Of a stretch of DNA of 64,000 bases, positions 1 to 64,000 are shown in pieces. The notes beneath the pieces are model-generated. The model was given only the letters and a program-made list of their open reading frames with translations, did no database searches and was not told the origin of the DNA. Both the position numbers and the translations under genes were made by a program. This DNA comes from Clostridiaceae bacterium (GTDB lineage Bacteria > Bacillota > Clostridia > Saccharofermentanales > DTU023), in assembly GCA_012841145.1 (NCBI GenBank), contig DUVH01000009.1, forward strand, positions 25,296 through 89,295. The letters are read 5' to 3'. Each line of letters starts with the position of its first letter. The stretch's first letter is position 1.

Positions 1-378
1 TCTAAACTTCGAAGAGGTTCTTACGATGCTGCGCTGCTGATTGATGAAACGTACTTGTTTTTGGATCCTGTCGATTATCTCGAAGGTCTGAATGATGCCG
101 GATTGTTCGATTGGACTCAATATGTCGATGCTGACGATATTGTCACTCTTTTGGAAGCGCAACACCTTGTCTCTTCACCTGAAGGTGAAAATCACGAGGT
201 TTTCTCCGAGAACGCTTACGCCCAAGCGGTATCGCGTATTTTTTCAGCTTTACCCGTTATCGGCATCTCCATACCCGAGACAATGGTATTGTACGGCAGC
301 AATGTGGAAGGAACACTGGCGGGCATTTGGCGCTCACCGTATGAAAATGTGGAGGATCTAATCGTATGGAGGCCATAA
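1..378 (+). CDS. 3' end of an unidentified protein gene (open to the left window edge)
   Basis: Frame 1 has no stop from nt 1 to TAA at 376-378, so the tracked ORF 55..378 is probably only the tail of a longer gene. Its end overlaps the lspA start at 366. No motif recognised. Confidence 0.35.
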   Translation, partial: SKLRRGSYDAALLIDETYLFLDPVDYLEGLNDAGLFDWTQYVDADDIVTLLEAQHLVSSPEGENHEVFSENAYAQAVSRIFSALPVIGISIPETMVLYGSNVEGTLAGIWRSPYENVEDLIVWRP

Positions 379-974
379 TCATTCTGCTTTTGATCGCTTG
401 CGATCAATGGACAAAAGGTTTGGCGGAACGCCTTATCGGCCGGACGGGACATGTAACGGTCATTCCGAATTTTTTTGAATTGCGCCTTACATACAATAAA
501 GGCGCCGCTTGGAGTTTCCTGTCGGATAAGTCGTGGGGGCTTGTCTTCCTTTGTATTATTTCGCTTCTCATTACGGTAGCGCTTCTCTATGTACTCAAAC
601 ATACGACGGGGAAGCGCTTGAGATTCGTCTTGATCCTCATCATCTCCGGTAGTGCGGGCAACTTGATTGACAGGTTGCGCGTGGGAGCAGTGGCTGACTT
701 TTTCTCGTTCACTTTTGGAGATTACGTGTTTCCCACGTTTAATGTGGCAGATTCGTTTATTACAGTCGGTACGGCTTTACTTATCATCTTCATCATATTT
801 GACCGGACATTTTTAGACGGACTCTTATCATTGAGACCTGCAAGACGAAGTCACATGGGCGATGAAGATGTGTCGGATGAGTTTTCGGAAGAATGTGAGC
901 ATGAGTCAAGTCAACTTAACGCGCAAAATGTTCCCGAAACAAGGTCGCAGGATCGTTCGGGTGACGGTCGATGA
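366..974 (+). CDS. lspA: Lipoprotein signal peptidase (signal peptidase II)
   Basis: Typical LspA layout: N-terminal LLIACDQWTK, NKGAAWSF box, FNVADS box, four hydrophobic segments. Carries an unusual ~50-aa acidic C-terminal tail. 4-nt overlap with the next gene. Confidence 0.9.
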   Translation: MEAIIILLLIACDQWTKGLAERLIGRTGHVTVIPNFFELRLTYNKGAAWSFLSDKSWGLVFLCIISLLITVALLYVLKHTTGKRLRFVLILIISGSAGNLIDRLRVGAVADFFSFTFGDYVFPTFNVADSFITVGTALLIIFIIFDRTFLDGLLSLRPARRSHMGDEDVSDEFSEECEHESSQLNAQNVPETRSQDRSGDGR

Positions 975-1912
975 TGAGTGATGCCCTGATCATTCAGCCG
1001 GAAGAGTGCGGTGTGAGGCTAGACAAGTTTTTGGCTCTCCGCTTTCCTTCCGTATCGAGAGAGCGATGGCAGTCCCGGATCAGGAACGGACAAGTCACCG
1101 TTAACGACAGAAATGCGGTGCCGTCCCGTAAACTCCGGACGGGCGATCGCGTCGTTGCCGTGCCGCCCGACGAGATCGTTCAGGAAAAACCTGAACCCGA
1201 GTTCATTCCCGTGACTGTTTTGTACGAGGATGAATGGTTTGCAATTGTCGAGAAAGATGCCGGCATTGTCGTACATCCCGGTTTCGGACACGAATCGGGA
1301 ACACTCGTAAACGCTCTTCTTTCCCGTTTTGCCGACAGGCTTTCCGATGCGGGTGGAGATCATCGCCCCGGTATCGTCCATCGCCTCGACAAAGGCACGT
1401 CGGGACTTCTTATCGTCACACTCGATAATCTGGCGCACGCACGTATGGCGCGAGCTTTCCGTGAACGGCATGTCGGGCGATATTATGATGTGATCGTACG
1501 CGGTATACCCGATGCTGAGCGCGGCATGATAGATTTGCCAATCGCACGCGCGAAAGTCGGACGCATGAAAATGGAAGTCCGAGATGACGGGAAACCGTCA
1601 CAGACACGTTTTGAAGTGATGGCATCGGACGCGGAGTTTTCTCATCTGAAATGTCAGCTGATTACCGGACGAACGCATCAGATACGTGTTCATCTCGCTT
1701 ACATAGGTCACCCCGTTGTTGGAGATCTTCTTTATGGCGGGCGTCGAGCGGGGAATGATACATCGGACGATCAGCTCCTTCACGCTTCACGTATAGTGTT
1801 CGACCATCCGATAACAGGTGAGCGCGTCGATGTAAGCAGTCTGCTGCCTGAACGTTTTCAGCCTTTTCTTCAAAGGTTTCAAAACAGTGTCGCCCATGAA
1901 CGCGGGCGATAG
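971..1912 (+). CDS. rluD: RluA/RluD-family 23S rRNA pseudouridine synthase
   Basis: S4-like N-terminus, catalytic-Asp motif HRLDKGTSGLL and GRTHQIRVH motif. Confidence 0.9.
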   Translation: MMSDALIIQPEECGVRLDKFLALRFPSVSRERWQSRIRNGQVTVNDRNAVPSRKLRTGDRVVAVPPDEIVQEKPEPEFIPVTVLYEDEWFAIVEKDAGIVVHPGFGHESGTLVNALLSRFADRLSDAGGDHRPGIVHRLDKGTSGLLIVTLDNLAHARMARAFRERHVGRYYDVIVRGIPDAERGMIDLPIARAKVGRMKMEVRDDGKPSQTRFEVMASDAEFSHLKCQLITGRTHQIRVHLAYIGHPVVGDLLYGGRRAGNDTSDDQLLHASRIVFDHPITGERVDVSSLLPERFQPFLQRFQNSVAHERGR

Positions 1913-1926
1913 AGTATCCTTAACGT

Positions 1927-2652
1927 ATGAATAACTTGAAGTGGAAAAGGATATTCGCCATAGTGGCGTCTCTGCTCATAGGACTCGGGGTCGCGTCTGT
2001 CGTGAAAGACTTGACATCAATGGCCGCGGAAGATGATGTCGGCGCCGAAGTCGTGCGGGCGCGCGAAGAGCTTGCTATAGAGGAAGCGAATTTCAAATCA
2101 CTTCAAATGCAGAACGATCAGCTGGAAGCCCGAAAGAAATTGATTCTCGACAGCTTGAGCGAACAGGGTGTTCTCTCTGAAGCGATCGCTGAGCACGGCA
2201 AGTTTGCTATGATCGCCGGCTTGACCGACGTAAAAGGGCGTGGCGTTGTCATTACGCTGGACGATAAACCTGATTACGATCCGCTGAAAGATCCAATCGA
2301 GTCGGTCATTCATGACAGTACGATCAATTACGTTATTAATATTCTTTGGGCGGGAGGAGCTAGAGCAATTTCTTTCAACGATGTGAGGCTGACAGCCATA
2401 TCGGAGATCAATTGTGTCGGCCCGACGATCCTAACGTATGGCGTCAGGCAGATGCCGCCGTATGTGATCTCCGCCATCGGTCCCGTTGATGATCTCGTCG
2501 AAATCGTGCGGAGCGATTCTTACTTGGCGCGGCTCACGCAAACTGAAATCGGCATCAGACTCAATGTCTCTCAGGAGCCTGAAGTCGTTCTTCCCTCATT
2601 CCTGAAGTCTCGAGACTATTCGCTCTATATGGATCTTCTCGAAACGCCTTAG
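1927..2652 (+). CDS. DUF881-family membrane protein (YlxW/YlxX-like, division-associated)
   Basis: N-terminal TM helix, coiled-coil segment, then the GRGVVITLDD...AGGARAISFND pattern typical of DUF881. Confidence 0.7.
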   Translation: MNNLKWKRIFAIVASLLIGLGVASVVKDLTSMAAEDDVGAEVVRAREELAIEEANFKSLQMQNDQLEARKKLILDSLSEQGVLSEAIAEHGKFAMIAGLTDVKGRGVVITLDDKPDYDPLKDPIESVIHDSTINYVINILWAGGARAISFNDVRLTAISEINCVGPTILTYGVRQMPPYVISAIGPVDDLVEIVRSDSYLARLTQTEIGIRLNVSQEPEVVLPSFLKSRDYSLYMDLLETP

Positions 2653-2688
2653 ACTGAATCGCTACAACCGTTAAATGAGGTGCGAAAT

Positions 2689-3393
2689 ATGAGAAACAAA
2701 AAATTAATGCAATATGGAACGGTCATCGTTGTCTGCATACTTGTCGGTGCAGTCATCGCGCTTCTCATGAAAAATGTCAATGCCTCAGACTTAGGCAGCA
2801 AGAGTTTACAGGAATTGCAGAATCAAATCATCGAGTATCAGCGCAAGAACGAAGAATTGAATAATAGAAACGCACGTTTGTACGACTATATTCGTGAGCT
2901 CGAACGCGGCGAAGGCGAGAGCTATCTTCTTGTCATGGAGGAAAGAGAGAAGTTTGCGACTTTTGCCGGGCTGAGAGCTGTAAAAAACGACGGTGTCGTT
3001 ATCACGCTGTCGCCGATCGGCAACTACATGGTTCAGGACGCGCTCGTCCGTCAGTTTACGAACGAATTGTCCGCGCTCGGCGCACAGGCGATCTCCATCA
3101 ACAACGAACGTAAAGTTACGACGACGGAGATCAGGACGAGCCGCGAGAACATAATGATTAACGGTATTGCGTTCAGCCGATCTGAACCGTTCGAAATTAA
3201 GGCGATCATCAGTCCGACGAAAATTGACAGTTTTGTCGTGCCATACCTGCAATCGGTCAGCGAGAGTATCAAGAAACAGCTCGGTGAAGAATCGGTCGCT
3301 ATCACCGTTCGATCGGAGAAGGAGATTATCATCCCGGCGTTGAGTGAGGATAGGATAGGCTACGCGATGGATCTTCTGGAGCCAGCCGATTGA
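2689..3393 (+). CDS. DUF881-family membrane protein, second paralog
   Basis: Same architecture as the preceding gene (TM, coiled coil, DGVVITLSP...LGAQAISINN). I prefer ATG 2689 (GAGGTG 9 nt upstream) over the tracked GTG 2680. Confidence 0.7.
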   Translation: MRNKKLMQYGTVIVVCILVGAVIALLMKNVNASDLGSKSLQELQNQIIEYQRKNEELNNRNARLYDYIRELERGEGESYLLVMEEREKFATFAGLRAVKNDGVVITLSPIGNYMVQDALVRQFTNELSALGAQAISINNERKVTTTEIRTSRENIMINGIAFSRSEPFEIKAIISPTKIDSFVVPYLQSVSESIKKQLGEESVAITVRSEKEIIIPALSEDRIGYAMDLLEPAD

Positions 3394-3447
3394 GGATTTG
3401 TAACGTTGATTCGAGCCGTAATTTGTCTGACAGGCTATAATGACTAA

Positions 3448-4455
3448 ATGATGGATAAAAATGTGACAGTCTTTGAAAAACATCTCGAATTGGATCACCC
3501 GGATGAAGGCCTCGCGCTCCTCGGTACGTGCAACGGACACGCGGAGATCGTGGGGAAATCGCTCGGCGTCGCGGTCGAGGCGACGGCGACCGGAATCGTC
3601 ATTCGCGGCGATAAGAAAGCCGTTGAAACGGCCGGTCGCATCTATAACCGCCTGCACGAACTTTGCCGCGCAGGCACGGCGCCTGTCACTGAACAGCTGA
3701 TCCGATATCTAGTCGACGCTTCATTACAGGGTGATTTTGCGAGTGCCGAAAAGTTTTCACCGAGTTTAATATGTGTTAACGCAAAGGGACGCCCTATTCT
3801 GAGTAAGACAATCGGTCAACAGAAATACATAGATGCGATTAAGAGCCATGAATTGACATTTGCCATCGGGCCTGCCGGAACGGGAAAAACTTATCTCGCG
3901 GTTGCTATGGCCGTCAAGGCGTTCAGAGCGCACGAGATTTCACGCATTGTTCTGACAAGGCCTGCGATTGAAGCAGGCGAGAACCTCGGATTTTTGCCGG
4001 GCGATCTGCAAAGCAAAGTCGATCCCTATATGCGTCCGCTTTATGATTCGCTCAATGACCTGATGGGTTTTGATGTTTATCAGCGTCATTTGGAACGCAA
4101 TGAGATCGAGATTTCACCGCTTGCGTATATGCGCGGTCGAACGCTTGACGACGCTTTCATTATCCTCGATGAGGCACAGAATACGACGCGCGAACAGATG
4201 AAGATGTTTCTGACGCGTCTTGGGTACAATGCGCGTGCCGTCGTGACAGGCGATATTACGCAGATTGATTTGCCTCAGCGTCGCAGAAGCGGTCTGGCCG
4301 AGGCGGCGAAGTTGCTCGGTTCTCTTGAAGGAGTGACGAGTGTACGTCTTACGGAACGTGACGTCGTTCGAAACCCGCTCGTACAGCGTATTATTCGTGC
4401 ATACGAGAAGGAGGCGTCGCGCGTGAAAGAGGACAGAAGGAGAACGGATCGATGA
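3448..4455 (+). CDS. phoH: PhoH-family ATPase (YbeZ-like)
   Basis: Walker A GPAGTGKTYLAVA, ILDEAQN Walker B, VVTGDITQIDLP motif. Lies in the classic phoH-pgpH-ybeY context. Confidence 0.9.
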   Translation: MMDKNVTVFEKHLELDHPDEGLALLGTCNGHAEIVGKSLGVAVEATATGIVIRGDKKAVETAGRIYNRLHELCRAGTAPVTEQLIRYLVDASLQGDFASAEKFSPSLICVNAKGRPILSKTIGQQKYIDAIKSHELTFAIGPAGTGKTYLAVAMAVKAFRAHEISRIVLTRPAIEAGENLGFLPGDLQSKVDPYMRPLYDSLNDLMGFDVYQRHLERNEIEISPLAYMRGRTLDDAFIILDEAQNTTREQMKMFLTRLGYNARAVVTGDITQIDLPQRRRSGLAEAAKLLGSLEGVTSVRLTERDVVRNPLVQRIIRAYEKEASRVKEDRRRTDR

Positions 4456-6695
4456 AAGGATCAGAGAAGAGAACACGTCTCGCCATCAATACCGCATTTG
4501 TGGTCATCGCGGCTATCGTCATGATCATTACCATCTACATCGGGTCATCTCCAAGACAATACGATTTGCAGATCGGTGACATCAGTTCATACGACATCGC
4601 CGCTCCGCTCGATTTTGCCGACAATGCCGAAACGATGAGACGCGCACTTGAGGAAATGGCGCAGATTCCCAATGTCATGATTCGTTCTGACGCGCTCAGC
4701 AATGAATCTTCTGACGCGATGCGTCAGCTCATGTTGCTTGTCCGCGAGAGACGTGATGCTCTTTACAAGGAACCGTATATTTCAATCATCACCGATCCGT
4801 CGATACCTGACGATCCGACACAAGCGACTCCGGCGGAGGATATTCGGACGCGTCGACCTGACAATCATGAGATCGAAATTGCCGTCTCATCACTCATTTC
4901 GGAAGTCGACCAGACGCTCGGTCTCGTTTTGCCTTCCGGTGAAGCCGACGCGTTAATCAGGATGGAGGATGAGCGGTTTCGCAATTTGAACGCGATCGTC
5001 ATTGCCGAGACGAATGCCGTCACGGTGAAGACACTTGACGATGCCGGCCTTCGATCTGTTATTGAGGAGACGGTCGTGCGCCTTGAGTCGAGCATGGAAT
5101 ATTATCGTGACGACGCTTTTCTTGTCGGTCGCCTGTTGACGCTTGTCATTCGCCCGAACGTGGAATACAACGAAGAAGCGACGGACAAAGCGCGCCAAGC
5201 AGCGTACGATCGTGTGATGAGCGATCCCGTGATGATTAACCGGGGGGCGCGCATTATCAGCCAGGGGGATGTGATCACACCTGAATCGAAGGCGATGCTC
5301 GACGATCTTAACTTGACGGTCGGAACCAGATTTGACTGGCAGCGGCTGGTGTCGATCGCTTTTCTCGTGCTGCTCATCTGTGTGATTGGCGTCATGTTCT
5401 TCAGACGATACGCTTCGGAACTCCTATATTCGACGCCGCGTACGATGATCGCACTTTTGATCGCGATCCTGTTACCGCTCTTTATGGCGGCATATTTATC
5501 GCGTGAGCTGCCTCTATCTTCACCTGTCTATTTCGCCGCCGTTGTCGTCACGGCATATTTCGGCCTGCGCACATCCATCTTTGTCACTTCGCTGCTTATT
5601 GTTTTGATTGCGCCGATGACTTCATTTAATCCGTCGTTTGCGATTGTCGCTTTGACAGGGAGTCTCGTCGCTTCACTCTTCACGAGAGGGACGAGCGGCA
5701 GGCAGGACAATTACGCGCGCATTATTCTCGCTACATCGCTGACGACGGCGACGACGGCTTTTCTGGTCAGTTTCCTGCAGAAGGAGTCGTGGGCTCTAAT
5801 ATCGAGTCACGTGACGCAGGCGACCGTTTCCGGCGCCCTGTCCGTGATTATCGGGATCGGTATTATGCCGCTATTTGAGCTCATTTTCAATACCGTTTCA
5901 CCGCTCCGTCTCATTGAACTGTCGCAGCCCGGACACCCGTTGTTGAAACGTCTTTTCGTAGAAGCTCCGGGCACATCGCAGCATGCGATGATGGTGGCTA
6001 ATCTTGCCGACACGGCGGCGGAGGCGATCGGTGCGGATGCTATGATCGCTCGTGTCGGAGCGTATTTCCACGATGTCGGCAAGCTTGAGGCGCCGCTGAT
6101 GTTTACTGAGAACCAGTCGGGTGAAAATCCGCATGACCATCTCGCGCCTCTTGAAAGCGCGCGTATCATAACAAGGCATCCGGAGGACAGTATGACGATC
6201 GGCAGAAAGTATCGATTGCCGATGCCGCTCCTGCGGATCGCTCAAGAGCACCACGGTTCGACTGTTTTGCAGTATTTTTGGAACAAGGCGTGTCAGGAAG
6301 CCGAGGAGAGGGGGGAGGAACCGCCGCCGATCGATTCTTTCCGTTACAGAACTCCGTTGCCGAGCACGAGAGAGTCGGCGATCGTTATGCTGGCAGACTC
6401 GACTGAAGCGGCGATGCGATCGGAAGGAGTCAAGACGCTTGAGCAGGCTGAACTTCTCATCAAAAATATTATCAAAGACAAGATCGATCAGGAGCAACTC
6501 GTCTCGTCCGGTCTCTCCTTTGCCGATGTTGAGACGATTCTTCAATCGTTCCTTCGCGTATATGCAGGTCACTTCCATGAACGCGTACCCTATCGCTTGC
6601 AAAGGACGAAGAAACAATCGCGCCGATCCTCGGAACGCCAATCGTCCACAAGTTCCGGAAACAGTGATTTGCCGCCTGATAATGTGACACTATGA
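4452..6695 (+). CDS. pgpH: 7TM-receptor / HD-domain protein (PgpH/YqfF-like, c-di-AMP phosphodiesterase family)
   Basis: N-terminal TM plus extracellular region, a seven-helix block (aa ~300-480), and a C-terminal HD domain (HAMMVANLA...FHDVGK...EHHG). Conserved position between phoH and ybeY. Confidence 0.8.
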   Translation: MKGSEKRTRLAINTAFVVIAAIVMIITIYIGSSPRQYDLQIGDISSYDIAAPLDFADNAETMRRALEEMAQIPNVMIRSDALSNESSDAMRQLMLLVRERRDALYKEPYISIITDPSIPDDPTQATPAEDIRTRRPDNHEIEIAVSSLISEVDQTLGLVLPSGEADALIRMEDERFRNLNAIVIAETNAVTVKTLDDAGLRSVIEETVVRLESSMEYYRDDAFLVGRLLTLVIRPNVEYNEEATDKARQAAYDRVMSDPVMINRGARIISQGDVITPESKAMLDDLNLTVGTRFDWQRLVSIAFLVLLICVIGVMFFRRYASELLYSTPRTMIALLIAILLPLFMAAYLSRELPLSSPVYFAAVVVTAYFGLRTSIFVTSLLIVLIAPMTSFNPSFAIVALTGSLVASLFTRGTSGRQDNYARIILATSLTTATTAFLVSFLQKESWALISSHVTQATVSGALSVIIGIGIMPLFELIFNTVSPLRLIELSQPGHPLLKRLFVEAPGTSQHAMMVANLADTAAEAIGADAMIARVGAYFHDVGKLEAPLMFTENQSGENPHDHLAPLESARIITRHPEDSMTIGRKYRLPMPLLRIAQEHHGSTVLQYFWNKACQEAEERGEEPPPIDSFRYRTPLPSTRESAIVMLADSTEAAMRSEGVKTLEQAELLIKNIIKDKIDQEQLVSSGLSFADVETILQSFLRVYAGHFHERVPYRLQRTKKQSRRSSERQSSTSSGNSDLPPDNVTL

Positions 6696-8104
6696 TTGAC
6701 ATAAATTGCTACAATAGACAACGTGTCTACCGGAATCGCGACACGTATCATGTCATGTCCGAGGCTGCCGAACATGTCCTGTATCACGCCCCGTCAATTT
6801 TGAGCTTATTGGAGGACGGCATCGCAGTCTCGTTGGATATCACGCTTGTCGGGCCGAGAGTTATGCGTCGCATCAATCGCGAGCAGCGCGGTATCGATGC
6901 CGAAACGGATGTTCTTTCCTTTCCGAGTCACGAGATGCGCCGGGGCGAGTTTCTGAAGCCTATTGAGGATTGGGAGTTTATTGATGTCGACGGGACTGGC
7001 CGTCCGACACTCGATTTGGGTGAGATGGTTATCGCGCCGATCCGTGTTGACTCGCAAGCGCAGGAGCTGGGACATTCATTCGAGAGAGAGCTTCGCTTCC
7101 TCGTCATTCATGGTGTTTTACATCTTCTCGGTTTCGACCATGAAGATGAGGATGACGAGGCTGAGATGATACGTCGCCAGAAGGAGCTTCTAAGAGATCT
7201 GGAAGAAATTCCGTGCGGTTTCGTCGCTTTGGCGGGACGGCCGAATGTCGGAAAATCGACACTTCTTAACGAAATTGCCGGGCGCACATTGGCGATCGCG
7301 ACGGCCAAGCCGCAGACGACGCGTCATTCTATACGAGGTGTCTATACTGCGGACGACTGTCAGATCGCCTTTATCGACACACCGGGGATTCATCGGCCTA
7401 CAACGGGTCTCGGGAGAGCGATGATGCGCTCTGCCGTTAATTCCATTCATCAGGCTGACGTCGTCGTTCTGATGATCGACGCCGCCTGGCGTCCCGTGAT
7501 CGGTACGGCTGAGCGGCAGGTGATTGAGCAGGCCCGGAAGGACGGAAAACCTATTATCCTTGTTCTCAATAAAGTCGATGCGACGAGGAAAGAAAATGTT
7601 TTGCCGCTCATACAGGCGTACGATAAAGCGTATCAGCTTGATGCGTATGTTCCTTTGTCGGCTAAATTCGGTGACGGGACAGACCGACTTATTGACGAGA
7701 TCAGGCGATTGCTGCCGGTTCAGAGGCGGCTATTTTCTGCAGATGATGAAACGGATCAGACGGAGCGAGTTCTCGTCGGTGAGCTCGTCAGGCGTGAGGT
7801 ACTTTTACAGACCGAACAGGAAATTCCGTATGGAGTGACCGTCATTGTCGAATCATTTGATGAGGATGAAGGCGATCTCGGTCGCTTTGTCGCTATAGAC
7901 GCCGTTATCTTATGTAATAAAGACTCGCACAAGCAGATTCTCATCGGTAAGGGAGGTTCAAAGATCAAGTCGATCGGCATCGCCGCAAGGTCGGCCATCG
8001 AATCGCTTCTGGAGGCGCGTGTTGACCTTTCACTGTTCGTAAAAGTAAGACGAGACTGGCAAAATCGCGCCTATTATCTGCGTGAATCGGGGATACAGGA
8101 TTGA
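6692..8104 (+). CDS. Fusion protein: YbeY endoribonuclease (N-terminal) + Era GTPase (C-terminal)
   Basis: A single uninterrupted 470-aa ORF. It has the YbeY zinc motif HGVLHLLGFDHE at aa ~150, followed directly by Era G1 GRPNVGKSTLLN, G3 DTPG, G4 NKVD and a KH-like C-terminus. Confidence 0.9.
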   Translation: MIDINCYNRQRVYRNRDTYHVMSEAAEHVLYHAPSILSLLEDGIAVSLDITLVGPRVMRRINREQRGIDAETDVLSFPSHEMRRGEFLKPIEDWEFIDVDGTGRPTLDLGEMVIAPIRVDSQAQELGHSFERELRFLVIHGVLHLLGFDHEDEDDEAEMIRRQKELLRDLEEIPCGFVALAGRPNVGKSTLLNEIAGRTLAIATAKPQTTRHSIRGVYTADDCQIAFIDTPGIHRPTTGLGRAMMRSAVNSIHQADVVVLMIDAAWRPVIGTAERQVIEQARKDGKPIILVLNKVDATRKENVLPLIQAYDKAYQLDAYVPLSAKFGDGTDRLIDEIRRLLPVQRRLFSADDETDQTERVLVGELVRREVLLQTEQEIPYGVTVIVESFDEDEGDLGRFVAIDAVILCNKDSHKQILIGKGGSKIKSIGIAARSAIESLLEARVDLSLFVKVRRDWQNRAYYLRESGIQD

Positions 8105-8865
8105 TGAGTACGATCACGACAAAAGCGTTCGTGATGAACTCGTTTCCTTGGAAGGAGAGACATCGTCTCCTGCATCTATTGACTCCTGAGCTCGGACTGA
8201 TTACGGCACTTGCCCCGGCGAGCGAGCGACTGCGAAGTGAAATACGAGCGGCGACACAACTGTTTTCGTTGTCTGAATTTGTGCTGACAGTTAAACAGTC
8301 ACGCTATTCTGTTCGATCAGCTTCTGTCATCGAGTCTTTCATCGCGATTGCCGAAAATCTTGATCGCTTGACGGCTGCATCGCATGCTGCCGAGGTGTTT
8401 ACCGATGTCGCGCGGCATGATGAGCCGAATCGTGCGCTTTTCGAACTCTGGGCATATTGCCTCTACGAAATATCAGTATCGGATTACCCCGTCTTTGTCG
8501 CGCGAATGGCGACATTGCGCCTGATGGTGGAGATCGGTTTAACACCATGTCTTGATTCGTGTGTCCGTTGCCACGGACACGTCGATGAACCGTACCGTTT
8601 CAGTTTTTTAGAAGGCGGACTTCTATGCGGCAAAGAGGAGTTTCGTAAGACTCAGGCTGAATGGACGACGTTGTTTCCGGGTACTTTAGCGCTACTGCGC
8701 CATATAGCATCGGCTCCTTATAAGAGGTTGTTTCGCTTTTATGCATCAGAAGAGACGCGATCAGAGGCTTCTGCTTTTGCAGATCGCTGGCTTGAAGAGC
8801 GTATGGAGAAACGCTACAATCGACTCGAACTCCTCGAGCATAACCCAACTTTTTTATTCAGCTGA
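8101..8865 (+). CDS. recO: DNA repair protein RecO
   Basis: RecO-like OB N-terminus (FVMNSFPWKERHRLLHLLT), a Cys cluster (CVRCHG...LLCGKE), and a position immediately after era as in most Firmicutes. Confidence 0.85.
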   Translation: MMSTITTKAFVMNSFPWKERHRLLHLLTPELGLITALAPASERLRSEIRAATQLFSLSEFVLTVKQSRYSVRSASVIESFIAIAENLDRLTAASHAAEVFTDVARHDEPNRALFELWAYCLYEISVSDYPVFVARMATLRLMVEIGLTPCLDSCVRCHGHVDEPYRFSFLEGGLLCGKEEFRKTQAEWTTLFPGTLALLRHIASAPYKRLFRFYASEETRSEASAFADRWLEERMEKRYNRLELLEHNPTFLFS

Positions 8866-8908
8866 CAGCGCATGAACGCAGGTGAGTGATTTTTTATAGG
8901 AGAATTAT

Positions 8909-9619
8909 ATGGCAGTTTTTCGAAGTGTGTTTGATATTATCGGACCGGTGATGGTCGGTCCTTCGAGCTCGCATACGGCCGGAGCTGTAAGAATCGGCTT
9001 GGCTGCACGATCAATTTTCGGCGAACAGCCTGAGGAAGTCGACATCACATTGTTCGGATCATTCGGTCATACGTATCGCGGTCACGGGACGGATCTGGCC
9101 TTGATCGGCGGATTGCTCGGTCGATCGACCGACAGTGAAGAGATACGTCACGCTCATGAGCTTGCGGAAAAAGAGGGACTGAAAGTCAACATCAAAGTTT
9201 CCGACAGGAACGTCGACCATCCGAATACGGCTCACGTCTTGATGTATTCGGGCGACAGATCTATGAGTATGACGGCGTGTTCGGTTGGCGGAGGCATGAT
9301 CAATATCACGCAGGTCGACGGTTTCAACGTGCGTGTCAGTTTTGATAACCCGACCGTTCTCATTTTTTACCGAGACCGCACGGGGATGATCGCGAGGGTG
9401 ACGCGCATTTTGGCGGATCATACCATCAATGTCAGCAGCATGCAGGTGTCGCGAAAGGAGCTCGGATCGACAGCCCTGATGACGATTGCGACCGACGGGG
9501 TTATTCCGGCAGCTGTTATGGATGAGATCAGATCGATCAAGGAGTTGGGACCGATCATCTCTTTAAGTGAACTTATGCGTGAGCCCGATCATGCTGCGAA
9601 CGACGTACCGGGTGAATAA
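8909..9619 (+). CDS. sdaAB: L-serine dehydratase, iron-sulfur-dependent, beta subunit
   Basis: N-terminus FDIIGPVMVGPSSSHTAGAVRIG plus a C-terminal ACT-like domain. Confidence 0.9.
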   Translation: MAVFRSVFDIIGPVMVGPSSSHTAGAVRIGLAARSIFGEQPEEVDITLFGSFGHTYRGHGTDLALIGGLLGRSTDSEEIRHAHELAEKEGLKVNIKVSDRNVDHPNTAHVLMYSGDRSMSMTACSVGGGMINITQVDGFNVRVSFDNPTVLIFYRDRTGMIARVTRILADHTINVSSMQVSRKELGSTALMTIATDGVIPAAVMDEIRSIKELGPIISLSELMREPDHAANDVPGE

Positions 9620-9641
9620 TAAGTGTTTGGAGGTATTGTTA

Positions 9642-10565
9642 ATGAAACTTTATCCGAAAAATTTCTCGACTGCCGTTCATAATTGTAATTTGAGCGGGAT
9701 CAGCCTTTCGCGTTATTTTCTTGATATTGAAATTGTGTTGAATGAGACGACGGAAGATGAAATCCTCCGGCAAATGGAGAAGAATCTTTCCGTTATGGAG
9801 AAAGCCGCTGCGAAGGGTATAGCCGGTGTAACCTCTTTTTCCGGTTTGACGGGAGGCGACGCGAAACGTCTGGCTGCATTCCGTGCTACGGGTTCGCCTT
9901 TCGGGGACAGCCTTTATCTCGAGGCAATGATTCAGTCGCTCGCGGTCAATGAGGTGAACGCCGCGATGGGCGTCATCTGTGCCACTCCGACGGCAGGTTC
10001 ATCGGGAGTATTGCCCGGGGCACTTCTTACAATGCGCGATAAGCTGAACCTCGACCGTCGCGCTCAGCTCAACTTCCTTATTACGGCCGGCGGTACCGGC
10101 GCTCTTATCGGGAACCAGGCATCGATCTCGGGCGCTGAAGGCGGCTGTCAGGCAGAGGTCGGTTCTGCATCGGCGATGACGGCTGCCGCGCTTGTGGAGG
10201 CGGCCGGCGGGTCGCCGTCACAATCAGCTCATGCATTGGCGATCGCTTTAAAGAATTTGTTAGGACTTTCTTGCGATCCCGTGGCGAGCCTTGTCGAAGT
10301 TCCGTGTATCAAACGGAATGCCGTGGGCGTCGTCAATGCGATCGCCGCCGCTGAAATGGCGCTTGCAGGCATCGAGAGCCGCATTCCTGTCGATGAGGTC
10401 ATTCAGGCGATGGGTTCGATCGGTCGCATGATGCCGATGGCGCTTCGCGAGACGGCACTGGGCGGCCTTGCGCAGACTCCGACAGCATGTCGCATGACGG
10501 CCATGCTTCAGCAAGAAGGGCACATTCCTTGGCCTTTCCCCGCCGCAGGACGCAATGAGGATTAA
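9642..10565 (+). CDS. sdaAA: L-serine dehydratase, iron-sulfur-dependent, alpha subunit
   Basis: Motifs TAGSSGVLPGAL, GAEGGCQAEVGSASAM, CDPV...EVPCIKRNA. Start moved to ATG 9642 (GGAGG at 9629-9633). The tracked start 9567 would overlap sdaAB by 53 nt. Confidence 0.9.
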   Translation: MKLYPKNFSTAVHNCNLSGISLSRYFLDIEIVLNETTEDEILRQMEKNLSVMEKAAAKGIAGVTSFSGLTGGDAKRLAAFRATGSPFGDSLYLEAMIQSLAVNEVNAAMGVICATPTAGSSGVLPGALLTMRDKLNLDRRAQLNFLITAGGTGALIGNQASISGAEGGCQAEVGSASAMTAAALVEAAGGSPSQSAHALAIALKNLLGLSCDPVASLVEVPCIKRNAVGVVNAIAAAEMALAGIESRIPVDEVIQAMGSIGRMMPMALRETALGGLAQTPTACRMTAMLQQEGHIPWPFPAAGRNED

Positions 10566-10587
10566 CGAAGCGTTATAGATCCATTTT

Positions 10588-13152
10588 TCAATCGAAATTT
10601 TTCCAAAATTCGCGGACGAGGCCAAGTGTCTCGTCTTTGTCCTTTGTGTGGATTGTGCGCCATTCTTCAGGAAGAAGCGCACGGTAATCGGGGCGGCTGT
10701 AACGATCGTCAACGAGCAGTACGAGTCCGAAGTCGTCCTCATTCCTGATAAGGCGCCCAACCGCTTGGGTGACGCGATTGAAACCGGGCCACATAAAAGC
10801 GTATTCATAACCTTTGCTCGTCTTTTGATCATAGTATTGGCGCAGAATCTCGCGTTCAGGCGATACCCCCGGCAATCCCGTTCCGATGATGATGACACCC
10901 GTCAGTTCTTCGCCGATCAGATCAATTCCCTCATTGAAAAGAGATCCGATCACGGTCATGCCGACGAGCGATCGTTTGCCTTTAGGCATTCTAAAGCGGT
11001 TCAAGTACGCATTTTTCTGCTTTTCCGTCATTCGGGTCGGTTGAACGAGAAATTCATTCGCCGAATTCTTGTGACGTTTTATCTCGTTCACCAACATTCT
11101 CTGATAAGCGAAAGAAGGGGAGAATACGAGGTAATGTCCTTTCCTTTCTCCAATAACATCGAGGATCAGCGACGTAATGACGGGAAGCGTAAGATGGCGA
11201 TCTTTATAACGGATCGAATACGCGTCGACATTCAGGACAAAGCGCCTTGAAGAATCGAACGGCGAATCAAGCATCAGAATTTCAGGTTTGTCAACTGAAC
11301 TGTCGGCATCGAGAAGTGAGACGTAATACGACGGCGGCGTCATCGTCGCGGAGAAGAAGACAACCGGTGATTTGTCGCGGTAGATATCGGTCAGATGGTT
11401 CGATGCGTCAAGCGCGAGGAGAGACGCGACGACTTCACCTTTATCGTAAAGGCGCCACGTATTGATGTATGTGCTGTCATAATAGTGTTCGATGACTTTT
11501 TGAAAAAAAAGAAGATCAAAGTAAGGGAGCATAAGCTTCTCGCGACCGTCGAATTGAAGCTCCTTATAAAAGAATCCCGAGAGTGCTGTTGTGAGTGACT
11601 CGACATCTTGTATAAAAAAAGGCGGAATCTCGCGCATCGCTAAAAATCGCTCACTGAACATCGGCTTAAATGGACTGAGCTCTTTTATATGCTCAGCGCC
11701 TTTAGAGCCACGTGCCGTATCCGTAAGAATGTCTGCGAATTGATCGATGCGACGCAAGAGTCGCTCGATAGCGACGATACATTTTTTCGCCTCACTGCGT
11801 AACGCGGTGTTTGTAGCGGTGTTTTCCGGAATGACGACATCACGCTCGATATTGCCTGTCGAAGCGAGATTCTTAAACATTTCGACTAAATTAAGGAGAG
11901 TTGTTCTTGAAAGTGTCGCCGAAAACATCTCGTTTGAACGGCGCGCGAGATTGTGCGCCTCGTCGACGAGCAGTGTGTATTTCAATTTCGTGTCGTCCAG
12001 ATGATTGGACCAGCGCACACGCGGGTTGAAGACGTAATTGTAGTCACAGATGACGACATCGCATCCGGCTCCGATTTCAAGCGACAATTCGAATGGACAG
12101 ACTTCGTATTTTTTTGCCAGCTCTATGATATCTTCAGGTAAAATACGCTGCAATTTAAAACTTTCGCGCAACGCATTGTGACGCTTTTCGTAATAATTGA
12201 CGGCGTAGGGGCATTTTCTCATATTGCAGAACAGATCTCCGGCTAAGCAGAGTTGCTCTTTCGCCCTGAATGTAATCGAGCGCACAAGAAAACCTGCAGA
12301 AGTGAGGTCATCTAAGGCTTGCTCAGCAATTTTCCGTTGCGATCTCGTCGGCGTCAGGTAGAATATCTGGTCGGTCAAACCGCCGGCCTGAGCTTTGATC
12401 GCGGGGTAGAGTGTCGCTACCGTCTTCCCGATACCTGTCGGCGCGACAATAAAAAGCTTGGCTGTATCGCGAATGGCGGCGATCACTTCGCGCATCATCT
12501 GTTTCTGGCCTTCGCGCAGTGTTTCGTACGGAAATCCGGCATTTTTATTGAGCGTGTTTCGAAGCATTTTATGCTCAAAGAGCGGCATTGCCACCTCAAG
12601 ATATCGCCTGCACGTCTGATCGAAATGAATGGACAGTTCGTCGGATGTCATCCGGCGCGTCAGGACAAACGACTCGTCCACATCGAACGACGTATAGTGG
12701 AGTTCGATTGTTACGTCTGAAGCATCAATCATCAAACCGTCTCTAAAACCGCTTTCGAGAAGTAAATGCGCGTAAAGATACGCCTGTGTCCAGTGGGCGG
12801 CATCGCCCTCGGAAGGGAGAGAATGCGCGCTTCCTCTAAATCCTTTAACTTCAATGAGTGTCAGTTCGCCTTTCGGAGAGAGAACGATCAGGTCACATCG
12901 TCCTTGCACGATCAAATCAACAGGAAGATCGTCCGCCGCAAAAACTCCGGAGAGCGATTCTTCGGCAAAAAGATCGCATCCAGGGAATCGTCTGTGCGCC
13001 GTTTTCAAAAACAGCTGGTGTATTCTCGTACCCTCAATTCCGGAGAGTCCGCCCTGCATGGCGGAGCCGAGTCCGCCGACGCGTCGCGTCGATTCGGCGA
13101 GTTTGCGGACGGCAACGGTCATCTCGTGTTTCATGTTCTCGATCTTGTTCAC
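10588..13152 (-). CDS. XPD/DinG-family (Rad3-like) Fe-S helicase with an N-terminal PD-(D/E)XK (Cas4/RecB-like) nuclease domain
   Basis: Helicase motif I APTGIGKT, DEAH box (VDEAHNL), and four Cys (CLAGDLFCNMRKC...VCPFE) where XPD/DinG bind 4Fe-4S. The N-terminal ~140 aa has GRCDLIV / LIEVKG / TQAYLY, i.e. a D...ExK...QxxxY nuclease signature. The GTG start forms a GTGA overlap with the licC-like stop. Confidence 0.8.
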   Translation of the reverse strand: MNKIENMKHEMTVAVRKLAESTRRVGGLGSAMQGGLSGIEGTRIHQLFLKTAHRRFPGCDLFAEESLSGVFAADDLPVDLIVQGRCDLIVLSPKGELTLIEVKGFRGSAHSLPSEGDAAHWTQAYLYAHLLLESGFRDGLMIDASDVTIELHYTSFDVDESFVLTRRMTSDELSIHFDQTCRRYLEVAMPLFEHKMLRNTLNKNAGFPYETLREGQKQMMREVIAAIRDTAKLFIVAPTGIGKTVATLYPAIKAQAGGLTDQIFYLTPTRSQRKIAEQALDDLTSAGFLVRSITFRAKEQLCLAGDLFCNMRKCPYAVNYYEKRHNALRESFKLQRILPEDIIELAKKYEVCPFELSLEIGAGCDVVICDYNYVFNPRVRWSNHLDDTKLKYTLLVDEAHNLARRSNEMFSATLSRTTLLNLVEMFKNLASTGNIERDVVIPENTATNTALRSEAKKCIVAIERLLRRIDQFADILTDTARGSKGAEHIKELSPFKPMFSERFLAMREIPPFFIQDVESLTTALSGFFYKELQFDGREKLMLPYFDLLFFQKVIEHYYDSTYINTWRLYDKGEVVASLLALDASNHLTDIYRDKSPVVFFSATMTPPSYYVSLLDADSSVDKPEILMLDSPFDSSRRFVLNVDAYSIRYKDRHLTLPVITSLILDVIGERKGHYLVFSPSFAYQRMLVNEIKRHKNSANEFLVQPTRMTEKQKNAYLNRFRMPKGKRSLVGMTVIGSLFNEGIDLIGEELTGVIIIGTGLPGVSPEREILRQYYDQKTSKGYEYAFMWPGFNRVTQAVGRLIRNEDDFGLVLLVDDRYSRPDYRALLPEEWRTIHTKDKDETLGLVREFWKNFD

Positions 13153-14033
13153 GATGTGAGTACCTCATCGAGGCGCTTAATGGACGAATCTGCATAACGA
13201 AAAGCATATCGACAGCCGTCCGCGATAAATTGAAAACCTTGGACATGACTGTCACCGTTTTTGATCGGTATTATCTGTCGGATATCGCGTTCTTGACACT
13301 TGAGCGATGCCGCCAAATATTTCAGAATAGTCGACCGCGAATTGTCAAGGTACGTCGGGTCAAAAGCTCTCAAATCATCTAATGTATCGAATTCGAAGAT
13401 ATTACCTCTCGGATATCTACGTGCCTTCATTCTCAAGACATCAAGATGATCAAGGAAAATATCCTCCCAAAACATATCGTACGTATCATCCCTCGCGTGC
13501 GCATCGAGGAGATATTGTACGAAATGTTGAGAAAATGTTTCATCAAAATACGCGTGTCCGAGCATTACCCAGGCATCGCGTCCGCCGATCGTCACGCCGG
13601 TGATGACTCCCTCATCGTCCGTGCTGACACACCATTCATCCGTCTCGCCCTCAGCGTAGACGACAGAGTAATAGGAGCCCGACACGTCTCTTTCGAATGG
13701 GTTGACCGTGAAGTAATTGTCAGCGGAGCAGATATACGTATCCGAGAGATAGTCACGAGCCGCATAGAGACTTCCGTGGTTATTACGCGTGTCGTACGTC
13801 TCATTAAAGATCAGCTTGACGTGATATTTATCCGCAAGGTAAGTGAACATATCTGACTTATATCCGGTAACGATGACAATTGAAGGAACGCCGGACTCCA
13901 TAAGCTGTTCGATCTGCCGTTCGATCAGAATCTCTCCTCTCACTTCGAACAGAGCCTTCGGTTTCTCGTAAGATAGCGGCGCGAAACGCGAGGAGAGGCC
14001 CGCCGCCATAATGACGGCATGTTTAACATTCAT
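13149..14033 (-). CDS. licC: LicC-like CTP:phosphocholine cytidylyltransferase (nucleotidyltransferase fold) with a ~55-aa C-terminal extension
   Basis: N-terminus AVIMAAGLSSRFAPLSYEKPKALFEV..ILIERQIE and the following ~230 aa track the pneumococcal LicC pattern as I remember it. It is paired with a choline-kinase-like gene. Confidence 0.75.
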   Translation of the reverse strand: MNVKHAVIMAAGLSSRFAPLSYEKPKALFEVRGEILIERQIEQLMESGVPSIVIVTGYKSDMFTYLADKYHVKLIFNETYDTRNNHGSLYAARDYLSDTYICSADNYFTVNPFERDVSGSYYSVVYAEGETDEWCVSTDDEGVITGVTIGGRDAWVMLGHAYFDETFSQHFVQYLLDAHARDDTYDMFWEDIFLDHLDVLRMKARRYPRGNIFEFDTLDDLRAFDPTYLDNSRSTILKYLAASLKCQERDIRQIIPIKNGDSHVQGFQFIADGCRYAFRYADSSIKRLDEVLTS

Positions 14034-14166
14034 ACGAGCTTAACCCTTTCATTCTGTTCGGCTATTATTACCGCCATATTGTCATTCGTATCATGACATG
14101 CGATTCGTAAAATGATGACTACATTATAGCCCGATATGAGATGTGACGACGTAAAGACAGATTTGA

Positions 14167-14196
14167 TTGACGATTTCGTCAGTTTTGTGTTAAATA
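14167..14196 (+). promoter_or_regulatory. Candidate sigma-A promoter for the licA-like operon
   Basis: TTGACG (14167-14172), 18-nt spacer, extended -10 TGtTAAATA (14188-14196). Confidence 0.4.
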
Positions 14197-14296
14197 GTTA
14201 GCATAAATAAGTTATTTTTGTGTTAAATGATTGACAAGAGAGCGTACAGGAAGGGGACTGCGCTCTGCTTTGTCGAAGAGAGGAGGAATTTGCGTC

Positions 14297-15181
14297 TTGG
14301 GTCCGAAGTATATTCAACAAAAGTATATGCCTGTGATATGTGAAGCATTGTCAGATGACCCCGAGATCACTTCATTTGTCCCGATGAAGCTCGGTATGAC
14401 GAATGATTCTTTTATCTTCGAGTGTCGTAGCGGGACGTTTATGCTCCGGCTCCCCGGGCGCGGGAGTGAGGCGCTGATCGACAGGAAACAGGAGTACGAA
14501 GTTTATCGGCTATTAGCCGGTCGCGGAATCTCCGATGAGGTTCTTTACTTTGACCCGAAGACGGGAATTAAGATTTCCCGCTATATTGAAGATGCACGCG
14601 TCTGTGACCCGCGATCTAAGTCAGACCTGAAGAGGTGTATGGATGTTTTGAGAAGTTTTCATGATTTGAATCTTTCCGTCGGTCACTTGTTTGATCCGTG
14701 GGAACGACTCGAATACTATGAATCGCTTCGCGGTGATACGCCGTCGAGATACGGCGATTACGCACTGACTAAAGCGACAATCCGGGACATTTATGAATGG
14801 ACATTGGAACAGCCTCGCCATATTATTCTCGCTCATATCGATCCCGTAGCCGACAACTTTGTCTTTACTCCTGACGGAAAAGTCTATCTGATCGATTGGG
14901 AATATGCCGCCATGCAGGACAAGGACATCGATGTCGCGATGTTCGCCGTTTACTCTCTGCTTGATAAGGAGCATGTCGATTGTCTGATCAATTTCTACCA
15001 GAACGGGGCTGAGGACAGGCTTCAGAAGAAAAAAATCTACGCATACATTGCCATTGCCGGTTTGGTATGGAGTAACTGGGCTGAATTCAAGATGAACAAC
15101 GGCGATGTGCTGGGCGAATACGCACCCGGTCAATATCGTTTCGCTAAAGATTATTCTGCGTATTTTTACGCGTTCAGTTAG
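14297..15181 (+). CDS. licA: Choline/ethanolamine kinase (LicA-like, APH fold)
   Basis: Brenner-type catalytic motif ILAHIDPVADNF and YLIDWEYAAMQD. N-terminal lobe LGMTNDSFIF...MLRLPG. The start is uncertain: I prefer TTG 14297 (AGGAGG at 14281-14286) to the tracked TTG 14231. Confidence 0.75.
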   Translation: MGPKYIQQKYMPVICEALSDDPEITSFVPMKLGMTNDSFIFECRSGTFMLRLPGRGSEALIDRKQEYEVYRLLAGRGISDEVLYFDPKTGIKISRYIEDARVCDPRSKSDLKRCMDVLRSFHDLNLSVGHLFDPWERLEYYESLRGDTPSRYGDYALTKATIRDIYEWTLEQPRHIILAHIDPVADNFVFTPDGKVYLIDWEYAAMQDKDIDVAMFAVYSLLDKEHVDCLINFYQNGAEDRLQKKKIYAYIAIAGLVWSNWAEFKMNNGDVLGEYAPGQYRFAKDYSAYFYAFS

Positions 15182-15208
15182 TGTACGGCGTATGAGTTTA
15201 GGCGGTCG

Positions 15209-17470
15209 GTGTCGTCAATGATGCACCTCATCAATACAATCTTCGGTATCCCTCTCGGTTACCTTATGTATGCCTGCTATCGATTGACAGGTAATTACGG
15301 ACTTTCCATCATCCTTTTCACGTTTATAACGAAAGTAATTATGTTCCCGCTTTCGCTCATCTCACAGAAGAATTCAATCGTCATGGTACGAATACGCCCG
15401 CAGCTCGAGGAAATCAGACAGCGTTACGCCGGCAACAGTACAGAGATGGCATCTAAGCAAAAGGAACTCTACCGTCGCGAGAAGTACAGCGCCTGGAAGG
15501 GGATGCTGCCGCTTCTTGTACAGATCCCGATCATTCTCGGTCTGATTAATGTCATCTACAACCCGCTCCAACACCTGTTGCGCCTTGAACCTTCCGTGAT
15601 CAATTCGCTGCTTGAGAGGACGGCGACATTTTCCGGAACGACGGTTGCCGGACTTGGAACGAGCGCGGAGCTGACCGTTCTCGAAACGGTACAAGAGAAT
15701 ATCGCCTTCTTTGGCGGATTACCCGGTGTAAACGAGATCGCTTCAATGAATCTCAAATTTCTCGGTCTAAACCTTGCGGAAGTACCGACGATCAACTCGC
15801 TCAGCATTCTATACCCTGTTTTCTCCGGATTGAGCGCTTTCGTCTTGGCGATGTACCAGAATAAGCATAACGTGCTCCAGCGAGCGCAAGGAGTCGTCAG
15901 TCGCAGGGTTATGACGGTCATTCTCGTCGCATTTTCAGCCTTTTTTGCCGCTATCTTGCCGTGCGGCGTCGGCTTGTACTGGATCGCGGGAAATCTCCTG
16001 TCGATACCTGTTCTCCTTCTTTGCAATATCATTTATGATCCCGGTGAATACGCCGAGGAGATTGAACATCTGGTAGCGCCGAAACTCAGCAAGGAAGAGA
16101 AACTTGAGCAAAGGGCGCTTAATAAAGAGAAACGCAGGAGACAGCGAGCCGATGTTAAACGTTTTAACTCGACAAAGGATAAACGTCTCGTTTTCTATTC
16201 GGAGAGCGACGGATTCTATAAGTATTTTGAAGGGTACATCAACTACATTCTCGAGCATTCCGATGTCGTCATCCACTATGTCACGAGCGATGTGCGAGAC
16301 CGCGTGCTCTCGATGAACAAAGCACGCATTCAGGCGTATTATGTCGGGCCGATTGCCTTGATCCGCGTGATGATGTTGATGGATGCTGATATCGTTGTCA
16401 TGACGATGCCCGACCTTGAGAAATACCACATCAAGCGTTCGCTCGTAAGGAAAGATATTGAATATATCTATACCGATCACGGAATGACGAGCCTCCACCT
16501 GATGCTTCAGGAGAACGCGCTCGACTATTTCGATACGATTTTCTGCTACGGCCCGAACCACATCCGGGAAGTGCGCGAGATGGAGCGCGTCTATAACCTT
16601 CCTGCTAAGACGCTTGTCAAAACGGGATTTCCCTTGCTAGATTCGATGATTGAAGGCGCAGAGGCGATCGGTGACGTAATCAACGACCCGAAAATCATCC
16701 TGATCGCACCATCTTGGCAACAGGACAACATTCTCGAGTACTGCTTGGAGGAGACGTTGCGCCCGCTTTTAGGAGCCGGCTATCGCATCGTTGTTCGGCC
16801 CCACCCGGAATTCATCAAGCGATTCCCGGGTAAAATGAGAAAGATCATCGAGCGTTATAAAGATGATGTGGGAGACGATTTTGAAATTCAGACTTCGTTC
16901 GCTTCAAGCGAAACGGTCTATTCTGCCGACCTCGTGATCACCGACTGGTCGTCTATCGCGAATGAATTCTCGTATGCGAGGAAGAAGCCATCTCTTTTTA
17001 TCAATACGCCGATGAAGGTCGTCAATCCGAATTACAAGAAAATTCCTCTTGTCCCGCTTGATATTTCATTGCGTGATGAGATCGGTATCTCAATCGATGT
17101 CGAAGACCTTGATACAATCCTCGACGTCGTTCATACGCTTTTTGATAATGCCGATGAATACAGAGGGCGTATTGCCGACGTCGTCAGTCAAAATATATTT
17201 GATGTTGGCGACGGTGCGCGCGGCGGAGGTCAATACATCATCGATGCCCTTAAGAGGCGTATGGATGAGACTGTCGAACCGTCCTGCGATGACCTCGTAA
17301 CGCGTTGGCGGAGTATACTAAATAGCGGTATCGACGATGAGATAAAACAGATGCTCAACGAACCGCTCCCGGTCGATAATTCCGGTAATAGAACGAAAGC
17401 GGACTTTTTGCAGGAGATTTTGGAAGAGCTCGAAAGTACGATGGAACAGGAGATGAAAGATGAATCGTAA
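15209..17470 (+). CDS. Fusion protein: YidC/Oxa1-type membrane insertase domain + CDP-glycerol glycerophosphotransferase (TagB/TagF-like) domain
   Basis: aa 1-~280 match the YidC core pattern (GLSIILFTFITKVIMFPLSL...QLEEIRQRY...LPLLVQIPIILGL). aa ~330-753 carry TagF-family motifs (IAPSWQQD, VRPHPEF, LVITDWSSIANEF). It is one ORF with no stop. The start may be ATG 15218. Confidence 0.8.
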   Translation: MSSMMHLINTIFGIPLGYLMYACYRLTGNYGLSIILFTFITKVIMFPLSLISQKNSIVMVRIRPQLEEIRQRYAGNSTEMASKQKELYRREKYSAWKGMLPLLVQIPIILGLINVIYNPLQHLLRLEPSVINSLLERTATFSGTTVAGLGTSAELTVLETVQENIAFFGGLPGVNEIASMNLKFLGLNLAEVPTINSLSILYPVFSGLSAFVLAMYQNKHNVLQRAQGVVSRRVMTVILVAFSAFFAAILPCGVGLYWIAGNLLSIPVLLLCNIIYDPGEYAEEIEHLVAPKLSKEEKLEQRALNKEKRRRQRADVKRFNSTKDKRLVFYSESDGFYKYFEGYINYILEHSDVVIHYVTSDVRDRVLSMNKARIQAYYVGPIALIRVMMLMDADIVVMTMPDLEKYHIKRSLVRKDIEYIYTDHGMTSLHLMLQENALDYFDTIFCYGPNHIREVREMERVYNLPAKTLVKTGFPLLDSMIEGAEAIGDVINDPKIILIAPSWQQDNILEYCLEETLRPLLGAGYRIVVRPHPEFIKRFPGKMRKIIERYKDDVGDDFEIQTSFASSETVYSADLVITDWSSIANEFSYARKKPSLFINTPMKVVNPNYKKIPLVPLDISLRDEIGISIDVEDLDTILDVVHTLFDNADEYRGRIADVVSQNIFDVGDGARGGGQYIIDALKRRMDETVEPSCDDLVTRWRSILNSGIDDEIKQMLNEPLPVDNSGNRTKADFLQEILEELESTMEQEMKDES

Positions 17471-19424
17471 GGTAAAGACAATTCTCTTTACGTTCCTGTT
17501 GGCAGGCCTCAGCTTTTCCGTTCCGGTTCATGCCTACATTGACCCCGCGACTACAACGTATATCATCCAAATTGTTACGGCTCTCGTCATTACCTTGGGC
17601 GTCACGATCGGCGTGTTCTTTACACGTGTCAGACTTTCGATTGTCGGACTTTATGTCCGTATTTCGGAGTTTTTTATCAGGCTTTTCTCCAAGAAGAAAG
17701 GCAATAGTGTCACGACATCGCGTACGCACCTCAGGATGTCGCCTCCGGCAGGGGATAAACAGTCGTTCCGCAGCCGACTTTTGAGCTCGGTTTGCGTCAG
17801 CGTCGCCTTTGCTTTCACATTTATCGTGTTCGGCATATACGAACTCTATATGCTGAATGTCGACTATTTCAATTTCCCGCTCAAGTTGCTGCTTCCGCCC
17901 CTTTTGCTCTTCGGTGCGCTCGTCGCCGTTATTTTGTGCGGCTTCCTCATCTTGTTTCGAGGAGCACTATTCAGCACGCTCATCTCTTTTGTTTTCGGAA
18001 TCGTGTTGGCGGGGTACGTGCAGGGCAATTTTCTCAACAGGGATCTCGGAACATTGACTGGCGACCCGATCGACTGGAGTGCGAAAACCGGCGCCTTTTT
18101 CGTCAATACGCTCGTGTGGATCGCCTTATTGGCGATTCCATTTTTGTTGAAAGCTGCCGGAAAGAAGATCCATACCGTAACGATCAGGGCGGTATCGACA
18201 CTTTTGGTGATAGTACAGCTCGTATCGATGATTGCGCTTCAATTCTCGCCGACGTCTACACCTCAGCGATCTAACAGGTATCTGTCAACAAAGGCAATCA
18301 ACGAAGTAGCTCAAGAGGATAACATCATCGTGATCGTTCTGGATCGCCTCGACAACCGCTACATCGATCGTGTGAGAAATGACGATCCGCGATTTTTTGA
18401 TCGGCTTGACGGTTTCACGCAGTTTACGAACAATATTTCACTTTATTCACAGACATTCCCTTCTGTCGCCAATATGTTTACAGGAGAACTTCACATGTTC
18501 GAGCGTCCGATGAATGATTATCTGAAGGACGCCTGGTCGACATCGACGTTCCTTCCCGGACTTCGTAAACAACAATATGATATTTACCTCTATATGGAAC
18601 CGGGGTATACGTATAGGGACGTGGCGGACTTAGAACATGTGGCCGACAATATCATTGAGAACGAGATACGCATTCATTCCAAAGAAGCCTTAGTGCAATT
18701 CGGACGCTTATCGGCTTTCCGGTACGCTCCGCTATTAGCCAAACCTTTTTTCTGGACATCGACTGATCAGTTCAGCCGACTGATTTCGACGGATTCGACA
18801 GAAGGATATCCGCCGTATTTTGCAGACGATATTCAGTTTTACCGGCAGCTAAAAAGCGAAAAACTTCATGTGAGTGAGCATGGCAAGAGGTTGACCTATA
18901 TCCACATGCAGGGTCCGCATATGCCTTACGTGATGAATGAAAAGGCCGAACCCGCTGAACCCGGTACTTCAAGCGCGATGGTTCAGACGAAAGGGAGTTT
19001 CCATATCGTCTTCGAATACCTCGATCAGCTGAAACAATTAGGACTCTACGAGAGCAGTACAATCATCATCACGGGTGACCATGGCGCGCGAAAGAATGAC
19101 AGATTGCCTCTCGACGAACCAATCGTCACTGCTCTGTTCATCAAACCCGCAGGGAAAGGGGGTACTCCCTTAGCGTTTAATGGTGCACCTGTCTCAGCGG
19201 ATCAATTCCGACCATTTATATACAGCGAAGCCGGCATTCCGCATGAGGGACTCGGGAAGACGTATTTCGAAGTTCCTGAGGATTCAAGCGATGTTAGATA
19301 TCTTTACCATCGCCTTATAAAAACTGACGAGTCTCCAGCAAGGCTCCTTATATACAAAATCCGCGGAGATGCCAACGATTTTAAGAACTGGGTGCTTGTT
19401 GAGGATCGGGTGGACAACAACTAA
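17460..19424 (+). CDS. Polytopic membrane protein with extracellular sulfatase/alkaline-phosphatase-fold domain (LtaS / phosphoglycerol-transferase-like)
   Basis: About 6 TM segments, then IIVIVLDRLDNRY (metal/nucleophile region) and IIITGDHGAR motifs typical of the LtaS/sulfatase superfamily. 11-nt overlap with the upstream gene. Confidence 0.7.
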   Translation: MNRKVKTILFTFLLAGLSFSVPVHAYIDPATTTYIIQIVTALVITLGVTIGVFFTRVRLSIVGLYVRISEFFIRLFSKKKGNSVTTSRTHLRMSPPAGDKQSFRSRLLSSVCVSVAFAFTFIVFGIYELYMLNVDYFNFPLKLLLPPLLLFGALVAVILCGFLILFRGALFSTLISFVFGIVLAGYVQGNFLNRDLGTLTGDPIDWSAKTGAFFVNTLVWIALLAIPFLLKAAGKKIHTVTIRAVSTLLVIVQLVSMIALQFSPTSTPQRSNRYLSTKAINEVAQEDNIIVIVLDRLDNRYIDRVRNDDPRFFDRLDGFTQFTNNISLYSQTFPSVANMFTGELHMFERPMNDYLKDAWSTSTFLPGLRKQQYDIYLYMEPGYTYRDVADLEHVADNIIENEIRIHSKEALVQFGRLSAFRYAPLLAKPFFWTSTDQFSRLISTDSTEGYPPYFADDIQFYRQLKSEKLHVSEHGKRLTYIHMQGPHMPYVMNEKAEPAEPGTSSAMVQTKGSFHIVFEYLDQLKQLGLYESSTIIITGDHGARKNDRLPLDEPIVTALFIKPAGKGGTPLAFNGAPVSADQFRPFIYSEAGIPHEGLGKTYFEVPEDSSDVRYLYHRLIKTDESPARLLIYKIRGDANDFKNWVLVEDRVDNN

Positions 19425-19840
19425 CGTAACGATAATGTAACGAGTGAAAGTCTGAAAAATAATAGGTTCTCTTTGAACATATAATCATTTTCTGGTAAGA
19501 TTTAATAAATATAATTATATTTCAAGTGTCAACGATAGGTAGGAAAGTAGCGAGCCCCGTCGTCGATACTTCCGCAATTTTTGTGTGTTGACGTGAGCAG
19601 TAGTTCCGAGATTATTGGGGAGGGTGTGCATGAGGACATATCTTAAAAAAAATGCAGTGTTGTTGGTCGCATTCATCGCGTTATCGCTGACCTTCGCATC
19701 GCCAATTCTGGCAGCTGAAGGAGATGTAGAGATTAACGAGACAAATTTCCCTGATGATGCCTTCAGAGAATTTGTAACTCAGTACGATACGAGTGGAGAC
19801 GGCACTTTGCAAGTCACTGAGCTCGAAGCCGTGACGGAGA
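19413..19840 (+). repeat. Duplicated segment, copy A (217-nt leader + first ~210 nt of LRR gene 1)
   Basis: Aligns by eye with 22014..22440. The leaders have equal length (217 nt), roughly two-thirds identity, and a perfectly shared 14-mer CCGTCGTCGATACT (19557-19570 / 22159-22172). The 5' coding part is ~90% identical. Confidence 0.75.
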
Positions 19841-21816
19841 TAGATTTATATAGTTACAACATAGTCGATCTTACAGGTATTAAACACTTTACAAAAATAG
19901 CGGATCTTAAGGTTGATTGTGGAAATTTAGTTTCGCTCGATCTCTCAGGTTGTACAAGCTTGGCGGATCTTAATGTTGATTGTAAAAATTTGGTTTCGCT
20001 CGATGTCTCGGCTTGTACAAGCTTGGAGAATCTTAGTTACTTTGGTTATGTTTTGGAAACATTGGACGTGACCGGCTGTACGAACCTTAAGAAGCTTTAT
20101 TGTGAAGGTTCGGACTGCTTCATAGAGCCGCTCGATTTATCCTCCTGTACGAATCTGACTGATCTTACTATTATGATGTTTAGTAGTTTGACTTCATTGA
20201 ACGTAACAGGATGTACAAATCTCGAGACACTTTTTTGTGGATTTTCATCACTTGAATCACTTAATTTATCGGGTATGACGAAGCTTAAGAAATTAGGTAT
20301 CTCTTTTAACCATGTGGAGTCGCTCGATCTATCGGCATGCAAGGATCTTATCTATCTCAGCATCTGGCGTTGCAATCTAAGTGAATTGGATTTATCGGAA
20401 TTAGATAAGTTGCAAAAGCTCGATTGTTCAGATAATCGTCTTACCTCTTTAGATGTCTCGGGATGTACTGACCTTTGGCAGCTTACCGCGGGAGAACAAT
20501 GGATTGACGATGTATCTGCTGTTCTAAGAGGCGAGCATTACGAGGCTGATCTCGGTGCGTTATATGGTGTCGATATCGACAACATCAAGGAAGTGACACT
20601 TGATGACGGCGATCCGCTTCCCGACGGTTTTTCTTACGATCCTGTGACTGGTATCCTGAAGATGGACGCCGATCCTGGATATACGGCTTTCAAATATGTC
20701 TATGATACTAATGCGAATCTAGATAAGTTGGATGTTCCTCCTCCCGGATTCGCCGAATACGATGAGGAAGCCGAATTCGATGAGGAAGAGGAAGAGGGTT
20801 GGAGCGTTGTCGATTCGTCTCCCGACTTGGAAGTAAGGTTTACTATCAACATCGTCGAGGAGTCTCCAGAAGCGCCCGTAGTGTTAGAGACGGAAGATGA
20901 CAACGTCGAGATTGGAGAAGACGGTGTCGTTATTTTTCAGCAACGAGAGCAGTCCGAGGATGATACTGCTGAGGACGTGATAGAGGGCGGCATTTCATTA
21001 ATGATAGAGGGTAATGTAGACGATTTTCGGTATGTTACGTTAAACGGACGACAAGTGGCACGCCAACATTACGATGTAAAGGAAGGCAGCATTATTGTTA
21101 CGCTCAAAGACGCTTTTCTGAGTAGCCTGCCGCCGGGTGAGTATGTAGTAAAGCTGTTTACGAAGGCGTTTGTCAGCAGCCAAAATATATTGCTTGTCGC
21201 GCCTGAACCTGAGCCCGAACCTGAGCCGGATCCCGCACCAGAACCTGAACCTGTACCGGAGGCAGATTCTGAACCTACACCTACACCTACGACACCCGTT
21301 ACGACCGCACCTGAACCTACGACCGCGCCCACGACGACTGATCCTTCACAGCAAGTGCTGGATGTTGAGATACCGGCGTCATTGAACGAAGGAAATGATA
21401 TTGATGCGTCAGGTGACAGTGTCGTGTTCCACCAAGGTACGTCTACTGGCGCTGCTTTCAAGGTGAATGGCGCGGATGTTGCTGACTTCAAGCGCGTAGA
21501 GGTAAATGGTCAGGAAATTGGTTCTGACAATTACACCGTGGAAGCGGGCAGTATCATCGTCAAATTGAAGCAGGCTTTTTTAAATAGTCTGCCGGAAGAT
21601 GTGTATAAGGTAGCAATAGTTACCTCTAAAGGTACCGGCGTTAAGAATCTTCTAATAAAGGCTCCAATGCCTACCACTGATGCGAAAAAGCCTGTAACGC
21701 CTACGACAGGTGAGGTAAGGTTTACTCAGTTCTGGTGGTTCGCTTTACTGCTTTTTGTAGCCGGTTCGGTGTTGCTGCTGAGCTCTATCTACCGTCGGAG
21801 AAGAGAGAGCCGTTAG
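19630..21816 (+). CDS. Cell-wall-anchored surface protein with ~10 leucine-rich repeats, two ~85-aa beta-rich modules and a Pro-rich linker
   Basis: Signal peptide (LTFASPILA/AEG). 21-23-aa repeats of the form L..L.C....L.SLDvSgCt.L. C-terminal sorting signal TPTTGE + hydrophobic helix + RRRRESR. ATG 19630 preferred (GGGGAGGG upstream). Confidence 0.85.
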   Translation: MRTYLKKNAVLLVAFIALSLTFASPILAAEGDVEINETNFPDDAFREFVTQYDTSGDGTLQVTELEAVTEIDLYSYNIVDLTGIKHFTKIADLKVDCGNLVSLDLSGCTSLADLNVDCKNLVSLDVSACTSLENLSYFGYVLETLDVTGCTNLKKLYCEGSDCFIEPLDLSSCTNLTDLTIMMFSSLTSLNVTGCTNLETLFCGFSSLESLNLSGMTKLKKLGISFNHVESLDLSACKDLIYLSIWRCNLSELDLSELDKLQKLDCSDNRLTSLDVSGCTDLWQLTAGEQWIDDVSAVLRGEHYEADLGALYGVDIDNIKEVTLDDGDPLPDGFSYDPVTGILKMDADPGYTAFKYVYDTNANLDKLDVPPPGFAEYDEEAEFDEEEEEGWSVVDSSPDLEVRFTINIVEESPEAPVVLETEDDNVEIGEDGVVIFQQREQSEDDTAEDVIEGGISLMIEGNVDDFRYVTLNGRQVARQHYDVKEGSIIVTLKDAFLSSLPPGEYVVKLFTKAFVSSQNILLVAPEPEPEPEPDPAPEPEPVPEADSEPTPTPTTPVTTAPEPTTAPTTTDPSQQVLDVEIPASLNEGNDIDASGDSVVFHQGTSTGAAFKVNGADVADFKRVEVNGQEIGSDNYTVEAGSIIVKLKQAFLNSLPEDVYKVAIVTSKGTGVKNLLIKAPMPTTDAKKPVTPTTGEVRFTQFWWFALLLFVAGSVLLLSSIYRRRRESR
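19900..20025 (+). repeat. Two tandem 63-nt units encoding adjacent LRRs
   Basis: 19900-19962 and 19963-20025 differ at 7 positions by my count (ADLKVDCGNLVSLDLSGCTSL / ADLNVDCKNLVSLDVSACTSL). Confidence 0.85.
20811..21223 (+). repeat. Near-identical block shared with paralog (copy A)
   Basis: About 400 nt aligning with 23310..23716, with about 20 substitutions and one 6-nt (gaacct) indel by eye. Confidence 0.85.
21201..21343 (+). repeat. Low-complexity Pro-Glu / Pro-Thr codon repeat (linker PEPEPEPEPDPAPEPEPVPE...TPTPTTPVTTAPEPTTAPTTT)
   Basis: Reiterated cctgaa/cctgag/cctaca units. The paralog has only PEPEPAPDSE at the same place. Confidence 0.8.
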
Positions 21817-21855
21817 TAGTAATAATTCAGGGAAATAGTTTTTTGCGAAAAATGG

Positions 21856-21898
21856 GGGTGTCTCAAACACTTTATTAAGTGATTGAGACACCCTTTTT
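21856..21898 (+). terminator. Rho-independent terminator after LRR gene 1
   Basis: 11-bp perfect stem GGGTGTCTCAA / TTGAGACACCC (21856-21866 / 21883-21893) followed by TTTTT. Confidence 0.8.
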
Positions 21899-22013
21899 CA
21901 TGTTGAAAGCCATGAAAACAGCCAGCATCAAAACGTAGCGGGTTCATGTAGGCGATAGCGGCCGAACTTTTCTGCTACTTGTATTCTCTTCAAATATTTG
22001 CCATTGCAACAAT

Positions 22014-22440
22014 GACGACAACTGACGTAACAATAATGTAACGACGGAAAGCCTTAAAAACAACAAGGATTCTTTGAATAAATAATCTGTGTCTGGTACC
22101 ATGTATCAAATGTATAAAGATTTCAATCGTCAATAATAGATATGAGAATGGCGAGATACCGTCGTCGATACTGCCAGTATTAGCAAACGGTGACATGAGC
22201 ATTAGTTTCGATGTAACAAGGAGGATTTGCATGAGGACAAATCTTAGTAAGATTGTTGTGTTGGTAGTAGCCTTCGCGTTATTGCTGACCTTCGCACCGC
22301 CAATTCTGGCAACTGAAGGAGATGTGGAGATTAACGAGACAAATTTCCCTGATGATGCCTTCAGGGAATTTGTAACTCAGTACTACGATACGAACGGAGA
22401 CGGTACTTTGCAAGTCGCTGAGCTCGAAGCCGTGACGGAA
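22014..22440 (+). repeat. Duplicated segment, copy B (217-nt leader + first ~210 nt of LRR gene 2)
   Basis: See copy A (19413..19840). Confidence 0.75.
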
Positions 22441-24318
22441 ATTGTGTTAGACGATGATTATGTGACTAACATAATAGGGATCAAGTACTTTACGAATTTG
22501 GCTAGTCTCACTTGTTTTTGTCGCGAATTAGAGGATCTGGATGTGACAGGCTGTGCGAATCTTGAGTCTTTGCTGATTGCCGATGCAGATTACATAGAGT
22601 CTCTCGATGTATCAAATTGTACGAACTTGCGCAAATTGATGTGTTTCATGTGTCTTGAACTGAATTCATTGAACGTATCGGGCTGTACAAAACTCGAGTC
22701 GCTTATTTGTGCCCATACCAGCGTAGAGGAACTTGATGTATCAAGTTTGACTAACTTGAAAAAGCTCATTTGCTCCTATAGCCCTGTTCGTTCACTTGAT
22801 TTATCTGCATGTCAAAAATTAGTCACCCTCAATGTTTATCGCGCCAGTCTTGACAATCTGGACTTGTCTGAACAAAAAGAGCTACAAAAACTTGATACTA
22901 GTATGAATTGTTTGGCAGTGTTGGATGTTTCCGGACTTCCTCTTCTTTGGCAGTTTACTGCCGGAGAACAGTACGGCGAGGAAGTTATTGCTGTCAGAAG
23001 AGGTGATCAGTATGTTGCTGATCTCAGCTCTTTGGAAGGCGTCGATATTGCAAGAATTAAGGATATAGAAGTCAGTTTCTATGATGAAGGACTTCTTCCG
23101 ACCGGTTATACGTATAACAAGACCACCGGTTTGTTGACGATAGATGTTGATCCGGGTCAATCGGAATTCGTCTATGTTTACGATACTAAAGCTAATCTCA
23201 AAAACTTAGATAAACCGCCTGCCGGATACGATCCTCCCGGATACGCCGAATACGATGAGGAAGAAGAATTCGATGAGGAAAAGGAAGAGGAAGAGGATTG
23301 GCGCTATCGCGATTCGTCTCCCGACTTGGAAGTAAGGTTTACTATCAACATCGTCGAGGAGTCTCTTGAAGCGCCCGTAGTTTTAGAGACGGAAGATGAC
23401 AACGTCGAGATTGGAGAAGACGGTGTCGTTATTTTTCAGCAACGAGAGCAGTCCGAGGATGAAACTGCTGAGGACGTGACAGAGGGCGGCATTTCATTAA
23501 AGATTGAGGGCAATGTAGACGATTTTCAGTATGTTACATTGAACGGACAACGAGTGGCACGCCAACATTACGACGTAAAGGAAGGCAGCATTATTGTCAC
23601 GCTCAAAGACGCTTTTCTGAGTAGCCTGCCGCCAGGAGAGTATGTAGTAAAGCTGTTTACGAAGGCGTTTGTCAACAGCCAAAATATCTTGCTTGTCGCG
23701 CCTGAGCCCGAACCTGCGCCGGATTCTGAAGTCGACAAGCAGTTACCTGATGTTACTGAGTCTGATTCAAAGCCGCTGATCATCGATATTCCTTCGGATT
23801 TGAATGAAGGCAATGACATCGTATTGGCTAACGATGGCGTTGTGGAATATTTCATCGGCAAATCGAACGGAATTACCTTTAAAGTATCGTTTGAGGGTTC
23901 CGATGCACTAAGTAAAAATGACTTCCGTTCTTTGACGGTAGATGGTGAAGAAATAGAACAAACACCTGATAATTACACTGTAGAAGACGGCAGCATCATA
24001 GTCAAACTGACTAAGAGATTTTTGGACAACCTTCCCAAGAAGGAACATTCCATCGGCATACACACAGAACAGGGATCTGTTGTTAAAATTATTAGGAGAA
24101 TAGAGGCTGATCCTGAAACGACGACATCTGATTCGCCCGATGAGGTCATAGTGACAATGCCGGACAAGATGGATCCGGAGTCTGCAGTGACGCCACCGGC
24201 GACGGGTGAGGTTAAGTATAACCACGTCTGGTGGGCAGCGCTGTTGTTGCTGTCTGTTGGCGCTGTGCTTCTCTTTACATCATCATCGATTCGACGCGAA
24301 GGTAAGCAGAGACGCTGA
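22231..24318 (+). CDS. Cell-wall-anchored LRR surface protein, paralog 2
   Basis: Same architecture as 19630..21816. Signal peptide (LTFAPPILA/TEG), LRRs, two beta-rich modules, sorting signal PPATGE + hydrophobic helix + RREGKQRR. ATG 22231 preferred (AGGAGG upstream). Confidence 0.85.
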   Translation: MRTNLSKIVVLVVAFALLLTFAPPILATEGDVEINETNFPDDAFREFVTQYYDTNGDGTLQVAELEAVTEIVLDDDYVTNIIGIKYFTNLASLTCFCRELEDLDVTGCANLESLLIADADYIESLDVSNCTNLRKLMCFMCLELNSLNVSGCTKLESLICAHTSVEELDVSSLTNLKKLICSYSPVRSLDLSACQKLVTLNVYRASLDNLDLSEQKELQKLDTSMNCLAVLDVSGLPLLWQFTAGEQYGEEVIAVRRGDQYVADLSSLEGVDIARIKDIEVSFYDEGLLPTGYTYNKTTGLLTIDVDPGQSEFVYVYDTKANLKNLDKPPAGYDPPGYAEYDEEEEFDEEKEEEEDWRYRDSSPDLEVRFTINIVEESLEAPVVLETEDDNVEIGEDGVVIFQQREQSEDETAEDVTEGGISLKIEGNVDDFQYVTLNGQRVARQHYDVKEGSIIVTLKDAFLSSLPPGEYVVKLFTKAFVNSQNILLVAPEPEPAPDSEVDKQLPDVTESDSKPLIIDIPSDLNEGNDIVLANDGVVEYFIGKSNGITFKVSFEGSDALSKNDFRSLTVDGEEIEQTPDNYTVEDGSIIVKLTKRFLDNLPKKEHSIGIHTEQGSVVKIIRRIEADPETTTSDSPDEVIVTMPDKMDPESAVTPPATGEVKYNHVWWAALLLLSVGAVLLFTSSSIRREGKQRR
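23310..23716 (+). repeat. Near-identical block shared with paralog (copy B)
   Basis: See 20811..21223. Confidence 0.85.
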
Positions 24319-24414
24319 GTCAGTTCGTTTCGTTGATTCAAAGGTTCGCTCATAAGCGGAGCAAAAACTGAGTCCAGTTATCCAGTGTTTCTACAGCAAA
24401 AATGATTGAAATAA

Positions 24415-24444
24415 CGTGGGCGCCTCATTGTTGAGACGCCCACG
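24415..24444. terminator. Bidirectional hairpin terminator between convergent LRR gene 2 and the peroxiredoxin gene
   Basis: 8-bp GC-rich stem CGTGGGCG / CGCCCACG (24415-24422 / 24437-24444) with T-rich sequence on both sides. Confidence 0.6.
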
Positions 24445-24474
24445 CTTCTTGTTAGGTAAAGGCTGTTTTATGCT

Positions 24475-25176
24475 TTACTCATCTTTCTTGAATGTCAAGT
24501 ACCAGTCGAGCTGTGTATACTCGTCCTTACCTTTGACTTCCTCGACACGCTCTTTGATAGCTTTCGTTGTGACCGGTGGCGGCACGATGACGTCTTTGCC
24601 TGGATGCCAGTTGGCGGGGAGAGCGACACCCTCGGCATCTGACTTCTGTAAGCCGATGACGATGCGTTTGATCTCATTGAAATTCCTGCCTAGAGATGAC
24701 GGATAGTAAAGGATTGTTCTCATGACACCTTCCGGATCGACGAAGAAGACTGCGCGCACGGCAGCCGTATCGGATTCACCCTGGAGCATACCGTATTTAT
24801 TGGCCACTTCCATCTTTACGTCGTCAATGACGGGGAACTTGACATCCGGGTTCTCGATGCCGTTCCACGAATAGTTCTTAATTGCCGTTACCCAGCCCAA
24901 GTGGGCGTGGACGGAGTCGATCGAGAGTCCGACGAGTTCCGTGTTGAGCGATTTGAACTCTTCGTGCATTGACGCGAAGGTCATAAACTCGGTCGTACAA
25001 ACGGGGGTAAAGTCCGCCGGGTGGGAGAAGAGGATAACCCACTTTCCTTTGTAGTCATCCGGGAAATTTATCACGCCGTGCGTCGTATTTGCGGTGAATT
25101 TCGGAGCGGGTAGTCCGATCAGCGGAAATGAATTCTTCGGTTCAACCTGAACATTTTTATCACAATTGTTTTCCAT
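24475..25176 (-). CDS. Peroxiredoxin, Prx6-like 1-Cys type (AhpC/TSA family)
   Basis: FSHPADFTPVCTTEF peroxidatic-Cys motif with the surrounding Prx6-type pattern. Start set at the second ATG (25176) because GGAGGG lies just upstream and overlaps the tracked first ATG. Confidence 0.85.
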   Translation of the reverse strand: MENNCDKNVQVEPKNSFPLIGLPAPKFTANTTHGVINFPDDYKGKWVILFSHPADFTPVCTTEFMTFASMHEEFKSLNTELVGLSIDSVHAHLGWVTAIKNYSWNGIENPDVKFPVIDDVKMEVANKYGMLQGESDTAAVRAVFFVDPEGVMRTILYYPSSLGRNFNEIKRIVIGLQKSDAEGVALPANWHPGKDVIVPPPVTTKAIKERVEEVKGKDEYTQLDWYLTFKKDE

Positions 25177-25321
25177 AATACCCTCCATAGAATAAAAGTT
25201 TTGGATAATTGAATTTGCTAAATTAGCTTACAAAGTAATTTTAGTATAGGCATCAATTTTTTGCTGTAAGACTGGTTACATCCGTATTTTGCGATATACC
25301 GAGCATGCCGGTGCATTAACA

Positions 25322-25344
25322 TTTGTATGCTCGGAGCATACAAA
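25322..25344. promoter_or_regulatory. Perfect 11-1-11 palindrome, candidate operator
   Basis: TTTGTATGCTC-g-GAGCATACAAA lies in the divergent intergenic region between the peroxiredoxin and kinase genes. Confidence 0.4.
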
Positions 25345-25415
25345 CGGATATCGGATTGCTTTAAAATAACAGGTAAGGAAAGATAATATCGTACTTTGAA
25401 AGGCGGTGATACCGT

Positions 25416-34103: not shown

Positions 34104-35827
34104 GACGACTTGAAATCATATCCTCTTTGTTTAAGCACCTTCATTCTTTTCGTTGGTACATGGTGCTTAATGTTGTGATTTGTTTTTTATATGAGCTTAT
34201 GCCCATGGCCTCTCTCTTTCTGGTTTCCTATGTCATAGGGGCTATTATTAGAGGAGTGTCCTTGAATTATCAAGGTTTTTTGTTTGTTTTGATTCTCCTT
34301 ACATTCCTACAGGCGTGCTTTGGCTATATAAATATGTGGACGGAACACGATATCGCCTATCGGATTTTGTATAAACTGCGTCAAGACATCTATGATCGAT
34401 TAGAAAAAGCTCTGCCTATCTTTGGTAAGGGGATGAGCTCTGCAGAGATTGTATCCATTGTGTCTAATGACATGAATATCTTAGAGTGGTTTTATGCTCA
34501 TACCATCAACATCTTTATCGTCACCGTGGTTATCGCTCTTTTGATTCTTTCCTTTTACTTTTATCTTCATCCGGTACTTGCCCTAAACGCTTTGCTATGG
34601 ATTGTGGGGTATCTCCTTAGTGCTGTGATTTTTAAAAAGAAATCTGAAGAAGATGGACGTGAATTGCGTAAAAATTATGGAATTCTTGCTCGCTTAGGAG
34701 TAGATTTAGTCCAAGGGCTTAAAGACTTACTGACCTTTCAAGCGTGGCACAGATACTTGCAAAGATTTGGTATTGCCGTAGATAACTATGATGAAGCCAA
34801 GAAAAAAGATGCTCTAAGAAGATCCCGAGAATATATGTATACTTTGTGTATCGTGGCACTGATGACTCTATGCACACTCCTCATATCCAATCATTTAACT
34901 ATAAGTAATGCGTTTAGTTTTGCGTGGCTGCCTACACTGATTAGTCTCAATGCTTGTATTGTGATGTTATTGAATAAATTTATGAGTATGTCATCTCAAT
35001 TCTCATCTATTTTTGCTGCAAGTGAACGGGTTCTCAATCTCCTTAATGTCCCTATATCTGTAGAAGATAAGGGTAGCTTGGTATTTGAAGGTTCTATTGA
35101 AACTGTTGTTTTTGAAGATGTCTCTTTTACTTATCCGGGCACATCTATCCCACAAATCAAAGGACTCAACTTTAGCTTAAGAAAGGGTGAGCAGGTTTCC
35201 CTGGTAGGAGAGTCCGGCTCAGGGAAAACAACAATTATAAGGCTTATACAACGTTATGCCGACCCTCAAAAAGGAAGAATTTTAGTAAATGGCAGAGATA
35301 TCAGAGAATATACGCTGGAGTCTTGGAGAAATGCGTTGTCTGTGGTCTCACAGCACACCTACTTGTTTAAAAGGAGCGTCGAGGACAACATCGAAATGGG
35401 ACGGCCGGGTGTATCAAAAGAGGAAATTCGGCAAGCTGCAAAGATTGCCCAAGCACACGAGTTTATTGAGGACTTTCCTGGGGGGTATGCCACTGAAGTT
35501 GGAGAACGGGCATTAAAGATTTCCGGCGGACAAAGGCAACGACTCTCCATTGCCCGCGCCATCTTAAAGGACAGTTCCTTTATTATCTTTGATGAAGCTC
35601 AGTCCTCTTTAGATTCTGCCAATGAAGAGCGCTTAATAATAGCGATGGATGATTTTTTGGAAAACAGGGTTTTCCTCTCAATCGCACACCGCTTATCTTC
35701 TATCCAAAATAGCCATCGTATCCTATTTATGGATGAGGGCTGTCTTGTTGCCAGTGGCACCTTTGAGGAATTGTCAGAACTGCATCCTCTATTTAAAGAA
35801 AAGATTTTGGGGGAAGGGCAAGGCTAG
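34100..35827 (+). CDS. ABC exporter, fused permease/ATPase subunit (CydC/MdlB-like partner)
   Basis: Six-TM domain, Walker A GESGSGKTT, signature ISGGQRQRLSIARA, Walker B IIFDEAQSSLD. 4-nt overlap with the upstream subunit. Confidence 0.85.
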   Translation: MRRLEIISSLFKHLHSFRWYMVLNVVICFLYELMPMASLFLVSYVIGAIIRGVSLNYQGFLFVLILLTFLQACFGYINMWTEHDIAYRILYKLRQDIYDRLEKALPIFGKGMSSAEIVSIVSNDMNILEWFYAHTINIFIVTVVIALLILSFYFYLHPVLALNALLWIVGYLLSAVIFKKKSEEDGRELRKNYGILARLGVDLVQGLKDLLTFQAWHRYLQRFGIAVDNYDEAKKKDALRRSREYMYTLCIVALMTLCTLLISNHLTISNAFSFAWLPTLISLNACIVMLLNKFMSMSSQFSSIFAASERVLNLLNVPISVEDKGSLVFEGSIETVVFEDVSFTYPGTSIPQIKGLNFSLRKGEQVSLVGESGSGKTTIIRLIQRYADPQKGRILVNGRDIREYTLESWRNALSVVSQHTYLFKRSVEDNIEMGRPGVSKEEIRQAAKIAQAHEFIEDFPGGYATEVGERALKISGGQRQRLSIARAILKDSSFIIFDEAQSSLDSANEERLIIAMDDFLENRVFLSIAHRLSSIQNSHRILFMDEGCLVASGTFEELSELHPLFKEKILGEGQG

Positions 35828-36049
35828 TGCCCTAGGTGTTTTTAGTATTTCTCTCAAGAATATATTTGTTGCAGTTTCGCAGGAACAAGAGAACCAAAGT
35901 TGCGAACATTACTTGACAGTACTCTTTTCTTCTTGCAATTATACTATATACAAATAAAGAATAAAAGCATTTGCCTGTCGAGCTTGATCATATTTATCAG
36001 CTATATTTATCAGTATATCTTTTGGAACTCAAATGAAATAAAATCTAAT

Positions 36050-36068
36050 AAAAAAAGCAAAGCTTTGC
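36050..36068 (-). terminator. Weak candidate terminator downstream of the tRNA pair
   Basis: On the minus strand, GCAAAGCUUUGC (short self-complementary stem) is followed by U7. A related motif TGCAAAGCATTTGCA lies at 36083-36097. The stem is short, so confidence is low. Confidence 0.3.
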
Positions 36069-36105
36069 AATACAAATGTACATGCAAAGCATTTGCAATC
36101 CTTAT

Positions 36106-36192
36106 TGGTGCGGAAAACAGGACTTGAACCTGCATGATCTATTGATCACTAGAACCTGAATCTAGCGCGTCTGCCACTTCCGCCATTTCCGC
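36106..36192 (-). tRNA. tRNA-Leu (anticodon CAG), class II with long variable arm, encoded CCA
   Basis: The reverse complement folds by hand. Acceptor GCGGAAA/TTTCCGC, anticodon stem CTAGA/TCTAG with loop TTCAGGT, variable arm TGATCAATAGATCA, T-loop TTCAAGT, 3' ACCA. Confidence 0.9.
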
Positions 36193-36195
36193 ATC

Positions 36196-36270
36196 TGGTG
36201 ACCCCAAGGAGAGTCGAACTCCTGATTCCGCCTTGAGAGGGCGGCGTCTTGACCACTTGACCATGGGGCC
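36196..36270 (-). tRNA. tRNA-Glu (anticodon CTC), encoded CCA
   Basis: Reverse complement GGCCCCATGGTCAAGTGGTCAAGACGCCGCCCTCTCAAGGCGGAATCAGGAGTTCGACTCTCCTTGGGGTCACCA. Acceptor GGCCCCA/TGGGGTC, anticodon stem CCGCC/GGCGG with loop CTCTCAA, T-arm AGGAG/CTCCT. Confidence 0.9.
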
Positions 36271-36286
36271 GCGGGCGACTTTTTGG

Positions 36287-36315
36287 ATTATAACACGGCC
36301 TTTCCGTTCCCGCAA
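36287..36315 (-). promoter_or_regulatory. Strong candidate promoter for the tRNA-Glu/tRNA-Leu pair
   Basis: Minus strand: TTGCGG, 17 nt, TGtTATAAT (consensus -10 with extended TG). The predicted start is ~10 nt before the tRNA-Glu 5' end. Confidence 0.55.
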
Positions 36316-36332
36316 CAGCCTAGATGATCAGT

Positions 36333-37760
36333 TTAAAGATCGTGTACGAGCCGTCGAAAATAGTTCCCGCGTTCTTCAAAGTGATGGAATTTGTCGTAGC
36401 TCGTACCGGCTGGCGAGAGGAGAACGGAGTCGCCGGGGGAGGCGAGCTTGCGCGCTTCATTGACAGCCTGCTCGTAATTATCGACGCGGATCAGCGTGAG
36501 GCTGCCGATATCGACAGCTGCCACGTCGGCTTCCCGGCGTATGATGTCTTCGATCAGGTCGGCGTTCTGCCCAGCTAGGATAATCTTTGATGTCGTCGAG
36601 ACGATCGCGGCACCGAGGCCTGTGTAGTCGCTGTCTTTGTCTTGTCCGCCGGCGATTAAGACGGGCCGCTCATTTCGTTCCCGGAATGCCGCCAATGTCT
36701 TCATCGTTCTTGAGGGAGAGCTGTCGACGGAACTGTTGTACCAGCGCACGCCGTCGTGTTCGCCAACGAGCTCCATGCGATGGGCCACGCCTTTGAAAGT
36801 CTTTGCTACGGCTCTTACGGCGTCCAAGGTGACGTCATCGGCCGTCGTGACGGCGGCGGCCATCACGTTATCAAGATTGAATGAGCCCGGCAACAGAACA
36901 TCTTTTTCCTGAATGATCGTCTCGGGTTGAGAACACGGCGAGCGCCTCATATAGAGCGCCCCGGCGCCACGCCACGCCGTCACGTCATTTCCGAGATCCT
37001 TTGCGTTAAAGAAACGCGTGCGCCCCGATGGCTCACCGATAAAACGTGACGAAACATCATCATTCGCATTGAGCGTCAATGTATCGGTAACGCCTTGCGA
37101 GCGGAAGATATTTTTCTTGGCATCGATGTATTCAGGAAAATCACGATGAAAATCGAGATGGTTGGGAATGATGTTGGTGATGACGGCGTGGTTAACGACG
37201 GGCAACGAGTCCATTAATTGAAAGCTTGATAACTCGAGAACGACGCGGTCAGTCGAGCGTATCTTTTCAATTTGGTCGAGAAGGGGAGTGCCGATGTTTC
37301 CTCCGGTGTATACACAGTATCCCGCCTCCTGAAGGATGAGGCTGATGAGCGTCGTCGTCGTCGTTTTACCGTCACTTCCTGTGATGCCGTAGAGAGGTGC
37401 GGGACAAAGTTCCATGAAGAGTGCGATCTCAGAAGTAACTACGGCGCCGCGCTTGCGTTCGCGCACAAGTTCAGGGAGATCGGTTCGCATCCGCGGCGTG
37501 CGGAAAATGAGATCGTATCCCGTAAGCTCATCAAGGTAACGGTCGCCCGTCGACCAATGCAGGTCGATGCCGTCGTGCTTGAAGTCACTTTGAATTCGTC
37601 GCAGCCTCTCGTCGTCGCCCTTCATCATGTCGAAAACGGTGATGTTGCCATTTTTCGGGTACAACCAGCGGATGAGCGGGCGATTGCTGATGCCGGCGCC
37701 GATGACTGCGATTTTCTTGTCGATTAAAAAGTCTTCAAATTGTGACAACGTAGCTTTCAT
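36333..37760 (-). CDS. murD: UDP-N-acetylmuramoylalanine--D-glutamate ligase
   Basis: Rossmann N-terminus VIGAGISN, Mur ligase P-loop GITGSDGKTTTTT, GGNIGTPLL, ELSSFQL, NHLDFH motifs. Confidence 0.9.
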   Translation of the reverse strand: MKATLSQFEDFLIDKKIAVIGAGISNRPLIRWLYPKNGNITVFDMMKGDDERLRRIQSDFKHDGIDLHWSTGDRYLDELTGYDLIFRTPRMRTDLPELVRERKRGAVVTSEIALFMELCPAPLYGITGSDGKTTTTTLISLILQEAGYCVYTGGNIGTPLLDQIEKIRSTDRVVLELSSFQLMDSLPVVNHAVITNIIPNHLDFHRDFPEYIDAKKNIFRSQGVTDTLTLNANDDVSSRFIGEPSGRTRFFNAKDLGNDVTAWRGAGALYMRRSPCSQPETIIQEKDVLLPGSFNLDNVMAAAVTTADDVTLDAVRAVAKTFKGVAHRMELVGEHDGVRWYNSSVDSSPSRTMKTLAAFRERNERPVLIAGGQDKDSDYTGLGAAIVSTTSKIILAGQNADLIEDIIRREADVAAVDIGSLTLIRVDNYEQAVNEARKLASPGDSVLLSPAGTSYDKFHHFEERGNYFRRLVHDL

Positions 37761-37799
37761 ATCGACATCTCCCTAGCAAAGTTTATTCGTTTCATGGTA

Positions 37800-39926
37800 T
37801 CACAGAGCATTTTGTTTTCTATTTATCCTGTTGAGAAGCTTAAGAGCGACGGATATGAGAGCGAAAAAGGCGATCAGAGAAAGGAAGAACAATGTGATCG
37901 AGTGACTCGCCAAGAGCGCCAATCGGTACACGATGAAAGAGACGATCCATGCGAAGAATGTCTGGAACGCGATAATCAGGAAGAGCCCGCCACGGATGCC
38001 AAGTTCGCGGTGCATAACGGCGACGGCAGCGGCACAAGGCGTATAAAGAAGGATAAAGACGAGGAAAGAGATCGCGGCAGGCGCCGTCAAGAGTTGATGA
38101 AGCGCATCTGTGAGCGGCATGCCCGATCCTGACGTTGCAACAGTCAGTGTGCTGATGATCGTCTCCTTGGCTGAGAATCCGGCGAGAAGAGCGCTGACCG
38201 TCGGCGTGCTGCTGAAGCCTAGAGGAACGAAAAAGGGAGCGATCTTGCCTGCGATGACGGAAAGCATGCTCGATTCGGGAGAGTCGACGGGGAAGAAGCG
38301 GAAATCGTATGTTTCGAGCACCCATATGATGAGTGTGACGAGCAGGATGACGGTGAACGCTCTCACCATAAACTCTCTTGCATGGCGTTTGACAAGTCTC
38401 CACAGTGACGTCAGCGACGGGAATCGGTAGGGCGGCAGCTCGAGCAGGAAAGGAGAAGCTTCTCCGCGAAACACGGTACGCCGCAGAAACAGCGCCGTGA
38501 TGACACAAAGAACGATTCCGAGCAGATATAGTCCAGAGATCACGAGCGCTACGTGGTGCGGGAAGATCGCTGCAGCGATCAGACCGTAAACGGGAACTTT
38601 TGCCGAGCAGCTCATGAATGGCACAAGGAGCACGGTCAGCATCCGGTCGCGTTTAGATGGAAGTGTTCGCGTCGCCATGACAGCAGGAACGGAGCAGCCG
38701 AATCCAAGCAAAAGAGGTACAATGCTCGCACCAGAAAGGCCGATTTTGCGCATCAGGCGATCCATGATAAAAGCGACGCGCGCCATGTAACCCGTAACTT
38801 CGAGTAAAGACAGAAGGAAAAAGAGAACAAGAATCATCGGCAAAAAGGAGACGACGCTTCCCACGCCGCTGAAGATGCCGTCGACGACAAGTGATTGTAT
38901 GATCGGGTTCAGCTCGGCTTGCGCCATAGCGGTGCCGACATATTCTCCGAGTCTTGTAATGGCATCTGCAAACGTATCGTTGAGAAACTGCCCGAAAGGT
39001 CCAAAAGAAATCCACGAGACTGCGACCATGACGGCAAGAAAGATCGGGATTCCGAACCATTTGTGGAGCAGTATACGATCGAGCGTTAACGTTGCGGATG
39101 GAGCTTCCTCATAACTTGCGTACTTTGAACGCAAGACTCTCGATTCGACCTCGCTGATAAATGCGTAGCGCATATCGGCAAGCGCCGCCAGACGGTCCGT
39201 CTTCGTGTCGCGTTCCATTTCAACGACGATGTGCTCGACGGCTTCAAGCTCGTTTTGATTGAGACCGAGCTCAGGTACGAAGAGTTCATCACCTTCAATC
39301 AATTTCGTTGCTGCGAAGCGAGGTGTGACGCCGACTTCTTCTGCGTGATCCTCGATCATCGCGGCGATGGAGTGAATCGCTCGATGTACGGGGCCGCTGC
39401 AAAGATCGGGTTTCAGCGGCTTTGTCTTATTGACCGCTGTTTCCATCGAGACACGCATATACTCGGAGACGCCTTTATTCTGACTCGCTGAGATAGCTAC
39501 GACGGGGATACCGAGCTCTTCTGACAGTTTGTCAACATCGACTTGACGTCCGAGTGCCGACATTTCATCGATCATATTGAGCGCCAATGTCATCGGGATG
39601 TCGAGCTCGATCAGTTGCAAAGTAAGGTAAAGACCGCGTTCCAAGCTTGTCGCGTCGACGATATTGAGAATGCAATCGGGTGTTTCCTTGATTAGGAAGT
39701 TTCGGCTGATTACTTCTTCCGGCGAATAAGGTGATAGTGAGTAGATGCCGGGGAGATCGACAATTTCGGAATCGGGATATTCGCGAAGATGCCCCGACTT
39801 GCGCTCCACGGTGACGCCCGGGAAGTTCGAAACGTGCAGTTGACTGCCGGTCAATCTGTTAAATAGAGTCGTCTTGCCTGAGTTTTGGTTGCCCATCAGG
39901 GCAAATGTCAACGATTCCTTAGCCAT
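37800..39926 (-). CDS. feoB: Ferrous iron transporter FeoB
   Basis: N-terminal G-domain GNQNSGKTTLFNRLTG, DLPGIYSL, then a polytopic membrane domain. Confidence 0.95.
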   Translation of the reverse strand: MAKESLTFALMGNQNSGKTTLFNRLTGSQLHVSNFPGVTVERKSGHLREYPDSEIVDLPGIYSLSPYSPEEVISRNFLIKETPDCILNIVDATSLERGLYLTLQLIELDIPMTLALNMIDEMSALGRQVDVDKLSEELGIPVVAISASQNKGVSEYMRVSMETAVNKTKPLKPDLCSGPVHRAIHSIAAMIEDHAEEVGVTPRFAATKLIEGDELFVPELGLNQNELEAVEHIVVEMERDTKTDRLAALADMRYAFISEVESRVLRSKYASYEEAPSATLTLDRILLHKWFGIPIFLAVMVAVSWISFGPFGQFLNDTFADAITRLGEYVGTAMAQAELNPIIQSLVVDGIFSGVGSVVSFLPMILVLFFLLSLLEVTGYMARVAFIMDRLMRKIGLSGASIVPLLLGFGCSVPAVMATRTLPSKRDRMLTVLLVPFMSCSAKVPVYGLIAAAIFPHHVALVISGLYLLGIVLCVITALFLRRTVFRGEASPFLLELPPYRFPSLTSLWRLVKRHAREFMVRAFTVILLVTLIIWVLETYDFRFFPVDSPESSMLSVIAGKIAPFFVPLGFSSTPTVSALLAGFSAKETIISTLTVATSGSGMPLTDALHQLLTAPAAISFLVFILLYTPCAAAVAVMHRELGIRGGLFLIIAFQTFFAWIVSFIVYRLALLASHSITLFFLSLIAFFALISVALKLLNRINRKQNAL

Positions 39927-40348
39927 CTTCTGCGCTTTCTCTTTTTCCTGAGAGGATGATCTTGAGATGATTCGGATGCTCGGACGTTTTCATCCATCTC
40001 ATTTTCCTGCACGAAGCCGGGACAAGAAGCATCAGCTTCAGCTCGTTCTTCCAAGAAGGCGCATTCGGTACAGTTCCGAAAACCGTGAATCTGACAAGCT
40101 CTCCCGCAAGAGACTGATCCTACCTGAAGAAGTTCTACTTCTATATCGCGGGCGGCTTCCTCGCGCAATGACAAGTTATAGCCTCGGAGACAGAGCTCAA
40201 TCGGATCGCCGAGAGGTGCCACTCGAACGAGCTTGACGATTGTATTGGGGGTAAGGCCCATATCGAGCAGTCGGCGGCGCAATTCTCCGCCTCCGTTAAC
40301 GCGCAAAATCCGGGCACATTGTCCGATACGCAAATCACTTAGAACCAA
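39908..40348 (-). CDS. feoA: FeoA-domain protein with Cys-rich, basic C-terminal extension
   Basis: aa 1-74 are a typical FeoA SH3-like domain (LRRRLLDMGLTPNTIVKLVRVAPLGDPIEL). aa 75-146 add CGRAC...CTEC...C and a KKRKRRRW tail. 19-nt overlap with feoB. Confidence 0.8.
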   Translation of the reverse strand: MVLSDLRIGQCARILRVNGGGELRRRLLDMGLTPNTIVKLVRVAPLGDPIELCLRGYNLSLREEAARDIEVELLQVGSVSCGRACQIHGFRNCTECAFLEERAEADASCPGFVQENEMDENVRASESSQDHPLRKKRKRRRWLRNR

Positions 40349-40588
40349 AGCTAACTCTCCTTTGTTACCTTCGTTGAAACTGTCGGCAACAGCTCTGACA
40401 TGCTCAATATACTATCACGAAATCTACGAAAAGACGCTGCGGTCAGTTACTAGTTTGCTTAATCTGCTCCTTAAGGAATCAATCGTCCATGTTGTCGGAT
40501 AGACGTGATATTGATTCGAGTTAGGCGGTTAAATGGCCTGTGAGGGTAACTTTTCAGCACGTACGGCACGATTGAGACACGACGCCTA

Positions 40589-40597
40589 TGATAAAAT
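40589..40597 (+). promoter_or_regulatory. Extended -10 element (TGaTAAAAT) immediately upstream of uvrA
   Basis: The hexamer TAAAAT ends 6 nt before the uvrA ATG (40604), and no Shine-Dalgarno lies between them. Confidence 0.4.
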
Positions 40598-40603
40598 CAA
40601 TGC

Positions 40604-43501
40604 ATGAAATCTGAGATCGCCGTGTATGGAGCACGTGAACATAATTTAAAAAATATTGATGTCAAGATTCCGCGTAACAGGCTCGTCGTTGTGACGGGCA
40701 TTTCCGGTTCGGGAAAGTCGTCGCTCGCTTTTGACACGATCTATGCTGAGGGTCAGCGTCGCTACGTTGAGTCGCTCTCGTCTTACGCTCGTCAATTTCT
40801 AGGTCAAGTTAAAAAGCCTGATGTCGATCGGATCGACGGCTTGTCGCCTGCGATCGCGATCGATCAGAAAACGACGAGCAGAAACCCGCGGTCAACGGTC
40901 GGAACGACGACGGAAATCTATGATTTCTTGCGATTGCTCTATGCGAGAGTCGGTATTCCGCATTGTCCGAGGTGCGGTAAAGTCATTGAGCGTCAGACTG
41001 TCGATCAGATGGTCGACGCGATCATGTCACGACCTGACGGGACGCGTATTACGCTGATGGCCCCGGTTGTACGTGATAGAAAAGGTGAGCATGCTCGACT
41101 TTTGGAGAGGCTGAGCGCGCAAGGATTCGTCCGTGTACGAATCGATGGCGAGCAGCTTGAATTGTCACCCGACATTAAGCTTGAGGCCAATAAAAGGCAT
41201 ACGATTGAAGTGGTCGTCGACCGACTCGTTCGTCGTGAGGGTATAGAGAACAGATTGGCTGATTCACTTGAGACGGCGAGTGAATTGGCTGATGATATCG
41301 TAATGGTCAGATTCGAGGAGCGGCGCTCCGATGCGGACGACTCAGAGGAAGGCCGTTATTCGGTGAGCGAGTCGATTTTTTCGCAGAAACTTGCGTGCGC
41401 CGATTGCGAGATCAGTCTCGGCGAGGTATCGCCGCGTATGTTCAGCTTTAACAACCCTTACGGTGCCTGTCCCGAATGCACGGGACTCGGCAGCCGCTCA
41501 CACTTCGTTCCCGAACTGATCGTCGAGAATCCTGAACTTTCGCTTAGCGAGGGTGCAATCAATATCATGGGTTTCCATTTTACCGATCGAAACAGCTGGA
41601 CGTACTGCCATGTCGAGGCTTTGGCAGATCGATACGGCTTTTCTCTGGAAACGCCTTGGCATAAGTTGCCGGATCGTATCAGGCATATGATTCTGTACGG
41701 TAACAACAGGGAGACGATTATCGTCGATACGAGTCGCACGAAATATGACAAAGGGAAACCGTATCGTACATCGTGGGAAGGAGTAATCCCGACTTTGGAG
41801 CGTCGTCAGGTTGAAACGAGCTCCGCGGATATGAAAGATTACTACGCGCGCTTTATGCTTGAAACACCTTGCCCCGTTTGCCGCGGTGCAAGGTTGCGCC
41901 CAGAGGCTTTGGCCTTTAAATGTGGCGGCAAGAACATCGACGAGGTGACACACCTGTCGATCGCGGAGGCGCACCGTTTTCTCACGTCGATCGAATTTGA
42001 CGGCGGTCGCGCCGCCATCGCACGGCCGATCATGCAGGAGCTCGGTGCAAGGCTGCAGTTTCTTCTTGATGTCGGCCTCGATTATCTGACACTCGCGCGA
42101 TCATCCGGTACGCTATCGGGAGGTGAATCACAGCGCATCAGGCTTGCGACACAGATCGGTTCGAGCCTGACCGGCGTACTTTATGTGCTCGATGAGCCGA
42201 GTATCGGTCTGCACCAAAGGGACAACGTGCGTCTTCTTGAGACGCTAAAGAATTTGCGCGATCTCGGTAATACTGTTATTGTCGTCGAACATGATGAGGA
42301 AACCATTTGGGAGGCCGACCATATCATCGATATCGGTCCCGGCGCCGGTGTTCATGGCGGGCGGGTCGTCGCTGAGGGAAGACCGGATGACATCGTTCAC
42401 GTTGAGGAGTCGCTGACAGGTCAATACTTATCGGGCAGAAAAGTAATACCTATACCCAAGACAAGAAGGAAACAGGATAAAGGTTTCTTAACGATCTACG
42501 GAGCGCGCGAAAATAATCTTAAGTCGATCAACGTATCGATTCCGCTGGGCGTTATGACTTGTGTCACAGGTGTTTCCGGTTCAGGTAAGAGTTCGCTCGT
42601 CAACAATATACTACTGAAAAAACTTGAAACTGAATTAAACCGCGCTCGGCGCGTAGCGGGTGACTTTGACTCGATTGAAGGAGTCGAACAGCTCGACAAG
42701 GTGATCGCCATCGATCAGTCACCGATCGGCAGGACACCGCGATCGAATCCCGCGACGTATACAGGGACATTCGACCATATCAGGCGGCTTTTCGCGGAGT
42801 TGCCCGCCGCAAAACAACGAGGTTATAAACCTGGGCGATTCAGTTTTAATGTCAAAGGCGGCCGGTGCGAGGCTTGCTCCGGAAACGGGGTCAATAAGAT
42901 CGAGATGCATTTTCTGCCTGACGTTTTCGTAAAATGTGATGTCTGTCAAGGCAAGCGTTTCAACAGAGAGACGCTTGAAGTGAGGTACAAGGGACTCTCA
43001 ATCAGTGATGTGCTGGACTTGACGGTCAGCGAGGCGCTTTCCGTATTCGAGACGATGCCTGCGATCTATAGAAAACTGCAGACGCTGGAGGATGTCGGTT
43101 TAGGCTACATCAGGCTCGGACAACCCTCGACCGAGTTGTCGGGCGGTGAGGCGCAACGTGTCAAACTGGCATTTGAACTGTCGAAGAGGAGTACGGGCAA
43201 TACGCTCTTGATTCTCGACGAGCCGACGACAGGCCTTCACGCTTCGGACGTGCACCGGCTAACGGCCATTTTGCAAAGACTCGTATCAGCCGGTAATACG
43301 GTCGTCGTCATTGAGCACAACCTTGATGTCATCAAGCAGGCTGATTACATCGTCGATCTTGGGCCGGAAGGCGGCGATGCCGGCGGGCAGGTTGTCGCAA
43401 CGGGTACGCCGGAAGAAGTGGCAAAATGCCCGAATTCTTATACGGGCCATTATTTACAGTTTATACTCGACCGCGGATTGCGCTTAGAGTCAGGCATTTG
43501 A
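40604..43501 (+). CDS. uvrA: Excinuclease ABC subunit A
   Basis: Begins [21 protein letters not shown]. Two ABC ATPase modules ([18 protein letters not shown]) and zinc-finger Cys pairs. Confidence 0.95.
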
Positions 43502-43577
43502 ACGCCCGCGCTTGTCATTAAAGCTGTACTTCACATATTATGTAGTGTGGAGATTACGATAGGACGAATAAAAAAGA

Positions 43578-46055
43578 ATGAGTAAGTGTTCCATTTGTCA
43601 TAAAAATGAAGCCGTCGTGTTTACCACGAAAATTGAAGACGGCGAGCCGCGTATGCAGGGAATCTGTCTTAAGTGTGCCTACGAGTCGGATCTGCCGGGG
43701 ATTGACCAGCTTTTCACGCGGGCGGGAATCAATGAGGACAACATTGATGAAATCACTGCGCGAATGAACGAGGTTCTCGCTGGCATTTCAGCGCAGAATC
43801 CTGAAGATTTACTGAAGGCGCTTCTTTCGGGAGATATCCCCGGCGTTATGCCGTTTGCCGGGGCAGACGCTGGTCGTAGCCATGATTTCACTGATGGAGA
43901 CGATGTCGAGGAGTCGAGCGATGACAACAAGCCTCGTCTGTCACTTCGTCCACATGCCTCGATCGGCGAGCTGATGCCCGCTAATGTAGGCGGTGAATCT
44001 GACGATATCGCCGGATATCGGAAAACGGCGAGAAATAAGAAAAAAGCCAAGGAAAAACGCGAGCGCCGATTGAAGTTTCTCGACCAATTCGCCATTAATC
44101 TGACTGAGGAGGCCGCTGCCGGCCGTATTGATCGTATCATCGGCCGTGACGAAGAGCTGGCGCGGACGATCCAGATTCTTAACCGCAGGACGAAAAACAA
44201 TCCGGCTTTGATCGGCGAAGCCGGCGTCGGCAAAACTGCGATCGCAGAGGGGCTTGCCGTCAGAATTGTCGAGGGCAGAGTTCCGGCAAAATTGCTTGAG
44301 CAAGAGCTCTATCTGCTCGACATGACGGCAATGGTGGCCGGTACGCAATTTCGAGGACAATTCGAGAGCCGCATGAAAGGTGTCGTTGACGATGCGCGAC
44401 GCGCGGGAAACGTCATTCTCGTGATTGATGAACTTCACAACATTATGGGGGCGGGAGACGCCGAGGGTGCGATGAACGCCGCGAATATTCTCAAGCCGGC
44501 GTTAGCGCGCGGAGAAATTAAAGTGATCGGCTCGACGACTCTCGACGAGTACCGCCGTTTCATCGAAAAAGATTCAGCGCTGGAACGTCGCTTTCAGAAG
44601 GTCATGATCGAGGAGCCGTCGCCGGAGGATACGTTGAAGATTCTCATCGGTGTCAAAGACTATTACGAAAAACACCACCACGTCGTCTATCCGACGCCTG
44701 TTCTTGAGACAGCCGTCCGTCTCTCCGATCGCTACATCATGGATCGGTATCAGCCCGACAAGTCGATTGACTTGATTGACGAAGCGGGATCGCGACAAAA
44801 TCTCGACTCCGCTTGTCTCACGGAACTTAAAAAACTTCACGATCGCCGTATTGAGCTTGAGGAGTGGCAAAGCGACAACGAAAAAGAGATTGCCGAGCTC
44901 TCGTCACAGGATGATGCCTTGCCTCTATACGAGGTGCAGGCGAACATCCGCTCGGAACTGATGCGCGTACTCGATGAGATCTCGGAAGTGGAGAAGGTAT
45001 GTCAGCCTGTTGTCATGACGGATCAGGACATTGCCGGAGTCGTCGAGATGTGGACCGGTGTTCCTGTTCAACGTCTGACGGAGTCCGAGACGGAGCGCCT
45101 CATCAACCTTGAGGACAAGCTCCACGAGCGCGTTATCGGGCAAGACGAAGCTATCGGGGCGCTCGCACGCGCCGTCAGGCGTTCGAGAGCCGGATTCTCG
45201 CAGAAGGATAAACCGGCATCGTTCCTATTTGTCGGACCGACCGGTGTCGGCAAGACGGAGCTTGTGAAGACGCTGGCGGAGGTTTTGTTTGATTCGGAAG
45301 ATAACTTGATCCGTCTCGATATGTCTGAATTTATGGAAGCGCATACGGTCAGCAAGCTCATTGGCTCGCCGCCCGGTTATGTCGGTTATGACGAGGGTGG
45401 ACAACTGACGGAAAAGATCAGGCGCAGGCCTTACAGTGTCGTCCTGTTCGATGAGATCGAGAAGGCGCACGCCGACGTTTACAACATGCTGCTGCAGATC
45501 TTGGATGACGGCCGCTTGACCGACAGTCACGGGCGTGTTGTCAGTTTTAAAAATGCCATCGTCATCATGACGTCGAATGCCGGCACGACGTTGAAATCAC
45601 ACGGCATCGGTTTCGGTTCGCACGGTCATCAGGCAATGGAGGAACGTGTCGACACAGTGTTGAAAGAACTTTTCAGGCCGGAATTCCTCAACAGGATTGA
45701 TGAGATCATCGTTTTCCACGAGCTCTCGAGAGAAGAGATCAGAGAAATTGTCGACCTCATGTTAAAAGAACCGAAACGCGATCTCGGTAGACGCGGGATA
45801 ACGCTCCGCGTAACGGATGATGCGCGTGACGCGCTCGCACGCGACGGATACGACCCGAGCTTCGGCGCAAGACCCCTGAGGCGATTGATTCAACGGCGCA
45901 TTGAGGACACGCTTGCCGACCTCTGGCTGACAAGAGCGATCGCAGACTCGAAGACGGTAACTGTCGATGTCGCCGATGAGGGAAGTGAACCCCTTAAGCG
46001 TATAGGAAACACGATGACGGACAGTAGCGGTTGCTACCTGTTCAGTTGGGATTAA
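43578..46055 (+). CDS. clpE: Clp/Hsp100 AAA+ ATPase with N-terminal zinc ribbon (ClpE-like)
   Basis: N-terminal CSICHKNEA...CLKCA (CxxC...CxxC as in B. subtilis ClpE/ClpX). Two AAA+ modules (GEAGVGKTA; GPTGVGKTE). No Clp_N repeat visible. Confidence 0.75.
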
Positions 46056-46082
46056 CATCAATGCTAGGAGATAATCAAACGC

Positions 46083-47111
46083 ATGGACGGAGGTTATAAG
46101 CTCAACCGCTTTTTTCTTAAAAGAGATGCAAAGGCAAACCTCAGAGGCAAATACAGCACGGCTGTATTGGTCGCCGTTATAGCGCAGCTATTATTTCGTT
46201 TATCGAATACCTTTACGACCTTTTTTGCTGGTCTCTTCACCCCATCGAATCTGTTTCGTTGGGGGCGATTTCAGCTGGAGTCAGAGCCGGCTGAATTCGA
46301 TGAACTTCTCGCTCACATAAAGGATATATTCAACAAATTCATAGGATACCCTCCACTGTCAATCGCCTTGATTCTCCTGATCATTGTACTGTCATTGTCT
46401 TACGCGATTCTCGTCGGGAACGTGATCCGCATCGGCGCGAGAAGGTGGTTTCTGCGAGCTTCGCATCCTCATTACAGCGCGCCTCCGTTAGGACTTATGT
46501 TTTCTCCTTTCAGACGCGGGCAATATGTGGCGACGTTGTCGGGTACTTTATGGAAATCGCTATGGCTATTCATATGGTCGATTCCCGTTTATCTGTCGAA
46601 CATTTTCTTCTTCACGCCGATTGTTCTTCTTATGATCGCGTACATCAAGACGGGAGCAGATTCCGTTTCGCCCGCATTGGTCGATCGCGTGTTAGACGCG
46701 TACGGACTTCCCGAGTTCGTCTATTCACCGGTCTTTTTCATCGTATTGGGTATTTTTATGATTCTTTTTTCAATCGTTCTGCTTATTAAACGCTATCAAT
46801 ACAGGATGACTGATTATATATTGGCTGATAATCCTCTCATCGGGACTCGCCGTGCACTCACGCTCTCTAAGAGCATGTCGAAAGGTTCCCTGTGGAGACT
46901 ATTTGTACTCGATTTGTCTTTTATAGGCTGGTTTTTTCTCGCTTCGATGTGTATCTGTATTCCCGGAGCCGCTATTTTTCTAATTCTCCCGTACTATGAA
47001 GCGACATGGGTTGAGGCATATAAAAAATGTCGCGACGACATGGTCGCCCGTCGAGAATTGACGATGGAGGAGCTTGGCTACGTGCCGATGTGGATCGAGG
47101 TGAACAGATGA
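46083..47111 (+). CDS. DUF975-family integral membrane protein
   Basis: N-terminus LKRDAKANLRGKYSTAVLVAVI and multi-TM layout resemble DUF975. Assignment is from memory of the family pattern. Confidence 0.5.
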   Translation: MDGGYKLNRFFLKRDAKANLRGKYSTAVLVAVIAQLLFRLSNTFTTFFAGLFTPSNLFRWGRFQLESEPAEFDELLAHIKDIFNKFIGYPPLSIALILLIIVLSLSYAILVGNVIRIGARRWFLRASHPHYSAPPLGLMFSPFRRGQYVATLSGTLWKSLWLFIWSIPVYLSNIFFFTPIVLLMIAYIKTGADSVSPALVDRVLDAYGLPEFVYSPVFFIVLGIFMILFSIVLLIKRYQYRMTDYILADNPLIGTRRALTLSKSMSKGSLWRLFVLDLSFIGWFFLASMCICIPGAAIFLILPYYEATWVEAYKKCRDDMVARRELTMEELGYVPMWIEVNR

Positions 47112-47482
47112 CACCTACAGAGCTTAACAGGTTTTTTTACATATTGAGCGGTGTATTAGCGGGACTTTCAGTTCTTGCGGTTGTATTAACAGTCTTTCGC
47201 CGTTCACTTGAAAAACGCGTGAGTGTTCTGGTAGCGCAAAATAGCAACAGCCTGGTCGGCAAGCGGGCACTAGTCGTGAGCGCGATTCGGCCAACACGAT
47301 TAGGGAGCATACGGCCTCTCGGAACGCAGGATGAGGAAGCCGATCGGGCGGCGGCTCGTCGCGGGGGTGACGAGCGCTTCGATGTCGTTTATCCCGCTAT
47401 AGCTGATGAGCTCATATCGAAGGGGCGAGTCGTCCGCGTCACCGGGGGCGATGCAACGCGATACACGGTGAGATCCTTGTAG
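47108..47482 (+). CDS. Small membrane protein, NfeD-like C-terminal OB-fold (tentative)
   Basis: One TM helix, then LVGKRALVVSAIRP...GRVVRVTGGDATRYTV. ATG 47108 forms an ATGA overlap with the upstream stop and is preferred over the tracked 47027. Confidence 0.45.
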   Translation: MTPTELNRFFYILSGVLAGLSVLAVVLTVFRRSLEKRVSVLVAQNSNSLVGKRALVVSAIRPTRLGSIRPLGTQDEEADRAAARRGGDERFDVVYPAIADELISKGRVVRVTGGDATRYTVRSL

Positions 47483-47559
47483 ACATTTCGGTCACGGTGC
47501 TGACAAAAAGTATCAGTTCAATTAATAGATTAAGAAGAATAAGGAGAGAGGTAATAAAT

Positions 47560-48918
47560 ATGCTCTATGTTAAGGATCATCTGACGAATCAGTTTATATC
47601 GTCACATGAGCGCGAACAGATGACTTGCCAATTGTCTGCCGCTCGCGATCTGCTTGACAGTCGCGCTTGTCCCGGTTCTGAATACACGGGATGGCTCGAT
47701 CTTCCAATGACGTTCCCGGAGGAGCTTATCGAGCGTATCGAAGAGACGGCAGGGCGCATTCGTCGTGACTATGATGTTTTGATTGTCGTTGGTATCGGCG
47801 GTTCCTATCTCGGCGCGAGAGCTGTGATCGAGGCGCTGTCGCATCATTTCTCAATGCTATTACCGGCTGGAGAGAGAGGTTGCCCTCTCGTTCTTTTCGC
47901 CGGTCATCAGATCAGTTCCGACTATCTCCATGACCTGATTGACGTGGTCAAAGGAAAACGCGTCGCGCTCAATGTCATTTCGAAATCCGGGACGACGACG
48001 GAACCCGCGATCGCCTTTCGTGTCCTCCGTGATACGCTGTTCCGCGATGCGGAGCGGGAGGAGCTCGCTAAGCATATAGTCATTACGACAGACGAAAAGC
48101 GCGGTGCGCTCAGACGCTATGCCGATGAGATGGGGATCACGACTTTTGTAATTCCCGATGATATCGGTGGCCGTTACTCCGTCCTGACACCTGTCGGCCT
48201 GCTGCCTATCGCTGTCGCGGGGTTTGAAATCCGTGAACTGCTGGAGGGTGCCCGTGCCGAGCGCGAACGATCAATGGCTCCGCTTTCAGAAGGGTTTTCT
48301 GCTGCCGATCGATACGCCGTCAACCGCATGATTCTTATGAGAAAAGGGTTTCAGGCAGAGATTCTCGCGTGTTACGAGCCTTCCATGCGCTACTTTGCCG
48401 AGTGGTGGAAACAGCTTTTCGGAGAGAGCGAGGGCAAAGACGGCAAAGGTTTGATAACGATGAGCGTCGACCTGACGACCGACCTTCATTCGCTCGGCCA
48501 GCTTATCCAGGAAGGTCCGCGCGTCTTTTTCGAGACAGTGATCGATTTTGCGAGTGTTAAACACGAGATCATGATACCGGGCGATCCTGCAGATCTTGAT
48601 CAACTCGAATACCTTGCCGGCAAGCCGATGAGTTTCGTCAACCGTCAGGCTTCGAGGGGAACGGCGTTGGCGCACGTATCGGGCGGAGTTCCGAATATAC
48701 GCATTGAGCTTCCTGATCGCTCTTTGAAGTCGCTGGGCGCACTAATCTATTTCTTCGAGAGAGCCTGTGCTTTATCCTGCATCATGAACGGTGTCAATCC
48801 TTTCGATCAACCGGGCGTCGAGGCATACAAGCGTAATATGTTCGCACTTCTCGGAAAAGCGGGCTTCGAGGAGATGCGCGAGGAACTGCTCCGCTCTTCC
48901 TCTGAAGACGGGGAGTGA
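47560..48918 (+). CDS. pgi: Glucose-6-phosphate isomerase
   Basis: VVGIGGSYLGARA, SKSGTTTEP, DIGGRYSVLT, GESEGKDG motifs. ATG 47560 preferred (AAGGAGAGAGG upstream). Confidence 0.9.
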   Translation: MLYVKDHLTNQFISSHEREQMTCQLSAARDLLDSRACPGSEYTGWLDLPMTFPEELIERIEETAGRIRRDYDVLIVVGIGGSYLGARAVIEALSHHFSMLLPAGERGCPLVLFAGHQISSDYLHDLIDVVKGKRVALNVISKSGTTTEPAIAFRVLRDTLFRDAEREELAKHIVITTDEKRGALRRYADEMGITTFVIPDDIGGRYSVLTPVGLLPIAVAGFEIRELLEGARAERERSMAPLSEGFSAADRYAVNRMILMRKGFQAEILACYEPSMRYFAEWWKQLFGESEGKDGKGLITMSVDLTTDLHSLGQLIQEGPRVFFETVIDFASVKHEIMIPGDPADLDQLEYLAGKPMSFVNRQASRGTALAHVSGGVPNIRIELPDRSLKSLGALIYFFERACALSCIMNGVNPFDQPGVEAYKRNMFALLGKAGFEEMREELLRSSSEDGE

Positions 48919-48927
48919 CTCTCCGGG

Positions 48928-50835
48928 ATGCAGAGATTCGAATCACCTCAGTTTCGTTCGATATTGCGATCGGTCGCAAAACCGGCTCGCTATGTCGGAG
49001 GGGAGCTTTACGCAATTGATAAGAGAAATGAGTTTTTCTCTTTGCGTGAAGAGGATCGCGTTCATTTTGCGTTCTGTTTTCCTGATCTCTACGAAATTGC
49101 GATGTCGAATTTGGCGATTCAGATTATTTATGCTGCCCTCAATCGCGACGACCATGTTTTTTGCGAGCGCTGTTTCGCTCCCGATGTCGATTTGCGCTCT
49201 TTACTGAGGAAGCGCGACCTTCCTCTTGTATCGATCGAGACGATGACTCCGCTTTCGGAGTTTGATATCATCGGTTTTTCACTCCACTACGAGCTGGCGT
49301 ATACGGCTGTTCTCGAAATGCTCGATCTTGCGGGAATTCCTCTTCGCGCAGCTGATCGAAACGACAGTGATCCGCTTATCGTTGCAGGAGGACCGATTGC
49401 GTGTAATCTGGAACCGATGGCGTCCTTCTTTGATCTCATATTGCTTGGGGACGGAGAGTTCCAATTGCCGAAACTCGTCGATGAATACAGAGAACATAAG
49501 GTTTCAAAAGGATCCAAGTACGATTTCCTTCGTCGTGTCTGCCATATGGACGGCATCTACGTCCCTGCGTTTTATGAGCCGCGGTACCGTGACGACGGAC
49601 AGATTGAAGAAATCAGCGTGGTAGAACCGATTGCGCCGAAGAGTGTGCGCAAGGCGATCGTTCGTGACTTTAATCTTGCGCCGATCGCGACGTCTCCGAT
49701 CGTGCCGAATATGGAAGTGACGCATGACCGCATGGTTCTTGAGATTTTTCGAGGATGCGCGCGAGGATGCCGATTCTGTCAGGCGGGTTTTACGTATCGA
49801 CCGTTGCGTGAACGCTCTCCCGAGACACTGGTCGATGCGGCGGAAAAACTTATAGACAGTACGGGATGCGATGAGATGGGATTGTTGTCGCTTTCGACGT
49901 CCGATTACTCGAATATTGACGGTCTCACACGCGCGCTGCTCCCGATGGTGGAGCCGCGCCATATCAACTTGTCGCTGCCGTCGCTTCGTCTTGATGCTTT
50001 CGATTTTGATCTTGCCGAACGCATCGCAAGGACGCGACGCGGCGGATTGACTTTTGCTCCGGAAGCGGGGACACAGCGGTTGCGCGATGTCATCAATAAG
50101 AACATATCGGAAGATGATTTGTTTGACACGGCCCGTACGGCTTTTGAGAACGGGTGGGATCGCTTGAAACTCTATTTTATGCTCGGGTTGCCTACGGAGA
50201 CTGATGAAGACGTCGAGGGGATCGTTGATTTGACGATGAGACTTCTCTCTGTCTGGCGTGATCTGCCTAAAGAAAGACGATCCAAGCGTCTGTTCGTGAC
50301 GGTGAGCACATCGTTTTTCATTCCCAAGCCGTTTACTCCTTTTCAGTGGGAACGTCAGATATCGATCAACGAGATGCGCGAGAAGCAACAACGGCTGGCA
50401 GACGGTTTGACCGACAGGCGCATATCTTACCGATGGCATGATTTTGAAAGCTCCGTCATCGAGGCGGTGCTGGCGCGCGGTGATCGGCGACTCTCGGACG
50501 TCATTGAGCGCGCATGGCGTGCCGGCTCCTATCTCGATGCATGGCACGAACACTTCGATTACGATATTTGGCTGGATGCGCTTTCCCTGATTCCGGGAGG
50601 AGCCGACTTTTACACGAGGGAACGCGCGGAGGATGAAATCTTTCCCTGGGAGCATCTCGATATCGGAGTGACACGTCGATTCTTTGAGCGCGAAAGGAGG
50701 CGATCACGTGAAGGGCGTGTGAGTTTGTCCTGTTTTGACGGATGCTCGGCTTGCGGCTGCAGTGTTTGGCAAACGGGCGTTTGTTCGCCTTCGGTTCATG
50801 ACGCTTGCAGCGATAATGGCGGTGTTTCGTGTTGA
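48928..50835 (+). CDS. Radical SAM protein, TIGR03960-like (B12-binding-like N-domain)
   Basis: N-terminus KPARYVGGELYAI and radical-SAM cluster motif GCARGCRFCQAG. Followed by its usual TIGR03936 partner. Confidence 0.8.
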   Translation: MQRFESPQFRSILRSVAKPARYVGGELYAIDKRNEFFSLREEDRVHFAFCFPDLYEIAMSNLAIQIIYAALNRDDHVFCERCFAPDVDLRSLLRKRDLPLVSIETMTPLSEFDIIGFSLHYELAYTAVLEMLDLAGIPLRAADRNDSDPLIVAGGPIACNLEPMASFFDLILLGDGEFQLPKLVDEYREHKVSKGSKYDFLRRVCHMDGIYVPAFYEPRYRDDGQIEEISVVEPIAPKSVRKAIVRDFNLAPIATSPIVPNMEVTHDRMVLEIFRGCARGCRFCQAGFTYRPLRERSPETLVDAAEKLIDSTGCDEMGLLSLSTSDYSNIDGLTRALLPMVEPRHINLSLPSLRLDAFDFDLAERIARTRRGGLTFAPEAGTQRLRDVINKNISEDDLFDTARTAFENGWDRLKLYFMLGLPTETDEDVEGIVDLTMRLLSVWRDLPKERRSKRLFVTVSTSFFIPKPFTPFQWERQISINEMREKQQRLADGLTDRRISYRWHDFESSVIEAVLARGDRRLSDVIERAWRAGSYLDAWHEHFDYDIWLDALSLIPGGADFYTRERAEDEIFPWEHLDIGVTRRFFERERRRSREGRVSLSCFDGCSACGCSVWQTGVCSPSVHDACSDNGGVSC

Positions 50836-51533
50836 ATGAAAACGATGTAAAATATCGACTGATTCTTTATTTTGCGAGACGCGGGGCGACCGTCTGGCTT
50901 GCGCACCTTGACAATATGCGCCTTTTTGAACGTGCCTTCAATCGCGCTGGATGGCCGATCGCTTGGACAGAAGACGCATTTAATCCGCGTCCGATTCTCG
51001 TCTTCGGATTGCCTGTCGGAGTGGGGATCGAAACGCGACGCGATCCCGTCGAAGTTACTTTGGAACAGCGGATCGAGCTCAAGCCTATGGTTGAAAGGCT
51101 TAACCGTTCTTTCCCGCGCGGTGTAGAGATTGTTGATTGGGGTGAGGCGCCCGATACGAGAAAGAGTCTCATGTCGCTTGTAAAGTCAGCAGATTACATG
51201 ATCGAGGCACCGTCGATCGGGCAGGCTTTTTCACGGACATTTGAGGGAGGACATCCTGTTCTTATCTCCTGGACTCGAAAAGGCAGAACGAGTCAGGTTG
51301 ATATCGCTTCGAGAATATTTGAGACATACGTTGTCAAGAAGGATTCAATTGAATTTAAGGGAGGGGCGGGAAGCGACCTTCACTTGCGTGTCGATTTGCT
51401 CCTCGAAGCGCTCGTCCGTGATGGGGGGTTGTCAAATGACGACGCACTTGGGGCACGCGTCGTGCGTAAACGCGTTCACTGTGACTTATTGCCGCGATGT
51501 CTACCCGGCTCACTTGACAAGCGTCTCGAATGA
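50829..51533 (+). CDS. TIGR03936/DUF2344-family radical-SAM-associated protein
   Basis: WLAHLDNMRLFERAFNRAGWPIAWTEDAFNPRPILVFGLPVGVGIE pattern. 7-nt overlap with the upstream radical SAM gene. Confidence 0.7.
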   Translation: MLNENDVKYRLILYFARRGATVWLAHLDNMRLFERAFNRAGWPIAWTEDAFNPRPILVFGLPVGVGIETRRDPVEVTLEQRIELKPMVERLNRSFPRGVEIVDWGEAPDTRKSLMSLVKSADYMIEAPSIGQAFSRTFEGGHPVLISWTRKGRTSQVDIASRIFETYVVKKDSIEFKGGAGSDLHLRVDLLLEALVRDGGLSNDDALGARVVRKRVHCDLLPRCLPGSLDKRLE

Positions 51534-51646
51534 CAGTCAAAATGGCAAACATAACCATCATTCGCCGAGGGGGCGAAGTTTAATCATATACGTTGAACAC
51601 GCGATGATGATTTTACAGTGTTCAAATTGAACAGGAGTACGTCCAA

Positions 51647-53905
51647 ATGGCAGAATTGCGATTAGCGACCATTTACGGTAACGGGATGGTTCTGCAACAA
51701 AAGGCAGTCAACAGACTTTACGGTTTTGCCTCAAGCGAGACCGTTGTTTCTGCTGAGCTTGAACGTTTTCCTGCGGATCGACATGAATCTCCAGACGCTG
51801 AGATGCAGTACGGCGTTTTATTTTCAGAAGATGAAATTGCCGGACGTGACGGCTATTTCGAGTTCAGGCTGCCTCCGCTCGTCGCGTCGAAGGATCCGTG
51901 TCGCTTGACCGTTCGTTCCGTCACGGACGTCATCGTCATTGATGACATTCTCATCGGTGAACTTTGGTATGCCGCCGGTCAGGACAATATGGCACAGACA
52001 GTGCGCGAGTCCGATGTCGAGCATGCGTTGGATGAATGCGTTAATCTCCGCGACATTCGTTTCTTCCAAATGAGTCTCGACGGACTTTCAGAACAAATAC
52101 GACAGTACAGTTATACGCCGCTGGGCGAAGCGCAGGGCGGAGAGTGGCAGCGCGGCGATCAGGTGTATCTAATGAAGGATCAGTCGGCTGTAGCCTTTTC
52201 GTTTGCCGTCGATTTCTACAACGAGTGGCAGATTCCTGTCGGTGTGATCAACGCCGCTTGTCCCGGAACCTACATTCATTCATGGCTTCCGCGCGAGATC
52301 ATAGAAGCCGATCCTATTATCAGAAACCATGTTCGAGAAGTGCGGTTGTATCGCGATCGCGACAATTGGAATGCCGAAACGGCGGAACGCGAACAGAGGG
52401 AAGACCGTTACGGGACTGGCGCTTTTAAGAGTTTTCCTCGCCCGCAGACGGTTGCTTTGCTCGATGGAAGGAAGCCTGATCGGGCTGATCCAGCACCTCT
52501 CGTCGTACCTCGCGCGACGATACGGAAATCTACACTTATTCAACAAATGATCCCGCTGGCGCATGAGTTTTCGCCGCGCAAGCAGCCGAGTACGATGTTC
52601 AACCACAAGGTGTCGCCTTTTGTGGGATTATCTCTTCGCGGTGTTCTATGGTTACAAGGGGAGAGCGATGTCGACGGTCCGGAGTATTATCTGCGGGCGC
52701 TTCGCTATCTCGTCGAAACATTCGGAGAGGTGTTCGTTCCTGTCGATCAGAAGATTACGCTTATCATGTCACAGCTTCCCTCTTACCTGTACAATGGTTT
52801 GAACGCGATCGGTCTTGCCGCGTTTAATGAGATGCTTGCGCTTGCAAGGCATACGTTGAATGCCGACACGGGCCTCGTGACGCTGTATGATCTTCCTCTC
52901 GACTATAAGGAGGACGGTTCCTTTTGCGGAGCCTTGACACCTTATGCAAAGAGAGAAGTCGGACGGCGCATGGCTCGTCTCGCTTCAGGATTTCTCGCCC
53001 GCGATGATCGTCCCAGAAGCGCGCCGGAACCCGTTTCGCTAGAACGTATCGGCAATAAATGGATGGTCGATTTTACTCCCGCGGCTGTCAGAGGAGGCGG
53101 ACTGAATTTGCGCCACGGTGAGAATGTCCTGAAAGGGTTTGCTATATGCGACGGCAACCGCGTCTTCGTCAAAGCGGAAGCGCGCATTCTTTACGGTGTG
53201 CGCGTGCTCGTGTGGCACGATCAGATCAAAGACCCCGTCTCGTTGACGTACGGTTTTTCCTCTTTCAACGGGGACGCCAATTTAATAGGATCGGATGGGA
53301 TGCCGGTATTGCCGTTCCGCGTCGATTTAGAACCGTCTCAGTATCTTGTACCGATGCCTTGGTTTGATATGGATCGATTGGAAGAATTTAGTTGGGAAGA
53401 ATTTTTGGATGGTGATTCGCCGCGACCGCGCAAGAGAAATTTGCCGGGGAAGAAGCGCCTGTGGAGCGTCACGAAAGGACGCGCCGAATTATCTTTGACG
53501 AACGAGGTTAACGGATACAGTCATTCCGATATTAAACTCGAGTACGTAAACGCCGATGAACGGCCTGTCGAGATCGATGCCGCCGTGGCGCTCGCCTCCT
53601 GGTATCCGCCTCTCGATTTGACGCCTTACAGCGCCGTAGAACTCGTGCTCGTCAATCCCGATCATCAGGAAAAAATGATTCAGTTATTATTGGAAGACGC
53701 GAACGGTGTTGTGTTCGAATCGTCGCCGAGAAAAATCGAAGATGCTTTCAGACAGCAAGTGATCAGATGGGCAGATACTGAGCTCGCGAACGATACGGAA
53801 GAAATCGTCAGGTTCGGTTTTCGTGTTGTCGATCCGGGAGCTCGCGGCAGTCTAGTTCTAATCAGGGTAAAGCTCGACTATCGCCCTGACGAACGAGATG
53901 AGTAA
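51647..53905 (+). CDS. Sialate O-acetylesterase-like (SASA/DUF303) protein with C-terminal extension
   Basis: N-terminal GNGMVLQQ, GELWYAAGQDNM and LRGVLWLQGESD motifs typical of 9-O-acetylesterases. No signal peptide. About 270 extra C-terminal residues. Confidence 0.6.
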   Translation: MAELRLATIYGNGMVLQQKAVNRLYGFASSETVVSAELERFPADRHESPDAEMQYGVLFSEDEIAGRDGYFEFRLPPLVASKDPCRLTVRSVTDVIVIDDILIGELWYAAGQDNMAQTVRESDVEHALDECVNLRDIRFFQMSLDGLSEQIRQYSYTPLGEAQGGEWQRGDQVYLMKDQSAVAFSFAVDFYNEWQIPVGVINAACPGTYIHSWLPREIIEADPIIRNHVREVRLYRDRDNWNAETAEREQREDRYGTGAFKSFPRPQTVALLDGRKPDRADPAPLVVPRATIRKSTLIQQMIPLAHEFSPRKQPSTMFNHKVSPFVGLSLRGVLWLQGESDVDGPEYYLRALRYLVETFGEVFVPVDQKITLIMSQLPSYLYNGLNAIGLAAFNEMLALARHTLNADTGLVTLYDLPLDYKEDGSFCGALTPYAKREVGRRMARLASGFLARDDRPRSAPEPVSLERIGNKWMVDFTPAAVRGGGLNLRHGENVLKGFAICDGNRVFVKAEARILYGVRVLVWHDQIKDPVSLTYGFSSFNGDANLIGSDGMPVLPFRVDLEPSQYLVPMPWFDMDRLEEFSWEEFLDGDSPRPRKRNLPGKKRLWSVTKGRAELSLTNEVNGYSHSDIKLEYVNADERPVEIDAAVALASWYPPLDLTPYSAVELVLVNPDHQEKMIQLLLEDANGVVFESSPRKIEDAFRQQVIRWADTELANDTEEIVRFGFRVVDPGARGSLVLIRVKLDYRPDERDE

Positions 53906-53941
53906 TTTAAGAGATTGGAAAACGCCAGAAAGGCTGGGTGT

Positions 53942-64000: not shown

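Follow-up and report, generated by a model that had tools for sequence, protein, structure and literature searches.

A YidC insertase core fused to a TagF-like transferase: candidate inner-face enzyme of a two-sided envelope-decoration pathway

The gene for the insertase YidC usually sits in an rnpA-yidC-jag context, and the C-terminal tail of YidC2 and Oxa1 contacts ribosomes. The YidC family has a conserved groove arginine, R366 in E. coli and R72 in B. halodurans. TagF is a peripheral membrane protein with two catalytic histidines, reportedly H444 and H584 in the S. epidermidis enzyme, and its family motifs are PTxR, KxHP, and TDYSS. For LtaS, GacH, and EptA the head-group donor is phosphatidylglycerol or phosphatidylethanolamine.

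YidC is known to scramble glycerophospholipids in vitro, an activity for which the evidence is so far limited to in vitro work and simulation (PMC11047089). Pnt phosphonate tailoring clusters, built on PntC cytidylyltransferase and PEP mutase (Rice et al. 2019, PMC6697681; Li and Horsman 2022, PMC8942020), are described with LicD-like transferases or glycosyltransferases at the downstream step, and with sulfatases mentioned in passing; neither paper mentions TagF-like or YidC proteins, or a fusion of the two. Nor was any description of a YidC-TagF fusion found in the published literature searched. The protein is widely conserved yet unstudied, and hundreds of such genes are annotated merely as "membrane protein insertase YidC". 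Soluble relatives that have no YidC part bear the same name, and the annotation therefore hides an enzyme family.

The fusion gene considered here lies in a 64-kb stretch of DNA (the window), together with the neighboring genes listed in Table 1. The original prediction, that one 753-aa ORF joins a YidC part to a TagF-type part, is borne out: the ORF encodes a genuine single polypeptide of two domains, a YidC/Oxa1 core followed by a TagF-type fold, with both halves supported concordantly by Pfam, NCBIfam, Foldseek, and an AlphaFold2 (AF2) model with a mean pLDDT of 85.5. HMMER comparison to PF02096 and PF04464, proposed as a check, places both domains above the curated cut-offs, and every sequence motif first quoted for the protein falls where the family alignment is invariant or nearly so. 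Because the database protein 100% identical to the fusion has 750 aa, gene callers probably place the start at the ATG at 15218.

Table 1. Features of the fusion gene and its neighbors, with window coordinates and supporting evidence.
Feature	Position	Strand	Extent	Evidence
LicC-type CTP:phospho-alcohol cytidylyltransferase	13149..14033	-	294 aa	PF12804, PF00483, 1JYK
LicA-type choline/ethanolamine kinase	14231..15181	+	316-aa ORF from TTG	PF01633, PF01636, 4R77
YidC-TagF fusion ORF	15209..17470, stop codon included	+	753 aa from GTG	
YidC/Oxa1 core	15296..16033	+	aa 30-275	PF02096, TIGR03592, AF2, Foldseek
Basic linker	16034..16186	+	aa 276-326	AF2 secondary structure
TagF-like phosphotransferase domain	16187..17098	+	aa 327-630	PF04464, Foldseek, family alignment
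C-terminal helical region and variable acidic tail	17099..17467	+	aa 631-690 and aa 691-753	AF2
LtaS-like membrane phosphotransferase	17460..19424	+	654 aa	PF00884, TM prediction, orthologue alignment

An assembly or annotation artefact, in which a sequencing frameshift or missed stop codon has merged a yidC gene with an adjacent tagF-like gene, is vanishingly improbable. Both Pfam domains are present in all 120 of the best protein matches to the fusion (52-100% identity), which come from independent sources, and all 80 of the best genomic loci align in a single frame from query residue ~2 to ~680 or beyond. Fused relatives among these best proteins and loci are spread across Clostridia and Actinobacteria. 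Bittarella massiliensis is one carrier. The linker can be aligned through the whole family with indels of only one or two residues, and a split form of the fusion (locus L165) is rare. Conservation of the continuous ORF across genomes rules out a merger of this kind.

The complete five-TM YidC core first claimed for the N-terminal half is confirmed by family HMMs, by the helices of the AF2 model, and by Foldseek searches with the predicted structure. PF02096 (60KD_IMP) matches aa 30-268 with 117.3 bits (Pfam cut-off 35), and TIGR03592 (yidC_oxa1_cterm) scores 115.7 bits (NCBIfam cut-off 84.3), while the fusion scores far under the cut-off of every NCBIfam "equivalog" model for YidC. A family profile run against PDB sequences matches E. 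coli YidC (E 1.7e-19), and the structure of B. halodurans YidC (3WO7_A) matches the predicted N-terminal half with a TM-score of 0.70; 6AL2 is matched as well. The AF2 model contains five TM helices and a cytoplasmic hairpin, followed by two alpha/beta lobes, with helices at aa 30-72, 77-91, 95-117, 198-220, 229-249, and 252-275. The core is thus laid out as TM1, a cytoplasmic helical hairpin (aa 53-91), TM2, an insert of ~80 aa (aa 118-197) modeled as helical and extracytoplasmic, and TM3-TM5, with the N-terminus out and the C-terminus in. The linker that follows is poorly conserved (0.41) and contains a long K/R-rich helix (aa 295-321) predicted to be cytoplasmic. K42 (nt 15332-15334) lines up, in the profile alignment, with the R in the E. 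coli YidC sequence "IVRGIMYPL"; among 27 family members this groove column is mostly K and sometimes R, a conservative substitution. No other yidC was detected among the scanned window ORFs of 200 aa or more, nor at a distance of up to 6 kb from the fusion in any of 46 related loci.

In the C-terminal half, PF04464 (Glyphos_transf) matches aa 317-598 at 48.8 bits (cut-off 22.1), covering positions 6-292 of the 367 in the profile. The AF2 model shows two Rossmann-like lobes, for which the best Foldseek match is TagF (3L7L_D; E 2.4e-8, TM 0.56 on the target) and the next are the TagF-like capsule polymerases 8QOY (Cps3D) and 8A0C (Bcs3). The TagF identity of this half comes from Pfam and from fold comparison; neither single-sequence (phmmer) nor family-profile searches of PDB sequences found TagF with it. 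The domain forms a small, divergent, and distinct subfamily, with 1,938 cluster representatives at E<=1e-3. The motifs invariant in the alignment of the fused family are D423-H424, P501-S-W-Q504, R530-P-H532-P533, T578-D-W-S581, E586, and N599-T-P-M-K603, and of the domain's histidines just two never vary, H424 in "DHG" (16478-16480) and H532 in "RPHP" (16802-16804). The H, RPH, and DWS signature is also invariant in 46 unfused relatives. By motif resemblance and shared fold, rather than by residue-level superposition, H424 and H532 may correspond to the catalytic histidines of TagF. Past the domain, conservation falls to moderate in the helical region (0.35) and to 0.14 in the acidic tail.

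The genes upstream suggest what this domain might transfer: they match LicA and LicC, the pair that produces CDP-choline in the pneumococcus. The kinase has S. pneumoniae LicA (4R77, E 9.1e-33) as its closest solved relative, and its start would be the TTG at 14297 if it matched the 294-aa call for its orthologue in a related genome. The operon described at first, with the choline kinase upstream and the LtaS-like gene downstream, stands, except that the fusion does not begin with an overlapping start: the kinase gene ends before it, leaving a gap of 27-36 nt. On the opposite strand, divergent from the kinase gene and absent from the original prediction, the LicC-type gene also belongs to the module. 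Among solved structures its product is closest to S. pneumoniae LicC (1JYK, E 5e-41), with query residues 6-226 aligned to chain positions 28-248, and its 3' end overlaps a DinG-like helicase gene by 4 nt.

The same association recurs elsewhere. Of 46 loci with the fusion, 28 have a LicC-type homologue no more than 6 kb away, fused LicC-LicA proteins adjoin the fusion in other phyla, and in one protein cluster (P0121) a kinase is itself fused to the C-terminus of the YidC-TagF-like protein. At six fused loci (L065 and five others), the position of LicA/LicC is taken by PEP mutase with a suite of phosphonate genes (decarboxylase, Fe-ADH, nucleotidyltransferase); phosphonate genes also lie beside 16 of 40 unfused loci. 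Among window ORFs of at least 200 aa, no LicB, LicD (PF04991, absent also from the fusion), TagD, other or second transferase, or choline-binding repeat protein was found, and no scanned ORF encodes another enzyme forming CDP-glycerol. Given the LicA/LicC neighbors, the lack of LicD, TagD, or any other transferase in the scanned ORFs, and the relatives found in PEP-mutase clusters, the donor is more likely CDP-choline or an analogue than CDP-glycerol. Of the TagB/TagF-type glycerophosphotransferase first proposed, the fold family therefore holds (PF04464, 3L7L), and the CDP-glycerol label is probably wrong.

There is accordingly only a slim chance that the C-terminal domain is a classical teichoic-acid enzyme, that is, a CDP-glycerol glycerophosphotransferase that primes or polymerizes poly(glycerol phosphate) and has lic-type neighbors only incidentally. 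The PF04464 score and the TagF and capsule-polymerase structural matches would suit such an enzyme, and an LtaS-like neighbor suggests glycerol-phosphate chemistry, but the absence of a CDP-glycerol-forming gene from the scanned window ORFs, the recurrence of LicA/LicC or PEP-mutase modules beside the gene across phyla, and the divergence of a subfamily from which PDB searches miss TagF all point away from it. In addition, no TagGH-type ABC exporter is conserved alongside the fusion gene.

The downstream gene overlaps the fusion by 11 nt (17460..17470), just as first reported. PF00884 scores 29.7 bits in its product (Pfam cut-off 25), where ~7 TM segments are predicted ahead of an extracytoplasmic sulfatase-fold domain, the first two forming a hairpin with an "AYIDPATT" loop and the other five following it. 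Across 26 orthologues D295, H487, D540, and H541 are invariant and T332 is nearly so; judging from its position, T332 would be the nucleophile. Among solved structures, the profile of the partner family scores best with S. aureus eLtaS (2W5Q, E 1.7e-8), in an alignment that spans the GDH metal motif. An EptA/MCR-1-like identity, suggested by a nucleophile motif, was dropped when the profile search favored LtaS. By homology, the partner is assumed to use a membrane phospholipid as its donor at the outer leaflet. Of the fused loci, 34 of 46 (~74%) have a sulfatase-fold membrane gene no farther than 6 kb away, as do 27 of 40 unfused ones (68%). In 16 protein clusters the partner is covalently joined to YidC-TagF, eight in the order YidC-TagF-LtaS and eight in the order LtaS-YidC-TagF, and both orders are compatible with the predicted topology. 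A promoter and terminator scan over 13900-19800 was uninformative.

The role of the YidC half can be approached through relatives that lack it. The unfused relatives are soluble proteins of ~385 aa (their pattern scan used a 10-sequence subset, the full 46-sequence alignment being too diverse), and YidC is found beside their genes in only one of 40 loci. At L091, a separate YidC gene lies in the operon of an unfused relative, at a gap of 2 nt. Because this clade pairs with a sulfatase-fold enzyme and almost never with YidC, YidC is not needed for the chemistry. Three close relatives (P0130, P0136, and P0143) have, in place of the YidC core, a simple anchor of 1-2 TM segments or YidC TM1 alone.

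Such proteins are what would be expected if the YidC fold were only an anchor or scaffold, one that brings the TagF-like enzyme to the membrane, perhaps docking the LtaS-like partner, and that neither inserts proteins nor moves lipids; TagF, too, keeps to the membrane periphery. As a full account of the YidC half we consider this rather unlikely. The TM helices are conserved as much as or more than the catalytic lobes (mean pairwise identity of 0.68 for TM1, 0.77 for TM2, and 0.69 for TM5, against 0.66 for the lobes). Invariant polar residues are numerous inside the helices (T38, T41, Q105, S206, S209, S243, N262) and K or R is kept in the groove, which is unusual for a mere anchor, and the AF2 model retains the complete cytoplasmic hairpin. 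A separately encoded YidC, as at L091 and in the split L165, cannot serve as a covalent anchor at all. The first suggestion, that the YidC fold is used only as a membrane anchor, is weakened by these observations, even if relatives with a simple anchor or none fit it.

All hallmarks of the YidC family are present, and the YidC half might instead be a dedicated insertase or chaperone that inserts, folds, or assembles the LtaS-like partner or other proteins of the pathway, with fusion serving co-assembly. The partner, with its ~7 TM segments and large exported domain, is a suitable client, its gene is translationally coupled to that of the fusion through the 11-nt overlap, and the triple fusions point to physical association. 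The order of parts in those same chains makes insertion in cis awkward: in LtaS-YidC-TagF proteins the partner is made ahead of the YidC part, and in YidC-TagF-LtaS proteins a large folded cytoplasmic domain comes in between. A bulky enzyme also replaces the C-terminal tail through which YidC2 and Oxa1 contact ribosomes, and the unfused systems need no dedicated YidC. We regard an insertase role as improbable, while noting that nothing in the present data sets it apart from lipid handling.

Handling of a lipid-linked product best fits the conserved pairing, since an enzyme acting inside and an enzyme acting outside are kept together. We therefore propose, as a reading with about an even chance of being right, that the fusion is the enzyme of the inner face in a conserved, two-sided pathway of envelope decoration, with the YidC groove as the most likely lipid route. 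LicA and LicC would make CDP-choline or a close CDP-amino-alcohol. The TagF-like domain would then transfer the phospho-head group from the nucleotide to the hydroxyl of a membrane lipid in the cytoplasmic leaflet, candidates for which are diacylglycerol, a glycolipid, or a polyprenol-linked precursor; both head group and acceptor lipid are suggested by the neighboring genes. The lipid-linked donor would pass to the outer leaflet, where the LtaS-like enzyme, by analogy with LtaS, GacH, and EptA, would hand the head group to a surface polymer or lipid. The YidC core would keep the transferase membrane-embedded and next to its partner, and its hydrophilic groove would be the most likely, if unproven, route for the lipid-linked head group across the bilayer.

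Several distributions count against such a pathway. Of the 46 fused loci, just 15 have the kinase, and 15 lack any recognizable donor gene nearby. About a quarter of the fused loci have no adjacent partner (for example, Ruminococcus-type loci with PGA_cap and HTH-NTP-transferase neighbors), and the unfused clade and the simple-anchor relatives do without the YidC core. Like LicD, the TagF-like domain could instead work directly on a polyprenol-linked glycan, in which case the step of the LtaS-like enzyme would be an unrelated one.

A stronger form of the two-sided pathway makes the YidC core a dedicated head-group translocase, with K42 central, in a self-contained synthase-flippase-transferase machine; this is possible, but doubtful. 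The TagF-like domain would make a choline or phosphonate lipid (for example, phosphatidylcholine, formed from diacylglycerol and CDP-choline by an enzyme that is no relative of known PC synthases), and the docked LtaS-like enzyme would pass the head group to a surface polymer. If true, this would be the first natural case of an Oxa1-family insertase fold physiologically moving lipid rather than protein. YidC wired to a lipid-modifying enzyme and an outward-facing lipid-consuming one would constitute a natural system in which to ask whether the groove moves lipids in cells, and would bear on an old problem, that of how lipids and lipid-linked intermediates get across bacterial membranes. The findings also point to an unrecognized route by which phosphocholine and phosphonate groups, both immunologically active, may reach the envelopes of gut and sediment anaerobes, including Clostridia, Coriobacteriia, Bifidobacteriaceae, and others.

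Compared to YidC/Oxa1/Alb3 proteins (3WO6/3WO7, 6AL2, B. subtilis SpoIIIJ/MisCB), the fusion has the same five-TM core and cytoplasmic hairpin and a positive charge at the groove position in TM1, mostly Lys in the fusion family where those proteins have Arg. It differs in having an enzyme of ~430 aa in place of the C-terminal tail, in lacking an N-terminal lipoprotein signal and the extra TM segment, and in being encoded in an envelope-decoration operon rather than next to rnpA and jag. With TagF, TagB, and TarF its second domain shares PF04464 and the two-lobe Rossmann-like fold; its two invariant histidines may be counterparts of the catalytic pair of TagF, and its PSWQ, RPHP, and TDWSS motifs resemble the PTxR, KxHP, and TDYSS of the TagF family. 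TagF is peripheral, whereas this domain is made integral to the membrane by YidC; those enzymes use CDP-glycerol or CDP-ribitol, whereas the neighbors of the fusion would make donors of the CDP-choline or CMP-phosphonate type; and TagF systems work with an ABC exporter, whereas the fusion pairs with an outward-facing sulfatase-fold enzyme. The partner resembles LtaS, GacH, and EptA in its N-terminal TM bundle, external sulfatase-fold domain, and conserved Asp, Thr, and Asp-His active-site positions. Those enzymes draw on bulk phospholipids and need no dedicated cytoplasmic enzyme to make their donor, while the partner is linked, in some proteins covalently, to a putative nucleotide-dependent transferase.

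The pneumococcal LicA-LicC-LicD system follows the same upstream logic, with choline kinase and cytidylyltransferase feeding a phosphotransferase at the cytoplasmic face; here a non-homologous TagF-fold enzyme would carry out the transfer, as a possible functional analogue of LicD but not a member of its family. The window has a kinase where the Pnt clusters have PEP mutase. PEP mutase, phosphonopyruvate decarboxylase, Fe-ADH, and LicC/PntC-type genes directly adjoin both fused and unfused relatives of the TagF-like domain. The proposed logic of loading inside, flipping, and transferring outside is, by analogy only, that of the GtrB synthase, GtrA flippase, and GtrC transferase and of CsbB-GtcA-YfhO. 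No component here is homologous to any of theirs, the proposed translocator would be a YidC fold, and where those systems move a sugar, this one would move a phospho- or phosphono-alcohol.

The original prediction, that a YidC/Oxa1 insertase core and a TagF-type domain are joined in a single ORF, is borne out. A search for relatives of the fusion in 5.8 billion proteins finds both Pfam domains in 120 out of 120 best matches (identity from 100% down to 52%, coverage at least 86%), from independent sources and labelled "membrane protein insertase YidC". MAG hosts among these are Saccharofermentanales (96% identity), Clostridiaceae, Fastidiosipila, Peptococcaceae, Coriobacteriales, Propionibacteriaceae and Bifidobacteriaceae. 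A genomic scan using one genome per species confirms at least 580 loci among the 600 pattern matches listed. In each of the best 80 of these the match to the query begins near residue 2 and extends to around residue 680 or further; one cultured isolate, Bittarella massiliensis, and scattered MAGs of Treponema, Flexilinea and Fibrobacter are among them. (As many of the loci lie on MAG contigs, unexpected taxa such as Caulobacteraceae or Fibrobacter could stem from misbinning or from gene transfer.) The linker can be aligned across the entire family, with indels of one or two residues only. That separate yidC and tagF-like genes were merged in error has next to no probability, as the two-domain architecture of all 120 proteins and the best 80 loci refutes it. 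The architecture is already in public databases, under a misleading name; full-text literature searches found no paper that describes it. The 5' end of the gene reads GTG-TCG-TCA-ATG-ATG, preceded by an AGGCGG box, and the database protein 100% identical to the fusion (P0001) has 750 aa, so the ATG at 15218 is a likelier start than the GTG.

Both domains score above their Pfam cut-offs: 60KD_IMP (PF02096) matches residues 30-268 at 117.3 bits (cut-off 35), and Glyphos_transf (PF04464) matches residues 317-598 at 48.8 bits (cut-off 22.1), covering profile positions 6-292 of 367. The NCBIfam yidC_oxa1_cterm model scores 115.7 against a cut-off of 84.3, and for every species-level "equivalog" YidC model of NCBIfam the fusion falls far under the cut-off. 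An AlphaFold2 model built on 27 family members (mean pLDDT 85.5) predicts a helix at the N-terminus, after which TM1 continues into a helical hairpin on the cytoplasmic side and then comes TM2; a helical extracytoplasmic insert, about 80 residues long, separates TM2 from TM3-TM5. The rest of the chain consists of a long basic helix, a pair of alpha/beta lobes and a C-terminal region that is helical. The top Foldseek match of this model in the PDB is the teichoic-acid polymerase TagF (3L7L, E 2.4e-8), followed by the TagF-like capsule polymerases Cps3D (8QOY) and Bcs3 (8A0C); the N-terminal half matches YidC of B. halodurans (3WO7, TM-score 0.70) and of E. coli (6AL2). Neither phmmer nor the family profile found TagF among PDB sequences. 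The fusion is a YidC/Oxa1 family member by every testable criterion, and HMM and modelled fold together indicate that its C-terminal half is a divergent member of the PF04464 superfamily.

Mean pairwise identity within the fusion family is 0.68 in TM1, 0.77 in TM2, 0.58 in TM3, 0.59 in TM4, 0.69 in TM5 and 0.66 in each catalytic lobe, falling to 0.41 in the linker and 0.14 in the tail. Polar residues invariant within the YidC helices in the family alignment are T38, T41, Q105, S206, S209, S243 and N262. Position 42 is usually K, with R in a minority of members, and a profile alignment pairs K42 with the arginine of IVRGIMYPL in E. coli YidC, the conserved groove arginine. Of the histidines in the enzyme half just two are invariant, H424 (within DHG) and H532 (within RPHP), and so are PSWQ, TDWS, E586 and NTPMK; the H, RPH, DWS signature is also invariant across 46 unfused relatives. 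TagF enzymes reportedly carry PTxR, KxHP and TDYSS motifs and two catalytic histidines; the PSWQ, RPHP and TDWS motifs and two invariant histidines of the fusion resemble these and may be their counterparts.

The neighbouring genes suggest a likely substrate. For the kinase gene, upstream on the same strand, the closest solved relative is LicA, the choline kinase of pneumococcus (4R77, E 9.1e-33, over nearly the full length), and for the nucleotidyltransferase gene divergent from it this is pneumococcal CTP:phosphocholine cytidylyltransferase LicC (1JYK, E 5e-41), with the phosphonate-type nucleotidyltransferase 6PD1 second best. LicA and LicC together make CDP-choline. The fusion had been expected to overlap both flanking genes; this is correct for the 11-nt overlap with the downstream LtaS-like gene and wrong for the kinase gene, whose stop at 15181 leaves it clear of the fusion. 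The downstream partner has about 7 predicted TM segments, then a sulfatase-fold domain. Across 26 orthologues D295, H487, D540 and H541 do not vary, T332 hardly varies, and the top solved match of the family profile is S. aureus LtaS (E 1.7e-8), in an alignment spanning the GDH metal motif. Other scanned window ORFs of at least 200 aa are housekeeping genes and the low-GC block. Because no LicD, LicB or TagD was found among the scanned ORFs of that size (nor a choline-binding-repeat protein or a second yidC), the TagF-like domain is the only visible candidate user of the LicA/LicC product. A classical CDP-glycerol teichoic-acid enzyme, the label originally given to this half, is disfavoured and quite improbable: both the neighbouring genes and the divergence from TagF count against it.

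Positions in the window of the fusion, its neighbours and other features
Feature	Position	Strand	Remarks
YbeY endoribonuclease, Era-type GTPase and KH domain in one ORF	6692-8104		470 aa
DinG-like helicase gene	10588-13152	-	854 aa
LicC-type nucleotidyltransferase gene	13149-14033	-	
LicA-type kinase gene	14231-15181	+	
YidC-TagF fusion	15209-17470	+	753 aa counted from GTG
LtaS-like partner gene	17460-19424	+	654 aa
N-terminal hairpin of the partner	17460-17640	+	2 TM
Low-GC block	22000-36000		GC 0.40-0.43 vs ~0.50 elsewhere
Second LRR surface protein	within 22000-36000		
Ser/Thr kinase with LRR repeats	25416-27164		
Protein with no Pfam match	27342-30326		994 aa
Clostripain-family C11 peptidase	30330-32153		
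Two ABC exporters	32361-35827		

The LicC-type gene overlaps the start of the helicase gene by 4 nt (13149-13152), so the cytidylyltransferase appears co-transcribed with a DNA helicase and not with the rest of the module. The low-GC block looks like an insertion; a related genome (L001/L002) has the order LRR protein, AhpC, Mur ligase, FeoB, and the kinase-to-ABC part is absent. The YbeY/Era-type/KH fusion also occurs in related genomes (L001-L003).

Gene context was tallied within 6 kb at 46 fused loci with at least 2.5 kb of flank on each side. A sulfatase-fold membrane gene occurs at 34 (74%), mostly directly adjacent, a LicC-type nucleotidyltransferase at 28, a kinase at 15, a PEP mutase at 6 and a second yidC at none; gene calling was crude (longest-ORF, greedy), and these figures, like those for the unfused loci below, are approximate and probably undercounts. 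For example, at L024, L031 and L046 tblastn matches a partner missed by ORF calling. Kinase and nucleotidyltransferase are often a single LicC-LicA protein of about 600 aa. At a Christensenellaceae locus the fusion is directly followed by a TPP decarboxylase, a LicC/PntC-type transferase, a cytidylyltransferase-PEP mutase and an Fe-alcohol dehydrogenase, which is a phosphonate pathway, and other fused loci have transferase-aminotransferase fusions. With variable modules making cytidine-activated small head groups at these loci, the fusion is therefore the constant element. One Coriobacteriales MAG (L037, L039, L040) and one Oscillospiraceae MAG (L053, L054) have two or three paralogues of the YidC-TagF-like gene, every copy accompanied by an LtaS-like gene of its own, suggesting that systems for distinct head groups or acceptors run in parallel. 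Divergent fusions of Ruminococcus/Oscillospiraceae type (L068-L070, L074, L079, L080, L083) are found without an LtaS-like neighbour, having a PGA_cap (CapA-like) gene upstream and a 296-aa HTH + NTP-transferase gene downstream, a context that the pathway proposed below does not explain.

When 1.84 billion cluster representatives are searched exhaustively with HMMER for the isolated C-terminal domain, only 1,938 match at E<=1e-3, which defines a small, distinct subfamily. Among the best 150 of these, for which architecture was classified, a YidC fusion is seen in nearly all relatives sharing more than about 40% identity; eight clusters read YidC-TagF-LtaS, eight LtaS-YidC-TagF and one YidC-TagF-kinase. 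The TM segments before the external domain of the LtaS-like module are odd in number, and therefore an LtaS domain can lead straight into an N-out YidC, or a cytoplasmic TagF-like domain into an N-in TM bundle; both triple-fusion orders are topologically coherent. The predicted topology of the fusion rests on prediction and on the consistency of such natural fusions, and the triple fusions independently support YidC as N-out/C-in, the enzyme inside and the partner domain outside. They also favour a physical complex of the fusion enzyme with its LtaS-like partner. A YidC core serving as dedicated insertase for that partner is unlikely, and awkward to reconcile with triple fusions in cis; the present data would otherwise fit this reading and lipid handling alike.

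Relatives that share less than about 38% identity are soluble and some 385 aa long. At least 510 such unfused loci were confirmed from metagenomes, of which 80 were fetched and 40 had enough flank for counts. A membrane sulfatase-fold gene lies within 6 kb at 27 of the 40 (directly adjacent at 15), a PEP mutase at 16 and one or the other at 34; a kinase is found at none and YidC at one. The pair of an inside TagF-like and an outside sulfatase-fold enzyme is therefore the ancient core, and YidC is an addition typical of the Clostridia/Actinobacteria clade. Three close relatives have only a simple anchor: P0143 (2 TM segments), P0136 (YidC TM1 only) and P0130, with a partner-type AYIDPxTT hairpin. 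(The hairpin at the partner N-terminus has a short outside loop, AYIDPATT, kept across the 26-member alignment; in P0130 a hairpin of this type is fused straight onto the TagF-like domain, in place of YidC.) These unfused and simply anchored relatives speak for the YidC core as an anchor or scaffold only. We regard that reading as rather doubtful, given the conservation pattern of the YidC helices and two loci with unfused YidC genes. L091, from a deltaproteobacterial MAG, has a stand-alone, full-length YidC gene 2 nt beyond a run of unfused enzyme, PEP mutase and Fe-ADH, and a sulfatase-fold gene converges on it; in L165, a split form, a 253-aa YidC gene lies directly upstream of the enzyme, with two LtaS-like genes close by.

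Metagenomes from sediment and sea often contain the soluble genes (at least 510 loci), which there adjoin 5-TM sulfatase-fold genes inside PEP-mutase/decarboxylase/Fe-ADH clusters (L091 7893-14695; L087 1206-9934; L093-L172), making them candidates for the transferase step of cell-surface phosphonate tailoring. Soluble TagF-like proteins of about 380 aa that lack a membrane domain (P0183, P0279) bear the JGI name "YidC/Oxa1 family membrane protein insertase", a label they evidently inherited from the fusion.

A three-way linkage, both genomic and covalent, joins the genes for donor synthesis, the YidC-bearing TagF-like enzyme and the LtaS-like enzyme. TagF-family enzymes move a phospho-alcohol from a CDP-alcohol to a hydroxyl, and enzymes of the LtaS, GacH and EptA type draw their phospho-head group from a lipid in the outer leaflet of the membrane. 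An enzyme dependent on a cytoplasmic nucleotide donor and one active outside could share a pathway only through a membrane-embedded intermediate that crosses the bilayer. In the pathway we propose, the TagF-like domain would load a head group, here most likely phosphocholine, onto a lipid; the lipid-linked group would reach the outer leaflet; and the LtaS-like enzyme would hand it to a surface polymer or lipid. We consider the chances of this whole scheme evenly balanced. The fused YidC core would be the obvious candidate for the crossing in this clade, and unfused systems might use general scramblases. Scrambling of glycerophospholipids has been shown for purified E. coli YidC in proteoliposomes and for B. 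subtilis MisCB in simulations (PMC11047089). That the YidC groove itself carries the lipid head group is a tentative proposal.

Phosphonate genomics papers on the same neighbourhoods (PMC6697681, PMC8942020) mention LicD-like transferases and "sulfatases", and neither mentions this TagF-like enzyme or YidC. The fusion is no LicD, although it may do LicD's job. Should its YidC core turn out to translocate lipids, it would be a protein of a new kind.

What the first reader, a model, noticed from the sequence alone, without database searches (positions are those of the whole stretch)
19413..24318. Tandem LRR wall-protein paralogs with a mosaic of near-identical and diverged segments
The two genes share the same architecture, but their nucleotide identity is strongly patchy:
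- The leader, signal peptide and first ~70 codons are ~90% identical.
- The ~950-nt LRR region (about 19850-20800 vs 22450-23300) is clearly diverged, with different repeat sequences.
- A central ~400-nt block (20811-21223 vs 23310-23716) has only about 20 substitutions by my count.
- The second beta-rich module and the stalk are again diverged.

This pattern fits ongoing gene conversion or recombination between paralogs. Alternatively it fits diversifying selection focused on the ligand-binding LRR surface, i.e. a small antigenic or adhesive variation family.
Basis: seen in the sequence. Interest (0 to 1): 0.55.

Follow-up and report, generated by a model that had tools for sequence, protein, structure and literature searches.

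The report
Recombination-mosaic tandem internalin-like surface genes
Two neighbouring genes for leucine-rich-repeat cell-surface proteins in an uncultured Clostridia-type bacterium are patchworks made by DNA exchange, both between the two copies and between related species; this is a clear but ordinary example of how bacterial surface adhesin families evolve.

Summary
Gene A (19630-21816) and gene B (22231-24318) form a ~2.6-kb tandem unit with three identity tiers. The leader and the start of the signal peptide are 70.5% identical. Two islands, A 19676-19838 and A 20811-21206, are 93% and 95% identical. The LRR/Ig-like region and the 3' part are 50-60% identical.

Selection on the protein does not explain the islands. 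Four-fold degenerate sites differ at 10/85 inside the islands and at 67/102 outside (p=2e-14).

Relatives settle the cause. The same slot (sulfatase-like gene, then the LRR gene, then peroxiredoxin) is empty in the closest relative. In one sister species (flanks ~98% identical) it holds either a single A-like or a single B-like gene. Four-taxon informative sites group the LRR/Ig-like segments by allele type (80:3 and 42:4). They group both islands by genome (27:1 and 29:2; chi-square p=6e-30).

The islands are therefore recombination tracts, most likely gene conversion between the tandem copies. Island 2 matches one Ig-like module to within 1-3 residues. The B-type LRR is much closer to the sister species' allele (pS 0.23) than the genomes are to each other (pS ~0.7), which implies cross-species cassette exchange.

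There is no sign of diversifying selection (omega 0.2-0.43). "Ongoing" conversion is unproven. This is a new member of a known kind, with Listeria inlC2/inlD/inlH as the closest analogue.

The parts
19413..19629 (+). Leader of gene A. The left edge of the tandem unit overlaps the last ~12 nt and the stop codon of the upstream sulfatase-like gene (17460-19424).
   Evidence: It aligns with 22014-22230 at 71% identity. The same leader is conserved upstream of the A1 and B1 genes in the sister species at 59-65%. There is no Rfam match.
19630..21816 (+). Gene A, 728 aa, an internalin-like LRR surface protein. It has a signal peptide (residues 1-28), N-cap plus Cys-ladder LRR (29-285), an Ig-like domain (286-365), an acidic linker, Ig-like module 1 (397-525), a Pro-rich linker, module 2 (575-680), and a PTTGE motif with TM helix and RRRR tail.
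   Evidence: ORF and RBS. Pfam LRR_4 53.8 bits and LRR_EndoS 44.8 bits, both above cut-off. AlphaFold2 model with pLDDT 77.7. Foldseek top hits are InlJ 3bz5, InlA and InlB. Motif coordinates.
19676..19838 (+). Identity island 1 in gene A (residues 16-70: the end of the signal peptide plus the N-cap).
   Evidence: 92.8% identical to B 22274-22439. The upstream flank is 70.5% and the downstream flank 50.6% (Fisher p=7e-7 against leader). Informative sites: 27 by genome, 1 by type.
19839..20739 (+). A-type variable cassette: the LRR repeats plus the Ig-like inter-repeat-type domain.
   Evidence: 59% nt identity to B with pS 0.72. It groups with sister-species allele A1 (S2b 80% nt), with informative sites 80:3 and 42:4 by type. 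GC3 is 0.39, against 0.56-0.59 in the flanking genes.
19890..20015 (+). Internal 63-nt tandem duplication (two 21-residue LRR units), part of the 126-nt stretch that B lacks.
   Evidence: the repeat finder family D4, 83% identity. The indel is visible.
20811..21206 (+). Identity island 2 in gene A (residues 394-526, which is Ig-like module 1). A softer shoulder starts at ~20740 in the acidic linker.
   Evidence: 95.2% identical to B 23310-23705, dS 0.13. All other pairs among the four genes are 53-64%. Informative sites 29:2 by genome. The borders match AF2 module 1 (397-525).
21207..21813 (+). Diverged 3' part of gene A: the Pro-rich stalk, Ig-like module 2, and the PTTGE sorting-type motif (21700-21714) with TM helix and basic tail.
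   Evidence: 53% nt identity to B, with synonymous sites saturated (pS 0.87). Pfam Shr-like_HID 24.6 bits, partial match. Disordered linkers and a TM helix in the model.
21847..21899 (+). GC-rich hairpin followed by a T-run after gene A (a probable intrinsic terminator). It is followed by a unique spacer, 21900-22013.
   Evidence: Inverted self-match and the sequence. The consensus scan did not list it because the loop exceeds 8 nt. Function is inferred. The spacer has no homolog downstream of B or in the relatives.
22014..22230 (+). Leader of gene B. It begins with a diverged remnant of the 3' end of the sulfatase-like gene (GACGACAACTGA, against GGACAACAACTAA).
   Evidence: Alignments. This shows that unit B was copied from a slot with the same synteny.
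22231..24318 (+). Gene B, 695 aa. It has the same architecture as gene A with two fewer LRRs, and a PATGE motif at 24196-24210.
   Evidence: LRR_EndoS 29.1 bits, above the 27.9 cut-off.
22274..22439 (+). Identity island 1 in gene B.
22440..23232 (+). B-type variable cassette (LRR plus Ig-like domain).
   Evidence: The LRR part is 86.5% nt identical (pS 0.23) to allele B1 of the sister species. Flanking genes between the two species have pS 0.69-0.76.
23310..23705 (+). Identity island 2 in gene B (Ig-like module 1). The shoulder starts at ~23233.
   Evidence: All apparent strain variants fall inside it.
23706..24315 (+). Diverged 3' part of gene B: the linker, module 2, and the sorting-type signal.
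   Evidence: No close homolog was found elsewhere.
24415..24444 (.). Hairpin between the convergent gene B and the peroxiredoxin gene (24475-25188, minus strand); a probable bidirectional terminator and the right edge of the slot.
   Evidence: Sequence. A hairpin sits in the equivalent position in L007, L008 and the empty-slot locus L020. Function is inferred.

Best explanation
The locus is a variable cell-envelope slot. It lies between a sulfatase/LtaS-like gene and a convergent peroxiredoxin gene, next to choline-kinase, nucleotidyltransferase and TagF-like teichoic-acid-type genes. The slot carries internalin-like surface protein genes with this architecture: signal peptide, N-cap, cysteine-ladder LRR, Ig-like domain, one or two Ig-like stalk modules, and an xPxTGE sorting-type signal.

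Two old allele lineages exist, A-type and B-type. In the window organism both sit in tandem. The second unit was copied from a slot with the same synteny, because it carries its own leader and a remnant of the upstream gene's 3' end.

Homologous recombination acting on whole modules made the mosaic in three ways.
1. Non-reciprocal exchange (gene conversion) between the tandem copies homogenised two module-sized tracts: the N-cap region (island 1) and Ig-like module 1 (island 2). This happened after the duplication or capture that produced the 71%-identical leaders. Island 2 is bounded by the low-complexity acidic and Pro-rich linkers.
2. The LRR plus Ig-like 'cassettes' stayed as distinct allele lineages. 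These are swapped between genomes with breakpoints in the conserved 5' end and just past the stop codon. The B-type LRR crossed between two species long after they diverged.
3. The number of LRR units changes by 63-nt tandem duplication.

Shown: the identity pattern, the synonymous-site contrast, the segment-wise incongruence, the four slot states, and the low B-B1 divergence against the genomic background. Inferred: the direction and order of events, non-reciprocity, wall anchoring, and adhesin function.
For: - Synonymous sites: islands dS 0.13-0.27, against saturation elsewhere. Four-fold sites differ at 10/85 vs 67/102, p=1.7e-14. Max-chi-square 93 against a null maximum of 23.5.
- Three identity tiers: leader 70.5%, islands 93-95%, cassettes 50-60%. 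The leader is constrained (60-65% between species whose synonymous sites are saturated), yet it is only 71% identical between A and B. The islands are therefore younger than the duplication.
- Slot states: empty in L020, a single A-like gene in L007/L014/L019, a single B-like gene in L008, and A+B here.
- L007 and L008 share 97.6-98.8% identical flanks. Their genes are unalignable by blastn from roughly codon 41-72 to ~40 nt past the stop.
- Four-taxon informative sites (by genome: by type): S1 27:1, LRR 3:80, Ig-like 4:42, S3 29:2, chi-square p=6e-30.
- Inside island 2, the shared A=B sequence matches A1 25:2 in the 5' part and B1 25:9 further 3', including the indel pattern. This fits exchange in both directions.
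- B-B1 LRR pS is 0.23, against a background of 0.69-0.76 in three flanking genes.
- Island 2 covers residues 394-526, and AF2 module 1 covers 397-525, flanked by disordered linkers.
- Internalin-type fold: Foldseek top hits are InlJ, InlA and InlB, and NCBIfam internalin_J gives E=2e-28.
- No sequence outside this genome carries island 2 at more than ~64% identity.
Against: - Only four allele sequences are available. Neither the order of events nor the direction of exchange can be rooted.
- The chimeric look of island 2 could be ancestral, with A1 and B1 being the recombinants.
- Non-reciprocity, the defining feature of conversion, cannot be tested.
- The apparent conversion tracts among strains are confined to SPAdes contigs. 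The L005/L006 tract is flanked by identical runs of 56 and 80 nt, which is at or above k=55, so it may be an artefact.
- The background divergence comes from three genes only.
- The surface/adhesin function and sortase anchoring are inferred from motifs and fold. No sortase gene was seen among the ten neighbouring ORFs scanned with Pfam, spanning 13149-35827.
Confidence: 0.7

Rival explanations
1. Recent whole-gene tandem duplication followed by segment import. The islands are untouched remnants of a young duplicate pair. The LRR/Ig-like cassette and the 3' part of one copy were later replaced by foreign alleles through homologous recombination anchored in the conserved modules.
For: - It also predicts low dS in the islands and cassettes that group by type.
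- The B-type LRR has clearly moved between species.
- In the sister species, allelic replacement breaks at the same 5' position.
- The cassettes have GC3 of 0.39, against ~0.5 in the islands.
Against: - The leader and the first ~15 codons are only 70.5% identical with indels. The leader is constrained between species, so a duplicate as young as the islands (dS 0.13-0.19) should have a leader that is at least ~85% identical.
- It needs two separate imports (S2 and S4) that both spare the 396-nt module between them.
- No donor for either S4 was found.
Confidence: 0.2
2. Diversifying (positive) selection on the ligand-binding LRR surface drove rapid divergence of the LRR region after duplication. 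The rest of the gene stayed similar.
For: LRR surface proteins are classic targets of such selection (general knowledge). omega for B-B1 LRR is 0.43, higher than the pN/pS of ~0.04-0.15 seen in flanking genes within the sister species.
Against: - Synonymous sites in the diverged segments are saturated. Selection on the protein cannot cause that.
- dN/dS is well below 1 everywhere: 0.18 for A-B S2, and 0.27 / 0.20 / 0.33 for concave, core and convex positions.
- Concave positions are not enriched for replacements (p=0.36).
- The B LRR is closer to an allele in another species than to A.
Confidence: 0.05
3. The pattern involves no recombination. The islands simply reflect stronger purifying selection on the N-cap and module 1, or the pattern is an assembly artefact (collapsed or chimeric repeats).
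For: The islands coincide with folded modules. Metagenome assemblers do mis-handle near-identical repeats, and the SPAdes contigs L004-L006 differ exactly at paralog-specific sites.
Against: - Third-position and four-fold identity is ~0.9 in the islands and 0.3-0.4 outside.
- The same modules are only 53-64% identical in all other allele pairs, so constraint alone does not keep them at 95%.
- The window, a MEGAHIT k141 contig and two JGI contigs agree base for base across both genes. They keep the 19-29 paralog-specific differences in island 2 and a diverged remnant of the upstream gene at the junction.
Confidence: 0.03

Closest known systems
[quoted passage not shown]
   Same: - Both are tandem genes for LRR surface proteins with a signal peptide, N-cap, LRR, Ig-like inter-repeat domain, C-terminal repeats or modules, and a sorting signal.
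- Recombination between neighbouring paralogs at domain borders creates chimeric genes (PMC3977354).
- The nearest structures to the model are InlJ, InlA and InlB.
   Different: - Here the exchange left two internal module-sized homogenised tracts in two intact genes, rather than a deletion-fusion of two genes into one.
- The proteins are not Listeria internalin orthologs (internalin_J 99 bits against a cut-off of 1700).
- The stalk modules are different Ig-like/Shr-HID-like modules rather than B-repeats.
- The host is an uncultured Clostridia-type bacterium known only from metagenomes.
- The sorting motif is xPxTGE.
InlJ (Listeria class 1 internalin with cysteine-ladder LRRs; PDB 3bz5)
   Same: It has 21-22-residue repeats with Cys at the position usually held by Asn (LDxSxCxxL). 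It is the best Foldseek hit (E=1.6e-12) and the best NCBIfam hit (E=2e-28).
   Different: Sequence identity is ~19%, and TM-scores are low (0.26/0.41) because only the N-terminal half aligns. The score is far below the family cut-off. InlJ has MucBP repeats, not these modules.
Allelic (cassette) replacement at a fixed chromosomal slot flanked by conserved genes, as in mosaic surface-protein or capsule loci of Gram-positive bacteria (general knowledge, not tested here)
   Same: Divergent alleles occupy one syntenic slot in genomes that are ~98% identical (L007 vs L008). The breakpoints lie in the conserved 5' end and just downstream of the gene. The slot can also be empty.
   Different: Here two alleles also coexist in tandem and then exchange internal modules. 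No mobile-element genes or recombinases were seen among the ten neighbouring ORFs scanned with Pfam.
Pfam LRR_EndoS (PF23952) / LRR_4-containing surface proteins of Clostridia and Bacteroidota
   Same: Both proteins pass the LRR_EndoS gathering score. Hundreds to thousands of database proteins share this N-cap plus LRR module joined to varied C-terminal domains.
   Different: Only five clusters (P0002-P0006) share the region after the LRR. The two-module stalk is so far unique to this organism.

Membership tests
Gene conversion / concerted evolution between tandem paralogs (process) | Identity islands persist at synonymous and four-fold degenerate sites, so they are not only at the protein level. 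| tested here: met
   Four-fold sites differ at 10/85 in the islands and 67/102 elsewhere, p=1.7e-14. dS is 0.13-0.27 in the islands and saturated elsewhere.
Gene conversion / concerted evolution between tandem paralogs (process) | Phylogenetic incongruence: converted tracts group paralogs of one genome, and unconverted tracts group orthologous or allelic types across genomes. | tested here: met
   Informative sites (by genome: by type): S1 27:1, LRR 3:80, Ig-like 4:42, S3 29:2; chi-square p=6e-30.
Gene conversion / concerted evolution between tandem paralogs (process) | The tracts are younger than the duplication itself. | tested here: met
   The leader plus the first 15 codons are 70.5% identical, and the adjacent island 1 is 92.8% (Fisher p=7e-7). 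Island 2 is 95.2%. The reading relies on the leader evolving no faster than synonymous sites, which its 60-65% conservation between species supports.
Gene conversion / concerted evolution between tandem paralogs (process) | Non-reciprocal transfer, with conversion tracts still segregating among strains ('ongoing'). | tested here: inconclusive
   All 18 in-gene variants in contigs L004-L006 equal the other paralog's base. They occur only in SPAdes assemblies (one at 3.7x coverage). The L005/L006 tract is flanked by identical runs of 56 and 80 nt, so bubble collapse cannot be excluded.
Listeria class 1 internalins (NCBIfam internalin_J / A / K / H exception models) | The whole-protein score reaches the curated cut-off. 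| tested here: not met
   internalin_J 99.2 bits against a cut-off of 1700 for A, and 51.1 bits for B. The other models score lower. The proteins work like internalins but are not members of these families.
Internalin-type architecture (N-cap + LRR + fused Ig-like inter-repeat domain) | A contiguous N-cap, LRR solenoid and C-terminal Ig-like domain. | tested here: met
   The AF2 model has pLDDT ~90 over residues 30-365, with a helical cap (43-67), regular beta-strands every ~21 residues and a beta domain at 286-365. Foldseek top hits are the functional domains of InlJ, InlA and InlB, prob 1.00. The TM-scores are modest.
Sortase-anchored (LPXTG-type) cell-wall proteins | A C-terminal sorting signal: an LPXTG-like motif, a hydrophobic helix and a positively charged tail. 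| tested here: inconclusive
   The motifs are TPTTGE (A), PPATGE (B), IPATGE (A1), LPATGE (B1) and APATGE (P0006), each followed by a predicted helix and an R/K tail. No NCBIfam LPXTG-anchor model reached its threshold. No sortase gene was found among the ten neighbouring ORFs scanned.
Pfam LRR_EndoS (PF23952) | Gathering score of 27.9 bits. | tested here: met
   A 44.8 bits and B 29.1 bits.
Pfam Shr-like_HID (PF07550, formerly DUF1533) for the stalk modules | Gathering score of 22.3 bits with coverage of the 82-position model. | tested here: inconclusive
   In A, module 2 scores 24.6 bits in the whole protein but covers only model positions 28-54. It scores 19.0 bits on its own. B scores 16.4-16.6 bits, and module 1 has no hit. 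The fold is a generic Ig-like sandwich (low-confidence model).
Diversity-generating retroelement or invertase-driven programmed variation | A nearby reverse transcriptase or recombinase, with adenine-specific template/variable repeat differences. | tested here: not met
   None of the ten neighbouring ORFs scanned with Pfam (spanning 13149-35827) is an RT or recombinase. The differences in island 2 involve all base types.

The most novel reading that the evidence does not exclude
The slot may work as a cassette-exchange site. On this reading, the conserved leader/N-cap and the downstream terminator act as portable homology arms, which let internalin-like LRR cassettes be swapped between strains and even between species whose genomes are ~75% identical. 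The tandem A+B state would be a working intermediate, in which module-by-module conversion, delimited by low-complexity linker DNA, is still producing new chimeric adhesins in present-day populations. In that case the SPAdes 'variants' would be real segregating conversion tracts.
Probability: 0.3. Interest if true: 0.5.

Novelty: new member of a known kind. Interest (0 to 1): 0.35.

Why it matters
This is a clean, quantified example from an uncultured anaerobe of how Gram-positive LRR adhesin genes are built and rebuilt from whole structural modules. One slot shows four states (empty, A, B, A+B). It also shows intragenomic homogenisation of one Ig-like module and lateral movement of an LRR cassette between species.

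The case is useful for annotation, because the paralogs should not be merged or treated as simple duplicates. It is useful for strain-resolved metagenomics, because the locus is a natural marker and also a trap for assemblers. It adds to the comparative study of internalin-like proteins outside Listeria.

It does not reveal a new mechanism or open a long-standing question.

Tried and rejected
- **Known RNA in the leader:** an Rfam scan of 19300-24600 at E<=1 found nothing.
- **Promoters and terminators:** the consensus scan found no more sites than shuffled sequence, and it missed the long-loop hairpins.
- **Programmed variation (DGR or invertase):** rejected. None of the ten neighbouring ORFs scanned with Pfam is an RT or recombinase, and the substitutions are not A-specific.
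- **Apparent reciprocal swap of the P/L codon:** cluster representatives P0001 and P0002 seemed to show a swap. It turned out to be two different contigs, each with both copies in the same state. These are either one-way conversions or bubble collapse, and this could not be resolved.
- **Second homolog search, with protein B:** it found no further alleles and no donor for B's 3' part.
- **More syntenic loci:** scans of the genome and metagenome collections with the upstream gene gave only three new ones, L014, L019 and L020. A many-allele GENECONV/RDP analysis was therefore not possible, and four-taxon site counts were used instead.
- **Module 1 modelled alone:** the model had low confidence (pLDDT 59) and gave only generic Ig-like matches. 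A profile search of PDB sequences hit only the C-terminal region of an 'IgA protease' chain. No specific function could be assigned.
- **Pfam on the isolated Ig-like domain and module 1:** no hits.

Full report
**1. What is there**

The window holds two same-strand ORFs, 19615-21816 and 22195-24318. The conserved GGAGG-N7-ATGAGGACA context puts the likely starts at 19630 (gene A, 728 aa) and 22231 (gene B, 695 aa). This matches the gene calls on other contigs.

Nucleotide homology between the two units begins at 19413 <-> 22014. That point lies inside the last ~12 nt of the upstream sulfatase-like gene (17460-19424). Unit B therefore carries its own ~205-nt leader plus a diverged remnant of that gene's 3' end. 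Gene A is followed by its own hairpin and T-run (21847-21899), then a unique spacer. Gene B ends next to the hairpin it shares with the convergent peroxiredoxin gene.

**2. Check of the observation**

Change-point segmentation gives these segments:
- A 19413-19675 / B 22014-22273: 70.5% identical
- A 19676-19838 / B 22274-22439: 92.8% (island 1)
- A 19839-20810 / B 22440-23309: 51-61%, with a 126-nt indel of two LRRs that includes a 63-nt tandem duplication at 19890-20015
- A 20811-21206 / B 23310-23705: 95.2% (island 2)
- the rest to the stop codons: ~48-51%

The one numerical correction is that the non-coding leader is 71% identical, not ~90%.

The heterogeneity is not chance. Max-chi-square is 93, against a permutation maximum of 23.5. 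The longest identical run is 80 nt, against 40.

It is also not protein-level constraint. Four-fold degenerate sites differ at 10/85 in the islands and at 67/102 outside (p=1.7e-14). dS is 0.13-0.27 in the islands and saturated elsewhere.

The window sequence is identical over both genes to one MEGAHIT contig and two JGI contigs. The structure is therefore not an assembly product.

**3. The proteins**

*Sequence family matches*
- Pfam finds LRR_4 and LRR_EndoS above threshold.
- NCBIfam's best hit is internalin J (E=2e-28), but it scores far below the family cut-off.

*Structure model.* An AlphaFold2 model (mean pLDDT 77.7) gives:
- a signal helix
- a helical N-cap plus ~21-residue Cys-containing LRRs (residues 29-285)
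- a beta domain fused to the LRR (286-365)
- a disordered acidic linker (376-390)
- beta-sandwich module 1 (397-525)
- a disordered Pro-rich linker (529-574)
- module 2 (575-680)
- a C-terminal TM helix

*Fold and module identity*
- The best Foldseek matches are the functional domains of InlJ (3bz5, 'cysteine ladder'), InlA and InlB.
- Modules 1 and 2 are homologous to each other. They look like generic Ig-like sandwiches with a weak Shr-like_HID signal.

*Anchor.* All family members end in xPxTGE, a hydrophobic helix and a basic tail. This is a sortase-type signal by inspection. No LPXTG model reached its threshold, and no sortase gene was found among the ten neighbouring ORFs scanned.

Overall, these are internalin-like surface proteins by architecture. 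They are not members of the Listeria internalin families.

**4. Related loci**

The exact proteins occur only in near-identical contigs of the same organism. The nearest other homologs are P0003/P0004 (A-like, called A1 here), P0005 (B-like, called B1) and P0006.

The slot (choline kinase, YidC/TagF-like fusion, sulfatase-like gene, [LRR gene], peroxiredoxin) takes four states:
- **Empty** in L020, the closest relative (flank proteins 80-94% identical). Only 95 nt separate the sulfatase-like and peroxiredoxin genes.
- **A single A-like gene** in L007, L014 and L019. L014 is a MAG labelled Clostridiaceae bacterium.
- **A single B-like gene** in L008.
- **A and B in tandem** in the window organism.

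L007 and L008 belong to one species, with flanks 97.6-98.8% identical and pS 0.03-0.07. Yet their LRR genes lose all blastn similarity from roughly codon 41-72 to ~40 nt past the stop codon. That is allelic cassette replacement, and its 5' breakpoint sits where island 1 ends in the window.

P0006 lies in an unrelated genomic context and lacks the leader.

**5. Test of the interpretation**

With A1 and B1 as references, pairwise identities by segment are as follows:
- LRR: B-B1 86.5% (pS 0.23), A-A1 63%, A-B 57%
- Ig-like domain: A-A1 80%, B-B1 78%, A-B 64%
- Module 1: A-B 95%, all other pairs 53-64%

Four-taxon parsimony-informative sites, counted as by genome: by type: other, are 27:1:1 (S1), 3:80:8 (LRR), 4:42:0 (Ig-like) and 29:2:3 (S3). 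The chi-square p-value is 6e-30. This is the classical signature of recombination or concerted evolution.

Inside island 2, the shared A=B sequence is A1-like at its 5' end (25:2). It is B1-like further 3' (25:9, with B1's indel pattern). This suggests that tracts moved in both directions. An ancestral chimera cannot be excluded with only four sequences.

The leader is constrained between species (60-65% identity where synonymous sites are saturated) yet only 71% identical between A and B. The 93-95% islands are therefore younger than the duplication or capture event. That favours later conversion over the idea that the islands are remnants of a young duplicate.

Island 2 (residues 394-526) coincides with module 1 (397-525). 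It is bounded by the low-complexity acidic and Pro-rich linkers. Exchange is therefore module by module.

**6. Cross-species exchange**

Three flanking genes give pS of 0.69-0.76 between the window organism and the L007/L008 species. The B-type LRR gives pS of 0.23 (dS 0.27) over 168 collinear codons. A polymorphism older than the species split would be at least as diverged as the genomes. The B-type LRR cassette must therefore have moved laterally after the lineages split.

Both cassettes have GC3 of 0.39, against 0.56-0.59 in the flanks and ~0.5 in the islands. This fits an accessory origin, although it is weaker evidence.

**7. Diversifying selection**

dN/dS is 0.18 for A-B in the diverged 5' block (with dS saturated). 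For the informative B-B1 LRR pair it is 0.43. By LRR position class it is 0.27 (concave), 0.20 (core) and 0.33 (convex or other). Replacements are not enriched on the concave face (7/40 vs 21/81, p=0.36).

Constraint may be somewhat relaxed. There is no signal of positive selection, and positive selection could not explain saturated synonymous sites in any case.

**8. Is conversion ongoing?**

Three SPAdes contigs of the same organism differ from the window inside the genes at 18 positions. All lie in island 2, and every one equals the other paralog's base.
- In L005/L006, gene B has gene A's state at three sites.
- In L004, the two genes are identical over 20811-21134.

This is what segregating conversion tracts would look like. 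But L004 has only 3.7x coverage. The L005/L006 tract is the one marker cluster flanked by identical runs of at least 55 nt (56 and 80 nt), which is the condition for de Bruijn bubble collapse at k=55. The MEGAHIT k141 contig and the JGI contigs keep both states. I treat this as unresolved and lean towards artefact.

**9. Comparison with what is known, and verdict**

The closest analogue is the Listeria inlC2/inlD/inlH case. There, recombination between tandem internalin genes at a domain border made a chimeric gene (PMC3977354). More generally, mosaic evolution of LRR surface proteins is well known. The differences here are:
- two internal, module-sized homogenised tracts within two intact genes
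- different stalk modules
- an xPxTGE signal
- an uncultured Clostridia-type host
- a slot that is documented as empty, single-allele or tandem, with cross-species cassette transfer

No new mechanism is implied. It is a new member of a known kind, of moderate to low interest.

Noticed in passing
window 15209-17470: A single 753-aa ORF fuses a YidC/Oxa1-type membrane insertase domain (60KD_IMP, residues 30-268) to a TagF-like CDP-glycerol glycerophosphotransferase domain (317-598). The fusion is conserved in L007, L008 and L020.
   Followed up: partly
window 25416-27164: A Ser/Thr protein kinase with a C-terminal LRR_4/LRR_8 domain. It is a bacterial 'LRR receptor kinase'-like protein immediately downstream of the slot, and it is 87% conserved in L020.
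   Followed up: no
window 26000-36000 (ORFs 27342-30326, 30330-32153, 32361-35827): A low-GC stretch (0.40-0.42, against ~0.51 elsewhere). It holds a 994-aa ORF with no Pfam hit, a clostripain-family C11 peptidase and two ABC exporter genes.
   Followed up: no
window 19425-19629 and 22026-22230; L007 7783-7986; L008 9797-10000: A ~205-nt leader upstream of the LRR genes is conserved across two species (59-65% identity where synonymous sites are saturated). Shared motifs are TTCTTTGAA, CTGGTACCAT and (T)CGATAC. There is no Rfam match, and the leader is absent upstream of the non-syntenic homolog P0006.
   Followed up: partly
window 19747-19770 and 22345-22368: A perfect 8-bp hairpin (TTC[T/C]CTGA...TCAGGGAA) lies inside island 1 of both genes. 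The scan flagged it as terminator-like on the minus strand. It encodes FPDDAFRE and may be coincidental.
   Followed up: no
L004 (ERZ2648292), L005 (ERZ773357), L006 (ERZ778607); window 20867-21099 and 23366-23552: SPAdes contigs of the same organism differ from the window within the genes only by switches to the other paralog's base (18 of 18 sites). This is either real conversion tracts or bubble collapse.
   Followed up: partly
L020 11966-12059: The closest relative has an empty slot. The first ~20 nt after the sulfatase-like stop codon still resemble the start of the leader (CGATAAGTAA vs CGATAATGTAA). This hints at deletion or at a fixed insertion point.
   Followed up: no
L021 1-7476: The more distant homolog P0006 sits beside a large DEAD/YjiV_N/MZB helicase gene and a 1211-aa ORF with no Pfam hit. 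This is a defence-island-like neighbourhood, not the teichoic-acid-type slot.
   Followed up: no
window 20800-21219, 21346-21690, 23299-23718, 23770-24150: A profile of the four stalk modules matches residues 984-1065 of PDB chain 9qa6_A ('IgA protease') at E=6e-7. The module type therefore also occurs in another Gram-positive-style surface enzyme.
   Followed up: no
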